53,537 bases of DNA from a virus: positions 1-53,537 of the IMG/VR virus record IMGVR_UViG_3300025304_000001; one strand, written 5' to 3'. Below, piece after piece: positions 1 through 53,537 of the stretch (positions are counted from its first letter, which is position 1; each line of letters opens with the position of its first letter). The notes under the pieces are model-generated. The model was not told where the DNA came from, made no database searches, and saw only the letters and a program-made list of their open reading frames with translations. The position numbers and the translations under genes were made by a program.

Positions 1-127
1 CAGCGCATGCTTGAAAAAGACATAGCCTCCACCCCAGCTCCCGAAACGAACGGGACTGGCTCCGCATGCCCAGATCGGCTAATGTTGGTGGATGACAGTT
101 CGCGCACCGATCCGGAAAAAGATGCAA
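1..127. repeat. Terminal direct repeat, copy 1. It is identical to 53411-53537.
   Basis: I compared the first 127 nt with the last 127 nt base by base and they match exactly (cagcgcatgcttgaaaaagac...aaaaagatgcaa). Confidence 0.95.
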
Positions 128-624
128 CAGATGCGGATGCGCCACGCTGCGATCCTCAAGGCGCGGAAACCCAAAAAGTTGGATCTTCGGATCGGTCACC
201 ACAAGCGTGCCCTCATTTTGGATCGGTAACCCCCGAGACTAACGCGGACTGGCCGGCGATCGCCGAACACTACCGGTTCGCAATGCTGGACGTTGAGCGC
301 CGGATCAGCGCGCAGCCGGTTAGAGAAATGCTTCCCGGTCAATCGATCAACGAAACCGCGAAGTTCATCAGCGACCTTTCCCAAGTTCTTTGGGAGGCGC
401 GCCAGAAGGTGATTTTCGGGGAACCGTTGGCCGCGCCAGCGCCCGAGATCAATGTGGTGGGGATGGATGACGAGGACCGGACTCCGGTTCCTGAAGGCTT
501 CGACGCTGCAAAGTGGCAAAAGGCTGATGAAGTCTTCCATGCTACGGCATTGGTTGCCGACGACTCGGAATGCGTCAAGATCATCTACGCTGCCCTCGAA
601 GCGGAGGGTCGGACAGATGGGTGA
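1..624 (+). CDS. C-terminal part of MazG-like protein paralog B. The ORF starts at 53135 and continues across the window junction.
   Basis: Position 1 is in frame with the open ORF at 53135-53537 (..RRWQRMLEKD..). The ATG at 7 is internal. The stop is at 622-624 and overlaps the next start (ATGGGTGA). Confidence 0.6.
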   Translation, partial: QRMLEKDIASTPAPETNGTGSACPDRLMLVDDSSRTDPEKDATDADAPRCDPQGAETQKVGSSDRSPQACPHFGSVTPETNADWPAIAEHYRFAMLDVERRISAQPVREMLPGQSINETAKFISDLSQVLWEARQKVIFGEPLAAPAPEINVVGMDDEDRTPVPEGFDAAKWQKADEVFHATALVADDSECVKIIYAALEAEGRTDG

Positions 625-1123
625 GCACGGCAACATCACCGACCGAAGCGAAGACTGGTATACTCCGCTCTACGTGTTCGACGCCCTAGGCTGCAGCTTC
701 GATCTTGACGTATCGGCACCCGTGGAAGGTCCGCGCTATGTCCCAGCCTCGCGCTGGTTCTGGGAGCGAGGCCTTGAGCAGGAATGGTCCGGATTTGTCT
801 GGATGAACCCCCCATTCGGGCATCAAAGCACCAAACGAGCATGGCTGGCGAAGTTCATCGCGCATGGCCATGGAGTGGCGCTGCTGCCGGATCGCACAAG
901 CGCGCCGTGGTGGCAGTGGGCGGCACCTCAGATGGACTGCCTGTTGTTCGTATCCCCTAAGATCAAGTTCGAACGCCCGGACGGCAGCATTGGCGAACAG
1001 CCTGGCAGCGGGACGGTCCTAATGGCTCGCGGTGCTGACGCAGTGCAAGCACTCAAGCGCGCCGCGATTGCCGGTCTAGGCATCATTACCCAGCCGATCC
1101 GGAAGATTGGAGAAGCAGCATGA
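617..1123 (+). CDS. Phage-type DNA N6-adenine methyltransferase (Dam, PF05869-like)
   Basis: Motifs seen: DWYTPLYVFDALGCSFDLDVSA and the catalytic WMNPPFG (NPPF/Y). The start overlaps the upstream stop. Confidence 0.75.
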   Translation: MGEHGNITDRSEDWYTPLYVFDALGCSFDLDVSAPVEGPRYVPASRWFWERGLEQEWSGFVWMNPPFGHQSTKRAWLAKFIAHGHGVALLPDRTSAPWWQWAAPQMDCLLFVSPKIKFERPDGSIGEQPGSGTVLMARGADAVQALKRAAIAGLGIITQPIRKIGEAA

Positions 1124-1677
1124 CCGACATCAAAAACCCACCGCCCCAGCCGAAAATGACGGCCAAGTTTTCAGATTGCAAAACCTACCGGTATCTGTTC
1201 GGCCGCGTCTGGGACGAAAGCCGCAGGATCCTGCCCGTGGTGATGCTGAACCCGTCGCGCGCCGACGCCGACCGCAACGACCCGACCGTGACGACACTCA
1301 TCCATTTCGCGGGGCTCTGGGGTTACGGCGGGCTGGCCGGCGCCAACCTTGCCGCCCTCGTCACCTCGAAGCCGGCGGTGATGATGGCGCATCCGGACCC
1401 GATCGGACCGGAGAATGACCAGCACATCGCGCAGCTCTTCAATCTTGCTCGCCATACCGGCACACCGGTGCTGGCTGCCTGGGGTAATGGCGGCAGGTTT
1501 CGCGGCCGTGATGAATGGTGCACCTCGCGCGCTCGCGCCGCCTTCGTCGATCTCGTCTGCCTCGGCATCACCAAAGACGGCTTTCCCAAACATCCGGCCG
1601 CCCGAGGCACGCATCGCATCCCGCGCGATCAGCAGCCGATTGTTTGGAAATCATGGCGGGAAACGGGAGAACAATGA
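1120..1677 (+). CDS. DUF1643-family protein
   Basis: The N-terminal signature C-x-TYRYLFGRVW...PVVMLNPSRADADRNDPT is typical of DUF1643. The start forms an ATGA overlap with the upstream gene. Confidence 0.6.
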   Translation: MTDIKNPPPQPKMTAKFSDCKTYRYLFGRVWDESRRILPVVMLNPSRADADRNDPTVTTLIHFAGLWGYGGLAGANLAALVTSKPAVMMAHPDPIGPENDQHIAQLFNLARHTGTPVLAAWGNGGRFRGRDEWCTSRARAAFVDLVCLGITKDGFPKHPAARGTHRIPRDQQPIVWKSWRETGEQ

Positions 1678-1783
1678 GCCTGTTGCATGCCCGCCTCCCC
1701 TGTCCGTCAAACGGTCATTTTCCGGTTCAAATGAATAGCGTCCGGCAAGATTGCGAATCGACGGGAAATCGGAAACATTCCAA

Positions 1784-1799
1784 CGTTATCGAAATAACG
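1784..1799. promoter_or_regulatory. 16-bp palindrome CGTTAT-CGAA-ATAACG, 16 nt upstream of the resolvase start. Candidate res or autoregulatory site.
   Basis: Perfect 6-4-6 inverted repeat read directly from the sequence. A looser CCGT-CAA-ACGG dyad lies about 80 bp further upstream. Confidence 0.3.
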
Positions 1800-1814
1800 G
1801 ATGATTCGTACGCC

Positions 1815-2435
1815 ATGGCTTTGATCGGATATGTCAGGGTCTCGACTGAGGACCAGGACACTACCTTACAACGGGACGCGCTCACCCGCGCGGGCTGCGA
1901 CAGGATTTTCTCGGATGTCGCTTCGGGCGCCAAGTCCGATCGCCCCGGCTTGACCGAGGCGATGAACTACCTGCGCGCCGGCGACACCTTCGTGGTCTGG
2001 AAATTCGACCGCGCCGGACGATCGCTGAAGCACCTGGTTGAGATGGTCGCCGAGCTGGAGGCGAAGAAGGTCGGTTTCAAATCGCTGACCGAGGAGATTG
2101 ACACCACGACTTCCAACGGCCGGCTCTTCTTTCATCTCTTCGGCGCCTTTGCCCAGTTCGAGCGGGACCTGATCAGCGAGCGCACGCGCGCCGGTTTGAT
2201 CGCGGCAAGCGAACAGGGCCGCAAGGGCGGCCGCAAGCCGGTCGTGGACGCGGATAAGCTGAAGCGGGCGAAACAGTTGATAACGAGCGGACTGAACGTG
2301 AAGGAAGCCGCCGGCCGTATCAAGGTCGGCAAGTCCGCTCTTTATGAAGCACTCAAGGCCGAGCGTGGCGGTGCGCCGCTTCTCCCGGCTGTTTTGGGAA
2401 ACACGAGGACCACAAGTGAAACAATAGGGGCATAA
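1815..2435 (+). CDS. Small serine recombinase (resolvase/invertase family)
   Basis: The N-terminus MALIGYVRVSTEDQ carries the catalytic Ser. The resolvase core (FVVWKFDRAGRS, FAQFERDLISERT) and a C-terminal HTH are present. The long N-terminal extension in the ORF track is not needed. Confidence 0.9.
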   Translation: MALIGYVRVSTEDQDTTLQRDALTRAGCDRIFSDVASGAKSDRPGLTEAMNYLRAGDTFVVWKFDRAGRSLKHLVEMVAELEAKKVGFKSLTEEIDTTTSNGRLFFHLFGAFAQFERDLISERTRAGLIAASEQGRKGGRKPVVDADKLKRAKQLITSGLNVKEAAGRIKVGKSALYEALKAERGGAPLLPAVLGNTRTTSETIGA

Positions 2436-2441
2436 AGTAAA

Positions 2442-2471
2442 AGCCCTGCCTTTGGCGAGGCAGGGCTTTTT
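2442..2471 (+). terminator. Rho-independent terminator ending the rightward early operon
   Basis: A 9-bp stem (AGCCCTGCC / GGCAGGGCT) with an 8-nt loop, followed by TTTTT. Confidence 0.8.
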
Positions 2472-2484
2472 GGCAGACAGGCAA

Positions 2485-2523
2485 ACTATGTTGGCACCGT
2501 CCTAAGAACACACCCAACATAGT
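2485..2523. repeat. 10-bp perfect inverted repeat (ACTATGTTGG / CCAACATAGT) with a 19-bp spacer, upstream of the rep-like gene
   Basis: Read directly from the sequence. It is followed at 2540-2563 by a hairpin containing GAGTC and GACTC (GANTC sites). Confidence 0.5.
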
Positions 2524-2618
2524 CCACAGATTTTAAACCCGCAAGAGTCACGACTCGCGGGAATGCAGATTCTTTGCCTGGAGTCCATGCCCTTCCGACC
2601 AGGAAGGAAATAGGAACC

Positions 2619-3347
2619 ATGTTCAAGCAGCTTGGTACCGCGTTGGCGTACGCGCCGACGAGGTCGAGGCGTACCCATGCGCCAGTGCATCGCAACTCTC
2701 GCCTTGCCGGCCAGTGCGAGGGAGCTTTCTGGCGCCGCACGACGCGCAAGGATAGCCGGCGGATCCTACTCGCCGCCCGGCGGTATGAGATCGCCAACAA
2801 GGCAGCCGGTTCGCGTAATGGCCCGCTTGGGGCTATCGGCATCGAGGTGCTGGAGCTGCTAGTAAACCTGGTCGACTACAGGACCGGCCGGCTAGAGCCG
2901 TCGATCGATACGATGATGACCAAGCTCCGCCGCTCCCGTGATGCGATCGTCCGGGGCCTCAAAGCGCTGCGGCAGCATGGCTTTGTTGATTGGTTGCGCC
3001 GATATGTCCCGACTGAGACCGAGGGCGACAAGGGTCCGCAGGTGAAGCAGACGAGCAATGCCTATCGTCTCGCACTCCCCGGCAAGGCTGAAGCATGCCT
3101 CGGGCGATACGGTGAAACCCCTCCCCGGCCGGAGGATTGCGATCAGGCGTTGGAGGAACGTCAGGCAATGGTCGACGCCTTTGCCAAGGCTGATATCGTC
3201 CGCGTCGATCAGCTCGCGCTTGCGTTCGAACACGAGAATCCAGTGGTGCGGAAGCTCGCGGAAATGAGAAGGAAAATGTTTAAGCAACGTGAGTCCGCCG
3301 GACGGACTGAATCCCCGCTAGATAATTTATATAAGAGAGAAGAATGA
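2619..3347 (+). CDS. Putative plasmid-type replication initiator (winged-helix protein)
   Basis: AGGAA sits before the ATG. The central segment GPLGAIGIEVLELLVNLVDYRTGRLEPSIDTMMTKLRRSRDAIVRGLKALRQHGFVDW looks like a wHTH initiator. The gene lies next to the resolvase and par genes. No search was done. Confidence 0.45.
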   Translation: MFKQLGTALAYAPTRSRRTHAPVHRNSRLAGQCEGAFWRRTTRKDSRRILLAARRYEIANKAAGSRNGPLGAIGIEVLELLVNLVDYRTGRLEPSIDTMMTKLRRSRDAIVRGLKALRQHGFVDWLRRYVPTETEGDKGPQVKQTSNAYRLALPGKAEACLGRYGETPPRPEDCDQALEERQAMVDAFAKADIVRVDQLALAFEHENPVVRKLAEMRRKMFKQRESAGRTESPLDNLYKREE

Positions 3348-3413
3348 GCGGACGCCGCTTACAGCGGTCGCTTTCGCTCCCGCGCGGCGGGCCTTCCGGG
3401 CGAGCGGCGTCAA

Positions 3414-3438
3414 AAAAGGTCCAAAGTTGAGACCTTTT
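3414..3438. terminator. Hairpin terminator after the rep-like gene
   Basis: Stem AAAAGGTC / GACCTTTT with a 9-nt loop, followed by T-rich sequence. Confidence 0.5.
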
Positions 3439-3528
3439 GTTGGCCTCGCATGGGCTCTTGAGAGGGAGCCTGGGGCAAAGGGAGCGGAAACTATTCCTAC
3501 GAAGGCGAAATGGCGAAGGCCATGGCCC

Positions 3529-3571
3529 TTGACATATACAGCGTATACTCCAATATCGTATACAGCGTATA
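3529..3571 (+). promoter_or_regulatory. Sigma70-like promoter with two copies of a 13-bp palindromic operator (TATACAGCGTATA) upstream of the PadR gene
   Basis: TTGACA lies at 3529-3534. The operator copies are at 3535-3547 and 3559-3571 (TATAC-N3-GTATA), spaced 24 bp apart. One sits in the promoter spacer and one near +1. Confidence 0.6.
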
Positions 3572-3586
3572 TGTGAGGATCGTACC

Positions 3587-3895
3587 GTGATAGGCAAATT
3601 TGAGGAAATCGCCCTCGGCGCCCTGATCAAGGCCGGACCGGATGCGAACGCGTCCAGAGTGTTCGAGGTGCTGGAAATGACGCTGGAAAAGCCGCCGCTT
3701 TTCGCGGCGCTTTATACGACGCTCGATCGGATGGTCACAAAAAAATTGGTTTCCGAGAGGCCTGAAGAGACGCCGGGCAAGCGCACGAAGCGGTTGTTCA
3801 CGATCACGGGTGAAGGACGCCGCGCCTATGCAGAAGCTGTGAACGCGACGAACGCGATTGCCGCTTTCAATCCGGGAGGTGCGATCCATGCCTGA
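3587..3895 (+). CDS. PadR-family transcriptional regulator
   Basis: GTG start. About 100 aa of winged helix with YTTLDRMVTKKLV...RLFTITGEGRRAY, which is typical of PadR. Confidence 0.75.
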   Translation: MIGKFEEIALGALIKAGPDANASRVFEVLEMTLEKPPLFAALYTTLDRMVTKKLVSERPEETPGKRTKRLFTITGEGRRAYAEAVNATNAIAAFNPGGAIHA

Positions 3896-4409
3896 TAAAG
3901 AAACGGACTACGAAGCTTTTGTCAGGGTTCTGAAAGCATCTCGCAATTCGGATTGTGGAGCTGACGTTGTCATCAAAAACAAGTCTGGCGAATACGTCTA
4001 TCAGGTGAAGTATTCCGCCAAAAACGGCAAGTCGCGTCCGTTGATCCTTACTCGCAAGCAGTGGGATAATTCGTTTTCCGGCCGTGAAATCATTGATGCA
4101 ATGAAACGTGCCGAAGCGGTTGATGACATCGATGGAGATACTTCGCACGGAGACAGCTTGGTTGTGCCGGTCGCTTTTGAGGTAAGCCCACCGGCGGCGC
4201 CTTCTGGGTTCATAGTATCGCTCCTGACTGACCCGGACAAAGCCGAGGACTTCCTTGCGAATTTGGAGGAGTTTCATTTCCCCCGCTGGGTCAAGAGGCA
4301 CGGTGAACTCGGCGCCAGGGCGATATGGCATGCTCAGTGCGTCATTCGTGTGTGGGATCACTGGGTGACAAAGGCAGCGAAACTCCTCCCCTGGGCAAAA
4401 CTGCTCTGA
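3888..4409 (+). CDS. Hypothetical protein with a possible PD-(D/E)xK (Mrr-like) N-terminal domain and a PadR-partner-type C-terminal helix
   Basis: GGGAGG lies before the ATG, and the start overlaps the PadR stop. Segments seen: YEAFVRVL...GADVVIKNKSGEYVYQVKY (E..D..QxK pattern) and the C-terminal FLANLEEFHFPRWVKRHGELGARAIWHAQCV. GC content is visibly lower than in the flanking DNA. Confidence 0.55.
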   Translation: MPDKETDYEAFVRVLKASRNSDCGADVVIKNKSGEYVYQVKYSAKNGKSRPLILTRKQWDNSFSGREIIDAMKRAEAVDDIDGDTSHGDSLVVPVAFEVSPPAAPSGFIVSLLTDPDKAEDFLANLEEFHFPRWVKRHGELGARAIWHAQCVIRVWDHWVTKAAKLLPWAKLL

Positions 4410-4433
4410 GGAGCGCAGCTTCGACGCGCTTTG

Positions 4434-4680
4434 ATGCGTCAAGATTGACGCGCGTTGACGATAAAGCCCGCGTCCGGATGCCACCGCGTGAGCATCATCG
4501 GAACACGGCGACGGGAGAGGAGTTCCGTCGCAGCCCCCTGCCCTTTCGTCAGTAGGACCGGCAGGGATGTTCGCCAAGAAAGCGGCTGGCGAGGTATGCC
4601 AAATTACCTCATCCCAGAAGACACAATGACACAACCTCTTGCGCCGCGCGTGCACATGCGTCAAGATTGACGCGCGTCAA
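4434..4680. repeat. Centromere-like (parS) array. It has two 22-bp direct repeats plus many TTGACGC/GCGTCAA heptads upstream of parA.
   Basis: ATGCGTCAAGATTGACGCGCGT occurs at 4434-4455 and at 4656-4677. A perfect 14-bp palindrome, TTGACGCGCGTCAA, lies at 4667-4680. Degenerate heptads extend from about 4415 to 4780. Confidence 0.6.
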
Positions 4681-4792
4681 CGAGGACGCACGCGCGTCCT
4701 TTTTGATGCAACTGCGGCCACGCATCTTAACGCAACGGCAAGCATTATCGTTGATCATGACGCTTTAACGTGCAGCAACAAGGAAGCCGCCG

Positions 4793-5467
4793 ATGCCAGT
4801 AATAGCCGTTGCCAATCCCAAGGGCGGCGCGGGCAAGTCCACGACGACGCTTGTCCTAGCCACCACGCTCGCCCGGCAGGGCGCCAGCGTCACAATACTC
4901 GACTGCGATCGCAACCAGCCAATCGCGGGATGGAGGGCAGGGGGGTCGCAAAATCCTGTCGTCGTCGACAGCGCCACGGATGAGGAGACATTCAAGGAAA
5001 AGCTCGACGCCCATCGCCGCGAGCGGCAATTCGTCTTCGTCGACCTTGAAGGCACCGCAAGCCGGCTGATGTCGCGCGCTCTGTTTCGCGCTCACCTGGT
5101 GATCATTCCGATCCAGGCGAGCCCTACGGATGCTGAACTTGCGGCACGGGCGATCCACCTGATCAAGGACGAGGGCGACGCGTTTGACAAGCTCATTCCC
5201 TACCGTGTGCTTTTCACCCGCACCTCGCCGCAGATCACCACCAAGCTGGAACGGGCTATTCTGGCGCAGCTTCAGGCGGGGGACATACCGCAGTTCTCGG
5301 CGCATCTGAATGAGCGCTCGGCCTTCAAAAGCATGTTCTATCATCAACTCGATCTAGATGAACTTGATCCGGCCGACGTCAACGGACTACCGCAAGCGCG
5401 CGAAAACGCGCTGCGCCTCACGGGTGAACTCGTCAATATCGTCGTGGAAAAGGGAGTGGCCGCATGA
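4793..5467 (+). CDS. parA: ParA-family partition ATPase (small, type Ib-like)
   Basis: Deviant Walker A motif ([11 protein letters not shown]). The protein is 224 aa with no N-terminal HTH. Confidence 0.9.
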
Positions 5468-5757
5468 CCGGAAAAAATCTAGGCTTTGCCGACAAACTTG
5501 CAGCGATCAAGCCGGACACGGAACAGGAACGCGTCGTTCCCGATCACAAAATCGACGAGGTCGCGGAAAAGCACGGCTTCGTCGCCCGAGATCCGGTTCA
5601 GAAGATAGTGCGCCGGAAAGAGGCGGAACCGTCCGCGAACCTGAACATCCGCCCGCCGGTCTCGACCTATAATCGTTTCGTCAGTTGGGCGATGGAAGAG
5701 CGGTTGAGCTATCCGGAAGCCCTGAAGGAGCTGATGGACAGGGCGGGGGTGCGTTGA
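5464..5757 (+). CDS. ParG/ribbon-helix-helix-type centromere-binding protein (ParB functional analog)
   Basis: ATGA overlap with parA. The protein is 97 aa, and the C-terminal [32 protein letters not shown] looks like an RHH fold. Confidence 0.6.
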
Positions 5758-5790
5758 CGCAGATGCGTTAACGCAAATGAACGCAAGCGC
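5751..5790. repeat. Second cluster of TTGACGC-type heptads at the 3' end of the par operon
   Basis: The sequence GCGTTGACGCAGATGCGTTAACGCAAATGAACGC contains the heptads TTGACGC, TTAACGC and TGAACGC. Confidence 0.45.
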
Positions 5791-5813
5791 CTCTCAGGCA
5801 CCGGCTCAACCGT

Positions 5814-5825
5814 ATATTGCAATAT
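5814..5825. promoter_or_regulatory. Perfect 12-bp palindrome ATATTGCAATAT upstream of a low-GC two-gene cassette
   Basis: Read directly from the sequence. It lies about 75 nt upstream of the ATG at 5901. Confidence 0.35.
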
Positions 5826-5900
5826 GTCTCGACGCCAGAACCCATCTCAGGATAGATATGACCATGATGGGAAAGGTTGAGCAGGCTGAGGGCAGGGGAA

Positions 5901-6137
5901 ATGGCCAAAAAATCTATGTCGGAGATAGCAGCTGAACTTGAGCGCGAGCGGATAAAAGAAGGCGGCGCCATAGATTACGATGATTTGCGTAAGCATCTGA
6001 CCGACAATGCTTACCTCTATTACATTCATCACCGCGTCGGCTGGTCGAACAACTACCTTAAAGAGATCCGAAACACAGGCTATGTATTGGTCGTGCTGGT
6101 GACGGGGATCGCGGCGAAGCTCTACGGCATCCTGTGA
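5901..6137 (+). CDS. Hypothetical small protein with a C-terminal transmembrane anchor
   Basis: A G-rich RBS precedes the ATG. The C-terminus is hydrophobic (GYVLVVLVTGIAAKLYGIL). GC content is low compared with the rest of the window. Confidence 0.45.
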   Translation: MAKKSMSEIAAELERERIKEGGAIDYDDLRKHLTDNAYLYYIHHRVGWSNNYLKEIRNTGYVLVVLVTGIAAKLYGIL

Positions 6138-6138
6138 C

Positions 6139-6432
6139 ATGGTTGCACTGTACGAGCCACGTTACCAATGGAAACGGACGCAGATCGACGACAATGATCC
6201 GCCGACTGATCTGGACTGGATAGGCCTCGACAGCACGGATTATATCGGCCGGATCAGGAAAGAAACCAACGGTCCGACAAAGGGTAAATGGCAATGGGCA
6301 GGGTCATATCCACGGACTCACAAAGGTAGCCCGCCGATCCCCAATACAGGGTGGGTTGATACCGCTCGCATCGCAACGCAGAAGGTTGAGGAATACTGGG
6401 ATCGCGCCAAGCAGGTGATGACGCCAAGATGA
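6139..6432 (+). CDS. Hypothetical protein
   Basis: It starts 1 nt after the upstream stop (TGACATG). Amino-acid composition is protein-like (KGKWQWAGSYP...). A bidirectional terminator follows. Confidence 0.5.
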   Translation: MVALYEPRYQWKRTQIDDNDPPTDLDWIGLDSTDYIGRIRKETNGPTKGKWQWAGSYPRTHKGSPPIPNTGWVDTARIATQKVEEYWDRAKQVMTPR

Positions 6433-6450
6433 TCCTTGGCAAAACGCAAA

Positions 6451-6476
6451 AAGCCGCCCCGTCTCCGGAGCGGCTT
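6451..6476. terminator. Bidirectional rho-independent terminator
   Basis: Stem AAGCCGC...GCGGCTT. A T-run follows on the plus strand. On the minus strand, TTTTTGCGTTTT follows, downstream of the lysis operon. Confidence 0.75.
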
Positions 6477-6495
6477 TCTTGTTATCAAACGAGGA

Positions 6496-6849
6496 TCATC
6501 CGCGCTTGCTGCGAATGATCTCTTCCTTCAGCGAAGAGAGCCCGTGAGTGACTTCCTTCAACGCGTCAGTCAGATCTTCAACCGCGCGCTCCATCGATTT
6601 CCGATAGTTCAGATTTTCGGCCGCACCATCGTCGATCGACGCGCAGAGTGCTTTTACCGAGCCCTCCAGTGCCTTAACAGCCGCGCTATCTACGAGCGCC
6701 CCGGCCACCTCGATGGAGCCAGCCATACTATTCGCTGCCCCACGCCGCCCATCCCGGCCTGCCTTGAACCCGAGCCCTGCGGCAAGGCCTACAACAAGAA
6801 TAACGATGGCATTGGCGATCTTTTCATAATCCAGCGCCGCCCAGTCCAT
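6496..6849 (-). CDS. Membrane-anchored coiled-coil protein, the last gene of the lysis cluster
   Basis: N-terminal TM segment (IANAIVILVVGLAAGLGF). The start overlaps the upstream stop (TAATG). Confidence 0.55.
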   Translation of the reverse strand: MDWAALDYEKIANAIVILVVGLAAGLGFKAGRDGRRGAANSMAGSIEVAGALVDSAAVKALEGSVKALCASIDDGAAENLNYRKSMERAVEDLTDALKEVTHGLSSLKEEIIRSKRG

Positions 6850-7307
6850 TAGCCGAATTCCATTCCCTGCTTGCCGACATCAGACCAGGACCGATGCGTG
6901 TTGATGATTTCGAGCAAGACCATCGTCGACCAGGCGATGACCTCTGATGGTGGGCCGCCGGCCGTCAACCAGGCTATGAGAAAACCGAGGCTGACTTGGG
7001 ACCACACGCCGGCCCCGATCAGCGAGGCGCCAGCACGGATATGCGGCGAGAAGATGAACCCGCGAAAGGTGCCGTTGATCGTCAGAGCGACGAGGCGCGC
7101 CACTCCACTGGCAGCAAGGAACCATGCCCACGTCGTTTCCTCGCCCCAGCTTGCTATCACTGTGAAGGAGGGAGAGGTATCGAACATGTCGGGATTGAGC
7201 TGAAGGACAGCCCACAAGCCAAAGGCCGGCCATAGCATGATCCATTCAGAGGCCCGCACCACGAAATGGCCAGCAACACCATCATAGACGCGTCGAAGGA
7301 CGATCAT
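6849..7307 (-). CDS. Polytopic membrane protein (about 4 TM segments)
   Basis: The internal start MIVLRR at 7307 forms an ATGA overlap with the o-spanin stop. Several hydrophobic segments are present. Confidence 0.55.
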   Translation of the reverse strand: MIVLRRVYDGVAGHFVVRASEWIMLWPAFGLWAVLQLNPDMFDTSPSFTVIASWGEETTWAWFLAASGVARLVALTINGTFRGFIFSPHIRAGASLIGAGVWSQVSLGFLIAWLTAGGPPSEVIAWSTMVLLEIINTHRSWSDVGKQGMEFG

Positions 7308-7621
7308 GACGGCACCCCCGCGAGGTTCCGGCGAAGATCCTCGTTGAAGAGGTAGCATCGCCGCTTGCTGGCATTGGAGCGATCGAGCGCGGCTCGCTCC
7401 CGGTCGATGACGGCACGGGCTTCGTCGCCCTTCCGGATGGCGGCGTGTGGTTCGTCCCGTCCACATTCCTCCGGCTGCGCCGGCAGGTTGACGCCGGCGC
7501 GCGTGGCGCCGATCGCAGCGCCCGCGTCATGGAGGCGGGCGGTTGTCGTGGCGGTACAGCCACTCAATATCAGCATCATCGAGATCGCAGCGACGCTGCG
7601 CCTGGTCGAGCCGTATGGCAT
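7304..7621 (-). CDS. o-spanin (outer-membrane lipoprotein, Rz1-like)
   Basis: Signal peptide with the lipobox LILSGC (MPYGSTRRSVAAISMMLILSGC). The gene overlaps the 3' end of the i-spanin gene by 95 nt in another frame. Confidence 0.7.
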   Translation of the reverse strand: MPYGSTRRSVAAISMMLILSGCTATTTARLHDAGAAIGATRAGVNLPAQPEECGRDEPHAAIRKGDEARAVIDRERAALDRSNASKRRCYLFNEDLRRNLAGVPS

Positions 7622-8033
7622 AATCGAGCCTTTCTTTTTCACGCTGGGTTTCCGTCTCGGCCGCATGCATCCGTGCCGCATCGGCTCGCTTCCGATAGTC
7701 CTCTAGAGCGCGCGCGCCGGCATCCCGCTGGCGCTGCATCTCATCGAGGCGAGTTTTGACCGCTTCGAATTCGACCTTGGAAACGAGGTCGGCGGTGGCC
7801 TCGGTCACCGCCTGGTCGATGCGCAGCTGAAGATGCCCGACCGCGAGCGGGCCGAGGACCGGCAAGCTGCTGACATTGACGTCGCCATAGAAGGGGAGGG
7901 CGACGGACGCCCGATCGTTCAGGAAAGGGATGCCCAGCCAGTAGACTGAGGAGACAACGCCAACGATCGCCGCACCCGCGAGTACGGACAGGATGTCTCG
8001 AAGAGTTGAGAAGATAGGAGACGTCGCAATCAT
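7527..8033 (-). CDS. i-spanin (Rz-like)
   Basis: N-terminal TM segment followed by a long charged coiled coil (EFEAVKTRLDEMQRQRDAGARALEDYRKRADAAR). ATGA overlap with the holin stop. Confidence 0.7.
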   Translation of the reverse strand: MIATSPIFSTLRDILSVLAGAAIVGVVSSVYWLGIPFLNDRASVALPFYGDVNVSSLPVLGPLAVGHLQLRIDQAVTEATADLVSKVEFEAVKTRLDEMQRQRDAGARALEDYRKRADAARMHAAETETQREKERLDYAIRLDQAQRRCDLDDADIEWLYRHDNRPPP

Positions 8034-8347
8034 CCGCGCTCATCCTTTACCGATTGATCTTGAAGGGGTTCGCCCCCGACCGCGACGGGCGGCGAGGCGT
8101 AGGGGAGGCCGGTGCGGGTGGCGAGGATCGCGGCGATATCCTGTGCTGTGGCAAAGCCGGTATAGAAAAACACCAGCGAAATGATCATGACGATCCAGCC
8201 CCAGGCGATGGTCTGGTTGACCATCGTGTCCGGGGCGTTCTCCATTGCCATCAGCCGCCAGCAGGCGAACATGATCAGCGGGAAGATCGCGGCCCGTCGC
8301 CACGACCATCCAGGCTCGCCGCTACGCTTTACGTCCGGCCGGCGCAT
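8030..8347 (-). CDS. Putative holin
   Basis: The protein is 105 aa with two TM segments and a charged C-terminus. The gene lies between the endolysin and spanin genes. Confidence 0.6.
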   Translation of the reverse strand: MRRPDVKRSGEPGWSWRRAAIFPLIMFACWRLMAMENAPDTMVNQTIAWGWIVMIISLVFFYTGFATAQDIAAILATRTGLPYASPPVAVGGEPLQDQSVKDERG

Positions 8348-8871
8348 TACATTCGGGCCTTAACGTCCCGGCGCATCTTGTCGCCGCAGGCCTTCGCCCC
8401 GACAACGCTCGGGTCGAAGGCAAGCCGGGTGAAGTCCCACTTGCCCGCCTGCTGAATGCCGAGGTTAGGCTGAACCTCGGCATGGCTCAGGATCGTCTTG
8501 TCCGTGACTGGGATGTTGTAGAACGTGGCGAGCGCCGCGATCACATCCATGGCCCGCGCCCATTGAATTTCAGTCATCGGGAACTTGCCCGGATTGAACG
8601 GACTTTCGATCGCGCCCGCCATGCAGGCGAGCGAGACGCCGATCGCCCCTGTGTTGCAGCCGCGAGTATGTGCCGCATAGTCGTCGTCGGCAGTGCTGAC
8701 ATTATCGGCGATATCGTGATCGCCCTTCACGACATTACCCGTTCCTTCGATGATGAAGTGGTAGTGTTCCTTGTCGAGATCCGAAGCGTGATAGGCGCCG
8801 GCGCTCCAGTGAGCGACAATCCGAGTCATGCGGACAGGCTGAAGCCATGCCGGATTGAGGGCATAAGTCAT
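8347..8871 (-). CDS. Endolysin, an N-acetylmuramoyl-L-alanine amidase (Amidase_2/PGRP fold)
   Basis: Segments seen: IVAHWSAG...HYHFII...AHTRGCNTGAIGVSLACMAG...LSHAEV, which resemble a T7-lysozyme-type amidase. Confidence 0.8.
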   Translation of the reverse strand: MTYALNPAWLQPVRMTRIVAHWSAGAYHASDLDKEHYHFIIEGTGNVVKGDHDIADNVSTADDDYAAHTRGCNTGAIGVSLACMAGAIESPFNPGKFPMTEIQWARAMDVIAALATFYNIPVTDKTILSHAEVQPNLGIQQAGKWDFTRLAFDPSVVGAKACGDKMRRDVKARM

Positions 8872-8968
8872 AGTTCTTCTCCATTTGAGGATGCGCCCGT
8901 GGTTCGGGCATTGAGGATCGTCGTGAATTCCGCCAACTGGCGAATGAGACGCGCCGGCGGGCCGAAAC

Positions 8969-9808
8969 CTAGCCGAGAGGAAGGTTGGCCGGCTTCGGAT
9001 CTTTCCCGTCGAGGATGATGACCTCCCCGACGTCTTTCCCGGTTCCGCCCCTGACCGTGTAGGTGAGGCCGACCGATATCATAGGGAATGCCGAGAACAC
9101 CTCGCGGACGCCGGGGCAGTCGTTGAGCGAAATGATGAAACGGCCCTTGATTGTGGCGAGCCGTTCGGCCATGGCGCCGAAGGTCTCCCGCGAGAAGGCG
9201 TCTTTCCCGTAATCCCCCTCGTTTCCGTAGTAAGGCGGATCGAGATAGAAGAGGGTTTCGGGCCGGTCATACCGCCCGATGAAATCCGACCAGTCGAGGT
9301 TTTCGATCACCACGCCCGTCAGGCGCTCGTGTACTTCCTCAAGGATGATGCCAAGGCGGGCGAGATTGAACCGGGCAGAACCCGTCGTGTCGACGCCGAA
9401 GCTGCGGCCGACGATCTTGCCGCCGAAAGCCAGCCGCTGGAGGTACAGGAACCGTGCGGCCCTTTCGAGATCCGTAAGGGTGGAAGGGTCGGTTGCAGCT
9501 AGGCGTTCAAACTCCCGCCGGGACGTGAGCTGGAACTTCATTACCTCCATGAACTGGGGATAGTGCCGCTGCAATATCCGAAAGAGCGTGGCGACGTCAC
9601 CGGAACGATCGTTGATCACCTCGCTCTTTGGAACGAGGCTCCGACGAAAGAAGACGCCGCCCATTCCAACGAAGGGCTCCGCATAAATGCTATGCGGGAT
9701 CTGCTCAAGGATGGACGCAACGCGCTGGGCGAGCTGCTTCTTACCACCGAGGTAAGCCGCAGGCGGGGACACCGGCCGAACGGCGGTGAAATGAAAAAAG
9801 TCATGCAT
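8969..9808 (-). CDS. dam: DNA adenine methyltransferase (D12 class, Dam-like)
   Basis: Motif I (EPFVGMGGVFF) and motif IV (YLDPPYY), at the typical length of about 280 aa. Confidence 0.85.
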   Translation of the reverse strand: MHDFFHFTAVRPVSPPAAYLGGKKQLAQRVASILEQIPHSIYAEPFVGMGGVFFRRSLVPKSEVINDRSGDVATLFRILQRHYPQFMEVMKFQLTSRREFERLAATDPSTLTDLERAARFLYLQRLAFGGKIVGRSFGVDTTGSARFNLARLGIILEEVHERLTGVVIENLDWSDFIGRYDRPETLFYLDPPYYGNEGDYGKDAFSRETFGAMAERLATIKGRFIISLNDCPGVREVFSAFPMISVGLTYTVRGGTGKDVGEVIILDGKDPKPANLPLG

Positions 9809-9842
9809 TGTGAAGGCTCGGAATTTCTGCCAAACCCTTGCC

Positions 9843-9986
9843 GCCCGTAAGGGCCTCGGGTGTGGCGATTATCCGACAGGATTACCAGGCGGGATGCGAC
9901 GCCAATCAACGCCCGCCGTTGCAGCCGTAAGGCTGCAGCCACCCGAAGCCGAGGGGCCATAGGGCCGGGAGGGAAACCTCCCGGCC
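9843..9986 (+). other. Cluster of three GC-rich hairpins, each with a GNRA tetraloop when read on the plus strand. Candidate structured RNA or processing/termination element.
   Basis: GCCC-GTAA-GGGC at 9843-9854; TGCAGCC-GTAA-GGCTGCA at 9920-9937; GGCCGGGAGG-GAAA-CCTCCCGGCC at 9963-9986; and a GGCGGG/CCCGCC helix at 9888-9917. They lie in a 214-bp gap between gpD and dam. Confidence 0.3.
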
Positions 9987-10022
9987 AACCTGCTGTTCCG
10001 ACCTGGTCTGAACGACCATCGG

Positions 10023-11189
10023 TCAGTTTTCGTCGGTCCGCCCGAAGCGGCGATTATAGTCGGCGAAACTGTCGGCACGGCCGCCGGCCGCTGCGGCATT
10101 GCCGCTGGACGATCCACCCTGTCCGCCGGCCGCCGAGCCCGTCTTGTCCGTCGACGGCTTGCGCTCGTCCTTCCCGGCCCCTCCGGAAGGCTGCTTCAGT
10201 TCCAGTTGGGTTGTCGATCCGCCGGACCGGTCCGCCTGATGATTGACGCCGCTGATCCGGTACATGCCATCGACACCGGGCCGGGCGCCGGTGAGGACAA
10301 AGGTACCCTCGGCCTGCGCCGTGACTTCGAGGTCGAGCGTCACCGACCCTTGTCCGCCTTCGCGCTCACTATTGGCCTTGCGACCTTCGGCGACGGCCTT
10401 GGCCTGCTCCTCATCCGCGACCGTTGTGCGAACCTCGTCGGTGGCGTCGGCATCGACGCCGGTTTCGATCTCGATTTCTTTGAAGCTGGCGGAGGGCCGA
10501 TCGAAATACCGTACCTTTGACTTGGCGAATTTCTCGCGGCCGGCCGTGGGTGCGATATCCCAGTTGATGACATTACCGGTCAGCTCGCCCGGAGGCGGGG
10601 CGATGCCGATGACAGTCGGCAAGGCTTGTCCGGTGGCACTCAGGCCCTGCCCACGCTTGGCAAGGACTGCCTGGTCACCGCGGATCTTGAACGTGCCGCC
10701 CAGCTCCCGAGCCATCTTCTGTCCAAGATGGAGGAAGCTTTCGGAGGTCGCCGACCAGTAGTCCCGCGTGATGTTCGCGAAACTCGGATCGATGACGATG
10801 CCCTTGAGCCCGGCGTTCTTCGCGGCCGTGTCGAGGAACTGCTGAAGCGTCCCGTCATCCATATGATGGGACTGGGGTTCCTTCGCCTTCCCCTTGGCAT
10901 CGAAGCCTTTTGCCGAGACGGACAGCGTCCGGCCGCTCCCGCGTGCGCCTCTGGACCGGACGCTGTCCACCTTGCCGGTAAACGCCGAAATCCCCTGCAG
11001 GTAAACCTGCACGGCCGCCCCTTCCGCCGGCAGCTTAACCTGACCTCCGCTGTCGTCGAATTCGAGGTTACAGGTGTCACTTGCCGAACCGTCCTTGTCC
11101 GAGATCGAGATCTTCATCAGGTAGGGCCGCATGGCGGACGTCAGGTCCACCCCGTCGACGATCACTTTCCATTCGACTGTCCAAGGCAT
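10023..11189 (-). CDS. P2 gpD-like tail protein (late control D family)
   Basis: The N-terminus (KVIVDGVDLT...YLMKISISDKDGSASDTCNLEFDD) and the position after gpU/gpX match gpD. Confidence 0.8.
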   Translation of the reverse strand: MPWTVEWKVIVDGVDLTSAMRPYLMKISISDKDGSASDTCNLEFDDSGGQVKLPAEGAAVQVYLQGISAFTGKVDSVRSRGARGSGRTLSVSAKGFDAKGKAKEPQSHHMDDGTLQQFLDTAAKNAGLKGIVIDPSFANITRDYWSATSESFLHLGQKMARELGGTFKIRGDQAVLAKRGQGLSATGQALPTVIGIAPPPGELTGNVINWDIAPTAGREKFAKSKVRYFDRPSASFKEIEIETGVDADATDEVRTTVADEEQAKAVAEGRKANSEREGGQGSVTLDLEVTAQAEGTFVLTGARPGVDGMYRISGVNHQADRSGGSTTQLELKQPSGGAGKDERKPSTDKTGSAAGGQGGSSSGNAAAAGGRADSFADYNRRFGRTDEN

Positions 11190-11194
11190 GACGA

Positions 11195-11422
11195 TCAGTT
11201 TCCGAAAAGTGAGACGACGGGCTTGAATACGGAGGCGGCCGGCGCGGGCCTGTCTGGGATGGTCAGCACCGTACCGAGTGGCAGAAAGGCTGCGACGCTC
11301 GACAGCCCCGGATTTTTAGCGAGCGTCTCCTCGAGGAGTGTCCGCCCCTCCACGCCGTAGGCTTGGTGAAGAAGCAGCTCGACCGTCATCCCCTCGCGGG
11401 CGATCTTGAACGTTTGTGGCAT
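11195..11422 (-). CDS. P2 gpX-like tail protein
   Basis: The protein is 75 aa with a LysM-like segment (LLHQAYG...NPGLSSVAAFLPLGTVLTIP). The gene lies between the U and D genes. Confidence 0.75.
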   Translation of the reverse strand: MPQTFKIAREGMTVELLLHQAYGVEGRTLLEETLAKNPGLSSVAAFLPLGTVLTIPDRPAPAASVFKPVVSLFGN

Positions 11423-11426
11423 TGCT

Positions 11427-11861
11427 CTACTCCATGAGGCCGAAGAGAGAGAGGATTGTGCCGATCACCGATGGCGAGGCGCCGACCGGACTGACCTTGG
11501 TCAGCTCGATCGAATGCCGGATGAAGAAACCGACGCCATCCCGCATCAGGTCTTTGTGCCCTTCCGACATCTTGTCGATCGTGAACCAACCGAGGCGGGC
11601 GCCGTCGCCACGAAGCACCGGGAGCGGACGCCCGGCAAGCATCAGGCTCTTTGCCAGCTCCAGTTCGGAAAGGCCGCCGGTCCTGAAGGGCAGGAGCTGG
11701 CCGGACAGCACCAACTTTTCTTCACCCTCACCCATGAATTCGCGGGCGACCTTCCCGCCGACGATAGGCTTGTCGGCAAAGTCGACCGACATTGTCCGTT
11801 GGACCTCGTCGACGTTGAAAGGACGCGTGTCGAGTTTCAGGGCACCGATCAGATAAAGCAT
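11427..11861 (-). CDS. P2 gpU-like tail protein
   Basis: The protein is 144 aa with the segment GALKLDTRPFNVDEV...GEGEEKLVLSG. The gene lies immediately after the tape measure gene. Confidence 0.75.
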   Translation of the reverse strand: MLYLIGALKLDTRPFNVDEVQRTMSVDFADKPIVGGKVAREFMGEGEEKLVLSGQLLPFRTGGLSELELAKSLMLAGRPLPVLRGDGARLGWFTIDKMSEGHKDLMRDGVGFFIRHSIELTKVSPVGASPSVIGTILSLFGLME

Positions 11862-14050
11862 CAGGCAACTCCATAACCGGTATCGGCATAGATGCCGGCG
11901 ACTTCCTCACGAAGGCGCTGGCCAACGATGCCCGATACCTTGCTTGCCAGTTCTTCGGGATTGGTGACCCCGGTCACCTGCATGGTCACCGACAGGCTGA
12001 TATTAGGCGCCGGGCGAGGATTAAGGACATTGACGTCCTGAGTCCCGCGAGGCTGCGTCAGGGCGTCGATGCTGCCAGCATCGATCGCGATCGGGCGAAC
12101 GATACCGAGATCGTCGGCCGTTTTGCCGGGGAGGGTGTCGGTCGTGTTGCCGCCGATCCCAGCCGCCCTGGCCGCCCGCGCATTCTCAAGGGCCATCAGA
12201 GCGGTGACCGATGGCGCGGGAGAGACGTCGGCCTCAGAAAGCTTGCCCAGTCCCTCTTTCAACCAATGCAGGGCGTCGGTTGGGCTCGGGAGCAAGGATT
12301 TCCCTTGAGCGTACGGGGTTTCCCCAGTGACGACTTCCTTCCCGGCGGTGTAGGCACCGCCGGCGGCGGCGCCGAACGCGCTCAGCCTCGCAAGACCGAG
12401 GAGACGCGTGAGCAAACCCGTCCCGGCCGCCGTGGTTGCCGCCCCAGCAGCGCCGCCCGCTGCTCTGGCCCCACTTGCCGCCGCACCACCAGCAGCGGCA
12501 CCACCACCGACAATCCCCGCAATGCTGCTGACGGCTTTGAACGCCGCAAGGATCGTCGATGCGCCTGAGAGCAACATCAGGGCCGACGCCAAATTTCTTA
12601 CCGTCCCCGCGAGGAAGGCGATCCCCGCACCCCAGGCCAGAATTTGCAAGCCGTAGGGGGCGATATCCGCAAAGAACTGCACGATCGGGTTATCTTTCAA
12701 CGCAGCACTCAGCTCTCGGATCGATGCGCCCCAATCCTTTGCCTGCATGAAGATCCGGCCGAGCTGGTCCCCAGCGTTAGCATCGATCTTTCCGAACAAC
12801 AGGTCGCCAAGATCCTCGATGATCTCGCGGATGCCTCCGTACCCAAGGCCCTGGGCAAAGCCTTTGATCGCAACTTCCATTTCGTCGAAGATTGAAACGC
12901 GCGAGTCGAGTGTGTCGAGCACGTATCCCATGCCCAGCGCGGCTTCCTTGATCGCCGGAAGCATCTGGTCGCCCATCTGCCAGAACCGGTTGGCGATCTT
13001 GTTCTGGATCAGCTCCAGCGCATTGGCCGTGGTATCGGCCCGCTGCACATATTCCTTGAATGCGGAACCGGAATATTTCGTTCGGTCGCTGACGCTGTCG
13101 AGCGCCTGCCCCAGTAGGTCCATGTTGCCGATCAGCGGGGCGAAAGCCTTCGCCTCGTCACCGAAGAAATCCGAGAGGAGGGCGAGATGCCGATCCTTGG
13201 GTGTCTTGGCGATTGCCGTCAGGACCTTGCGCAACGCCTTGGGGGCGTCCTTCTGCATATCCTTGGCAATCTGTGGAAGATCGAGGCCGAGGGCCTTGGC
13301 AACTTCGCGCTGGCTTTTGTCAGCGGAGGCGCCTCGCGTCAGGGCCTTTACGACGTTCTGCATCGCCGTGCCGGCGGTCTCGGCTTCGGCGCCGGCGGCG
13401 ATCATGGCGCTACCGATACCGGCGATCTGTTCCTTGGTGAAACCGCCCATTTCGGCGAGCGCGCCGACCCGCAGCATATAGGCGGTGATGTCCTTGGCCT
13501 TGGAGGCCATGTTATTGGACAGGTGATTGATGGCATCGGCCATGTCGCCCGTCTCGGCAACCGTCAGCCCGAGCTGCGTCTTGAGTTTCGCCAAGCTTTC
13601 ACCGGCGTCGCCGGCGGACATATCGAAGGCGATGCCGACGCGGGCCGCCATCTGCGCAAAGTCCTTCAGATCCGCCGTGGCAATGCCGGATTCCCCGGCA
13701 GCCGCGAACAGCGCCGCGATGTCGTTGGCTGCGATCGGCAACTCGTTCGACATCTGGCGAATGGTCTGGCGCAGATTTGCGAATTGCTCGTCGTTTGCGT
13801 CAACGACTTTGCGCACGTCCGCAAACGCGGACTCGAAGCTCATCGCCGCGCCGGCCGTAGCCTTGATACCCTCGGAGACGCCGAGATAGGTACCGCCGAA
13901 GGCGAGCACCTGTCCAGCAAGCGATCGAAGCGGAGCCGTGAATGATGCCGCCTGCCGCTCAATACCACCGAGGGCATTGACGATACCGTGCGCACGGCTG
14001 GTCACTTGGTCCAGCAGAGTGATTTTCAGCCGGCTTTCATGTGTAGTCAT
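11861..14050 (-). CDS. Tail tape measure protein
   Basis: The protein is 729 aa, Ala/Gly-rich and helical, with a hydrophobic glycine zipper region. The gene lies after the chaperone genes. Confidence 0.9.
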   Translation of the reverse strand: MTTHESRLKITLLDQVTSRAHGIVNALGGIERQAASFTAPLRSLAGQVLAFGGTYLGVSEGIKATAGAAMSFESAFADVRKVVDANDEQFANLRQTIRQMSNELPIAANDIAALFAAAGESGIATADLKDFAQMAARVGIAFDMSAGDAGESLAKLKTQLGLTVAETGDMADAINHLSNNMASKAKDITAYMLRVGALAEMGGFTKEQIAGIGSAMIAAGAEAETAGTAMQNVVKALTRGASADKSQREVAKALGLDLPQIAKDMQKDAPKALRKVLTAIAKTPKDRHLALLSDFFGDEAKAFAPLIGNMDLLGQALDSVSDRTKYSGSAFKEYVQRADTTANALELIQNKIANRFWQMGDQMLPAIKEAALGMGYVLDTLDSRVSIFDEMEVAIKGFAQGLGYGGIREIIEDLGDLLFGKIDANAGDQLGRIFMQAKDWGASIRELSAALKDNPIVQFFADIAPYGLQILAWGAGIAFLAGTVRNLASALMLLSGASTILAAFKAVSSIAGIVGGGAAAGGAAASGARAAGGAAGAATTAAGTGLLTRLLGLARLSAFGAAAGGAYTAGKEVVTGETPYAQGKSLLPSPTDALHWLKEGLGKLSEADVSPAPSVTALMALENARAARAAGIGGNTTDTLPGKTADDLGIVRPIAIDAGSIDALTQPRGTQDVNVLNPRPAPNISLSVTMQVTGVTNPEELASKVSGIVGQRLREEVAGIYADTGYGVA

Positions 14051-14456
14051 TGCCGCGTCCCTTTGGGCTTCTCAAACATTTTCTGAGCGCGATTGAAGCA
14101 CTGGAGGAGGCGGGCAGGGGGCCAGCGCCAGATCATATCCAGCGGCGTGTTCGTCCAGTGCGCGACGTAGATCGATATGCCGAGCCAGTCGGTTTCTAGA
14201 TTTCGTTTCCCACCAGGGTCCCGACTTTTTTCATAATATTCTTCAGGTCCCGTGCCTTGACCTTGCGGAACACCGGGAACGGAACGCCTGAAGCCGCAGC
14301 CAGGACCATCGCGATACGCTCCATCTCAGTCGTGCAGGCAGCGGCGTCGATCAGGTCGCCGACTTCCGCTTCGCGAAAGGTAAGCGTGGTGATCGTCTTG
14401 TCTCCGTCCTGAATAGGGGAGAGCAGGGGAACGGACACGGTCTCGGTCATTTGCAT
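14047..14456 (-). CDS. gpE+E'-like chaperone made by a programmed -1 frameshift
   Basis: The slip site is ATG-AAA-AAA-G (T-run at 14226-14231 on the plus strand). The -1 frame then reads KKSRDPGGKRNLETDWLGISIYVAHWTNTPLDMIWRWPPARLLQCFNRAQKMFEKPKGTRQ*. Its TGA overlaps the tape-measure ATG (ATGA). Confidence 0.65.
14196..14456 (-). CDS. Tail assembly chaperone (gpE-like), zero-frame product
   Basis: AAAGGAAAA lies before the ATG at 14456. The small acidic protein lies between the tube and tape measure genes. Confidence 0.75.
   Translation of the reverse strand: MQMTETVSVPLLSPIQDGDKTITTLTFREAEVGDLIDAAACTTEMERIAMVLAAASGVPFPVFRKVKARDLKNIMKKVGTLVGNEI
14226..14231 (-). promoter_or_regulatory. A6 slippery run for the chaperone frameshift
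   Basis: GAAAAAAG on the coding strand, 30 nt before the zero-frame stop. Confidence 0.6.
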
Positions 14457-14591
14457 TTTTCCTTTTCTCGTGAAAGTTTGGCCGCGCACAACTTGAGGGG
14501 TAGTCGTGGCGCAAGCAGATGAAAGTCAGAGTGTGAAGAGGAAGGGCAGCGCGGCAAAAAGCTGGGGCTGCTCGGCCTCGTCGTCGCGGGA

Positions 14592-14864
14592 TTGGCCTTT
14601 TGGTTCCTCTCGCAAGGGTCGAGGACATGCGACCAGCTGAAGGACGAGGTCATTCCACTTTCGAAAGAGAACGAGAACGCCCTCCATCCGAGGATGATCG
14701 ATGTCGTGGAAATCAAGACCCTGTCATCGGCAGACGGTGAACTCCGTTGCACAGGAGTGGCGATCCTCTCGACCGCCTATAAGCAAAACATCACGTTCCA
14801 AAAGACCAAGGAATATGACAAGTGGTGGGTGAAGTATGAAGGCCTTGGCCTCCCCTTTAAATAG
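14592..14864 (+). CDS. Opposite-strand moron encoding a small hypothetical (possibly secreted or membrane-anchored) protein. The start is uncertain.
   Basis: Composition is protein-like (..VVEIKTLSSADGELRCTGVAILSTAYKQNITFQKTKEYDKWWVKYEGLGLPFK) and GC content is lower than in the flanks. The frame is open from 14523. It encodes a hydrophobic leader (KKLGLLGLVVAGLAFWFL), but only CTG (14562), TTG (14592) or ATG (14694) starts are available. Confidence 0.35.
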   Translation: MAFWFLSQGSRTCDQLKDEVIPLSKENENALHPRMIDVVEIKTLSSADGELRCTGVAILSTAYKQNITFQKTKEYDKWWVKYEGLGLPFK

Positions 14865-14887
14865 GGGAATGCCAGAGCCGCCAGTTT

Positions 14888-15412
14888 TCAGCCGCCCAGT
14901 GCGCGCCGATGATCGGCAAAACGATCGACCCCGTTGACGCGCATGATCCGCTCCCAGAAGTCAACGTAGAACAGTTCCTTGCCGTCAAGGTGGAACTCAT
15001 AATGCGTCACCTCCGCAAAGGTGTGCGTGCAGCCCTGAAACTCAGCGGGGTCGCTTTCGTCGGGTTCCCACGCGTTGATGACGCCTTCGATGATAGAACG
15101 TCCGGCGACCGGAGCCCCGCCACCGGGGCCGCGCTTCAGGTAGCTTCCAGCAAAGATCCAGCGATCGGTGTCGCCCATTCCGTTGAAAATGTCGGTGTCG
15201 ATACCCTTCGCCGAAAATTTGGGTTCGACAGCCTCGACGCGCGGCATCGAGAAATTCACGGCCATGACGCCGCCGCCCGGGTTATGCTCGCCGGTCGCGA
15301 ACGTGATGCCGGGCAAGGTCAGCGAGGCGATCGTAATGCCGCGCAGCGTGTCCGGCTGCGACACCCGCCGGACGTCGACGGCGGTCAGCAGATAAAGAGG
15401 AATTTGTGCCAT
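14888..15412 (-). CDS. Major tail tube protein (P2 FII-like)
   Basis: The protein is 174 aa with MAQIPLYLL...EHNPGGGVMAVNFSMPRVEAVEPKF. The gene follows the sheath gene. Confidence 0.85.
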   Translation of the reverse strand: MAQIPLYLLTAVDVRRVSQPDTLRGITIASLTLPGITFATGEHNPGGGVMAVNFSMPRVEAVEPKFSAKGIDTDIFNGMGDTDRWIFAGSYLKRGPGGGAPVAGRSIIEGVINAWEPDESDPAEFQGCTHTFAEVTHYEFHLDGKELFYVDFWERIMRVNGVDRFADHRRALGG

Positions 15413-15436
15413 GGAAATGATCCCTTCCGGTCTGGC

Positions 15437-16669
15437 TTAATTGACGGTGCTGAGGCGGGCGATGATGTCGCGCACCAGGCCTTCGACAGCGGGGCGATAG
15501 CGTCGGACTTCGTGCCGGGCGACCTTGAACGCCGGTACAGGCTCGATGCTGAGGTTGACGGTCAGATGGCCGAGACGGATTTCTTCGGGGCTGTTTTTGT
15601 CGGACCGGAACTTCACTTCCGATCCGAGGATATCCTCGTCCGCCTTATGATCCCGCAGCATGAACTTCAGGCTGTTGAGCCATGCTTCGGTGCTGCTGGC
15701 GGAGATCTTCTTGCCGAGGAACTGGCGGGTGATCTCCATCATCTTGACGGTGAGATAGTCGGCGCCGCGCACCTGGTGGATCTGCTTCCAGAGTTCACCC
15801 GTGGTGGTGTTGTCGGTACCGACGAAGACGAAACCGCCATCGGCGATGGCGCCGTCGACGCCGCTTTCGCCGGCTGCGACGATCGACACCTCGCTCTCAA
15901 GCATCTGCTGACCTTCGGTCGAACCGTCCAGCAGCGAGAACGGGATCTGCCGAGAGAGACCGGCGATCCCGTAGATCGCGCGGTTGGCGATCGGATTGAA
16001 CGGCTTTCCTTCGTTCTCCGAATCCACGCGCTGAAAGAGGCCAATGATGCGCGGACCCATGGGCCGCGTAACCAGTGACGCGCCTTCATAGACACGCGCA
16101 GCCACGCCAACCGGCATGATGCGCTCCGAATTCATCGTCTCCCGCGCGTCGATCGCGTTGGCGGCCGAAGTGTCGTCGACGTCGATAACGGAGACGGCGA
16201 GCAGGCGTTCGCAGGCGGCGTGCAACGCAGCCGAAACCGGTCCAGCCGTGTCGAGGTCGGCGCGATAGGCGCCCCGCCCGGCCCAGACCAGGCGCGGTGT
16301 CGCATTAACGAGGGACGGGATGCCGGCGATGTTGGTCGGCGAGAGCGCGGTTGCGATATTCGCTGCGGTTGCTGCGGCGTTTGCACCCTCCGCAATGCGG
16401 TAGATCGTGACATCGGCGCCAGCATTGAGGCCATTGAGCTGCGAATTGATACCGTTCACGGCGTCGCGCAGTGGCCCGGTCCCGAGCTTGGCGACCATGC
16501 CGGCATCGGCAGAAGAAATACGGACTGGCGTGCCGATCGGAAACGCGGAATTGTCGGCATCGGTGGACGCTTCGACAAGCAGGCCTTTCGAGAAGTCTGC
16601 ACCAAGCACAGGTACAGGCTCATCGCTGGGCCGCGAAAAAGTCATGCCGAACACGGGATCGGACATCAT
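15437..16669 (-). CDS. Contractile tail sheath protein (P2 FI-like)
   Basis: The protein is 410 aa, and its position and composition are typical of sheath proteins. Confidence 0.85.
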   Translation of the reverse strand: MMSDPVFGMTFSRPSDEPVPVLGADFSKGLLVEASTDADNSAFPIGTPVRISSADAGMVAKLGTGPLRDAVNGINSQLNGLNAGADVTIYRIAEGANAAATAANIATALSPTNIAGIPSLVNATPRLVWAGRGAYRADLDTAGPVSAALHAACERLLAVSVIDVDDTSAANAIDARETMNSERIMPVGVAARVYEGASLVTRPMGPRIIGLFQRVDSENEGKPFNPIANRAIYGIAGLSRQIPFSLLDGSTEGQQMLESEVSIVAAGESGVDGAIADGGFVFVGTDNTTTGELWKQIHQVRGADYLTVKMMEITRQFLGKKISASSTEAWLNSLKFMLRDHKADEDILGSEVKFRSDKNSPEEIRLGHLTVNLSIEPVPAFKVARHEVRRYRPAVEGLVRDIIARLSTVN

Positions 16670-16725
16670 AGGCTCCTATTGAAATGATGGTAGCCTTGCC
16701 AAAGGGCCGAAAGGGCAAAGAGAAA

Positions 16726-16741
16726 CCCGCTATAAAGCGGG
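16726..16741 (-). terminator. Hairpin terminator separating the baseplate/fibre operon from the sheath operon
   Basis: Stem CCCGCT-ATAA-AGCGGG, followed on the minus strand by TTTCTCTTT. Confidence 0.55.
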
Positions 16742-16773
16742 CTATTTCTCGTCGACGGGGGACTGGAGCGCGA

Positions 16774-17313
16774 CTAAGGAGCGGGCCAGTAGACCGGGTT
16801 GGTCGCGAAGTCGGCCGGGATCGGGTCGAAGTTCTTCAGCGCACGGGCCGCGCGGATATGGCTTTCCTTGTGGGCCATTGCTGCCGTCCCGAGGGCGAAC
16901 ATTCCTTGCGCGTCGAGCGGCATTTCCGAATTGTCGGCGGCAATCCAGGTGAAATCGACGTCGCCGCCGGTCCACCGGAAATCACCCTCCTGCGCGCCGG
17001 CCATCATCGCGCCGATCGCGGCCGTCGATGCCCCAGCGATGTTTTCGCGATCCTCCGGACGAGACTGGAAGAACACGCCGTTGAAGGTGAAACCGGCCGT
17101 GATCCGCCGATCGCGCTCTGCGTCGACTTCGGCAGGCAATACGGGAGCCACGACGACAGGCCCCCATTCGCCCGTCTGGCGGTTATACAACTGCCGAATA
17201 TCGCCCGGAGGGACCGTGACTTCATCAATGTAGCCCTCTGGCAGCTCCTCGTCCGGCCCATCGTAGCTGCCGATAAAGCGGCCCGCCTCGTCGATGAAAA
17301 AACGCTGGGTCAT
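16774..17313 (-). CDS. Putative tail fibre assembly/chaperone protein (DUF4376-like)
   Basis: The gene lies directly after the fibre gene with an ATGA overlap. A C-terminal segment (ITAGFTFNGVFFQSRPEDRENI..) is present. Confidence 0.55.
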   Translation of the reverse strand: MTQRFFIDEAGRFIGSYDGPDEELPEGYIDEVTVPPGDIRQLYNRQTGEWGPVVVAPVLPAEVDAERDRRITAGFTFNGVFFQSRPEDRENIAGASTAAIGAMMAGAQEGDFRWTGGDVDFTWIAADNSEMPLDAQGMFALGTAAMAHKESHIRAARALKNFDPIPADFATNPVYWPAP

Positions 17314-18494
17314 GCGAATGCCCTCACTACTATGCGCCAGCTTGCGGGTGTGACCCCATTGATGGTGGTGCCGTCGTTGGCCGCCTTGTTCGGTATGGTC
17401 AGACCGTGGATCGGAATGCGGACGACAATGCTAGTGTTGGTCTTATCGATGCTGACGCCGTAAGCACCTGGCGTGATGCCGGAAATACCCAGCATGGAGA
17501 TGCCGATTTGTGTGATATCGCCCGGAACGTACCCACCTTGTGCCGTGATACAGACCAGGTCTGCTACGACTATGCTTGGAACGGCACCGAGACCATGCGA
17601 AAGCGTGATGGGAGACCCTTGGGTGAATACCTGCTGAGCGCTAGTGTACCGCTTCGGAATAGCGCTAAGCGCGTTGTACAGACTGTTGCCGAAGGCAGTC
17701 AGCATGCCGCCGGTGAACTCGATGTTGCCATCGGTATAGACGATTGAACCGGTCGGGCCGACGCGAAGGGCCCCTCCGGTCGCCAGCTCGTAGGCGCCAC
17801 CATAGACGAAACGGGTGCCGTCAAAGCCAGCATAAGCGTTGGCCTTGTTCCAAGTGAGGAAGCCATCGCCGTTGGCGTTGCCTCGGCTAAGCAGAATATC
17901 GCCATTTGCGGCGAGCTTAGAATAAAAAGCGGCTACGCCCCAGTTGAGCGCGCCCGTCAGAGTTCCCCCGGAAAGCGCGAGCTTCTGGGCGATCAGGTTT
18001 GTGATCGTCGTCGAAAAATTCGCGTCATTCCCAAGGGCGGTGGCAATCTCCTTGAGCGTGTCGAGCGTGGCCGGAGCGGCATTGACGACTGCGGCGACTG
18101 CGGCGTTGATGGCGGCCGTCAATCCGACGATGTCCCCGGTCGCGTGCTGATGAGTACCGAGCGCGGCGATCGCCGAGGACGGCACCCATTGGCCGCTCGC
18201 GTTCTTGACCAAGACATAATTGTTTGCTGCGCCGGCCGCGCCATCGACATCGGTTAGGTCATCAAGCGAGAACGCGCGATCGGCTGCCATTTTGCCATTA
18301 AGAGCCGCCACGAGCCCTAAGATGTCGGCCATGCCGTGCCCGTGACCGGTATTTGCCTTGTTGGCGACGACACCGGCCAAAGTCCAGATAACGGCATCGA
18401 CGATCGCCCACGCCTGCTGCAGGCGGTAGAACTCATCATCGACGTCGGCCGCCGGATCGGGAAGCGGGATTTGGTAGTGTTCGGTGACTGCCAT
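17310..18494 (-). CDS. Tail fibre protein
   Basis: Contains the APATLDTLKEIATALGNDANFSTT fibre motif and a Gly/Ala/Thr-rich C-terminus. Confidence 0.85.
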   Translation of the reverse strand: MAVTEHYQIPLPDPAADVDDEFYRLQQAWAIVDAVIWTLAGVVANKANTGHGHGMADILGLVAALNGKMAADRAFSLDDLTDVDGAAGAANNYVLVKNASGQWVPSSAIAALGTHQHATGDIVGLTAAINAAVAAVVNAAPATLDTLKEIATALGNDANFSTTITNLIAQKLALSGGTLTGALNWGVAAFYSKLAANGDILLSRGNANGDGFLTWNKANAYAGFDGTRFVYGGAYELATGGALRVGPTGSIVYTDGNIEFTGGMLTAFGNSLYNALSAIPKRYTSAQQVFTQGSPITLSHGLGAVPSIVVADLVCITAQGGYVPGDITQIGISMLGISGITPGAYGVSIDKTNTSIVVRIPIHGLTIPNKAANDGTTINGVTPASWRIVVRAFA

Positions 18495-18502
18495 GTTGAT
18501 CC

Positions 18503-21500
18503 TCAGAAGATGCCGGCGCCAAGATCGCCGATGATGAGCCGGGCCGCCGGGCCGCCGGTTGCGGTGATGCGCAGGCGAACGGTGGTGCCGGTTTGGCCGG
18601 TGACCTCATGCTTGCGCTCGGTCCACAGCGGGAATGCCAGGGCATCGGCGCTGACGAATGGTAAGGTCGTCCAGGGGCCACCATCCTTGGAATAATCCAT
18701 CGCAGCCGTGGCGCCGCCCGGCAGGAATGCCTTCAGGTAGCTGCTGAGACGGACAGCATTTCCCAGCGTGAAGGCGCGGGTGACGTAGGTGAGCGTTGTG
18801 CCGATCTTGCCGGCTACCAGCTGCACCGGCGCGAACAGAACCGGCGAAAGCTTTTCCGTGCCGGTCAGGATCGCCCGCAACTGCACCGTCTCGGTAATGA
18901 ACTCGGTGAGTTGAAGCACCTGAAACGGAAGCAGCCTGTAGATCGTGCCGTTGGTCCGCACGATCTCAAATACGACCGAGCATCCGGGACCGGGCAGCTC
19001 GACAGCCGCCCGCACCTGAAGGTCAGACGCCTGAATGAGTGCGAAGCTACCCAACGGGACCGTCTTGGTGGTCACTGGATATTTCGCGGCGACAATCCGG
19101 AAGGCCAAAGCTTCATCCTGGTGCGCGGTCCAAGTCTGGGCATTGACGGACGAGAAGCGCGGACCGGTCACATAAGGGTGCGACGTGACGAACTTCTGCA
19201 AGGTTTCATCAAATCCGCCGACTTTGGCGAATGAGACGGAATGCTCGGCGTCGTCCGTCTTGATGACGAACGCATGCGCCCTATCGGCCGGCGTGGTCAG
19301 CGGCAGATTGTAACGCGCCGACTTCCACCCCACGACCGCACCCGTCATTGGCACGACCACCTCGGCGGCAATATTCGTCGTCGGATATCCGTTGTTGATG
19401 GAGACCTGATCGACGAGAAGATGGTTCCCTTGGTTGCCGACGCGACAGATATGAAAATCGACGCCGACAACCTGGCGCATCTCCGGTACCGCAAACATCT
19501 GCGCCTGGGGATCGGTAGAGCCACCGACGCCGTCAGACGAGCTGTTGTTGTTTTCCCAGCCGGGGTTTCCTCGGTCCCGCACCCATTCGACCAGTTGCGG
19601 CGCCGTCCAGTTCTGAACCGTGGTCACCCGCCGCATTGTGTCGATCTCGATCGTACCTTGCCCGGCGAACATGGCATTGGCTTCGGTCCCGCCGACACCT
19701 TTGGCGGCGACGATCTTGGTGCCGGCGGTGACGTTCAGCGGAATGTTGAACGTGCCAGTGATCTGCCCCTGGCCATTCGCGGTCTGTGTTCCGGCCGGCT
19801 TCACGTTGATGCCGTCGAAGGTGAGCGTCTGCAGGATCTCGCCCGGTCCGAAGCCGCTGATGGAAAAGGCCACCGGGATCTGACGCAAAAATTCCAGCTG
19901 CTCGACGCGATGGTCGACGAGCTGGTCTTCCGTGTTTGTGGTCTGTAGCGGACCACCGTCGAAACGGGTGCCCCGGTTGAACTCGATCGTCTGCGCGGAA
20001 AGCCAGTCAGTCCGATCCTCTGTCCAGAAGTCGGCAGCCGGCGTCAGCCGAAGAGTGCCGGGAAGCGGCGTGAAGTTCTGGTAGGGGTTGATCAGCTCAC
20101 AACCCGTCTTCAGCTCCTGCGTGACCAGGACTTCCTCAACCCAATCCAGCATGACCGGCGCCGTCAGCGTACCCGTGAAGAACGTCGGCGTGATGGCGAG
20201 CTGCAGCATGCCATTGCCGATCGCGCCGGTTTGCACCACGCCGGCATCTCGATAGCTGTCGTCGAGGAAAGGATCGACGAAGATGCCCTTCTTGGCGACC
20301 GGCTCCCGGAAGTCGATGTTGTTACGGAGGCGCTCCAGCTGGAACAGCCGCTCATAATCGATCACCCGATTGAAATACCGCCACATCTCCGAATAGGGCA
20401 GCGACCGAACCCCGTCATTGGTGACGACGGGCAGCGACATCCAGTCATTGAAGATCTGGCAAAGCGGCAGAATTTCGCTTGGCACGCCCGGCGCCATCGG
20501 ATTGGTGCGTGCCGGCAGTCCCTTGATGTAGATCGGCGAGCCATCCTGGCCGAGGCAGAGGCGATCGATGCGGGGCAGCTTCTGGGTATAGGCGGTGATG
20601 ATGTCGCCGCCGGCCACGCCGCCCGAAACAGTGATTGTCGTGTCGGTGCTTGCAGTGGGTGAGACAGCGGCGCGATACCGATAGGTGACATTATAGGTCG
20701 AGCCGGCCGCCGGCTCCGCGCCGGCCGGCGCCCAATCGATGTTATTGCCAACGAGATTGTAGCTTGTGGCGGCAACGTAGGTGGTTCCGCCCTGGACCAC
20801 GGACGAAACCGAAATCACGCTATTGTCGGGCAAGGCGTCAGCACCGTTGGCGATCGCACCACGCGTCAACGTGACGGTCTTTTCCTTGGTCAGCAGGATC
20901 GAGTTGATGACGCCGATCGGCGCCTGGTCGACCGTGTAAGTGTAGCTCGCACCGCCGCCATAGGTTTTTGTCTCGCCGGGGATGGCAAGCTCTTCCCAGG
21001 CGATCGGCTGAGTGTGCCGCAAGGCCGCAAGGCGGGTGCGCTTGTAGCCGTTGATATTGGCCTCGCCCTGTTCGATCGAGAAGATCTGGTTTCCACCGCC
21101 GGAGCTGATCGCCGTCACGCGGCAGCCCGATACGATGTAATTGCCATTGGGCCGGTCGTAAGCGGCAATCGCCTGAAGCGCCGGCTCCAGAATGGACGGG
21201 CCAGTCTGGTCGAGGATCGTTCCGTCCAGCAGGGTATAGACCGAATAGAAGGTGCCTTCACCGTCATCGCCTTCGAGAGCCCAGGAGATCCGGGCGATCT
21301 CGCGCGCGGCGCCCGGCTCACCTTCAGCCAGAGAGCCGGGAACGAGGCCGACGAGACTCGGATCATCCTCGTGCGTTAGGTAGGAGCGGACAAGACGAAC
21401 GCCGATTTCGACGCGGCCGGTCATCGGCACGTCCTCAAGAACGGCTTCGGCGACCGGAAAGACGTCACCCGAGACATAGATGCTCCCGGAGGCAAGGGTA

Positions 21501-21730
21501 ATGGTTCCGGTTTCGATGTCGACGATAGCATCGGCGCGGGCGATACGATTACCTTCACGGGCAACCAGGCGGCCAAGCCGATCGTGGCGACCACGGATGA
21601 TCGTCTGAAGCTCGACCAATTCGGCGCCCTGAATGAAGGGGCGCTCGCCATAAAATACGACGCTCTGCTGCTCAGGCTTGTCTGCGGCGCGGTCATAGGC
21701 GTGCGGCAAGCCGCTTGCGTGTTCGTACAT
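18503..21730 (-). CDS. Large (1075 aa) baseplate-distal/host-specificity protein (DUF4815-like N-terminus)
   Basis: The gene lies between gpI and the fibre gene. The N-terminus (VVFYGERPFIQGAELVELQTIIRGRHDRL) resembles DUF4815 as I recall it. Confidence 0.55.
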   Translation of the reverse strand: MYEHASGLPHAYDRAADKPEQQSVVFYGERPFIQGAELVELQTIIRGRHDRLGRLVAREGNRIARADAIVDIETGTITLASGSIYVSGDVFPVAEAVLEDVPMTGRVEIGVRLVRSYLTHEDDPSLVGLVPGSLAEGEPGAAREIARISWALEGDDGEGTFYSVYTLLDGTILDQTGPSILEPALQAIAAYDRPNGNYIVSGCRVTAISSGGGNQIFSIEQGEANINGYKRTRLAALRHTQPIAWEELAIPGETKTYGGGASYTYTVDQAPIGVINSILLTKEKTVTLTRGAIANGADALPDNSVISVSSVVQGGTTYVAATSYNLVGNNIDWAPAGAEPAAGSTYNVTYRYRAAVSPTASTDTTITVSGGVAGGDIITAYTQKLPRIDRLCLGQDGSPIYIKGLPARTNPMAPGVPSEILPLCQIFNDWMSLPVVTNDGVRSLPYSEMWRYFNRVIDYERLFQLERLRNNIDFREPVAKKGIFVDPFLDDSYRDAGVVQTGAIGNGMLQLAITPTFFTGTLTAPVMLDWVEEVLVTQELKTGCELINPYQNFTPLPGTLRLTPAADFWTEDRTDWLSAQTIEFNRGTRFDGGPLQTTNTEDQLVDHRVEQLEFLRQIPVAFSISGFGPGEILQTLTFDGINVKPAGTQTANGQGQITGTFNIPLNVTAGTKIVAAKGVGGTEANAMFAGQGTIEIDTMRRVTTVQNWTAPQLVEWVRDRGNPGWENNNSSSDGVGGSTDPQAQMFAVPEMRQVVGVDFHICRVGNQGNHLLVDQVSINNGYPTTNIAAEVVVPMTGAVVGWKSARYNLPLTTPADRAHAFVIKTDDAEHSVSFAKVGGFDETLQKFVTSHPYVTGPRFSSVNAQTWTAHQDEALAFRIVAAKYPVTTKTVPLGSFALIQASDLQVRAAVELPGPGCSVVFEIVRTNGTIYRLLPFQVLQLTEFITETVQLRAILTGTEKLSPVLFAPVQLVAGKIGTTLTYVTRAFTLGNAVRLSSYLKAFLPGGATAAMDYSKDGGPWTTLPFVSADALAFPLWTERKHEVTGQTGTTVRLRITATGGPAARLIIGDLGAGIF

Positions 21731-22848
21731 TAGAACCTCATGAGGATTTTGATCTGCTCGCGCACGGTCTTGCGCAGCGGCAGCGAAATGGACGTGACAG
21801 CGATCGCATGACCGCCGAGAAGCTGGCCGGGCTGCAGCCAGAGTCGGCCGGGCTTGATGCCGGGGGCTGGCGTTGCGCCGACCGTCAGTTCCACGGCTTT
21901 CGCCTCGACATCGAAGGCATCCTCGAAGTCGGTCATGGCCTCGATGTAGACGCGGGAGCCGCCCGGTTGCGCCTGATAGCGGACGCCGCCGAACTCATAG
22001 GCACCGTCGATCTGCTCGCGCACCGGATGGTCTGCGCGGCAGCGTCGATGACCAATGACTGCGCCGTCCTGGTCGCGAAAGGTGACGTAGAGGACGCGGG
22101 CAGCAAACCATGCGGCCATCAGCGTGCGGCGCTGCGCCGCCGGATTGTCGGCCCAGAGGAAGTTCGCGGTGATCCATGGGTATTGCATGTCCGCCCACTT
22201 CAATCCGCCTTCCGCTGGCTCCTCGATCCAGTTGCCGATCGCGGTGCCTTCGGCTTCGGTCAGCAAGTGGTCGATCTCAGTCGTCCGACCGAAGGACCAA
22301 AGCGTGCCGGCGGCTGTGACGGCGACGCCGCTCTCACGATCGAGCATGCTGTCATCGAGCCGGCTTCCATCCGCCTCAAGCGCGCCCGCGTCGTATTGAT
22401 GGACGCCACGGCGGAGGCGGGAGCGGAGCGGCATCGATAGCCGGGTGATGCCCTCGATCCGCTCCAGATCCGGATTGTCGTTTGCCGGCAGAACCGGAAA
22501 CCGCAGCTGGGTGCTGTTCCAATAGACGCGGCCGTGCCACGCATCGTCCATCGTGGCGGAATAGCCGAGCCAGCCAAGGCCTATGTTGACGGCCGCCGGC
22601 GTGCCACGGATCCGCTGCCAATTCACACCCTCGCGGCCCACTACGAGGGTGTAGAGGTTGGGAACATAGGGTGTCAGTTCGCCGAGACCGTATTCATAGA
22701 CTAGGAACGGTAGGAACGACGGCGGAGGGTTGAACTTCGCGCCTTTGATGGCGTCAGCCCCACTTTCGAGCGCGGGCCACCGTTGTTCCCATGACCGTTC
22801 GAAAGCCTTTTCGAATAGGCCAGAGCCATCCGGAAGAAGAGACTGCAT
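21730..22848 (-). CDS. Baseplate protein gpI-like
   Basis: N-terminal MQSLLPDGSGLFEKAFE...PPPSFLPFLVYEYGL is a gpI signature. The gene follows gpJ. Confidence 0.75.
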   Translation of the reverse strand: MQSLLPDGSGLFEKAFERSWEQRWPALESGADAIKGAKFNPPPSFLPFLVYEYGLGELTPYVPNLYTLVVGREGVNWQRIRGTPAAVNIGLGWLGYSATMDDAWHGRVYWNSTQLRFPVLPANDNPDLERIEGITRLSMPLRSRLRRGVHQYDAGALEADGSRLDDSMLDRESGVAVTAAGTLWSFGRTTEIDHLLTEAEGTAIGNWIEEPAEGGLKWADMQYPWITANFLWADNPAAQRRTLMAAWFAARVLYVTFRDQDGAVIGHRRCRADHPVREQIDGAYEFGGVRYQAQPGGSRVYIEAMTDFEDAFDVEAKAVELTVGATPAPGIKPGRLWLQPGQLLGGHAIAVTSISLPLRKTVREQIKILMRF

Positions 22849-23735
22849 CAGAATGCGCGCCCACGATTGTTAAGGGTGACGGTTCCGATGGCGATCGCCT
22901 CGGACGGAAGAGCGACGACGTCGTCCATGGTCGTTGTGACCTTGTGAACGCCGGCAATCATGAGCTGGGCTCGCCACCAGCTCTCGGTCAGGTCGCGACC
23001 GAGTGCCCGGACCTTTGTCCAGTTGGCCCGAAGATTTGCCTCGGCCCGTTCCACGGTGGCGATGTCGGCATCCGGCAACAGCCAGATATCGGCGACAAGG
23101 TTGGCGACCTGCTGCACCGCCGAGGCCACCACGATGGTATCATTGACCATGCGCCGTGCGGGATCTTGAACCGCCGCGTCGACGATCGCCAGAAGGTCAG
23201 GCGTCGCAACGCCATCCGGAGCGGTCGAGAAGACCGCGACACGGATGAGAGGGCTCCTACCGACCGTGTAGACCTTGGCGTCTTGAACACGAATGTCCGC
23301 CGACATCACGATGAACTTGTACCGAGGCTCTACGCCGCCGGTCGACCGACCCTGAATGGCGAGGATGACACGCTTTACCAGCCGTTCGTCGTCTTCGCGG
23401 TCCATGCGCGTGACGTCATAGAAAGCCGCCAAATGATCGAGGTCACCATCCATTGCAAAGGCAAGCAGGTTCGCCCTTGCCGCTTGGTTAATGCGATCCC
23501 GCAAGTTCGTCTCGCGATAGGTTTCGGCCTCATTGCCGACCATCGCGGGATCCGTCTCTAGCAACTGCACATCATAGTCGGGCAAGACGGCATCAGGATT
23601 GGCGAGCTTGACCTCCCGCCAAACATCCATGAATTTCTGGCGCTGGCGGGCAAGGATGGCCTCGTAGTCCAGTTCCTCGATCACACCAGGTTTCGGAAGA
23701 AGGTTGAGATCGAGAGAGTCGGTTGCGAGAGCCAT
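22848..23735 (-). CDS. Baseplate protein gpJ-like
   Basis: The Baseplate_J pattern is present (DYEAILARQRQKF...AAFYDVTR). I chose the start at MALATD. Confidence 0.8.
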   Translation of the reverse strand: MALATDSLDLNLLPKPGVIEELDYEAILARQRQKFMDVWREVKLANPDAVLPDYDVQLLETDPAMVGNEAETYRETNLRDRINQAARANLLAFAMDGDLDHLAAFYDVTRMDREDDERLVKRVILAIQGRSTGGVEPRYKFIVMSADIRVQDAKVYTVGRSPLIRVAVFSTAPDGVATPDLLAIVDAAVQDPARRMVNDTIVVASAVQQVANLVADIWLLPDADIATVERAEANLRANWTKVRALGRDLTESWWRAQLMIAGVHKVTTTMDDVVALPSEAIAIGTVTLNNRGRAF

Positions 23736-23748
23736 TTCTTGAACCCTT

Positions 23749-24156
23749 TTAGGCCGTTCGGACCGTGACGCCGCGTCCGAAACTGACGGTGAACCCAACC
23801 ACGCGTTCGACTGTGAAATCGCCGAGGTGACCGCGCGGCCGGTATTCGGCTTCGATTAGCAATCCGGCATGGCCGGTTCGGATTTCGTCGACAGAGCCGG
23901 TCGGAGCGATCCGTCGAACGGAAAGACGCGGTTCCCAAAGATCGATCGCGGTCGCCACCAACTGCATCCATGTCGCGAACAGAGACGGCACAAGCGCTCG
24001 CCCGAGAAGGTCGACCACGCCGGCGCCAAATTCCCGCCGCATGATGCGGCTGGCGAGCCTCGTGGTGAGGATCACTTCCACCCCTTGATAGGCGGAGGTG
24101 AGATTGTCGATTACCGCGCCGGTGCGCCTATCAATCCCCGCCATCGCCGTCGCCAC
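23749..24156 (-). CDS. Baseplate wedge protein gpW/gp25-like
   Basis: The segment GIDRRTGAVIDNLTSAYQGVEVILTTRLASRIMRREFGAG is typical of the GPW_gp25 family. An alternative ATG lies at 24144. Confidence 0.8.
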   Translation of the reverse strand: MATAMAGIDRRTGAVIDNLTSAYQGVEVILTTRLASRIMRREFGAGVVDLLGRALVPSLFATWMQLVATAIDLWEPRLSVRRIAPTGSVDEIRTGHAGLLIEAEYRPRGHLGDFTVERVVGFTVSFGRGVTVRTA

Positions 24157-24394
24157 CGGCCAGGATCTCGGAGGGCCAGTCAGCCGGGATCGGCTGGCCG
24201 ACCGGTGCTATGCGCGACAGCCCCAGATCGTAAGAGGACTCTTCGGGCGTGAGCCGTACGGTCTTTTCGCCGGTCACGCGCCTGCCGTTGATCCATTCGA
24301 CGCCGGGCCGGATTCGGAATTCGGTTTTGCCGTCCGCTGGACCGGCAGAAGTCGTCTTGCCGGCGGGCGCCGGCAAGGTGATTGCCTTTTTCAT
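24131..24394 (-). CDS. Hypothetical small baseplate-region protein
   Basis: An 87-aa ORF between gpV and gpW. Confidence 0.45.
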   Translation of the reverse strand: MKKAITLPAPAGKTTSAGPADGKTEFRIRPGVEWINGRRVTGEKTVRLTPEESSYDLGLSRIAPVGQPIPADWPSEILAGGDGDGGD

Positions 24395-24408
24395 GATGCT
24401 CTCCTGAG

Positions 24409-24927
24409 TTAGTTTGCCGGCACGTCGGTCTTCTGGTCACCGACCCGGATGCCGCCATGCACGTGACTGCTGCCGACATTTCTTCCGTCGTGCCGTTGTT
24501 CGCCGCCCGTTTGGAAAAAGCCATCCGCGCTGAAGCGGAAGGTTGTTCCGCCGCCCTTTATCGTCAGGGCACCGTCAGCGACCGAGATCCGGATGCCGGC
24601 GTCTTCGAAGACATTGGCATCCATGTTTTCATTCGGACTGGGATTGGCTTCGGAATATCCCCCCCGGAACATGACACCCTGCCGAGGATCTCCGGTTGGG
24701 TTGATCACGCCGACCACCTGTCCCTTTTTCAGGGGAACCGACGTTTTGCCGGTTTCCGGATGCGGGTACCAGGGAGATAGGAACGGATTATCATCGGTTC
24801 CCCCGAGGCGCAGGCGGTAGCCCTTCTGCGCGTCGATTACCTCGACAGGGCCGACCTTCAGGGAGTTTCCGAAAGCGGTCTTCAGCATCTCGATATCGAG
24901 ACGCATCGCGACGAAGTCGGAGATCAT
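24409..24927 (-). CDS. Baseplate assembly protein V (central spike)
   Basis: Segments seen: VGPVEVIDAQKGYRLRLG...PWYPH...GQVVGVINPTGD, which look like gpV. Confidence 0.8.
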   Translation of the reverse strand: MISDFVAMRLDIEMLKTAFGNSLKVGPVEVIDAQKGYRLRLGGTDDNPFLSPWYPHPETGKTSVPLKKGQVVGVINPTGDPRQGVMFRGGYSEANPSPNENMDANVFEDAGIRISVADGALTIKGGGTTFRFSADGFFQTGGEQRHDGRNVGSSHVHGGIRVGDQKTDVPAN

Positions 24928-25739
24928 GGGTTCGCTACCGTCGCCGCGTTTAGGTTTTCGATTTCGATCGTTCCCCTCGCGGCTGGAGGAGTAGAACGCT
25001 CAACGTCGGCAGCAAGGGGACCTTGTCCGAGGGCAAGAAGCTCGGCCGCCGTCATACCGTTCTGTCGCTGCAGCCCTTCCCAGTCTTCGCCGGCGCCGGT
25101 CACCAGGCCTCGCATCAGCTGCGCCTGTTTGACATAGGAGGCATCGGCCGATGCATCCATCGCATCGAGGAACAGCATGAACGCGGATTTCGGATCGAGC
25201 GGCACGCCTCTTACCGGCTCGTCGGCAAGATGAACCGTGAGGCGCATCTGATGGCCGGCTAACCGCTGCCCATCGTCGGTATTGCGGGCGCCCGCAAATT
25301 CGATCTTCACGATACTATAATGAAGCGCCCGGAAGATCTCGGCCCAACCATTGCCCGGATCCGTCAGTGCCTCGCTCAGCTGCCGCTGGACAATATCGAG
25401 GAAGAATTCGCGGTTGCGGTCGGAACCGGGGATGTTGATCCCGACCAGAACCGTTTCCTCGGTATCCTGGTCGACTTCGAGCATGGCCGACGAAATCCCC
25501 ATCTCGAAGATGATGTCGCATAGGCCGTTCTCGGTTAGCGACCGGCCCGTGACATTTTCCGCCTTCGCCTGGTCTGTGTAGACCGAGATGAAAGGCTTAT
25601 CCTCTTCCGTCCGAAGACTGCCGTCCGCCTGAATATCCAAGGCCCCATTCGGCGTATCCAGCACATTGTTGCCGACAAGGGTTCTCCCCTTGATGGCCTC
25701 AACCGCCGCGATCCGCAGGGCAATCCGCATAAGGCTCAT
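24924..25739 (-). CDS. Hypothetical structural protein (neck or tail-completion position)
   Basis: A 271-aa ORF, translationally coupled on both sides, lying between the head and baseplate genes. Confidence 0.5.
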   Translation of the reverse strand: MSLMRIALRIAAVEAIKGRTLVGNNVLDTPNGALDIQADGSLRTEEDKPFISVYTDQAKAENVTGRSLTENGLCDIIFEMGISSAMLEVDQDTEETVLVGINIPGSDRNREFFLDIVQRQLSEALTDPGNGWAEIFRALHYSIVKIEFAGARNTDDGQRLAGHQMRLTVHLADEPVRGVPLDPKSAFMLFLDAMDASADASYVKQAQLMRGLVTGAGEDWEGLQRQNGMTAAELLALGQGPLAADVERSTPPAARGTIEIENLNAATVANP

Positions 25740-26119
25740 TCTTCGCCAAGCTCCAAAACAAGACGGCTGTCGCCGCGATCATCGACGCGCAGCACTTCGA
25801 AACGAGGTTTTCCGCGCCGCGTGAGCGCGCGAATACGATCGCCCTTTTTGAACGCCGGCCCTTCGTAGTGAGCCACATCGATGTGAAGCTCCGCCTTGCC
25901 GGCTGCTATCTTGGAGCGCCAGGCACGCGAGGTGCCCGGCGCTGCGCTGGTTTCTTTTCCGCCGCCAACCCTCAAAACCGAAGCGATCTCAAGTGAAGGC
26001 CGAGCGGGATCGACCTTGCCGTCAAGCATGAAGATCAACTTCACCTGCTCAGCAAATCGCCAATCGACGTCCTCGACCACACGGTCGCGCATCCCTTGAA
26101 GGCTCGTGGCGATGGGCAT
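25736..26119 (-). CDS. Putative head-tail joining protein (lambda FII-like position)
   Basis: A 127-aa protein. Its position after the capsid genes and its C-terminal GDRIRAL...FEVLRVDDRGDSRLVLEL pattern support the call. Confidence 0.4.
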   Translation of the reverse strand: MPIATSLQGMRDRVVEDVDWRFAEQVKLIFMLDGKVDPARPSLEIASVLRVGGGKETSAAPGTSRAWRSKIAAGKAELHIDVAHYEGPAFKKGDRIRALTRRGKPRFEVLRVDDRGDSRLVLELGEE

Positions 26120-26325
26120 CAGTTCGCGCCGGCGGCTTCGATGGCCGAGATGATGTCAGCCTTCGTTTTCGAGGGATCGAGGTCGAGACCGCGTTCCTTT
26201 GCGAGCACGAGAAGCTCATCTTTGGACTTCCGATCGAGCTTAACTTCGTCGGTCTCGTAACTCGCACCCGGCTTTAAGAACTGGCCATTGTAGAAGCCAG
26301 CTTCGGTAACAGTCTTGCGGGACAT
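26119..26325 (-). CDS. Small protein with a HeH/Rho-N-like motif
   Basis: The segment KSKDELLVLAKERGLDLDPSKTKADIISAIEAA resembles a HeH motif. The gene follows the capsid gene. Confidence 0.5.
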   Translation of the reverse strand: MSRKTVTEAGFYNGQFLKPGASYETDEVKLDRKSKDELLVLAKERGLDLDPSKTKADIISAIEAAGAN

Positions 26326-26358
26326 TAGTGATGTTCCTTATTGCTGGCGTGAGCTGGA

Positions 26359-27387
26359 TTACTGCGACTTCGCGCGCAACAGCATTTCGGGGCGCGTGCA
26401 GATGAACAGCGGATAGCTGTACAATTCGACGCGATCCCACTCATCGCGGCCGGAGGTATCGGAGAGCACGAGCCCGTAGAATTCCTGCCCGCGCTTGTTC
26501 AGATACGGCTTGAACTCGCTGGCAGGCGCCCATCCGACCTGAAAGGCCCCACGCACGCCAATCGGGAAGAAGCGAGCCTTCTGGCTGCCGATCGCAATGG
26601 TCGTGCCGTCATCAGTGCCCTGATGGTTGATGAACGTAATGCCTTCGATTTCGATCGAGGAATATCCCTCGATGTTTTCAAGCACCGGGGCACGGTCCGT
26701 TCCGATCTTCGTTTCCTTGATCTGCGGGTGATTGACCAGGGAGTCGAAGAACTCATCGCCGACGAGAGCGCCGACCCGAGCATTCGGCGACCAGACACCC
26801 TTGGCGGCCTTTTTCATGGCACGCTTGACGTCGCGGCATTTCTTGCGGACGTCGGTCGTTTCGACGTTCAGGGCGAAGTTGATCTCGGTCGGTTCCGCGA
26901 TCCCCCAGAAACTATACCAGTCGACAAGCACCGTGGTGCCATCGGCATCCATCACCTTCCCCTGAATAGCGCCAAAGCGCATGTTCTCCCAGGTAAGCTC
27001 CAAGTCATCCTTGATATCACCGGTACGGCTGGTGACCTCGTCGGCGACTTCGATGGTCTGCTCGTCGAACGGGAGTGCCAAGACGCCAGCCAGCTCGATC
27101 GCGTAGATGGTGGAACCCTTCGCCAAGCGGACGGCTTCCATCGTACGAACCTTGGCGCCCTTCGGGATCAGCTCTTCGGGAGGCGCACCGTTCGGCGACG
27201 TCGGGATGAGTGTGCGCGAGCCGTTCCGATCGACGATCGCGATCGTGCGAGAACGCGAATAGATGGGCGCGAACAGACCGAGCGTGCCGAGGAGCTGAGG
27301 CTTGAAGTCGACGCGCTCGACAATCTCCTCCTGCACTTCGATCACGCCCCATGCGTTCTGATTGAAAATATCTGCAACAATTGCCAT
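26359..27387 (-). CDS. Major capsid protein (lambda gpE family)
   Basis: The protein is 342 aa with N-terminal IFNQNAWGVIEV...FKPQLLGTLGLF. The gene follows the gpD-like gene. Confidence 0.85.
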   Translation of the reverse strand: MAIVADIFNQNAWGVIEVQEEIVERVDFKPQLLGTLGLFAPIYSRSRTIAIVDRNGSRTLIPTSPNGAPPEELIPKGAKVRTMEAVRLAKGSTIYAIELAGVLALPFDEQTIEVADEVTSRTGDIKDDLELTWENMRFGAIQGKVMDADGTTVLVDWYSFWGIAEPTEINFALNVETTDVRKKCRDVKRAMKKAAKGVWSPNARVGALVGDEFFDSLVNHPQIKETKIGTDRAPVLENIEGYSSIEIEGITFINHQGTDDGTTIAIGSQKARFFPIGVRGAFQVGWAPASEFKPYLNKRGQEFYGLVLSDTSGRDEWDRVELYSYPLFICTRPEMLLRAKSQ

Positions 27388-27399
27388 CGAGGTGCGCTC

Positions 27400-27771
27400 C
27401 TAGCGGGCTGCAATGCCAAGCGCTGCCAACTGGGCGAGCGCGGCTGTTTTCTGGGTGTCGTTGACGCCGGCCGCCCAAACCAGGACGGCGGCTTGAACTT
27501 CGGCGTCGCGGGCGGTGACGGTGCGACGAACATCGGCGGAAGTGGCGTCGCAGGCCTCGAAGAGGATAGCGGCGGCGTTCTGGGAGCCGTCGGACGCTCC
27601 GGGCGCGAACGGAACCAGCTTCTTCGTCGCCGTGATGCGGCCAAGAACGGCGCCGGCGTCGACTTTGCCGGAACCGGAGGCGATGATCCCCACATCACGC
27701 GATCGGAAACCGCTGGCCTCCGACACGAGATAGTGGGCGGTAGGGCGGAGGCCCTGAGTGAGCGTAACCAT
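27400..27771 (-). CDS. Head decoration protein (lambda gpD-like)
   Basis: The protein is 123 aa with the segment YLVSEASGFRSRDVGIIASGSGKVDAGAVLG. Confidence 0.75.
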   Translation of the reverse strand: MVTLTQGLRPTAHYLVSEASGFRSRDVGIIASGSGKVDAGAVLGRITATKKLVPFAPGASDGSQNAAAILFEACDATSADVRRTVTARDAEVQAAVLVWAAGVNDTQKTAALAQLAALGIAAR

Positions 27772-27786
27772 GTGAGCGGTCTCCTG

Positions 27787-28824
27787 TTAGCGGCGCTTGT
27801 TGGTGCGGTCGACGGAAGCCGAAAGGACGGAACGGTCGCCCTTCTGGGTACCGCCGTCAGCCGTGTTCAGGCCGGACGCGTTCATGCGACGCGGGCGCCA
27901 TTCACCGGTCTGCGCCTCGGCTACAGCCTTGGGGGAAACCGCAAGGGTTGCCTTCGCCTGGTCGACGGAATTGCCGAGGGTGAAGAGATGATCGGCCAGG
28001 GCTTCGCGTCCCTTGGCTTCTTCCAGACCCATGATTGCTTCCCGGCGTTCGCGGTCGGCTTTCAGGGCCGCCTCGATACCGCCGCTCGCCTTTTCCAGAT
28101 CAGCTTTCAGCTTGGCATTTTCGGCGGCAAGCTGATCCGCACGTTCCTTATCCGTCATGGAGGTCTCCTCAATTGGACGGGGTTGCGCGGCCGGCGCCGC
28201 CATGGTCGCGGGAAGCGACCAGTTCTTGTTTTTCGCCATTGTCGTCAGATGCTTGGGTGCATGGGCGAAGAGGCGATAATCAAAGGCCGCCACCGGTTTG
28301 GCCTTCATCTCAGTGGTTGCGTCGGCAAAGCCTTCTTTCACCGCCTCTTCCGGGGTGAACCATCGCTCGGCCTTCATGATCTCGCGGCATTCTTCCGGTG
28401 TCTTTCCGGACTTGGCCGAGTAGACACGGGAATATGCCGTTGCGAGGGCTTCCAGCGCCTCGATCGTTTTGCTGTGATCGGAGGAATTGCCGAAGGTGTA
28501 CCCGGCCGGGTCATGAATCATCATTACGGCGCCGGCCGACATAGTGACCGTTTCGCCGGCCATCGCGATCAGCGACGCGGCCGACGCGGCGATACCCTCG
28601 ACGACGACGTTCGTCTGGCCTGCGCGCGCGATGAGGATTGCGTGGATCGCCGCACCCTCGGAGGCTACGCCGCCGCCCGAATTGATAAAGACATCGAGCG
28701 GATCAGTGTCCTCGATGCCTGCGAGCGCGAGCACTACATCCTGCGAGGTAAAGCCATCCTCGAAATAATAGTCGCCGACATAGCCGGTCAGCCGGAGCTT
28801 CCCGTCTTCAATAATTGCAGCCAT
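27787..28824 (-). CDS. S49/ClpP-type prohead protease with a C-terminal scaffold-like coiled coil
   Basis: Motifs seen: FINSGGGVASEG and GIAASAASLIAMAG. The C-terminal region is Ala/Glu/Lys-rich. GAGG lies 9 nt before the ATG at 28824. Confidence 0.85.
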   Translation of the reverse strand: MAAIIEDGKLRLTGYVGDYYFEDGFTSQDVVLALAGIEDTDPLDVFINSGGGVASEGAAIHAILIARAGQTNVVVEGIAASAASLIAMAGETVTMSAGAVMMIHDPAGYTFGNSSDHSKTIEALEALATAYSRVYSAKSGKTPEECREIMKAERWFTPEEAVKEGFADATTEMKAKPVAAFDYRLFAHAPKHLTTMAKNKNWSLPATMAAPAAQPRPIEETSMTDKERADQLAAENAKLKADLEKASGGIEAALKADRERREAIMGLEEAKGREALADHLFTLGNSVDQAKATLAVSPKAVAEAQTGEWRPRRMNASGLNTADGGTQKGDRSVLSASVDRTNKRR

Positions 28825-28834
28825 GTTGTGAACC

Positions 28835-29092
28835 TCAGTAGGGGCGCATCCGGCCCGACATTGCGTAGCGGGTCCGCCTCGGGGTCTCGCCACGCGAGAT
28901 TTGGCACTTGCGAATTGCTTCATCGAGTGCCGTTTTTACGTCGGCGAGGCTGGCGTTTGCGTACCGCGCCATATCCTCGCCAAAGCGTGCTTCAGTAACC
29001 ATTTCGCCCATCAACAAGGCTTCTTCGACCTTGCGGAGCTTCGCGGCCCGCGAACACCAGTCGATGGCAATTGGATCAACTTCGTCTGCCAT
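28835..29092 (-). CDS. gpW-like head-tail joining protein
   Basis: The protein is 85 aa. The pattern AAKLRKVEEALLMGEMVTEARFGEDMARYANASLADVKTALDEAI..RRTRY resembles lambda gpW. ATGA overlap with the portal stop. Confidence 0.5.
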   Translation of the reverse strand: MADEVDPIAIDWCSRAAKLRKVEEALLMGEMVTEARFGEDMARYANASLADVKTALDEAIRKCQISRGETPRRTRYAMSGRMRPY

Positions 29093-30771
29093 CACGCGGC
29101 TTCCTTCGCTGGTTCGCGGTTGCCGTCCATGGCGCCCCCTTGTGGGCCGGCACCACCCTGCGATCGCCCAAAGGGATGAGGAACGCCGGCGGCATCGAAG
29201 GCCTTCTTTTCGCGCGCGAGCTGAACGATCTGTTCTTGACCGTTCTTTCCGCGTTTCGCGCAAATGTCTGCGAAAGACGACACGCCGATCTCCATTTCGA
29301 TCTTGTCCGCCATGACAGCTTTATAGTTGTCGGCCGAGGGTGCGCCCGGTCCGTGCCATTCAGCCTGAAACAAGGCTTCGCGATTGCGTCGAAAGGCCTC
29401 CCTGCCGCCTTTCAATTGAATGCGGCCGGTCTCGATCATTTCCTCCAACCAGCGCTCATAGATGGCCTGCAGGAACGGAATTACGATGCGAGTGCGGCGG
29501 CGCATGACGATCGGCCAGATAGTCGCCACCGACATGAGGACCGATGAGTAAGTCGCGTTAGAATGATCCATTGACAACGATTCGAACGTGACGCCGAGGC
29601 ACCGAGCGATTTCGCGCAACAGGTTTTGGAAGAACGCGATGTAGTCATTGCTCGGCGTTGTCGTGGTGTGAAGCTGAAGTTCTTCACCCGGCCCGAGATG
29701 GCTGATCCGAGCAGGGTCGGACATCGAGATGCCCTTATCTTTCAGTGCGCCGAGGCGCATATCCCAGACTTCGAGCAAATCCTGCTGGAGGCCGCCGATA
29801 AATTCTGTCCAAGTGCCATCGCTCTCGTCAAAGCCCTCTGGCCGGTCGATTTCGCTGAGCGTCTGCAACGCCTGGAAGGCTTGATCGCTTTGTTCAGGGC
29901 TTTTGATCGTCGCGGCGAAAACCGTTTGCAACAATGTCTTCGCGAGCGTCGCATCCGCCAACTGGTCCGATTGCGCCAGCACCTTCAAGGCCGGCGCGAC
30001 TTCCGAGATCCCGCGAGAGCTGTTCAGGTTGGCGCCGCGATCCATCACATGGATGACGTCGGCGGCGTCGATATCGCGCTCGCGCTCCATCCCGCTTTCC
30101 CGCACGCGGAATTTATAGGCAATCGGGCGATTGTTGGCATCATGATAGATGCCCTGCTCAAGTCCTTCTACCTCGCGTGTAACACGCGGGCAGCGATGGG
30201 ACGCGATCAACGAAACCTTTGTCGCGGTCTCGATGCCGTAACGCCGCCGATCAGCAGGCTCCATGTGATCGAGGATGCCGAATGCTTCGCCGGACGCGAG
30301 ATAACTACGAAGCGCCGCGTCGGCCATTTCTGCGATTGTGGACTTGCCGGCGAGGTCGCATTCCTTGGGGTTCCACGCGTACCGGCGCCATTCTTCCTCG
30401 ACGAGGCGGCACCACTCTGCTGCGTCTTCCTCCTCGTAACCGAGCTTCTTCAGCTTGGCGCGGCAATTGAGCTTCAGCTCATCCCCGATCGTATCGCAGA
30501 GGATCTGCGTAACAGCGCCGGCGATCCAGCCACTGTTATGCATGAAGTCCACTGCGAGGGCAGCAGCCCGTTCTGCCGCCTCCCGGACGTCGTGGCGTGC
30601 GTCGCGGGTAATGGCTTTGCGCATCCCCAGCACGCCCGACCGGTCGCCCCGTAGGTAGCGAGCCACAGGGCGACGTGGGGGTGGCGTCTGCATGGGTGCA
30701 GACGCCACTTTCTGCGACTTGGCTTTTACGCGAATACGCGGCTTTGCTTCGATCACGAGTATGACTTCCAC
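29092..30771 (-). CDS. Portal protein (lambda gpB family)
   Basis: The protein is 559 aa and the gene follows the GpA-type terminase gene. An alternative start lies at 30693. Confidence 0.85.
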   Translation of the reverse strand: MEVILVIEAKPRIRVKAKSQKVASAPMQTPPPRRPVARYLRGDRSGVLGMRKAITRDARHDVREAAERAAALAVDFMHNSGWIAGAVTQILCDTIGDELKLNCRAKLKKLGYEEEDAAEWCRLVEEEWRRYAWNPKECDLAGKSTIAEMADAALRSYLASGEAFGILDHMEPADRRRYGIETATKVSLIASHRCPRVTREVEGLEQGIYHDANNRPIAYKFRVRESGMERERDIDAADVIHVMDRGANLNSSRGISEVAPALKVLAQSDQLADATLAKTLLQTVFAATIKSPEQSDQAFQALQTLSEIDRPEGFDESDGTWTEFIGGLQQDLLEVWDMRLGALKDKGISMSDPARISHLGPGEELQLHTTTTPSNDYIAFFQNLLREIARCLGVTFESLSMDHSNATYSSVLMSVATIWPIVMRRRTRIVIPFLQAIYERWLEEMIETGRIQLKGGREAFRRNREALFQAEWHGPGAPSADNYKAVMADKIEMEIGVSSFADICAKRGKNGQEQIVQLAREKKAFDAAGVPHPFGRSQGGAGPQGGAMDGNREPAKEAA

Positions 30772-32879
30772 TTGTTGCGCGGTGGCCGGGGCTTGCCCGT
30801 CGCCGTCGCGGCCTGCGCTGGTTTAGGCTTAGGTTTCACGAACGGGTTTTGGTCTGCAGTTTCGAACAGGTCTTTAGGATCCTCGTGATCGCCGTGAAGC
30901 TCCTGCACCAGGTCGGCCCAGCGATCGAGCGTCAAACGCCGCTTCGTCTGCAAGTGCCAAGCAAGCGCAAAGGCGTAGACCGTGGCGTCAAACCAGTCGT
31001 TCATTCGACCGACGATTTTTTTCCATTCCCGGCCGGCCTTGGGCTTGATCAGGCGGCGGGCGCGGCGACTGACACTCGACCGTGCTTCTTCTTCAGCATC
31101 GACCAGCCGTTCGGCGGTCAATTCTTTCGCAAAATCGGCGTCGCATAGGTCAGAGCCGAAATGGATGGTGTTGCGCGGCCACTGACCAAGTTCGGACCTG
31201 CCTTGCACCAGATTTGCAAGCGCGGCGGTGACGGCCGTTTTCACGTCGTATAGGCCGACCGGATACAGAAGGACCTTCGAGATGACCCGCTTTCGTTGAT
31301 CCTTGATGTCCTTCTTGACCGGGGTTCCAAGCCACGGGAGGCCGATGGGCTCCCGGCCGTCAAGCGCATACACATTCGGCCGACCGGCGCAGAAGCGGTA
31401 AACCCGGTCCGTAGCCCAACCAGAGTCCACACCGTTGAGGTCGATGCCCTTTTCCCTCGTGCCATTCTCGATCGGATACGTCCGGGCCTGAGCGTCGGAC
31501 AACTTGATCCACGGCTCGTCTGATTGGTCCGGAGCACCCTCGAAGATTTCACGATCAATCAGTTGGATCTGGTCGCGGGCGCCAAGTGCGTAGGCAACCC
31601 ATTTGATGCCGTAACCCTGTACGTCGGCCGCCGAGACCACAAGCGCCGCCCATGCCGGAATGATGCGGGAAGGTAGAAGTTCGGCCTTCGCCGCGTCTAC
31701 GATCTTCTCCCATTCAACGGTGACGCCACCGGGATCATAAGGCTCCGCCAGATCCTGCTGGCAGAAGGTGCGCATTTTTGTGGTGTCACCTTCGGCATCG
31801 AGCCAACGGTTCCAGATCTCAGACCACTTTTCGCGGGGAGCATATGCTGCCCATAAATGATAACTTGGCTGCCAGTCCCGGCATCTTCCCTCGCACGGCG
31901 GACACGCCCACGCGTCGATTTCCACCGACGGTATTGCCATGGGTACAGAGACCGCGAATTCAGCGACACGGCGAGCAATCCACCGACCCCTTTCCATCAT
32001 TTCCCGCTTATGTCCGTCGAGAATGACCTCGTCGCAACTCAGGCACCGCATATGGACGGGTAGATCCTTCTCGGGATCTGGACCGCGCATCATGTCGAAG
32101 CTAAGCGCCTGAAACGTCGCGCAATGCGGGCAGGGAAGATAGAAATAGCGCTGATCGCCAGCTTCGAAATCATCGCTGATCGTACATTCACCAGCGACAC
32201 CAGGGGTCGATCCCTGCCATTCCTTGGCGAGATCGCCATACATTTTCTGTCGCGCACGCGCTTGGTCTCGCGGACTGCCGCGACCGTCGACATCTTTCGG
32301 GTAGCCGGTCGTTTCATCCATCGCGAGATACTTGATCGAGACCATCTGCAGACCCTTGGAAGAACCCGCATTCACGATCTGACAAAAGCCGCCGGCATAT
32401 CTTTTGAACGACGTGGTGCTACCCTGTTCGTCGCGGCTGCTCACCGGCATCACCTTATGCGCAATCCGCTTCGACGCCTCTATGGTCGGCTGAAGCTTCA
32501 CGCGGTTGAACTTGGTCGCCTCCTCGATCGAGGGCAGGACGATCATCATGGAGCCCGGCGCCTGGTCGACAATGAAGCAGAACCAGTTCTCGATCGCGGT
32601 CGACTTCCCGAGCTGCGCCGCCCATCGCGCGGTAACGCGTCGGGCCGGATGGTCAGGATGCAAGCAATCTTGCGGCTCGCGCAGATACGGAACGCGGTCG
32701 GTGCGAAAGTCCCCCGGCCAGGGCGAGCCGGACTCGGCGGATACTTTTCGGTATCGGTCGGCATGTTCGCTGATCGTGAGATCTTCGGTCGGCCGGCTCG
32801 CGGCCTCCATACCGCGATAGATGGCGATCGCACCGTTAGGGAGCTGCGGAAACCGCGCTCTGATATCGTGGACGGTCAT
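30753..32879 (-). CDS. Terminase large subunit (lambda GpA family)
   Basis: Walker A motif (AAQLGKST) and a CPHC...C..C zinc motif, in a 708-aa protein. Confidence 0.9.
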   Translation of the reverse strand: MTVHDIRARFPQLPNGAIAIYRGMEAASRPTEDLTISEHADRYRKVSAESGSPWPGDFRTDRVPYLREPQDCLHPDHPARRVTARWAAQLGKSTAIENWFCFIVDQAPGSMMIVLPSIEEATKFNRVKLQPTIEASKRIAHKVMPVSSRDEQGSTTSFKRYAGGFCQIVNAGSSKGLQMVSIKYLAMDETTGYPKDVDGRGSPRDQARARQKMYGDLAKEWQGSTPGVAGECTISDDFEAGDQRYFYLPCPHCATFQALSFDMMRGPDPEKDLPVHMRCLSCDEVILDGHKREMMERGRWIARRVAEFAVSVPMAIPSVEIDAWACPPCEGRCRDWQPSYHLWAAYAPREKWSEIWNRWLDAEGDTTKMRTFCQQDLAEPYDPGGVTVEWEKIVDAAKAELLPSRIIPAWAALVVSAADVQGYGIKWVAYALGARDQIQLIDREIFEGAPDQSDEPWIKLSDAQARTYPIENGTREKGIDLNGVDSGWATDRVYRFCAGRPNVYALDGREPIGLPWLGTPVKKDIKDQRKRVISKVLLYPVGLYDVKTAVTAALANLVQGRSELGQWPRNTIHFGSDLCDADFAKELTAERLVDAEEEARSSVSRRARRLIKPKAGREWKKIVGRMNDWFDATVYAFALAWHLQTKRRLTLDRWADLVQELHGDHEDPKDLFETADQNPFVKPKPKPAQAATATGKPRPPRNKWKSYS

Positions 32880-33499
32880 TGAAGTGACTGTGTTTGTTCC
32901 GAATAAGCCATGTCGTTGTCACCGGCATCTTCGCGACGCCGCATGGCATCGAGTTTTTCAAGGATCTGGCGGTTAAAGACGGCGAGGCCCGTCTTCGAAA
33001 AATTCTTCAAGGCAAGGCGAACAACGCGCTCTTCCCAACCGTATTTGAGAGACAGAGTGCTGGCCTCGGTCTCGATCGCGCGCTCAAATGCGCTCTGCAT
33101 CATCGCTACGGCATCACGCCCGGCTTGGTCGACCTCTGCATAGGGCGTCAGTTCCTTGCGCCGTTCGGCAAGATCCATCTCTCGCAGCTCTGCGTCGGCT
33201 TGTGCTTTTCGCGCGGCACCGTCGGACTGCGTTCTTGTCGGAAGGGTACCGCCAGCGGAAGTCGTTGGGCGAGGCGGGGTGGATGCTGGAGAGATCGGCA
33301 GAGGGCGAATTCGGATATTTTCGCCTCGGTGCGCAACCAGAGCACCGTATTCGACAAGGCTGGAGCGGCCATCGGGCTTCAGTGGCAACGCCTCCGAGTG
33401 CTGCTTCAGATATCGGGAGAGCGAAGAGCGATCGATGCGGTCACCCGCTTCAGTCAGCCTAGCCGCCGCATCCGTGATCGAAATCCATTCCTCATCCAT
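32876..33499 (-). CDS. Terminase small subunit
   Basis: The start at MDEEWISITDAAARL gives an N-terminal HTH. ATGA coupling to terL. The gene lies next to the candidate cos region. Confidence 0.65.
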   Translation of the reverse strand: MDEEWISITDAAARLTEAGDRIDRSSLSRYLKQHSEALPLKPDGRSSLVEYGALVAHRGENIRIRPLPISPASTPPRPTTSAGGTLPTRTQSDGAARKAQADAELREMDLAERRKELTPYAEVDQAGRDAVAMMQSAFERAIETEASTLSLKYGWEERVVRLALKNFSKTGLAVFNRQILEKLDAMRRREDAGDNDMAYSEQTQSLQ

Positions 33500-33518
33500 C
33501 GTGCGCCGTCCCGTGCAA

Positions 33519-33670
33519 ACACGTGTGCTTACACGTGTATTCGTGTACCGCCTGCGAAGTATCGCACTGGTGAAATCCCGCAGTCGCGCGCTTCCGTATG
33601 TTCGTTTTTTTGCGAAAACGGTCCCTAAATGGGGGGGGGGGTGGGTCGGGTCGGGCACCCGCGCCACCCC
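33519..33670. other. Candidate cos region (cosB-like repeats plus a dyad/homopolymer core)
   Basis: Two ACACGTGT palindromes lie at 33519-33526 and 33531-33538. A G11 run lies at 33631-33641. GGGGTGG at 33638-33644 pairs with CCACCCC at 33664-33670. The region lies upstream of terS, as cos does in lambda. Confidence 0.4.
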
Positions 33671-33698
33671 TGATCCACTGCGCCCAGCGCCTTGCCGA

Positions 33699-34271
33699 TC
33701 AGGGCAAAAGCTTCGCAAGCGCGCCGTCAATCCGTTCCTGAAGCATCGGCCCGGCTATGCGATCGAACGCCGCTTTCGTAGCGCCCTTAGTCATTTCGAC
33801 AGGGATGACAACGCCGGACCGGGCGAAGGTGATGCGGCTACCAGACCGATTAAGTCGATAGAACGCGTGACCGTCGAACCGCGCTACCTCTTTGCGGTCG
33901 GGGAAACGCCCGCCACGCATGAAGGCTCCGGGATAGAGCGTAGACTTCCCGAACGGGCGAGCCACCACGCCGGCTTCGGTCTCTTTCGGGTTGAGGTACT
34001 TGAGGCGGATATTCCCGCCTCGCGTCACCATCTCGTAAGACAGACGCCCCGGTCTCGCCCGCGTCGGATCGCCGACTGCTTTCACGATGGTCTTGCGCGG
34101 CAGGCCGGTCTGTTGTGTCAGGTTTCGAATTACCTGCGTCTTTGCCCGATTGCCGACCTGGTTGACGATGCGCGGGAGAACGTTCGGGAAGCGCTCGTTC
34201 AAGACCAGGACCCGCTTGCGATATTGCTTCAGAACATCGTCAGCCCATCGGACATCGACAAGACGCGCCAT
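33699..34271 (-). CDS. Minor tail protein Z (lambda gpZ)-like protein
   Basis: GAGGG lies 8 nt before the ATG at 34271. The layout is gpZ-like (NQVGNRAKTQVIRNLTQQTGLPRKTI...GAFMRGG...IPVEM...). Confidence 0.4.
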   Translation of the reverse strand: MARLVDVRWADDVLKQYRKRVLVLNERFPNVLPRIVNQVGNRAKTQVIRNLTQQTGLPRKTIVKAVGDPTRARPGRLSYEMVTRGGNIRLKYLNPKETEAGVVARPFGKSTLYPGAFMRGGRFPDRKEVARFDGHAFYRLNRSGSRITFARSGVVIPVEMTKGATKAAFDRIAGPMLQERIDGALAKLLP

Positions 34272-34354
34272 TGCCAGCCCTCGACAGATACGAAAAAAGG
34301 CGACCCGATTGGATCGCCTTGAAGTCATAGCTCACGCTCAGATCTTGAATCGAA

Positions 34355-34368
34355 GTCTCAGGTGAGAC
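34355..34368. promoter_or_regulatory. Palindrome GTCTCA-GG-TGAGAC next to a TTGACG hexamer on the minus strand. Candidate late regulatory site.
   Basis: Read directly from the sequence in the 157-bp gap between the NusG-like and gpZ-like genes. Confidence 0.25.
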
Positions 34369-34485
34369 CGTCAAGACTGGGTTGCGGGGGCCTGTTCCCT
34401 TGACCTTGATGGAGGTCGGTTCTGCCAGCGTCCAGCGCTGACATCGGAGGGTGGCACATCCACAGTGGCCGTTGACGAATGACTC

Positions 34486-35151
34486 TCATAGCTTTTCGAG
34501 AAACGCAATGGGCATGTTGTCGACGACGACAAAATTTCCCTCGACCTCTACGCGTACCTTGCCCCTCGGCTCCCGCTTCCATTTCACGCTCATGACGACG
34601 CATTCGAACCCCGAGAACGGCCCGTCCTTCACGCGGCATCTCGATGCCTGTCCGATCGTCCTGTCGACTGGCAAATCGGCGATAACGGGAGCGGAAATAG
34701 GCTTAAAAACAACGACATGCGCATCCGGTATGATGTGGTAGCCGTTCGCCCCGCCCACAAAACCGGATATGTTCTTCTGTTTTCTAACCCCCGCGAACGC
34801 CTCGGCCGAGGGCACAAGGCGCACCAGGAGATATCCCGGAAAGAACGCCCGAAAGCATTCGATCTTCTTCCCGCGCCTGATCTTTTCGACGGTTTCACGC
34901 GGCGCCAGAACTTGAACACCGCAATCGGTTAGAAGCTTTTCCACAGTGAAATCGTGTCCGTGAGCCACCTTCAGGCAGAACCACCGCGCATCTTTCGCCC
35001 GTGATTCGGTGATTTCGATCGAAGCCGCGCGCAGTTCGGCGCGGGCGAGCCGAAGCACTCGTCCTTCGCGGACCTTCCGGCGCTGCTCGATCTCGTCGAG
35101 CGCGACCTGATCATTGTCGATACGAGCAGTAGCCCGTTTACCCCCTGTCAT
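34486..35151 (-). CDS. NusG/RfaH-like transcription antitermination factor (NGN + KOW domains)
   Basis: NGN domain: RWFCLKVAHGHDFTVEKLL...FFPGYLLVRL. KOW domain: RVKDGPFSGFECVVMSV. The start overlaps the 3' end of the O-like gene by 14 nt. Confidence 0.75.
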   Translation of the reverse strand: MTGGKRATARIDNDQVALDEIEQRRKVREGRVLRLARAELRAASIEITESRAKDARWFCLKVAHGHDFTVEKLLTDCGVQVLAPRETVEKIRRGKKIECFRAFFPGYLLVRLVPSAEAFAGVRKQKNISGFVGGANGYHIIPDAHVVVFKPISAPVIADLPVDRTIGQASRCRVKDGPFSGFECVVMSVKWKREPRGKVRVEVEGNFVVVDNMPIAFLEKL

Positions 35152-36418
35152 GGAAAACCTCTTTCGCATGCTGTTCAAAAGCTGAAATTCCCCCCGGCCC
35201 CCCGGCAGGAAACCAGACAACCGGCATGGCGCCGGTATCGGGAAGCCACGGATACACCCAGTCGAAGTGCCATTGCCGCCAGTCTTCCCAGACCTCTGAA
35301 CCGACCGGAACCGGCTCGCACCAAGGCTTCATTGCGGCAAAGCGGGCATCAACTTGCACCGGCCCCTTGCTTGGATCCTGCAGGCGGTTGACCTCGGGAA
35401 AGCCCTCAAGGATGTGCCGGCGCCGCAGTTCCTGTTCTTCGAAATCGTCCGGAAAGATCAGACTGCCGTCAGTGGCGATAAGGAGGCCCTTCGCGGCCGC
35501 GTACCGGTGCGCGCCGGCCAAGCTCGATTTCGCGAGGACCTCGAAGCTCCTGGTCACCGTTTCTCGAAGCCCGTCCGGCACGTCGACGCGGACCGGCCCG
35601 GCGAGCAATGCCATCATGCGGGCCGATGCCCAGGCAGGCCCGAAGATCGGCGCCAGCATCGTCTTGCCCGCCGGCGTCGCGTTCGCGGCCATCAGTGCCG
35701 CGACATCGAGGAATTTCTTCGCCCGCAGATAGATCCCGAGAGAAACCGGCTTTGCGCCGGCAGCGGCAAGGTAATCATCCCGGCGCTGTTCCGCGAGCAA
35801 CCTTTCGGCTGGCGTCAGGTTGGCGAATTGCGTCACCGCCCATCGGGTATCCTTGCCGAGCGATCCCGGCCACGGATTGTTGTGGCGACCGATTTCGAGA
35901 GCCTTCACCCGCTTTTCGAGCGACTTGAAATTTTCTTCCGCATCCTCCTCGGCACGGTCTTCCTCTTGCCGGGTCTCTCGCAGGGGTTTCCTTACAGGTT
36001 CTCTTACAGGATTACTGTCCAGATTCTGGACTCGGCTTTCACCGATTTCTGGACTCGGCTTTTGCCAGTTTTTGGACTCGGCTTCGGCCGATCCGTGTCC
36101 AGTTTCTGGACTCGGCTTTGTAGAAGAGAATTGCGCAAAATGCGCCTCGAAAGGAAAATAATACCGGGTCCGTTCCTGTTTCCGGGAGCCAGGCTTTTTG
36201 CGCTGTTCCCGCGCGATAAGGCCCATTTCCTCCAACTGTTTCAGATAGGTGTTCAGCGCCGAGCGGGAGACGTTGCACATGCCGGCAAGCCGCTCTTGGC
36301 TCGGAAACGCACCGCCGTAATCCGGGTTGTGGCAATCGGCCAACCGCAGCAGAACGATCATCAGGTTGGGCGGAATATCCCGCTGTTCAAAAGCCCAGTT
36401 CGTTGCCTTGTGGCTCAT
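35138..36418 (-). CDS. Phage replication initiator (lambda O-like, N-terminal wHTH)
   Basis: N-terminal segment MIVLLRLADCHNPDYGGAFPSQERLAGMCNVSRSALNTYLKQLEEMGLI. The gene carries four iterons internally. Confidence 0.7.
   Translation of the reverse strand: MSHKATNWAFEQRDIPPNLMIVLLRLADCHNPDYGGAFPSQERLAGMCNVSRSALNTYLKQLEEMGLIAREQRKKPGSRKQERTRYYFPFEAHFAQFSSTKPSPETGHGSAEAESKNWQKPSPEIGESRVQNLDSNPVREPVRKPLRETRQEEDRAEEDAEENFKSLEKRVKALEIGRHNNPWPGSLGKDTRWAVTQFANLTPAERLLAEQRRDDYLAAAGAKPVSLGIYLRAKKFLDVAALMAANATPAGKTMLAPIFGPAWASARMMALLAGPVRVDVPDGLRETVTRSFEVLAKSSLAGAHRYAAAKGLLIATDGSLIFPDDFEEQELRRRHILEGFPEVNRLQDPSKGPVQVDARFAAMKPWCEPVPVGSEVWEDWRQWHFDWVYPWLPDTGAMPVVWFPAGGPGGISAFEQHAKEVFHDRG
36018..36119. 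repeat. Four iterons (lytic-type origin) inside the O-like gene
   Basis: Four copies at 36018, 36042, 36064 and 36098: TCCAGATTCTGGACTCGGCTTT, CCGATTTCTGGACTCGGCTTTT, GCCAGTTTTTGGACTCGGCTTC and TCCAGTTTCTGGACTCGGCTTT. The invariant core is TGGACTCGGCTT. Spacing is 23, 23 and 34 bp. Confidence 0.8.
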
Positions 36419-36741
36419 TGCGCATCGCCTTTCGAAGGCCGCGCGCAGGCGATCGCGCGCATGGCCGAGCGCCCGCCCTCAAGCGTGCCGCGCACGGCGG
36501 GCGGCAAGTCACCGTCGCCTGCCCGGGTCGCATGGAGGCCGGCGAGCCGTATACCGAGGAACTCGGCGCCATGGCGAAAGCCGGCGGCGAGCAGGATCGA
36601 CCGGATCTGTTCGTAATCGCGCAGCACCACGCCGTCAGGCACTGTCAACAGCCAGTCGGCCCGTTCATGGTCGGTCTCGCAGTTGTCGAGAAATTCGATG
36701 ATTGGCAACATGTTCATGTCAGTGACCGCGCCGGTTGGCAT
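36415..36741 (-). CDS. Hypothetical protein
   Basis: ATGA coupling to the O-like gene. The protein is 108 aa. Confidence 0.5.
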   Translation of the reverse strand: MPTGAVTDMNMLPIIEFLDNCETDHERADWLLTVPDGVVLRDYEQIRSILLAAGFRHGAEFLGIRLAGLHATRAGDGDLPPAVRGTLEGGRSAMRAIACARPSKGDAQ

Positions 36742-36747
36742 TGCGGG

Positions 36748-37308
36748 TCACAAGTCCCCTTTCTTCCAGAGATAAAATTCGGTGCTGAGCTGGTAGAAGG
36801 CTTCGCGCGCGGGGCCGGCTTCGTTGAGCTGGCTTTTCGATTTGATGTTGAGCAAGAATTTGAGGCGGGTATCGGCCGCCCGAGCATCGGCGACAGGACC
36901 GCCGGCACCCTTGCCCTCAAGGAAGCGCTGAAACAGCACCTGGTCGCAGAGGCTCTTTGCCCGGAATGCGGCATCGTTCTTTCCGGTCTTCGCCGCTTGC
37001 TTCGGCACACCGGCATCCGGCGCTCCAGCCTTGCCAGTCATCGCCAGGATCCGCGCGGTCGCCCGGTCGATCAGTGTCAGTGTGAACCGCAGGGCGTCGG
37101 CGGAACCGCAGATCAGGTTCCTTTCATCGGTCGAGGCGGCGCGATGGATTGTGGCGATATGATCGGCCTCCCCGCCCCGGCGCACGACGATGATATGGAC
37201 GTCGCCATTCTCGGGCTGGACCATCCAGCTGTAACCCTCAAGGGCATCTCGCAGCCCCCGCAGCCGAGTAAGCTGGCGCTTTTCCGCCATTCGGTCCGCC
37301 GCTGTCAT
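36748..37308 (-). CDS. Hypothetical protein
   Basis: I chose the start at MTAADRMAEKRQL. The upstream part of the tracked ORF overlaps hicA on the opposite strand. Confidence 0.5.
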   Translation of the reverse strand: MTAADRMAEKRQLTRLRGLRDALEGYSWMVQPENGDVHIIVVRRGGEADHIATIHRAASTDERNLICGSADALRFTLTLIDRATARILAMTGKAGAPDAGVPKQAAKTGKNDAAFRAKSLCDQVLFQRFLEGKGAGGPVADARAADTRLKFLLNIKSKSQLNEAGPAREAFYQLSTEFYLWKKGDL

Positions 37309-37318
37309 CGGTATGATT

Positions 37319-37371
37319 CCGGACAAAAATGTCCGATCCCGCTTGACAGTCGGACAAAAATATCCGAATAT
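37319..37371 (+). promoter_or_regulatory. Divergent promoter region with two CGGAC-AAAAAT-GTCCG-type dyads
   Basis: CCGGACAAAAATGTCCGA lies at 37319-37336. TTGACA lies at 37343-37348. The second dyad, CGGACAAAAATATCCG, fills the 17-nt spacer before GAATAT at 37366-37371. Confidence 0.5.
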
Positions 37372-37389
37372 CTGGCCATCGAAACGGAG

Positions 37390-37593
37390 ATGGGAATGGA
37401 CAAACGAGACCGCTTCATCGCTGAAATCAGGGAGGAAGCAAAAGCAGCCGGTCTTTCCTTCCGGCTTAGCAAGTCGAAAGGAAAAGGTGGCCACGCCACG
37501 ATCTGGGTCGGAGACAATTTCACGACCCTTCCCAGCCGGGAGATCGATCCGAAAACGGCCTCGAAAATTCGAAAGACGCTGGGGCTCAAGTGA
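37390..37593 (+). CDS. hicA: HicA-family toxin (mRNA interferase)
   Basis: The protein is 67 aa with KGKGGHATIWVGDNFTTLPSREIDPKTASKIRKTLGL, matching the HicA GSH...T.P...I.K..GL pattern. GGAGA lies before the ATG. Confidence 0.6.
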   Translation: MGMDKRDRFIAEIREEAKAAGLSFRLSKSKGKGGHATIWVGDNFTTLPSREIDPKTASKIRKTLGLK

Positions 37594-37627
37594 GCCCCAG
37601 CAATGCCCGCTCCAAGTAAAAGACCTC

Positions 37628-37663
37628 TAGAACCCCCTGAATGCCCCTTAGAACCAACTGAAT
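37628..37663 (+). repeat. Two 15-bp direct repeats (TAGAACCNNCTGAAT) in the hicA-hicB spacer
   Basis: TAGAACCCCCTGAAT lies at 37628-37642 and TAGAACCAACTGAAT at 37649-37663. Confidence 0.6.
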
Positions 37664-37694
37664 CAAACCCAATTGAACTCAAGGATCGGAACCC

Positions 37695-38123
37695 ATGAAA
37701 ACCTACAGCTATGCTGCTGTCTTCGAGCCGACCGAACGTGAAGGCGGTTTCACCGTCAGCTTTCCGGACGTTCCGCAGGCCATTACCGAAGGCGAGGATA
37801 TGGCCGACGCGCGCGCACAGGCGGAAGACGCCCTTGGTGTCGCCCTGCTGACCCTTCTGGAAATGGGGCGCGCCCTTCCCGAGCCGGTTACCGCCGGCAC
37901 GATGATCGCGCCCGCCCCTGAGATCGCCATGAAGATCGCGGTCATCGAAACCTTCCGCGCCTCGGGCCTGTCCCGCACGGAACTGGCGCGACGCCTCGGC
38001 AAGGACGAGAAGGAAGCAAGACGCCTTCTGGATCCGGACACGCCCACGAAACTGCCGCTGATGAACAGCGCACTGGCCGCAATGGGCCAGCGCCTGGTCA
38101 TTGGTCTGGAGGCCGCGGAATAG
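37695..38123 (+). CDS. hicB: HicB-family antitoxin (HicB N-domain + HTH)
   Basis: N-terminal segment YSYAAVFEPTEREGGFTVSFPDVPQAITEGEDMADARAQAEDAL. The C-terminal segment LSRTELARRLGKDEKEARRLLDP looks like an HTH. Confidence 0.75.
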   Translation: MKTYSYAAVFEPTEREGGFTVSFPDVPQAITEGEDMADARAQAEDALGVALLTLLEMGRALPEPVTAGTMIAPAPEIAMKIAVIETFRASGLSRTELARRLGKDEKEARRLLDPDTPTKLPLMNSALAAMGQRLVIGLEAAE

Positions 38124-38128
38124 CTCGC

Positions 38129-40048
38129 TCATGCTGCAACCCTTTCCCGGTCGACGGCAAGGTGGTTGCAGTTGGCTGCCACCAGCGCTTTCGCCACGGG
38201 CGGGCAGACGCTGTTCCCGACGCATGACACCTGCACGGATTTCGAGAATGGTACCCAGAGCGGTCCGCCGTTATGGCCGATCTTTGCCCGATGATAGAAT
38301 CCCTCGATCTTATAGTCGGGCGGAAAACCCTGCGCGTTGAACAGCTCGCGCGGGGTCAGCATGCGCATGCCGATATCGACAATGACGAACGTCATGCCGT
38401 TGACCTCGACAGTCACGAACTCGCGCTCATCCCAGAGGCCATTCGCCCGCATGAAGTCGGCCACCTGCCGCGCCCGCGCCGCCTGCGCTTCCGTGAAGGG
38501 CGGCACGTCGACGATAGCCTCGATATGGGCATGACGCTGCTTGACGGTCGCTGTGCGCATCGCCTCGTCTTCGCGCGAGCCCTCCCCGGTTCTGAAGTAC
38601 GATTGCAGGTAGGGCATGATGAGCTGACTCTTACCCTGCCCGTCAGCCATCGTGGTCGCTAACGGCTGATCAACAGGATGGCCGGTCGACGTGCCGAACT
38701 GCCGGGCGATGTAGGCCGAGGCAACCTGCTGGTGGCTACCGGTTTGCGTGATCGTCGAGATTGCTTCGTCCATGGGGCGGCCGGGATTGACCCCGCCGAT
38801 GCGCCGGCTGTCGCTGTTGGCCTGCGCCATCCATGCACACATGACGGAATTCTGGTCCTTGTCGCTGGCTGTGATCGTCTGCGCCTGTCCATCCACCGGA
38901 CGGTTCGCGCCACCTTGCTGTGCATAGGTCAGCACTGGAGCCAAAAGGCCGAGTGGCGCAGCCCCACCAGGGCGCTTGATGAAACTGTTCGCGGTGATCG
39001 TCGGCATTTGGCCTCGCATATCGCCACCGGTGGCACCGGTGTTGAAACGCTGGATGGACGGCGAGATCAGCGCCTTTTCGCCCCGATGGGCAGCCGTGAT
39101 CACCCTTGCCGGTTCATCAATACTCTCGGTGCGGCCGCCATGGGTGAGGTTGACCAGGAACGGACGGTTCGCGTGAATAACGAACCGATCGAGCCCCCGC
39201 GCAATCCGGGCGTGCGAGGCGACCGCCAGCGGCCGAACCGCCCGCACGCCGTGCTTGGCCCAGATCTCCTCCGCCGTATCGAAGATCGACGGGCAAGGGA
39301 TGCTCCAGTCGATACAGTCGGCGACGATGGGCCATGGCAACTTGCGGCCGGCGATAACGTCGGCATCGTCCGGGCTGCCGTGTGTCGGCTGCGGCCAGAC
39401 GATTTTCTGTCCGTCGAATCGCATGATGATGAACAGCCGCTTGCGGATCGTCGGCGCGCCATAGTCGCGGCCGCGCAGCTCCCGCATCTCGATCTTGGCG
39501 CCGAGGTTGCGCAGCTTGCGGCACCATTTCTGGAACGTCTCGCCCTTGCGGTCGGGATCCGGCATCTCCCCCTTGGCCGTCGTGATCAGCGGCCCGTAAT
39601 CCTTGAACTCTTCAACATTCTCCATGATCACGACGTCGACCTTGCCGCCGCTGCTCTGGATACGCTCGATCCAGCCGGGAATGATCCAGCAGAGATCGCG
39701 GATGTTGCGCGCCACCGGCTTACCGCCCTTGGCCTTGGAGAAATGCTTGCAGTCCGGCGAGAACCAGGCGAGCCCGATATGCTTGCCGCGCAGATGGTCG
39801 AGGGGGTCGATCCGATAGACGTTCTCCGAAAGGTGGATCGTCTCCGGATGGTTGACCTCGTGCAGCGCCAGAGCGTCCGCATCGTGGTTGATGGCATAGT
39901 CGGGCGACCGGCCGAGGGCCTGCTCTATCCCTGTCGATGCCCCGCCACCGCCGGCAAAGCTGTCGATGATGATCGGCCGGCCGGGATCGGAGGTGAGAAG
40001 CGTCGAGGCCGCGAGCGCCGTCAGGAGTGAGGCTTGGTGCATATTCAT
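38129..40048 (-). CDS. DNA (cytosine-5)-methyltransferase (large, about 639 aa)
   Basis: Motif I DSFAGGGG, motif IV FSPDCKHFS, motif VI MENVEEF, and the late motifs QGFPPDY and GNSVCPPV. Confidence 0.9.
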   Translation of the reverse strand: MNMHQASLLTALAASTLLTSDPGRPIIIDSFAGGGGASTGIEQALGRSPDYAINHDADALALHEVNHPETIHLSENVYRIDPLDHLRGKHIGLAWFSPDCKHFSKAKGGKPVARNIRDLCWIIPGWIERIQSSGGKVDVVIMENVEEFKDYGPLITTAKGEMPDPDRKGETFQKWCRKLRNLGAKIEMRELRGRDYGAPTIRKRLFIIMRFDGQKIVWPQPTHGSPDDADVIAGRKLPWPIVADCIDWSIPCPSIFDTAEEIWAKHGVRAVRPLAVASHARIARGLDRFVIHANRPFLVNLTHGGRTESIDEPARVITAAHRGEKALISPSIQRFNTGATGGDMRGQMPTITANSFIKRPGGAAPLGLLAPVLTYAQQGGANRPVDGQAQTITASDKDQNSVMCAWMAQANSDSRRIGGVNPGRPMDEAISTITQTGSHQQVASAYIARQFGTSTGHPVDQPLATTMADGQGKSQLIMPYLQSYFRTGEGSREDEAMRTATVKQRHAHIEAIVDVPPFTEAQAARARQVADFMRANGLWDEREFVTVEVNGMTFVIVDIGMRMLTPRELFNAQGFPPDYKIEGFYHRAKIGHNGGPLWVPFSKSVQVSCVGNSVCPPVAKALVAANCNHLAVDRERVAA

Positions 40049-41625
40049 GCCGCACCGCCTTTCACCGCGCCGTCGTCCCGCAGATGGCCGTCGTTTTCGA
40101 TCTGATCGAAGAGATGCACCGCCGGCGCCCATTGCATGCCAAGGCGTTCCTGCAGAAGCGCGACATTGAAATCACCGCCCTCCCCCAGGATTTCGAGCGC
40201 CCGCCGATACAGCACCACATGCCGCCCTTGCCGCCCCGGTTCGCTCGCGGGCGAGATCAGTCCGGCCGCGACGAACTCCGCAATGATCGCCTCGACCGTG
40301 CTGTCGCGCCGGCCAATGCCCCTGCATAGTTCCGCACGGTCGAAGTCGTCCCGCTGTAGCACCCATGCGCGGGCGTCTTCGCGATCGCGGTCGACCCGCT
40401 CGTGAAGCTCCAGTTTCGGAGTTGTGCGCGGCGCGTCTTCAAAGGAAATGCCAAGGGCATTACCGCCCTCGCCCGGCTCCAGCGCCTCGGCGTCGATATA
40501 GTCCTTCCAGTCGATCCGGCGCATGATCGTCGTGTTGCCGTAGGTACCGTCTTCCTGCCGTTCCCAGACCACCCACGCGGTATTCATGCGACTGGAGGCT
40601 TTCGGCCCGTCGTAACCCTCGCGGTGCATCATCGGGAGGCGCCGCTTAAAGACGTAGATCCGCGCGGGCGGGCATTCGTCCATGACAAAATTGCGATCCT
40701 CGTCCGCAAAGCCTGCCAGGACGTTCAGATTCAGCAGAAGCGCCAGTTTGCGGGGCTTGTAGACGCGCAAGGCGTGCGCGATGAACGCGTTCAACGACTC
40801 GCCATAGGGCGGGTTGGTGACGATATCCGGCCCCTCCCCCTCGACTTCTGGCCTGCTCAGCAGAAAGTCGCCGACAGCTTGCACCGTACCGGCCTCGGAG
40901 ATCGTCCCACGATCTTCGATATCGGAGAGGACGACGTCATAGCCCCGTGCCTCGAAGACGCGGCCGATGGCATTGAAGCCGCAGGCGGGCTCAAGAATTG
41001 TCGGCGTAAAACTCTCGTGAGCAAGAAGCGCGATCGTTGCGACATCGGGAGTCTGATAGAAGTTTTTGCCGCGATCTTCCTTGGATGCCGAGGCCGTACC
41101 GACCGCCGCGCGAAGATTGCTGCGGCTCGGCACGCCGCCGTCGGTCCGCGTTTCTGCGATGCGCCGGCGGATCACACCCGGCTCATTCCTCTCCGCGTCG
41201 CGCAATTTGCGCGCGACGAGGATGCGTCGCTTGTCGATGCCAATATCTTCAAGCCGTAAAAGGTCCTCGCCCACGACCTTTTTGGGACGCCCGCGCATTG
41301 CAACGAAACCGGCGCGTTGCGCCTGGTCGAATTCGTTCGCGAGCGCGACCAGGGCATAGCTTTCGATCTCCAGCGCCTCGTCGATCATCGCGCCGACGCG
41401 CGCGATGACTTCCTCGCCGGCCTTCATTCGCTTGGCGAAACCTTGCGCAGCCTTCGCCTCGTCATAGGCCGCACCGGAAATCATCAACGCCTTCTGCATG
41501 TCTCCGGCGCCAAACAGGTGTTTCGCCTGCGCAAGCTTCGCGGCGAGCGAGGTCGTATTGAAGCGATCGAGAGCGACAGTGCCGACAACCGGTTGTGGAT
41601 CAGGGAGAGCAAGGGCCGCCATCAT
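40045..41625 (-). CDS. SAM-dependent DNA methyltransferase (NPPY type) with N- and C-terminal extensions
   Basis: Motifs seen: YQTPDVATIALL...ILEPACGFNAIG and DIVTNPPYG. ATGA coupling to the C5-methyltransferase gene. Confidence 0.7.
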   Translation of the reverse strand: MMAALALPDPQPVVGTVALDRFNTTSLAAKLAQAKHLFGAGDMQKALMISGAAYDEAKAAQGFAKRMKAGEEVIARVGAMIDEALEIESYALVALANEFDQAQRAGFVAMRGRPKKVVGEDLLRLEDIGIDKRRILVARKLRDAERNEPGVIRRRIAETRTDGGVPSRSNLRAAVGTASASKEDRGKNFYQTPDVATIALLAHESFTPTILEPACGFNAIGRVFEARGYDVVLSDIEDRGTISEAGTVQAVGDFLLSRPEVEGEGPDIVTNPPYGESLNAFIAHALRVYKPRKLALLLNLNVLAGFADEDRNFVMDECPPARIYVFKRRLPMMHREGYDGPKASSRMNTAWVVWERQEDGTYGNTTIMRRIDWKDYIDAEALEPGEGGNALGISFEDAPRTTPKLELHERVDRDREDARAWVLQRDDFDRAELCRGIGRRDSTVEAIIAEFVAAGLISPASEPGRQGRHVVLYRRALEILGEGGDFNVALLQERLGMQWAPAVHLFDQIENDGHLRDDGAVKGGAA

Positions 41626-41816
41626 CGGTCTGACCTCGCTTCGTCCATCAGCTCGCGCGTTTCAGCTTCGGAAAGCCCGGCCTCCCGCGCGATCTCGGAC
41701 AGCGAGAGGCCGTCGCTCATCAACTGCCGGATCCGCGCCGCCTTCGATTCCCGCACCAGGTCATCCGCAGTTGGATCGTCCTGCGGCCGCGCCGCTCGCT
41801 GCGCCGCGCCGCTCAT
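41622..41816 (-). CDS. Small HTH protein
   Basis: The protein is 64 aa with the segment DGLSLSEIAREAGLSEAETRELM. Confidence 0.5.
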   Translation of the reverse strand: MSGAAQRAARPQDDPTADDLVRESKAARIRQLMSDGLSLSEIAREAGLSEAETRELMDEARSDR

Positions 41817-42298
41817 CCTTCTTTCCTCGCCAGGATCATCCGCGTGAGGGTTGTTCCAGCGGCAGCGCAGGATGTGGCGATGTCGCCGATCTTTTGGAAA
41901 AGCTCGCGAAGTTCGGCCAATGAAAGGTCGCCGTCGGCTAGGGCTTCGGAATGGGTGCTGAGATATTCCGACACCTCGTGCATGATCGCGGCCGTTTCGA
42001 GAGAGAGTGTCCGGACGCGGGAAGCTGGCGAGATTTCGGCAGTGGCGGTCGTCTCGCCAGGCAGGCGGGCATAGGCTGCGGAGAGGATCGAACGGCCGAG
42101 ATCCGCCTCAAGCGTGACCATCGCCCAGTGCGGCATCAGGTCCGCCATTTCCCAATTGTTCCAGTTGCCGACCACAGTCTTGCCGCAGCCAAGGAATAGG
42201 GAAACCCGGTCGATGCCGCCGGCTGCGGCGATTAGGTCGCGCGTGGTTCCCTTGATCTCGGTGAACCACTTCTGCTTGACGATGTCTTCTTTCTTCAC
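41813..42298 (-). CDS. Phage regulatory protein, CII-like (CP76-type)
   Basis: GTG start with GGAGG 9 nt upstream. The C-terminal segment HSEALADGDLSLAELRELFQKIGDIATSCAAA resembles CII/CP76 as I recall it. Confidence 0.45.
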   Translation of the reverse strand: MKKEDIVKQKWFTEIKGTTRDLIAAAGGIDRVSLFLGCGKTVVGNWNNWEMADLMPHWAMVTLEADLGRSILSAAYARLPGETTATAEISPASRVRTLSLETAAIMHEVSEYLSTHSEALADGDLSLAELRELFQKIGDIATSCAAAGTTLTRMILARKEG

Positions 42299-42686
42299 GG
42301 TGCCAACCTCCAGGCAAAGCGAGAGCGCAACCGGAATTTTCTTGAAAAATTCCAGTCGAGCGGTACGCGGTCGAACGCTAATGATAGTCGGGAGTCCGCT
42401 GAGTTACGGAGACCCCGATGCGATTGCTACAAAACCATTCCTGCCGATCGAGAACGGGTGGACCGTCTGGAGCGCCCTCGACCGGCAGGATGCAATCAGG
42501 AACCGCGAGCGCGGAGGCGGGACCTGAAGCAGCGAAAGTGCAGCGCCGAGCCGCAACCGCATGCCACACTGACGGGCGCAGCGGGCTCGGCGCACGGTCA
42601 GTCGCGAGGAGGATTTCGCGCCGGACCGGAGGAGATTGGAAAAAGGGTTCATTTGCCACCGGCCCTTCCGGCGAAGTTTGCCCAGT

Positions 42687-42905
42687 TCAGCATTTGGGGC
42701 CTCCACCATCGGTTCCGTAGAGATCCGGCCGCAGCCTGTAGCGGGAAACGCCAGTCAGCTTTTCAACAGCAAGAACACGCTTAGGCGGCACAACATCCCA
42801 TTGCCATACCGCTTGTGGGGACACGCCGACTTCGCGAGCGATAGCGGTGATGCTGCGCCCCTCCCTCGCCTCTTCCCACGCCTGCTTCGCTGTCAAATCC
42901 GTCAT
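42687..42905 (-). CDS. Cro/YdaS-like HTH regulator
   Basis: The segment SITAIAREVGVSPQAVWQWDVVPPKRVLAVEKLTGVSRYRLRPDLY is present. The gene is divergent from the repressor gene. Confidence 0.8.
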   Translation of the reverse strand: MTDLTAKQAWEEAREGRSITAIAREVGVSPQAVWQWDVVPPKRVLAVEKLTGVSRYRLRPDLYGTDGGGPKC

Positions 42906-42952
42906 GCGCCGATGAAAAGCATATCTTTGGCGAATCATCAAGGGATACTTTA

Positions 42953-43684
42953 ATGGACACATTTCAAGCATTGCTTACAAATCCGGCGATGAAGAACAAA
43001 CCGGAGATGGCCCGACTTGTGGGCGAAGCCCTTCGCTCAGCCCGCAAACAGCGCGGCTTGACCCTCCGGGATGTTGCCTCACCGCTTGGCAAAACCGCTC
43101 AGGCGGTTGGCAACTGGGAGAGCGGCGCGAATCTTCCATCCACAGAGAATTTGATAGAAGTTGCAAACGTACTTGAGGTTGATCCTGTCGCCCTCTCCCA
43201 GGGTGAGGTGAAATGGAAAACACAGCGGCCGCTGAACGAGGCCGAAGTCGTCTCCGAACGGGCGCCGCTCCGGATGGGTGCAATGGACGTTGAAGTTTTG
43301 GGCGGCGCCGTCGGCGGTGACGACGGCGACTTCTCACTAAATGGCGAGGTTGCCGGATATGTCCGGCGCCCACCAGGCTTAGCAAACATGATGAACGTGT
43401 TTGCCGTCCACATCCTGACCGACAGCATGGTTCCCAGATATGACCCCGGTGAACTCCTCTATTGCGGCGGACGGGCACCCCTGCCTGGCGACCATGTGCT
43501 GGTGGAGATGTATCCGGAGGATGGCGAAACAAGCGGCAAGGCGTATATCAAGAAGCTGAAGCGGCGCACCAAAAGCGAGATCATCTGCGAGCAATACAAT
43601 CCCCCTGGGGAGCGGACTTTCGATGCTTACCGGCTGAAAAACATGTGGCGCATCATCCCGCCGCGCGAACTCTTTGGCTTTTAG
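42953..43684 (+). CDS. CI-type repressor (XRE HTH + S24 LexA-like autopeptidase)
   Basis: HTH segment LTLRDVASPLGKTAQAVGNWESG. S24 motifs TDSMVPRYDPGE and a downstream KKLK. Confidence 0.9.
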   Translation: MDTFQALLTNPAMKNKPEMARLVGEALRSARKQRGLTLRDVASPLGKTAQAVGNWESGANLPSTENLIEVANVLEVDPVALSQGEVKWKTQRPLNEAEVVSERAPLRMGAMDVEVLGGAVGGDDGDFSLNGEVAGYVRRPPGLANMMNVFAVHILTDSMVPRYDPGELLYCGGRAPLPGDHVLVEMYPEDGETSGKAYIKKLKRRTKSEIICEQYNPPGERTFDAYRLKNMWRIIPPRELFGF

Positions 43685-43943
43685 CCGAGGCCCAAGCCTC
43701 GCCCTTCCGTTGTGCTACCAAGTCCACGAAAGCCACCTGCACTACAACGTTTTTTCCCGGCAAGCCTACCTCCTTGCAAGGCGAACACGACAAGGCTCTG
43801 GACACTTCCTCGATCGGGGTCGACGCCCTAAAGCCGTAGCGATAGAACTCTTGGCTGCGGCGCCAACGAGAGTGGCCGCAGTCCCCACATTCGATCGAAA
43901 GCGATAAAGCGTCACCCAATTTCGGTGCAGATCCCACTTGCAT
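43653..43943 (-). CDS. Small zinc-ribbon protein
   Basis: The CGDCGH...CSPC pair is present. GAGG lies 7 nt before the ATG at 43943. The 3' end overlaps the cI 3' end by 32 nt (convergent). Confidence 0.5.
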   Translation of the reverse strand: MQVGSAPKLGDALSLSIECGDCGHSRWRRSQEFYRYGFRASTPIEEVSRALSCSPCKEVGLPGKNVVVQVAFVDLVAQRKGEAWASAKSQRVRAAG

Positions 43944-44133
43944 TTCTTGCCTCTGTTCCTGTTGCGTTCTCAATATCGAATCAATTTCTGGAAGAGTCGA
44001 ATCCTTTCTTCCAAAAAATTAATTTTAAAGCGTATCTTGATATCGCTTGATTAATATGGTTCCCCTAATGTCGTTCCGCTTGAAAAAGACAAGCGAGACG
44101 ATGACGGTCACAACAGCCGAAGAGGAAACCACC

Positions 44134-44439
44134 ATGCACAAATCAAACAAGAAAGCCCTTCCGGGCCTCATCCGCGACGTCTTCGCAGCCAAGCTGGCTG
44201 GCGCCAGTTCCAAGACGGAACTCTATCGAGCTGGCTTTGATGACGAAGTCATCGCCGCGACCGCCGATGGCGTCGAAGCCCTCACCCAATCTCTCGAAGA
44301 TGGCGTTTTCAACGCCTACCTCGCCGGCGCCCGGTACGAAAAAGACTACAGCGCCGCTGGCTTCTCCCCGGAAGAACTTGCCCTCGTTTCCGATCGCGTC
44401 GCTAAGCGGGTGCGCAACGCCGAGCCGATGGCCGCCTAA
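44134..44439 (+). CDS. Hypothetical protein, the first gene of the rightward early operon
   Basis: AGAGGAA lies before the ATG. An alternative start lies at 44101. Confidence 0.5.
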   Translation: MHKSNKKALPGLIRDVFAAKLAGASSKTELYRAGFDDEVIAATADGVEALTQSLEDGVFNAYLAGARYEKDYSAAGFSPEELALVSDRVAKRVRNAEPMAA

Positions 44440-44530
44440 AGGCTGATCGGGTTCGGCATGGCCCGTCCGGGGGCGCGGACGTGGCCATTCCGAAAGCGAT
44501 GACGCTTTCATCCTACGAGAGGAAACGATC

Positions 44531-44743
44531 ATGACGACCACAATTACCGTCAAGGCAAACCACGGCTGGCCCGTGGACGTGAAGGCCTCCAATCCCAAGA
44601 CGGGGGAGAAGATCGAAGCCTACGGCGACCGGGTTGCCGCCGGAGAAACCCGCGATTTCATCTGCCATTCCGACATGGATCTCCACATCCACGAAGTTCA
44701 GCCCGACGAAGTCGCGGCCGAGGGCGATACCGAAACGGCCTGA
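44531..44743 (+). CDS. Hypothetical small protein
   Basis: GAGAGGAAA RBS. The protein is 70 aa. Confidence 0.55.
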   Translation: MTTTITVKANHGWPVDVKASNPKTGEKIEAYGDRVAAGETRDFICHSDMDLHIHEVQPDEVAAEGDTETA

Positions 44744-44766
44744 GCCCCGGCGGCCCGTTTTGGTGT

Positions 44767-44791
44767 CCGGCTCTCTACGAGGGAGAGCCGG
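44767..44791 (+). other. 9-bp-stem hairpin between early genes (attenuator or processing candidate)
   Basis: Stem CCGGCTCTC-TACGAGG-GAGAGCCGG with no trailing U-tract. Confidence 0.35.
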
Positions 44792-44819
44792 CATCCCAAC
44801 CAGGCGAAAGGGAAGTCCC

Positions 44820-45173
44820 ATGAGGAACAAGGAAGAGGCCGGTCAGATCGACCGGGCGGCAGGCGCACGGCTGCGCGCAATTCGGACCATGCGCGGCATG
44901 TCGCAGGAAGCGCTTGGCGCTGCGATCGGCATCACGTTTCAGCAGGTGCAGAAATACGAGAAGGGCACCAATCGAGTCGCCATCTCGACGCTCGTGCTCA
45001 TCTGCCGGGCTTTGAACTGCAAGCCGATGGAAATCATCGGCGAGGATCTGGATCAGGGCACGTCGGCAACGATCGAAACACTGGCAAGCCGCAACGCGGA
45101 TCTGGAGCGGCGCCTCTCGGAGGTTGGCAAGCTGGTTAAGCTGCCGCGCCATCACGGGGAGATGCGCCAATGA
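44820..45173 (+). CDS. XRE-family HTH transcriptional regulator
   Basis: The segment LRAIRTMRGMSQEALGAAIGITFQQVQKYEKGTNRV is present. Confidence 0.8.
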   Translation: MRNKEEAGQIDRAAGARLRAIRTMRGMSQEALGAAIGITFQQVQKYEKGTNRVAISTLVLICRALNCKPMEIIGEDLDQGTSATIETLASRNADLERRLSEVGKLVKLPRHHGEMRQ

Positions 45174-45997
45174 GCGAGAAGCAGGCAGACGAAAAACAGC
45201 ATTTCGGCTGGTTCCAGGCGCGATACCTCGCGCCGCTTTTCCCGTTCGTCGAGTATGGTCGCGAGATCGACCCGATGCGCTTTTTCAACGGTAACATCGG
45301 GCTGGAACCCTGTGCCGAGGGAGGTGCCTATCTGGTCGCGGCGACCAGTCACGCGACGGTCATCATCCGCGATCCGGAAGCCCATATCGATGAGCCCGTC
45401 ACACTCGATATCCCGGATGCCGCATTCATGCGGGCAGAGCCCGTCGAAGCACCCTGTATGAATTATGAAGGCAGGCACTACGTCGTGCCGGCGCCCGATT
45501 GGTCCCAACCCGGCTTCGTCTATGTCCATCGGGCCGGGATGCATATTGCCCCGAAAATGCGTCATCCCATGTGGGCCGAGGAAGCGGACGATTTTCAGCC
45601 GGCCCTATTCAGTGTCGGCGCGAGCGTCGGCCGACATGCGATCGGCCACGACTACCGTCTGAGCGAAGGGTCGCTGGCGAACTGGCGCGGCCTTCTGAAG
45701 AACGTCGATACGGCCCCGCTCGCGGAATGCTCCACCATCTTCTTCAATCCCAGGATACCGGGACTCTTCTACGACCTGGTTGACGCGGTTTTCGAACATG
45801 AAGCCGAGCGGAGCGAAACGCCATGGTTCTCGGTTGCCCACACGATCGCCGCGACGAAGGACGCGAACACCGCCATTCTCCGCTTCATCGGCCATCCCGA
45901 TATTATCGGGATATGGGCGGGCCAAAAGGCAACCGAGCCACCGCCAGCCATCCCGTCGCACTTCCTCGAGACTCCATCGGCGGAGGACGTGAAGTGA
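45170..45997 (+). CDS. Hypothetical protein
   Basis: ATGA coupling. The protein is 275 aa. There is a faint sliding-clamp-like pattern (GGAYLVAATSHATVI), unverified. Confidence 0.55.
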   Translation: MSEKQADEKQHFGWFQARYLAPLFPFVEYGREIDPMRFFNGNIGLEPCAEGGAYLVAATSHATVIIRDPEAHIDEPVTLDIPDAAFMRAEPVEAPCMNYEGRHYVVPAPDWSQPGFVYVHRAGMHIAPKMRHPMWAEEADDFQPALFSVGASVGRHAIGHDYRLSEGSLANWRGLLKNVDTAPLAECSTIFFNPRIPGLFYDLVDAVFEHEAERSETPWFSVAHTIAATKDANTAILRFIGHPDIIGIWAGQKATEPPPAIPSHFLETPSAEDVK

Positions 45998-46542
45998 GCG
46001 ACGCGCCTCTTAAGTCGACCCATCTCGATTTCATCAACAGCCATGATGACTTCGATGGCGCCATCCGCGCGATCGAGACGGCCTTGCCGCATGCTTACTG
46101 GCACCTCGCCAAGGGCAGGGTCTCGCAGAACGAACCCCTTTATGCCGCCGTCATATTCAACGGCGTTACGCCGATCGGCGACGCCGAAAGCGATCTGGGG
46201 CCGGGCGATGCCCTGCGACGCGCACTCAAGGCCACTCTGTCGGGCACATGGGTCAACCCCTGCGACGTCGATTCCGCCGACCAAGACATTATCCGGCACA
46301 TTGCCACCGTTGCGACCCGCATCGGCGACCAGGCCGGTGAACCGGCGATGGAACTGGCGGGCCAGATCGTCTCCGTGCTCGCCGCCAATCCGGAGATGAC
46401 CACGGACTTCATGTCGCGCGGCGCCGAACTCTTCATCGACGGCCGCATGAACGTCGAGCACGGTTGCCTCCCCTATCGGGCAATCAACGGCGCGATCGTC
46501 TCGCCGGCCGACATTCGCCGGAAAATGGGGATCGCACAATGA
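45994..46542 (+). CDS. Hypothetical protein
   Basis: The GTG start overlaps the upstream stop (GTGA). Confidence 0.5.
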   Translation: MSDAPLKSTHLDFINSHDDFDGAIRAIETALPHAYWHLAKGRVSQNEPLYAAVIFNGVTPIGDAESDLGPGDALRRALKATLSGTWVNPCDVDSADQDIIRHIATVATRIGDQAGEPAMELAGQIVSVLAANPEMTTDFMSRGAELFIDGRMNVEHGCLPYRAINGAIVSPADIRRKMGIAQ

Positions 46543-46793
46543 CGAGGCCGACGATCGATTTTCCGAAGCTCGACGACGATATCGACGAGGCCAACGCGCT
46601 GGAAGCCTTCGAGGAGCGCAGCCGTCGCCTCGTCGAGGACGAGCGCCGCATCGTCATCCGCCGTGGGCCGATGGTGCTGGTCAGCCTTCCGCGCATCTCC
46701 ATGCACGTCGCGATGCTGCCAAAGGCCCGCGTAAAGGAAGCCGACCTCGCGCCGCCGAGGCCGAAAGTGCTTCGCGACGCCAAGTACTCTTGA
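46539..46793 (+). CDS. Hypothetical protein
   Basis: ATGA coupling. The protein is 84 aa. Confidence 0.5.
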   Translation: MTRPTIDFPKLDDDIDEANALEAFEERSRRLVEDERRIVIRRGPMVLVSLPRISMHVAMLPKARVKEADLAPPRPKVLRDAKYS

Positions 46794-46807
46794 AAAGGGC
46801 AACGCCG

Positions 46808-47713
46808 ATGGGCAGCAAAACCGCGATTTCTTGGTGCCGTTATACATGGAACCCGTGGATGGGCTGCACGAAAGTCAGCCCTGCCTGCGATGGCTGTTAT
46901 GCCGAAGCGATGATGGACAAGCATTATCGCAAGGTCGAGTGGGGGCCGCATGGCACGCGAGTCCGAACCCGTGAGGAGAATTGGAAAGAACCGCTGCGCT
47001 GGCAGCGCCAGGCCGAGCGCGACGGCGACCGACCTTTCGTGTTCTGCGCCAGCCTCGCCGATATCTTCGATAACCAGGCGGAGCCGGCATGGCGGCGGGA
47101 GGCGTTCGACGTCATGCGTCATACACCGAACCTCGTCTATCTGCTTTTGACCAAGCGGCCGGGCAATATCGTGCGCATGACGGATGCCGCCGGCGGACTG
47201 CCGCCTAACGCGGCACTTGGCACCACGGTCGAAGACCAGCCGCGCGCCGACATGAACGTGCCGGCGCTGTTGACGGCGAAGGTCGAACTTTCGCCGCTCT
47301 TCGCTTTCCTGTCCTGCGAACCGCTGCTCGGGCTGACCAGGATACCGATGATCGAGCTTGTCGACTGGGTCATCGCCGGCGGCGAAACCAGCCAGATCGG
47401 CCACCAGGCGCGGCCGACGCACCCGGATTGGTTCCGCGAGCTGCGAGATCAGTGCGCATCGGCCGACAAGCCGTTCCATTTCAAGCAGTGGGGTGAATGG
47501 ACGGCCGGCGAGAACGTGCCGCACACCGTGCGCGGCCGTCGAGCGTCCGCCCATTGGATCGCCGACGAGTGGTCGATCGGCTCGACGAATATGGATGATC
47601 CGGAAGACGGGTGGATGGACGAGCCGGATGTGTATCGCATCGGAAAATCCAATACCGGCCGCATGCTCGACGGCGTCGAACACAACGCTTTCCCGGTGGT
47701 GGCGCCGCTATGA
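46808..47713 (+). CDS. Phage Gp37/Gp68 family protein (DUF5131, three-Cys motif)
   Basis: The N-terminal signature TAISWCRYTWNPWMGCTKVSPACDGCYAE is present. Confidence 0.8.
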   Translation: MGSKTAISWCRYTWNPWMGCTKVSPACDGCYAEAMMDKHYRKVEWGPHGTRVRTREENWKEPLRWQRQAERDGDRPFVFCASLADIFDNQAEPAWRREAFDVMRHTPNLVYLLLTKRPGNIVRMTDAAGGLPPNAALGTTVEDQPRADMNVPALLTAKVELSPLFAFLSCEPLLGLTRIPMIELVDWVIAGGETSQIGHQARPTHPDWFRELRDQCASADKPFHFKQWGEWTAGENVPHTVRGRRASAHWIADEWSIGSTNMDDPEDGWMDEPDVYRIGKSNTGRMLDGVEHNAFPVVAPL

Positions 47714-47856
47714 ACCAGGACGCATTTTTCACCGCCGTCGTCGCGATCGGCCTCGTGCTGGTCAGTGGCCTGTTCGGCTGGATCATCGGCGACGCCCGGT
47801 CTTTCCCCGGCACATGCCAGCCCGCCGTCACTACCCTCGAAATCAGGAAGCTTTGA
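47710..47856 (+). CDS. Small membrane protein (48 aa)
   Basis: ATGA coupling. TM segment FFTAVVAIGLVLVSGLFGWIIG. Confidence 0.45.
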   Translation: MNQDAFFTAVVAIGLVLVSGLFGWIIGDARSFPGTCQPAVTTLEIRKL

Positions 47857-47859
47857 GCC

Positions 47860-48198
47860 ATGAAAGCCACCAATGAACAGATGTCGCAGCAGCTTTCCGT
47901 CAAGGTCGAAGACGGCCAGTTGAAAATTTCCATCGGGATCGCACTGCTGGCCTTTGCCGTACAGGCGCAAGATCAGTGGCCGGAGGAATGTTACGTCAGT
48001 GACGTTCGCGAGTTCGCGAAGTCAGTGGCCGGACGGCTGCAAAAGGAAGAAGAGGACGGCACGACACCCATTCACCGCATGTTCGACGCTGTCGCCGAGA
48101 CAGTCTTGGAGCAGGGAGATGACGGCGTTGACGAAGGCAATGTTGAAGCAGGGATCGACATCGCAAAGGCCATACTCGATGGCAAGGCGGCCTCATGA
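47860..48198 (+). CDS. Hypothetical acidic protein
   Basis: An ORF in the coupled operon. Confidence 0.5.
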   Translation: MKATNEQMSQQLSVKVEDGQLKISIGIALLAFAVQAQDQWPEECYVSDVREFAKSVAGRLQKEEEDGTTPIHRMFDAVAETVLEQGDDGVDEGNVEAGIDIAKAILDGKAAS

Positions 48199-48974
48199 GC
48201 ATTACTCTTTGGAAGCCGGAACCTGACGTGGTTCTGCATCAGGCCCTTGGCAAACTTGCCGAGGAATGTGCCGAGCTTTCGCAGGCGCTCGCACGATGCC
48301 TTATCCAGGGTTATCGCGAGGAAGAGCCCGCGACGCAGAAGCTCAATCGCACTCAGCTCATGGAGGAAGTCGCCGACGTCAAGGCCGCGATGCGCTGGCT
48401 GTTCGACGTCATCGACGAACCCTTCAAAGGCGAGAGCAGCCGGGAACGGCGTAAGTTCGCCGGCTTCAAATGCTGGCAAGCAATGTTGGAGGCTGACCTT
48501 GAGACACGTAGACCGCCCCAGACACCGGATAAGCCGTCACCGGGAAACCGTGCCCTAACCGGAGAGACGGCTAGGGGGGAGAGTTGTGACCTCCCCCCGC
48601 CCCAAAACAATGTGGAGAGTAGATCATCTGCCGTCGGGTGCGTTCTCCACTCGAAGCACGATCACGAAAACCGCTGCGGCGAGACCAGCTGCGGTGCCAG
48701 CGAAATAAGCGGCCACGTAGACGAAAACTGCCAGCACCAAAGCATTGAAAAACCGCTCCCAAATCTTCCCCATGCAACCTCTGCAACTTCGCCCGAACCG
48801 ATACCCGCCTACGTTCGAGATTTTTTAGGCAAGATGCAAGGCGTCTGCATGGGTGTGGCCATGTCAGGCGACGATCATCCGGATCCGGACGGCGCGCTGC
48901 TAGAGCTTTTCAACGAAGCCCAGGCGATCCTTTTCCCTGCCGCCACCGCGATGGAGGGCTCGGACAATGGCTGA
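48195..48974 (+). CDS. MazG-like nucleotide pyrophosphohydrolase paralog A with a long C-terminal extension
   Basis: The EExxE and EEVADV metal-binding helices are present (LAEECAELSQAL ... LMEEVADVKAAMRWL). The N-terminal roughly 100 aa are paralogous to the ORF at 53135. Confidence 0.65.
   Translation: MSITLWKPEPDVVLHQALGKLAEECAELSQALARCLIQGYREEEPATQKLNRTQLMEEVADVKAAMRWLFDVIDEPFKGESSRERRKFAGFKCWQAMLEADLETRRPPQTPDKPSPGNRALTGETARGESCDLPPPQNNVESRSSAVGCVLHSKHDHENRCGETSCGASEISGHVDENCQHQSIEKPLPNLPHATSATSPEPIPAYVRDFLGKMQGVCMGVAMSGDDHPDPDGALLELFNEAQAILFPAATAMEGSDNG
48624..48773 (-). CDS. Candidate antisense mini-ORF encoding a 49-aa two-TM peptide
   Basis: The peptide is MGKIWERFFNALVLAVFVYVAAYFAGTAAGLAAAVFVIVLRVENAPDGR. 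AGAGG lies 4 nt before the ATG. An 8-bp G/C hairpin at 48574-48598 lies downstream. Caveat: the ORF is the codon-phase mirror of the plus-strand ORF. Confidence 0.25.
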   Translation of the reverse strand: MGKIWERFFNALVLAVFVYVAAYFAGTAAGLAAAVFVIVLRVENAPDGR

Positions 48975-49908
48975 TCGCTTCTTCGGGTGGCATACGATCT
49001 TCGATGACGCCGGCAAGAGCCGAACCCCTTACATGACGCGTATCTGGATCGGCCGCCTGCGCCTGCACATCTTCCATCGCGGCGACAATGATCCGGACCC
49101 GCACGATCATCCGTGGGATTTCTGGACGTTCCCTCTAACCTCCTACGTGGAGGAGGTAGCAGAGCCGGTGACCAAGGGCGTTGCTCCGCTTGAATTGCTG
49201 CTATGCGGCCCGGAGCATTACACCCTTCGCCGCCAAGTCGTCCGCGCCTTCCGCTTTTCCTATCGGCCGGCCACCCATTGCCATCGCGTCATCGGCCGAT
49301 ACGCCGGATGGGGCGCCCTCGGTTGGCCCGAAACCGATGGCCGGAAGCTGGTCACCATCGTTTGGCGCGGCAGGACCGACCGCAAGTGGGGCTTCCTCCG
49401 CAATCGAGATGGCGCTTGGTGCTGGACGCCGTGGAAGGAATACATCTTTGGTGGCGGAAAGCATGCGCCATGCGAGCCAGCATGCCCACCAACGCCCCAA
49501 CCGAAGGTGAGGTCCGAAGAAGTGCTCCGCGCCAAGGCGATCGAGATCATTTGCAAGGAAGCGGAAGAAATGGGCTTCCCCGATGACGCGTTGGCCGAGT
49601 TCCGTGCAGGCGAGTTCGACGGCGACGATCTCCTGACCTTGCAAGCGGTTGAGCGCGCTCTTTCTAGCCCCTCGCCCCAGTCGAATGTGGTGGGTGATGA
49701 CGCCGAGTGGATAAAGAGTTGCACGGCCAAGGTTTCGAACGCCATTGGCGGCGGCTCGGAGCTTTTCACCCGTCAAGGCGACCAATACCGGCTGGACATC
49801 GATTTCGTCTGCAAACGCATCTCGGAGATGCGCGAGCGTCAGCATGAGGCGATGCATCGGGCTATCCGCGCCGAACGCGCCCTCGCATCGGAGGGACGGG
49901 CAGAATGA
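48967..49908 (+). CDS. Hypothetical protein with an N-terminal HDHPW motif
   Basis: The segment LHIFHRGDNDPDPHDHPWDFW is present. The gene is coupled to its neighbours. Confidence 0.55.
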   Translation: MADRFFGWHTIFDDAGKSRTPYMTRIWIGRLRLHIFHRGDNDPDPHDHPWDFWTFPLTSYVEEVAEPVTKGVAPLELLLCGPEHYTLRRQVVRAFRFSYRPATHCHRVIGRYAGWGALGWPETDGRKLVTIVWRGRTDRKWGFLRNRDGAWCWTPWKEYIFGGGKHAPCEPACPPTPQPKVRSEEVLRAKAIEIICKEAEEMGFPDDALAEFRAGEFDGDDLLTLQAVERALSSPSPQSNVVGDDAEWIKSCTAKVSNAIGGGSELFTRQGDQYRLDIDFVCKRISEMRERQHEAMHRAIRAERALASEGRAE

Positions 49909-50117
49909 GGATACTCGTCCAAGAGCGCGGCTATTTCCGTGGCACCCACAACGGCGCCACCATCGAGATCGAGCGCGACCATGATTACCCGCAGCACAAA
50001 TTCTACATCCGCGTCCGCTGGAAAGACGGCGGGCACCTTTACGACGGCTACTCGCCGGAAGGTGTCAGCACCATGTCCGAAGCCAAGCGGGAAGCGATCA
50101 AGGGAGCATGCCTATGA
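49905..50117 (+). CDS. Hypothetical small protein
   Basis: ATGA coupling. Confidence 0.5.
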   Translation: MRILVQERGYFRGTHNGATIEIERDHDYPQHKFYIRVRWKDGGHLYDGYSPEGVSTMSEAKREAIKGACL

Positions 50118-50629
50118 GCATCGTTCGCGACAACCTCATGACCCGCAAAGGTTACACGCCGTATTGTGGAAACACCGATTGCCGGTTCCAAATGCCACGC
50201 ACCCGATATATCGGCGGGCAGTTCCAGTGTGGTTGCGGTTGGCGCTCATCCTTCGACGACGAGTTCATCGAAGCCTATGAGGCGAAGTGGGGCGAGCCAT
50301 CCCCGCAAACGACTGAGGGAGGCCAGAGCTGTTTCCAAATTACCCTGGCCTCGTCGCCGTCCGGATCGCTAGGTCGAGAGCCGGAACCCTCAGCCGCCTC
50401 TTACGACGAGACGAACGGCGCCAGCAAGAGCCCGTCAGGCCAAACTGCGGTGATGGCGCCGACCGACTACCTGGAAAGGCTCTCCGACTTCCTCGACGCA
50501 CTCGACGAATGGGGCTGCGAAGACAACGCCGAGCGAGCGGAACAGATCATCGAATTCCAACGCACTGGTTACGACCTCGACACATACCTCGTCGAGCATT
50601 CAGACCGTGAGAAGTCGGAGCTGAACTGA
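50114..50629 (+). CDS. Hypothetical protein with an N-terminal Cys-rich (zinc-ribbon-like) domain
   Basis: The segment YCGNTDCRF...FQCGCGW is present. AGGGAG lies 8 nt upstream. An alternative ATG lies at 50108. Confidence 0.5.
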   Translation: MSIVRDNLMTRKGYTPYCGNTDCRFQMPRTRYIGGQFQCGCGWRSSFDDEFIEAYEAKWGEPSPQTTEGGQSCFQITLASSPSGSLGREPEPSAASYDETNGASKSPSGQTAVMAPTDYLERLSDFLDALDEWGCEDNAERAEQIIEFQRTGYDLDTYLVEHSDREKSELN

Positions 50630-50985
50630 TGACCACCAAAAACACACCACCCTCATCGCAAATGGCGGTGATTGCAGAGCAGATGGATGCCGCCAGGGAC
50701 ATCGGTACACTGCTTGCGCAGATCGATGGGCTGCAGGAAGCGACCGGCGAAAAGCTCGATATCGAAGACGCCGCCATCGTCGCGCAGATCCGCGAGGCGT
50801 GGGGCGGCATCGTCTCAGGTCCGAACGGACCTGTCACCGGCAACCACCTTCGCGAAATCCTCGGCATAGACCCGGAAGACGGCCTTGATCCGGATGGCGA
50901 GGGAAGCATCCAGACATGCGCCGGCATGTGGGTGAAGGAAGCGACAACTGGCCTTTGGGTGTTCGAGGAAGACGAAGATGACTGA
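50629..50985 (+). CDS. Hypothetical acidic protein
   Basis: The start overlaps the upstream stop (TGATGA). Confidence 0.5.
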   Translation: MTTKNTPPSSQMAVIAEQMDAARDIGTLLAQIDGLQEATGEKLDIEDAAIVAQIREAWGGIVSGPNGPVTGNHLREILGIDPEDGLDPDGEGSIQTCAGMWVKEATTGLWVFEEDEDD

Positions 50986-52351
50986 TCACCCGAAATTGAC
51001 ATTCTCGGCCGATGAGGTTTCGAACCTCGCGGCTCACCAGACCGCTGGCCGTTTCCATCCCTTCACTTGCGCAAACCGTGGCGATGGCAATCATCGTAAT
51101 GTCTACGGAGACCTCGGCGCGCTTGTGCCGACTGTTCGTGGATGGATTTGCCCTTTCTGCGATTACACCCAGGACTGGGCTCACGCCGGCATGAAGGCTG
51201 GCTCGCCGGTAGACCCATCGCCCCAACCGAGTTTGGCATCAAGGGCTGGCCCTCCTGGCAGCGGCCAGCCCCTAGGCTCTGACAGGGAGCCCGGCCCATC
51301 CGTATCACAAGAAATGGTTGCACCAGCATCCCAAATGCAAACGGTCGGGGGCTCCACACTTCCCCCGACCGCCACTGGCGATATCCGTCCGGCGCCTTTG
51401 CGGCCGAACGAAGATTTTATCGGCGAAAACTCCGATGCTTTCATCCCTGAAAATCCAGGGGTGCCGCCCCAGAAACATTTGGTTGCGGCCGAGGCGGAAG
51501 CGCTGTCGCGGATCAACGCCGCGTTGGAGGCCATTCGCAGCACATGCGGCACGATGGAGCGCGATGACCGCCACCTGATCGGCAGAGAGACGCTCGCGGC
51601 ACTACGAGACGCCGCGAAGCTCATCAACGAGCTTGTCTGGAAAACCAGCGATCAGCCAGCACCCCAGATGAATGTGACGGGCGACCATCACGAGCTTCTT
51701 ATGCGTCTTCAGGCTGTCCAACATGGCTCCGACAGACCATACGCCGCCTCTGTGGCGAAAGACGCTGGCGATGCGATCAAGGCATTGGTCTCGCGTCTCG
51801 CGGACATGACTACCGAGCGCGACAATCTTTCCAGCATCGTTGCCAGCGGCATTGAGGAGGTCGCCGGTGCGGCGCTGGATGATGCCGAAGAGGCGATCCA
51901 GCGCCTGACCGAAAACCAATCGCCCCAACCGAATGTGCTGCCGCCTGTCGTGACCGGACAGCTGGAAATCGAGCAGGACGTGACAGCAACCGATCTAGGG
52001 GCAAACGCCGAACCCGACGCCGACGATTATTGCCCGGCTTGTGGTGGCAGTGGCCGTGTCGGGCCATTCTTTCCGGGTGGCCTATCCACAGTCTGCGGCA
52101 ACTGCTCCGACACCGTGCCCCCATCGAATGTGACGGGCCTCTCCGACGAACAGCGCGGCGTTGGTATTGGAATGGCGATCGCGGCCGGCATCGTCATGAA
52201 GTCGTGGGGCAACGACACCTACGCCCGCGAGATCCTCGGTGCGGCCGGCCTCGACACCCTCGCAAAGCTCAAAGCATCAGGTGTCGATCAATACGACATC
52301 GATCTAGTGATCCCGGCCCTTGCCGCCACCGCGACGGAGGCAAGCCGATGA
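50978..52351 (+). CDS. Hypothetical modular protein (457 aa)
   Basis: N-terminal Cys/His domain (HPFTCANRGDGNH...WICPFCDY). It contains several SPQPN-type linker motifs. Confidence 0.55.
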   Translation: MTDHPKLTFSADEVSNLAAHQTAGRFHPFTCANRGDGNHRNVYGDLGALVPTVRGWICPFCDYTQDWAHAGMKAGSPVDPSPQPSLASRAGPPGSGQPLGSDREPGPSVSQEMVAPASQMQTVGGSTLPPTATGDIRPAPLRPNEDFIGENSDAFIPENPGVPPQKHLVAAEAEALSRINAALEAIRSTCGTMERDDRHLIGRETLAALRDAAKLINELVWKTSDQPAPQMNVTGDHHELLMRLQAVQHGSDRPYAASVAKDAGDAIKALVSRLADMTTERDNLSSIVASGIEEVAGAALDDAEEAIQRLTENQSPQPNVLPPVVTGQLEIEQDVTATDLGANAEPDADDYCPACGGSGRVGPFFPGGLSTVCGNCSDTVPPSNVTGLSDEQRGVGIGMAIAAGIVMKSWGNDTYAREILGAAGLDTLAKLKASGVDQYDIDLVIPALAATATEASR

Positions 52352-52599
52352 TCAGAGACTACATGGGCAAGGCCGAGTTCGACGACGAGGCACGTGAAGG
52401 AACGCGCGTCCTGGCCAAAGAGGAGTTTTGCCGCCGCTTTGTTGAGTACATGACACGGGAGGCTGGCTTCGAAGTCTTCGATAACGGGCAAACCGTTCGC
52501 GCCTATGCGGAAGAAACCGCCCCCGACTATTGGGATAACAGTCCCGACATCCCAGCCGAAGAAGCCGCAGAAGCCGACATGGATTGCTGGGAGGATTGA
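52348..52599 (+). CDS. Hypothetical acidic protein
   Basis: ATGA coupling, preceded by the conserved GGAGG junction cassette. Confidence 0.5.
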   Translation: MIRDYMGKAEFDDEAREGTRVLAKEEFCRRFVEYMTREAGFEVFDNGQTVRAYAEETAPDYWDNSPDIPAEEAAEADMDCWED

Positions 52600-52601
52600 C
52601 C

Positions 52602-53138
52602 ATGACAAAAAATGACACCCCAGCGCCGCAGACGAATGTGCGGCCGCTTGAATGGCGGCCATACCCTGAAGATGGCGGCAGGATGTTCGAAGGCCAGAAC
52701 CAGCAGCGGCGATATCTCAGTCGCGCCCTTACGCCGTGGGGATCCGCGATCTTCGTCATGGAGAAGGATGGCGTTTATACCCTCGAAGGATCCTGCGAGG
52801 TGTTTTTTGCCACCGAACAAGCAGCGAAGGATGCCGCCCAGGCCGAATTCGATGCATGGATCCTCGCTTCAGTCGAAAGCCCATCGCCCCAACCGAATTT
52901 GGAGGGGTGGACCAAAGTCCCCGACGACCCGACGCTTGAGCTTCTGCGGTCGATCAACATCGACAATCAAGTCCTCGCCTATGAGAACGGCCGTTACTAC
53001 AACGCTTGGTTCACGTTCGAGCCGGGCGAAGGTGGCTGGTTCTGGACCGACGACGCCGACAGCGAGCCGAACCCCAGTCACTATCGCGCACTCGGGCCTA
53101 TTGCCCTTGCCGCCACCGCGACGGAGGACGGCCGATGA
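52602..53138 (+). CDS. Hypothetical protein
   Basis: It contains two SPQPN-type motifs and ends with the LAATATE junction cassette. Confidence 0.5.
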   Translation: MTKNDTPAPQTNVRPLEWRPYPEDGGRMFEGQNQQRRYLSRALTPWGSAIFVMEKDGVYTLEGSCEVFFATEQAAKDAAQAEFDAWILASVESPSPQPNLEGWTKVPDDPTLELLRSINIDNQVLAYENGRYYNAWFTFEPGEGGWFWTDDADSEPNPSHYRALGPIALAATATEDGR

Positions 53139-53537
53139 GCATCACCCTTTGGAAGCCAGAGCCAGACGTGCTTATCCACCAGGCGCTCGGCAAGGCATGC
53201 GAGGAAGCAAACGAGCTTGCGGGTATTCTCGCCCGGTGTCTAATTCAGGGGCTGAACGCAAGCGAACCTGTAACCGGCAAGCCGAACCGGCAGGCCCTGT
53301 TCGAGGAAATTGCCGATGTTGACGCCGCGGTCCAGTGGCTGCGCGAGCTGATCGACGACGAATATGACGGCGACCGCGCCGATCGCAAGCTGAACGGCTT
53401 CCGGCGCTGGCAGCGCATGCTTGAAAAAGACATAGCCTCCACCCCAGCTCCCGAAACGAACGGGACTGGCTCCGCATGCCCAGATCGGCTAATGTTGGTG
53501 GATGACAGTTCGCGCACCGATCCGGAAAAAGATGCAA
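53135..53537 (+). CDS. N-terminal part of MazG-like paralog B. The ORF is open at the window end and continues at position 128 of the circle.
   Basis: MSITLWKPEPDVLIHQALGKACEEANELAG...LFEEIADVDAAVQWL is paralogous to the ORF at 48195. No stop occurs before the window end. Confidence 0.65.
   Translation, partial: MSITLWKPEPDVLIHQALGKACEEANELAGILARCLIQGLNASEPVTGKPNRQALFEEIADVDAAVQWLRELIDDEYDGDRADRKLNGFRRWQRMLEKDIASTPAPETNGTGSACPDRLMLVDDSSRTDPEKDA
53411..53537. repeat. Terminal direct repeat, copy 2. It is identical to 1-127.
   Basis: Exact 127/127 match, confirmed by direct comparison. Confidence 0.95.

Follow-up and report, generated by a model that had tools for sequence, protein, structure and literature searches.

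In Escherichia coli, P1 uses an iteron-type plasmid Rep for lysogeny and a separate lytic replicon, together with active partition, a site-specific recombinase that resolves dimers and an addiction module; it has no integrase. This phage-plasmid lifestyle is already well known, and the concept has been reviewed (PMC7969092). Plasmid-like prophages of Rhizobiaceae include Sinorhizobium pLM21S1 and Rhizobium phage RHEph10 (PMC5537653, PMC7969092). Among small plasmids of the pTAR/pAgK84/pAMI2 type, the gene order is repA, orf, parA in pAgK84, and resolvase, copG, rep, parA, parG/B and toxin-antitoxin in pAMI2 and pAtCFBP4996c, which have no other rep gene. Rhizobium, Agrobacterium and Sinorhizobium all support replication of pAMI2 mini-derivatives (PMC3925955), and the 15-kb plasmid of NT-26 has been described as a pTAR-type replicon (PMC3673622).

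The DNA analysed here (the window, 53,537 nt in full) is most likely the complete genome of a temperate tailed Rhizobiaceae phage whose lysogens keep it as a circular plasmid at low copy number, and its rhizobial lineage appears to be undescribed. Judged by homology, the entire maintenance backbone of a small plasmid of the pTAR/pAgK84/pAMI2 type is present in the window.

Overall organization of the element

The true molecule is a circle of 53,410 bp, the ends of the window being a 127-bp assembly overlap. Independent assemblies of the exact element have lengths of 53,328 bp, 53,551 bp (53,410 + k141) and 53,537 bp (53,410 + k127). The exact element is present on 10–11 metagenome contigs, a set that leaves out one contig of 67.5 kb; the circular gene order is constant, the break points differ, and a search of these contigs for host flanks found none. 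A circular assembly is also expected of virion DNA or of replicating phage DNA.

The original prediction of a lambda-head/P2-tail virion with lysis and CI/Cro modules was borne out at the level of genes. The head genes are of lambda type (GpA terminase, portal_2, ClpP protease, HDPD decoration protein and cap_E capsid) and the tail genes of P2 type; the genome also encodes an amidase and a CI/Cro pair. The genes for packaging, head, tail, lysis, replication and regulation form a complete set with no visible truncation. The switch genes match P22_Cro/YdaS and HTH_3. The second, O-like initiator gene contains 23-bp iterons (36024–36084, a tandem repeat of 2.7 x 23 bp) and is proposed to be the lytic replicon. 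The HicB-like gene and the 65-aa ORF upstream of it, which has no family match, possibly form an addiction module. Several other ORFs, such as those of 457, 299 and 275 aa, are also without a family match.

The GenBank phage collection contained no nucleotide match to the window, no record with similarity to it and no isolated phage of the lineage; the best TerL (terminase) match there was 34%. TerL is shared by at least 79 IMG/VR contigs at 63–93% identity, and identical copies of the window's proteins recur in several independent samples. The maintenance backbone is flanked by the end of the CI-side operon on one side and by the lysis cassette on the other (Table 1).

Table 1. Coordinates of maintenance, lytic and regulatory features in the window.
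Feature	Coordinates	Strand	Basis or remarks
Candidate res site	1701..1799		Lies 5' of the resolvase gene
Small serine recombinase, resolvase type, 206 aa	1815..2435	+	PF00239, E=1e-46; starts MALIGYVRVSTEDQ
Terminator-like hairpin and conserved rep leader	2440..2618	+	Hairpin 2440-2472; leader 2473-2618
RepA-type plasmid initiator, pTAR/pAgK84/pAMI2 family	2619..3347	+	Homology; winged-helix model
GC-rich conserved non-coding block	3348..3475		Immediately 3' of the rep stop codon
Accessory cassette	3535..4409	+	Operator-like repeat TATACAGCGTATA, two copies, 3535-3571; PadR-family regulator 3587-3895; ORF 3888-4409 (173 aa), no assigned role
Upstream TTRACGCR half-site clusters	4434..4734		4435-4452 and 4657-4734; centromere/operator-like
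ParF-like (type Ib) Walker partition ATPase, 224 aa	4793..5467	+	
Small ParG-like partner, 97 aa	5464..5757	+	Overlaps the parA stop codon
Downstream cluster of the same half-sites	5750..5785		TGCGTTGACGCA, TGCGTTAACGCA
Second, phage-type initiator (O-like)	35138..36418	-	phrog_270, E=3e-30; HTH_36
HicB-like antitoxin and upstream 65-aa ORF	37396..38123	+	ORF 37396-37593; HicB 37695-38123, PF15919, E=1e-7
Lysogeny switch	42687..43684	-/+	Cro-like gene 42687-42905 (-) faces CI-like XRE repressor 42953-43684 (+)

Predicted resolution and replication functions

The resolvase, Rep-like and ParA genes named in the original prediction are all present where it had placed them; its gene list is amended by the PadR gene and the 173-aa ORF between rep and parA. 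The cassette that holds these two genes is missing in a relative, Rhizobium sp. LC145, where the gap between rep and parA is 312 bp.

The resolvase is 40–44% identical to those preceding rep in pAMI2 and pAtCFBP4996c and is proposed to be the multimer-resolution enzyme. The block upstream of it, which may function as res, contains an imperfect palindrome, TGTCCGTCAAACGGTCA (1701–1717), and CGTTATCGAAATAACG (1784–1799), and is kept upstream of the resolvase in two relatives (L007 and L146).

The Rep ORF spans 2574–3347 on the plus strand, with a probable true start at ATG 2619 that gives a protein of 242 residues, as in the JGI gene call; TTG at 2574 is an alternative start. Profile matches are weak (HTH_36/LexA_DNA_bind), and AlphaFold predicts a winged-helix core with high confidence (residues 43–151, pLDDT >90), for which a fold search matched generic winged-helix regulators only and no solved Rep protein. 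At the sequence level, Rep is 56% identical to RepA of pAgK84, 61% to that of pAtCFBP4996c, 53% to that of pAMI2 and 51% to that of the NT-26 15-kb plasmid; pAgK84, pAtCFBP4996c and pAMI2 each encode no Rep besides this one. Homologues are found on 194 PLSDB plasmids, many of 9–50 kb, and several carry the name "replication protein A". A search for clear iterons beside rep found none.

Both non-coding regions adjoining rep are conserved. The region from the terminator-like hairpin to the rep start shows 88% identity to its counterparts in L146 and LC145, and aligns with about 10 more relatives as well as with pAgK84 and pAtCFBP4996c. The leader contains a covarying inverted repeat (CTATGTTGG/CCAACATAG), a hairpin (CCGCAAGAG...CTCGCGG) and GATTCTTTG; a hairpin covers the Shine-Dalgarno sequence, and compensatory changes are seen in the Shine-Dalgarno-proximal hairpin. 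The block 3' of rep, a candidate oriV or Rep-binding region, has an identity of 86% to that of L146 and 74% to that of LC145; 25 columns are invariant when pAgK84 and pAtCFBP4996c are among the aligned sequences.

Predicted partition functions

ParA contains the KGGAGKST motif at residues 10–17 and matches CbiA, VirC1 and MipZ; its NCBIfam ParA_partition score is 112 bits, below the curated cutoff of 180 bits. The closest solved structure is TP228 ParF (PDB code 4dzz, E=2e-17, residues 1–176). ParA is 83–90% identical across relatives, and the gene for the small partner always lies 3' of this ParF-like ParA type.

The partner consists of a flexible N-terminal part followed by a C-terminal strand-helix-helix, modelled by AlphaFold as an extended segment (57–64) and two helices (66–78 and 83–93) with pLDDT of 81–94. 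Ribbon-helix-helix antitoxins head the Foldseek matches to the model and ParG (1p94) ranks fourth, none of these matches being significant, and the sequence has no detectable similarity to ParG. Thus, of the predicted ribbon-helix-helix, ParG-like partner, the 97-aa gene and a model that looks like a ribbon-helix-helix protein stand, the latter assignment not being statistically significant; the structural match to ParG itself does not reach significance.

The centromere-like repeats expected on both sides of this gene pair were identified as TTRACGCR half-sites. Nine of the 14 exact sites in the 53.5-kb window fall within 4435–4734 and 5754–5775 (about 330 bp), where 0.05 would be expected, and the upstream clusters include a 39-nt duplication (4434–4472 and 4656–4694). 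Such clusters flank the par operon in 13/13 relatives sharing this ParA type and in 0/3 with a different ParA; repeat clustering therefore tracks ParA type.

Relatives and the integrase slot

Two relatives from cultured isolates are circular and apart from the chromosome. pAtCFBP5507b of Agrobacterium salinitolerans (NZ_CP109971.1) is a closed circular plasmid of 46,243 bp, annotated only as a non-mobilizable plasmid; contig18 of LC145 (49.3 kb) is circular via a 77-bp end overlap. Identities to the window are 77% (TerL), 83% (ParA), 75% (partner) and 55% (Rep) for the former, and 93%, 89%, 86% and 69%, respectively, for the latter. Both share with the window the lambda-type head, P2-type tail, XRE switch and DUF5131 operon, and in both resolvase, Rep, ParA and the small partner adjoin the lysis cassette. 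They are smaller (46–49 kb versus 53.4 kb); the pAtCFBP5507b resolvase is inverted and only 36% identical, and in that plasmid DUF2806 and BrnT occupy the place of PadR and the 173-aa ORF. Addiction modules in the relatives' block are Doc (FKY42) and BrnT (pAtCFBP5507b). In the literature searched, neither pAtCFBP5507b nor LC145 contig18 is described as a phage-plasmid.

Integrase, transposase and protelomerase families, which the original prediction held to be absent or proposed checking for, were not found in profile searches of about 60 real ORFs and 10 long shadow ORFs or among the precomputed Pfam matches of the JGI gene calls; nor did these ORFs yield a hidden recombinase. Searches of the window for a tRNA, an att fragment and an E. 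coli-type dif site (the last a limited test) were likewise negative. At least 15 related phage contigs have the maintenance block at the same position. In MesoLjLa5, a relative in the virion module (TerL 73%), that position is occupied by a tyrosine integrase, and both Rep and ParA are missing. This integrase-bearing relative is nevertheless deposited as a circular "plasmid".

Proposed lifestyle and alternatives

Persistence as a circular plasmid is most likely, because the window has no integrase and carries a full small alphaproteobacterial plasmid backbone, and we infer that the exact element is carried in this form in a lysogen. Each step of the following mechanism is also an interpretation of the features above. 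RepA would start theta replication at the conserved cis element adjoining its own gene (candidate 3348–3475), with its expression controlled by the structured leader. The ParF-like ATPase and its small partner would segregate the copies, the partner binding the TTRACGCR repeats that flank the par operon; the upstream cluster of these repeats probably doubles as operator. Multimers would be resolved by the resolvase at a res site just 5' of its gene, and the HicB-type module may kill plasmid-free cells. Lytic growth would proceed via the separate O-like initiator and the iterons in its gene.

An ordinary integrative temperate phage, entering the chromosome by means of host XerCD or of a recombinase that escaped recognition, and carrying the plasmid-like block as accessory cargo picked up from a plasmid, could draw on the ORFs without family, on the occurrence of one relative (L014) within a 169-kb contig and on the head module shared with MesoLjLa5. 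We nonetheless consider it very improbable, given the negative searches for integrase-like families, tRNA/att fragments and a dif site, and the contigs of the exact element, among which integrated copies were sought and none found. Moreover, the block fills the exact slot of the MesoLjLa5 integrase and is complete, with rep, par, resolvase and candidate cis sites all conserved.

Scarcely more probable is a lytic or carrier-state phage that forms no true lysogens, its Rep and Par serving only transient persistence or being a decaying relic. The circular metagenome assemblies would fit free or replicating phage DNA, and there is no isolated phage of the lineage for comparison; however, the genome has a CI/Cro switch, the block genes are all intact with ParA the best-conserved protein among relatives, and cultured isolates hold relatives as element-sized contigs or a closed plasmid. 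The same low probability applies to a plasmid bearing a defective prophage or tailocin-like particle cluster and no longer infectious. The annotation of pAtCFBP5507b would suit it, whereas the untruncated gene set, the recurrence of identical proteins in independent samples and the spread of related terminases in IMG/VR argue against it. The phage-plasmid reading of the original prediction is therefore supported.

Comparison with known systems

The backbone resembles those of pTAR/pAgK84/pAMI2-type plasmids in Rep (53–61% identical), in the order of resolvase, (copG), rep, parA and small partner, and in the conservation of both the rep leader and the post-rep block. The predicted plasmid function of the window's block is favoured by this gene-for-gene homology, in the same order, to backbones of autonomous plasmids. 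In contrast, the ParA of those plasmids is only 27–33% identical and is paired with a different partner protein; a copG ORF upstream of rep is lacking in the window, whose backbone resides in a phage genome rather than beside mobilisation or catabolic genes. pLM21S1 and RHEph10 are larger (about 117 kb versus 53 kb) and have a RepC-like (repABC-type) replicon instead of a pTAR-type RepA.

TP228 ParF/ParG shares with the window a small Walker ATPase, repeats upstream of the operon and a small partner encoded downstream, which in the window is modelled with a disordered N-terminus and a strand-helix-helix C-terminus. The window differs in having candidate repeats on both sides of the operon and a partner without detectable ParG sequence similarity.

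The predicted likeness to P1 holds for functional logic and not for homology, the parts being unrelated by descent. The window has a single winged-helix, pTAR-type RepA, type Ib ParF/ParG-like partition where P1 has type Ia ParA/ParB, a serine resolvase where P1 has Cre, and an unrelated virion.

Organization of the maintenance block

The maintenance block extends exactly from the start of the resolvase gene to the stop codon of the small gene that follows parA, and the genes originally named there are real. Both the resolvase-type serine recombinase and a ParA with the KGGAGKST motif were recovered as described. The features of the block and of the other regions discussed here are listed in the table.

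Selected features of the element in window coordinates, with strand where assigned
Feature	Coordinates	Remarks
Dam-type methyltransferase	452-1123	
Resolvase	1815-2435	206 residues; full catalytic domain PF00239, E=1e-46
rep leader	2473-2618	Conserved, non-coding
Rep-like protein	2574-3347	Likely true start 2619 (242 residues), as in the independent gene call; weak HTH_36/LexA-type matches
GC-rich block	3348-3475	Conserved, non-coding
PadR regulator	3587-3895	Two TATACAGCGTATA copies ahead of the gene
ORF173, without assigned function	3888-4409	
ParA	4793-5467	224 residues; KGGAGKST at residues 10-17
Partner	5464-5757	97 residues; overlaps the parA stop codon
D12 N6-adenine methyltransferase	8969-9808	
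NusG-like protein	34486-35220 (-)	
O-like initiator	35138-36418 (-)	phrog_270
HicB-like locus	37396-38123 (+)	
C5-cytosine methyltransferase	38129-40132	
phrog_799-type methyltransferase	40045-41625	pAtCFBP5507b homologue annotated as ParB N-terminal domain protein
Orphan, 457 residues	50978-52351 (+)	

A 39-nt sequence is duplicated with 85% identity at window 4434-4472 and 4656-4694, with a 222-bp spacer between the copies. Because the duplication lies directly 3' of the PadR/ORF173 cassette, it suggests that a copy of the centromere region entered the rep-parA spacer when the cassette was inserted there.

Form of the molecule

The window (53,537 bp, G+C ~60%) begins and ends with an exact 127-bp direct repeat (1-127 and 53411-53537). 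A terminal repeat of this length is what a k=127 assembly leaves when it closes a circular path, and the molecule accordingly measures 53,410 bp. A 299-residue ORF crosses the junction of the circle, and the window ORF at 7-624 is its C-terminal part. Several JGI, ENA and Logan samples, among them JGI 3300005515 and ENA ERZ27252035, together yielded 10-11 contigs with the exact proteins of the element. Inspection of the flanks, which covered these contigs except for one of 67,531 bp, showed that the neighbourhoods of the partner, terminase and CI genes keep the same circular gene order and contain no host genes. The break points differ, with contigs of 53,328 bp and 53,551 bp (53,410 + 141) in addition to the window (53,410 + 127), and the circle is present without host flanks in at least three assemblies of the exact element, an observation with which virion DNA is also compatible. 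The element is therefore a circular or circularly permuted molecule, for which the assembly data fit a plasmid and a phage DNA origin alike. For an N15-type linear form, no protelomerase family was found, and the circle with its varying break points argues against it.

Rep protein, leader and candidate origin

Homologues of Rep are present in 194 PLSDB plasmids, many of which are alphaproteobacterial plasmids of 9-50 kb. Over more than 84% of the protein, identity of the window Rep reaches 56% with RepA of pAgK84, 61% with Rep of pAtCFBP4996c (9.3 kb) and 53% with its pAMI2 counterpart; in these three plasmids the homologous Rep is the sole candidate initiator. Plasmids of the pAMI2 type have the gene order resolvase, (copG), rep, parA, small partner and toxin-antitoxin, which is matched in the window. 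Rhizobium, Agrobacterium and Sinorhizobium all support replication of pAMI2 mini-derivatives (PMC3925955), and the replicon of the 15-kb plasmid of Rhizobium sp. NT-26 is "constructed as" that of the small plasmid pTAR, with repA, parA and a regulator (PMC3673622). These published data support a replication function for the Rep family, to which the NT-26 protein belongs with 51% identity to the window Rep.

In the AlphaFold model of Rep, a winged-helix core predicted with confidence precedes long helices at the C-terminus. Foldseek matched this model only to generic winged helices of the MarR/ArsR type and to no plasmid Rep of solved structure, and sequence and profile searches against PDB sequences gave nothing meaningful. 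Thus, the winged helix of the original prediction is borne out by the model, and the replication role, given the generic nature of the Foldseek matches, derives from family membership.

Two non-coding blocks are conserved between the phage elements and the plasmids pAgK84 and pAtCFBP4996c. The rep leader contains invariant CGCAAGA and GATTYTTTG motifs, a Shine-Dalgarno hairpin with compensatory changes and, in an alignment of the phage-plasmids with pAgK84 and pAtCFBP4996c, an inverted repeat with covarying arms; it may serve the replicon family as a control element, either translational or antisense. The GC-rich block, located directly 3' of the rep stop codon, is a candidate origin or Rep-binding region. 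No Rfam family was found in the whole window at gathering thresholds, and a scan of 1500-6500 at E up to 1 gave two chance-level matches and nothing else. No iterons were recognised next to rep by k-mer search, and a promoter and terminator scan was uninformative, overlooking the obvious hairpin at 2440-2472.

Resolvase

The PF00239 match covers residues 4-136 of the 206-residue resolvase, which lacks the large domain that serine integrases have at the C-terminus; models of large recombinases (XisF, Ccr) score far under their cutoffs. As in pAMI2 and pAtCFBP4996c, rep follows directly downstream of the gene. A stretch of 130 bp ahead of the resolvase gene is conserved in relatives, contains the imperfect palindromes TGTCCGTCAAACGGTCA and CGTTATCGAAATAACG and is a candidate location of the res site. 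The likely role of the protein is multimer resolution. A function as tail-fibre invertase, like Cin or Gin, was considered and rejected, as the gene lies ~14 kb from the tail-fibre genes and at the position of the resolvase in the plasmid relatives.

Partition system

ParA is a small ATPase with a deviant Walker A motif and lacks a DNA-binding domain at its N-terminus. Its closest solved relative by sequence is ParF of TP228 (4dzz; E=2e-17, residues 1-176), which places it with the type Ib systems; the NCBIfam model ParA_partition scores 112 bits, under its 180-bit cutoff. In type Ib systems, the partner is the ribbon-helix-helix protein ParG. Searches of Pfam, NCBIfam and the PDB gave no sequence match for the 97-residue partner. 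Its AlphaFold model contains a C-terminal extended segment followed by two helices, in the order strand, helix, helix (pLDDT 81-94), for which the best Foldseek matches are ribbon-helix-helix antitoxins, with ParG at rank 4, all at E of at least 3.7 and none significant. The small gene predicted after parA is present, and its product is a putative ribbon-helix-helix protein.

Centromere-like repeats flank the pair, as had been noted. The half-site TTRACGCR occurs 14 times in exact form in the window, and nine of these sites lie inside 4435-4734 and 5754-5775, compared with 0.05 expected. The same motif flanks the operon in each of the 13 related loci whose ParA is of this type (58-90% identity), with 2-6 copies upstream and 2-4 downstream, and is missing in all three relatives with a different ParA (34-40% identity) at the same slot. 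These clusters are a candidate centromere, for which the comparative data provide the strongest support, and the partner would bind to the repeats. In L146, a metagenomic relative with another ParA, four copies of GAACCGAGT are found at the partition slot where TTRACGCR is missing.

This locus (L146/L242, IMGVR_UViG_3300048858_000048) is the closest metagenomic relative, with structural proteins ~90%, Rep 79% and ParA 34% identical; with its different ParA and repeats at the same slot, it represents a clean exchange of the partition module. Homologues of ParA and the partner (64-68% identity), with the same flanking motif, are also found on Xenorhabdus contigs (L017; P0080, P0084), and this gammaproteobacterium is an unexpected host for the module. 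The ParB-N-like protein of 526 residues, encoded by the phrog_799-type gene, was rejected as a partition protein, as it matches a phage DNA-methyltransferase family.

Virion, lytic replication and accessory genes

The temperate modules are complete, as originally described, with GpA terminase, portal, ClpP protease, capsid E, tail tube, sheath and baseplate, amidase and CI/Cro. The O-like phage initiator carries 2.7 copies of a 23-bp repeat within its own gene (36024-36084), a putative lambda-style origin that may serve lytic replication. With this initiator besides RepA, the element would contain two replicons, as in P1. A HicB-like antitoxin, preceded by a 65-residue ORF without family match, is encoded on the opposite strand within a long minus-strand operon, and this locus may be an addiction module.

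The NusG-like phage protein, whose gene lies upstream of those for the small and large terminase, has a conserved counterpart in pAtCFBP5507b and is a possible antiterminator of the late operon. The window also contains four DNA methyltransferase-like genes, which presumably act against restriction.

Absence of integration functions

The HMM check proposed with the original prediction was run, and no integrase, protelomerase or transposase was found in ~70 ORFs with Pfam, PHROGs and NCBIfam. About 60 plausible ORFs were compared with Pfam, and selected ones with PHROGs and NCBIfam; ten long antisense "shadow" ORFs and precomputed Pfam results on independent gene calls for most of the element were also included. 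None of these scans revealed a tyrosine integrase, a large serine recombinase, a DDE transposase or a protelomerase. ARAGORN found no tRNA in the window, and tblastn with the integrase of the Mesorhizobium relative MesoLjLa5 gave matches only at E >2. A search for a dif site of the E. coli type was negative, although this carries little weight in Alphaproteobacteria. The largest orphan (457 residues) contains zinc-ribbon-like CxxC pairs and low-complexity linkers; its homologues are mosaic, unrelated proteins with 14-31% coverage, and it displays no recombinase signature.

Relatives and module exchange

The search of host assemblies for separate circular contigs, also proposed originally, yielded circular replicons among relatives of the element. 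The plasmid pAtCFBP5507b (Agrobacterium salinitolerans, NZ_CP109971.1) is a closed circular replicon of 46,243 bp in a completely sequenced Agrobacterium, with the same architecture and without an integrase. Contig18 of Rhizobium sp. LC145 (TerL 93%, ParA 89%) has a 77-bp end overlap that yields a circle of 49,289 bp. The block is also found on element-sized contigs of 38-55 kb in isolates CFBP 8762, SM12, YJ-22, Shinella DSM 18801 and LAD9, and at least 15 phage contigs carry resolvase, Rep, ParA and partner beside the D12 methylase and lysis/tail genes. For an extrachromosomal state, the relatives are more telling evidence than the contigs of the exact element.

A circular record of this kind has its limits, as illustrated by MesoLjLa5 (L003/L004, NZ_AP023261.1), a relative in the head module (TerL 73%). 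It is recorded as a circular plasmid of 56.7 kb, yet it contains a tyrosine integrase (10078-11139) at the position of the block and is without Rep or ParA. MesoLjLa5 is therefore probably an excised integrative phage, and a circular "plasmid" record alone proves little; the integrase at the slot of the block supports functional replacement. In Rhizobium sp. FKY42 NODE_117 (L014), copG, Rep, a Phd-like/Doc pair, ParA and partner are located at 24.9-45.6 kb of 169 kb, a context that may reflect integration, a cointegrate or misassembly.

Identity among relatives varies from 42 to 79% for Rep, 31 to 88% for the resolvase (in either orientation) and 34 to 90% for ParA, and Doc or BrnT toxins are found inside the plasmid block of relatives. 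Judged from such comparisons, modules are shuffled, which fits the pattern of "conserved phage, variable plasmid genes" described for phage-plasmids (PMC7969092). In a DUF5131 scan of IMG/VR, a single-protein query recovered close relatives, and an alignment-based query recovered distant phages only.

We somewhat favor a reading in which the window belongs to an undescribed and fairly large Rhizobiaceae phage-plasmid lineage, where a whole small-plasmid cassette undergoes modular exchange at a single fixed slot, which in relatives by virion module holds a tyrosine integrase. The cassette would comprise the resolvase, rep together with its leader and origin, par together with its centromeres, and a toxin-antitoxin pair. 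If so, cassette replacement between phages and resident agrobacterial or rhizobial small plasmids would switch both lifestyle (integrated or plasmid) and incompatibility/partition type.

Probable phage-plasmid status and comparison with known systems

Phage-plasmid criteria were those of Pfeifer et al. 2021 (PMC7969092). The temperate modules, the Rep of pAgK84/pAMI2 type and the ParF-like ParA with its repeats together make a phage-plasmid lifestyle probable. The original observation of plasmid maintenance genes without an integrase is confirmed and its interpretation as a phage-plasmid is supported; the exact element would itself be carried as a plasmid.

Phage-plasmids are common and move genes both as viruses and as plasmids; to our knowledge, few come from plant-associated Alphaproteobacteria. 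The lineage would tie the virome of Agrobacterium, Rhizobium and Shinella to their small plasmids of the pTAR/pAgK84 type, some of which have biocontrol or catabolic functions. Such a link bears on plasmid incompatibility, gene flow and curation, and at least one element of the lineage now stands in the databases as no more than a plasmid. The lineage would also offer a natural system in which integrase and plasmid-cassette solutions can be compared in otherwise similar phages, and the block, being compact, is a candidate source of a replicon and a partition cassette for the design of vectors.

Window 1-25000 had no megablast match among the GenBank phages, and the best TerL matches in the phage collection, at most 34%, are all to unrelated phages. 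No description of the lineage was found in the searchable literature. The P1-type families Cre, ParB and RepL are absent from the window scans. The likeness to P1 that had been proposed holds for the logic, which comprises a plasmid Rep, active partition, dimer resolution, an addiction module, a separate lytic replicon and no integrase; it does not extend to homology, as the parts are all non-homologous to those of P1 and the virion is unrelated. The rhizobial phage-plasmids pLM21S1/RHEph10 differ in having a RepC-type replicon (PMC5537653) and twice the size of the window element. The element leaves the phage-plasmid concept unchanged, and its lineage is probably a new group in this well-established class.
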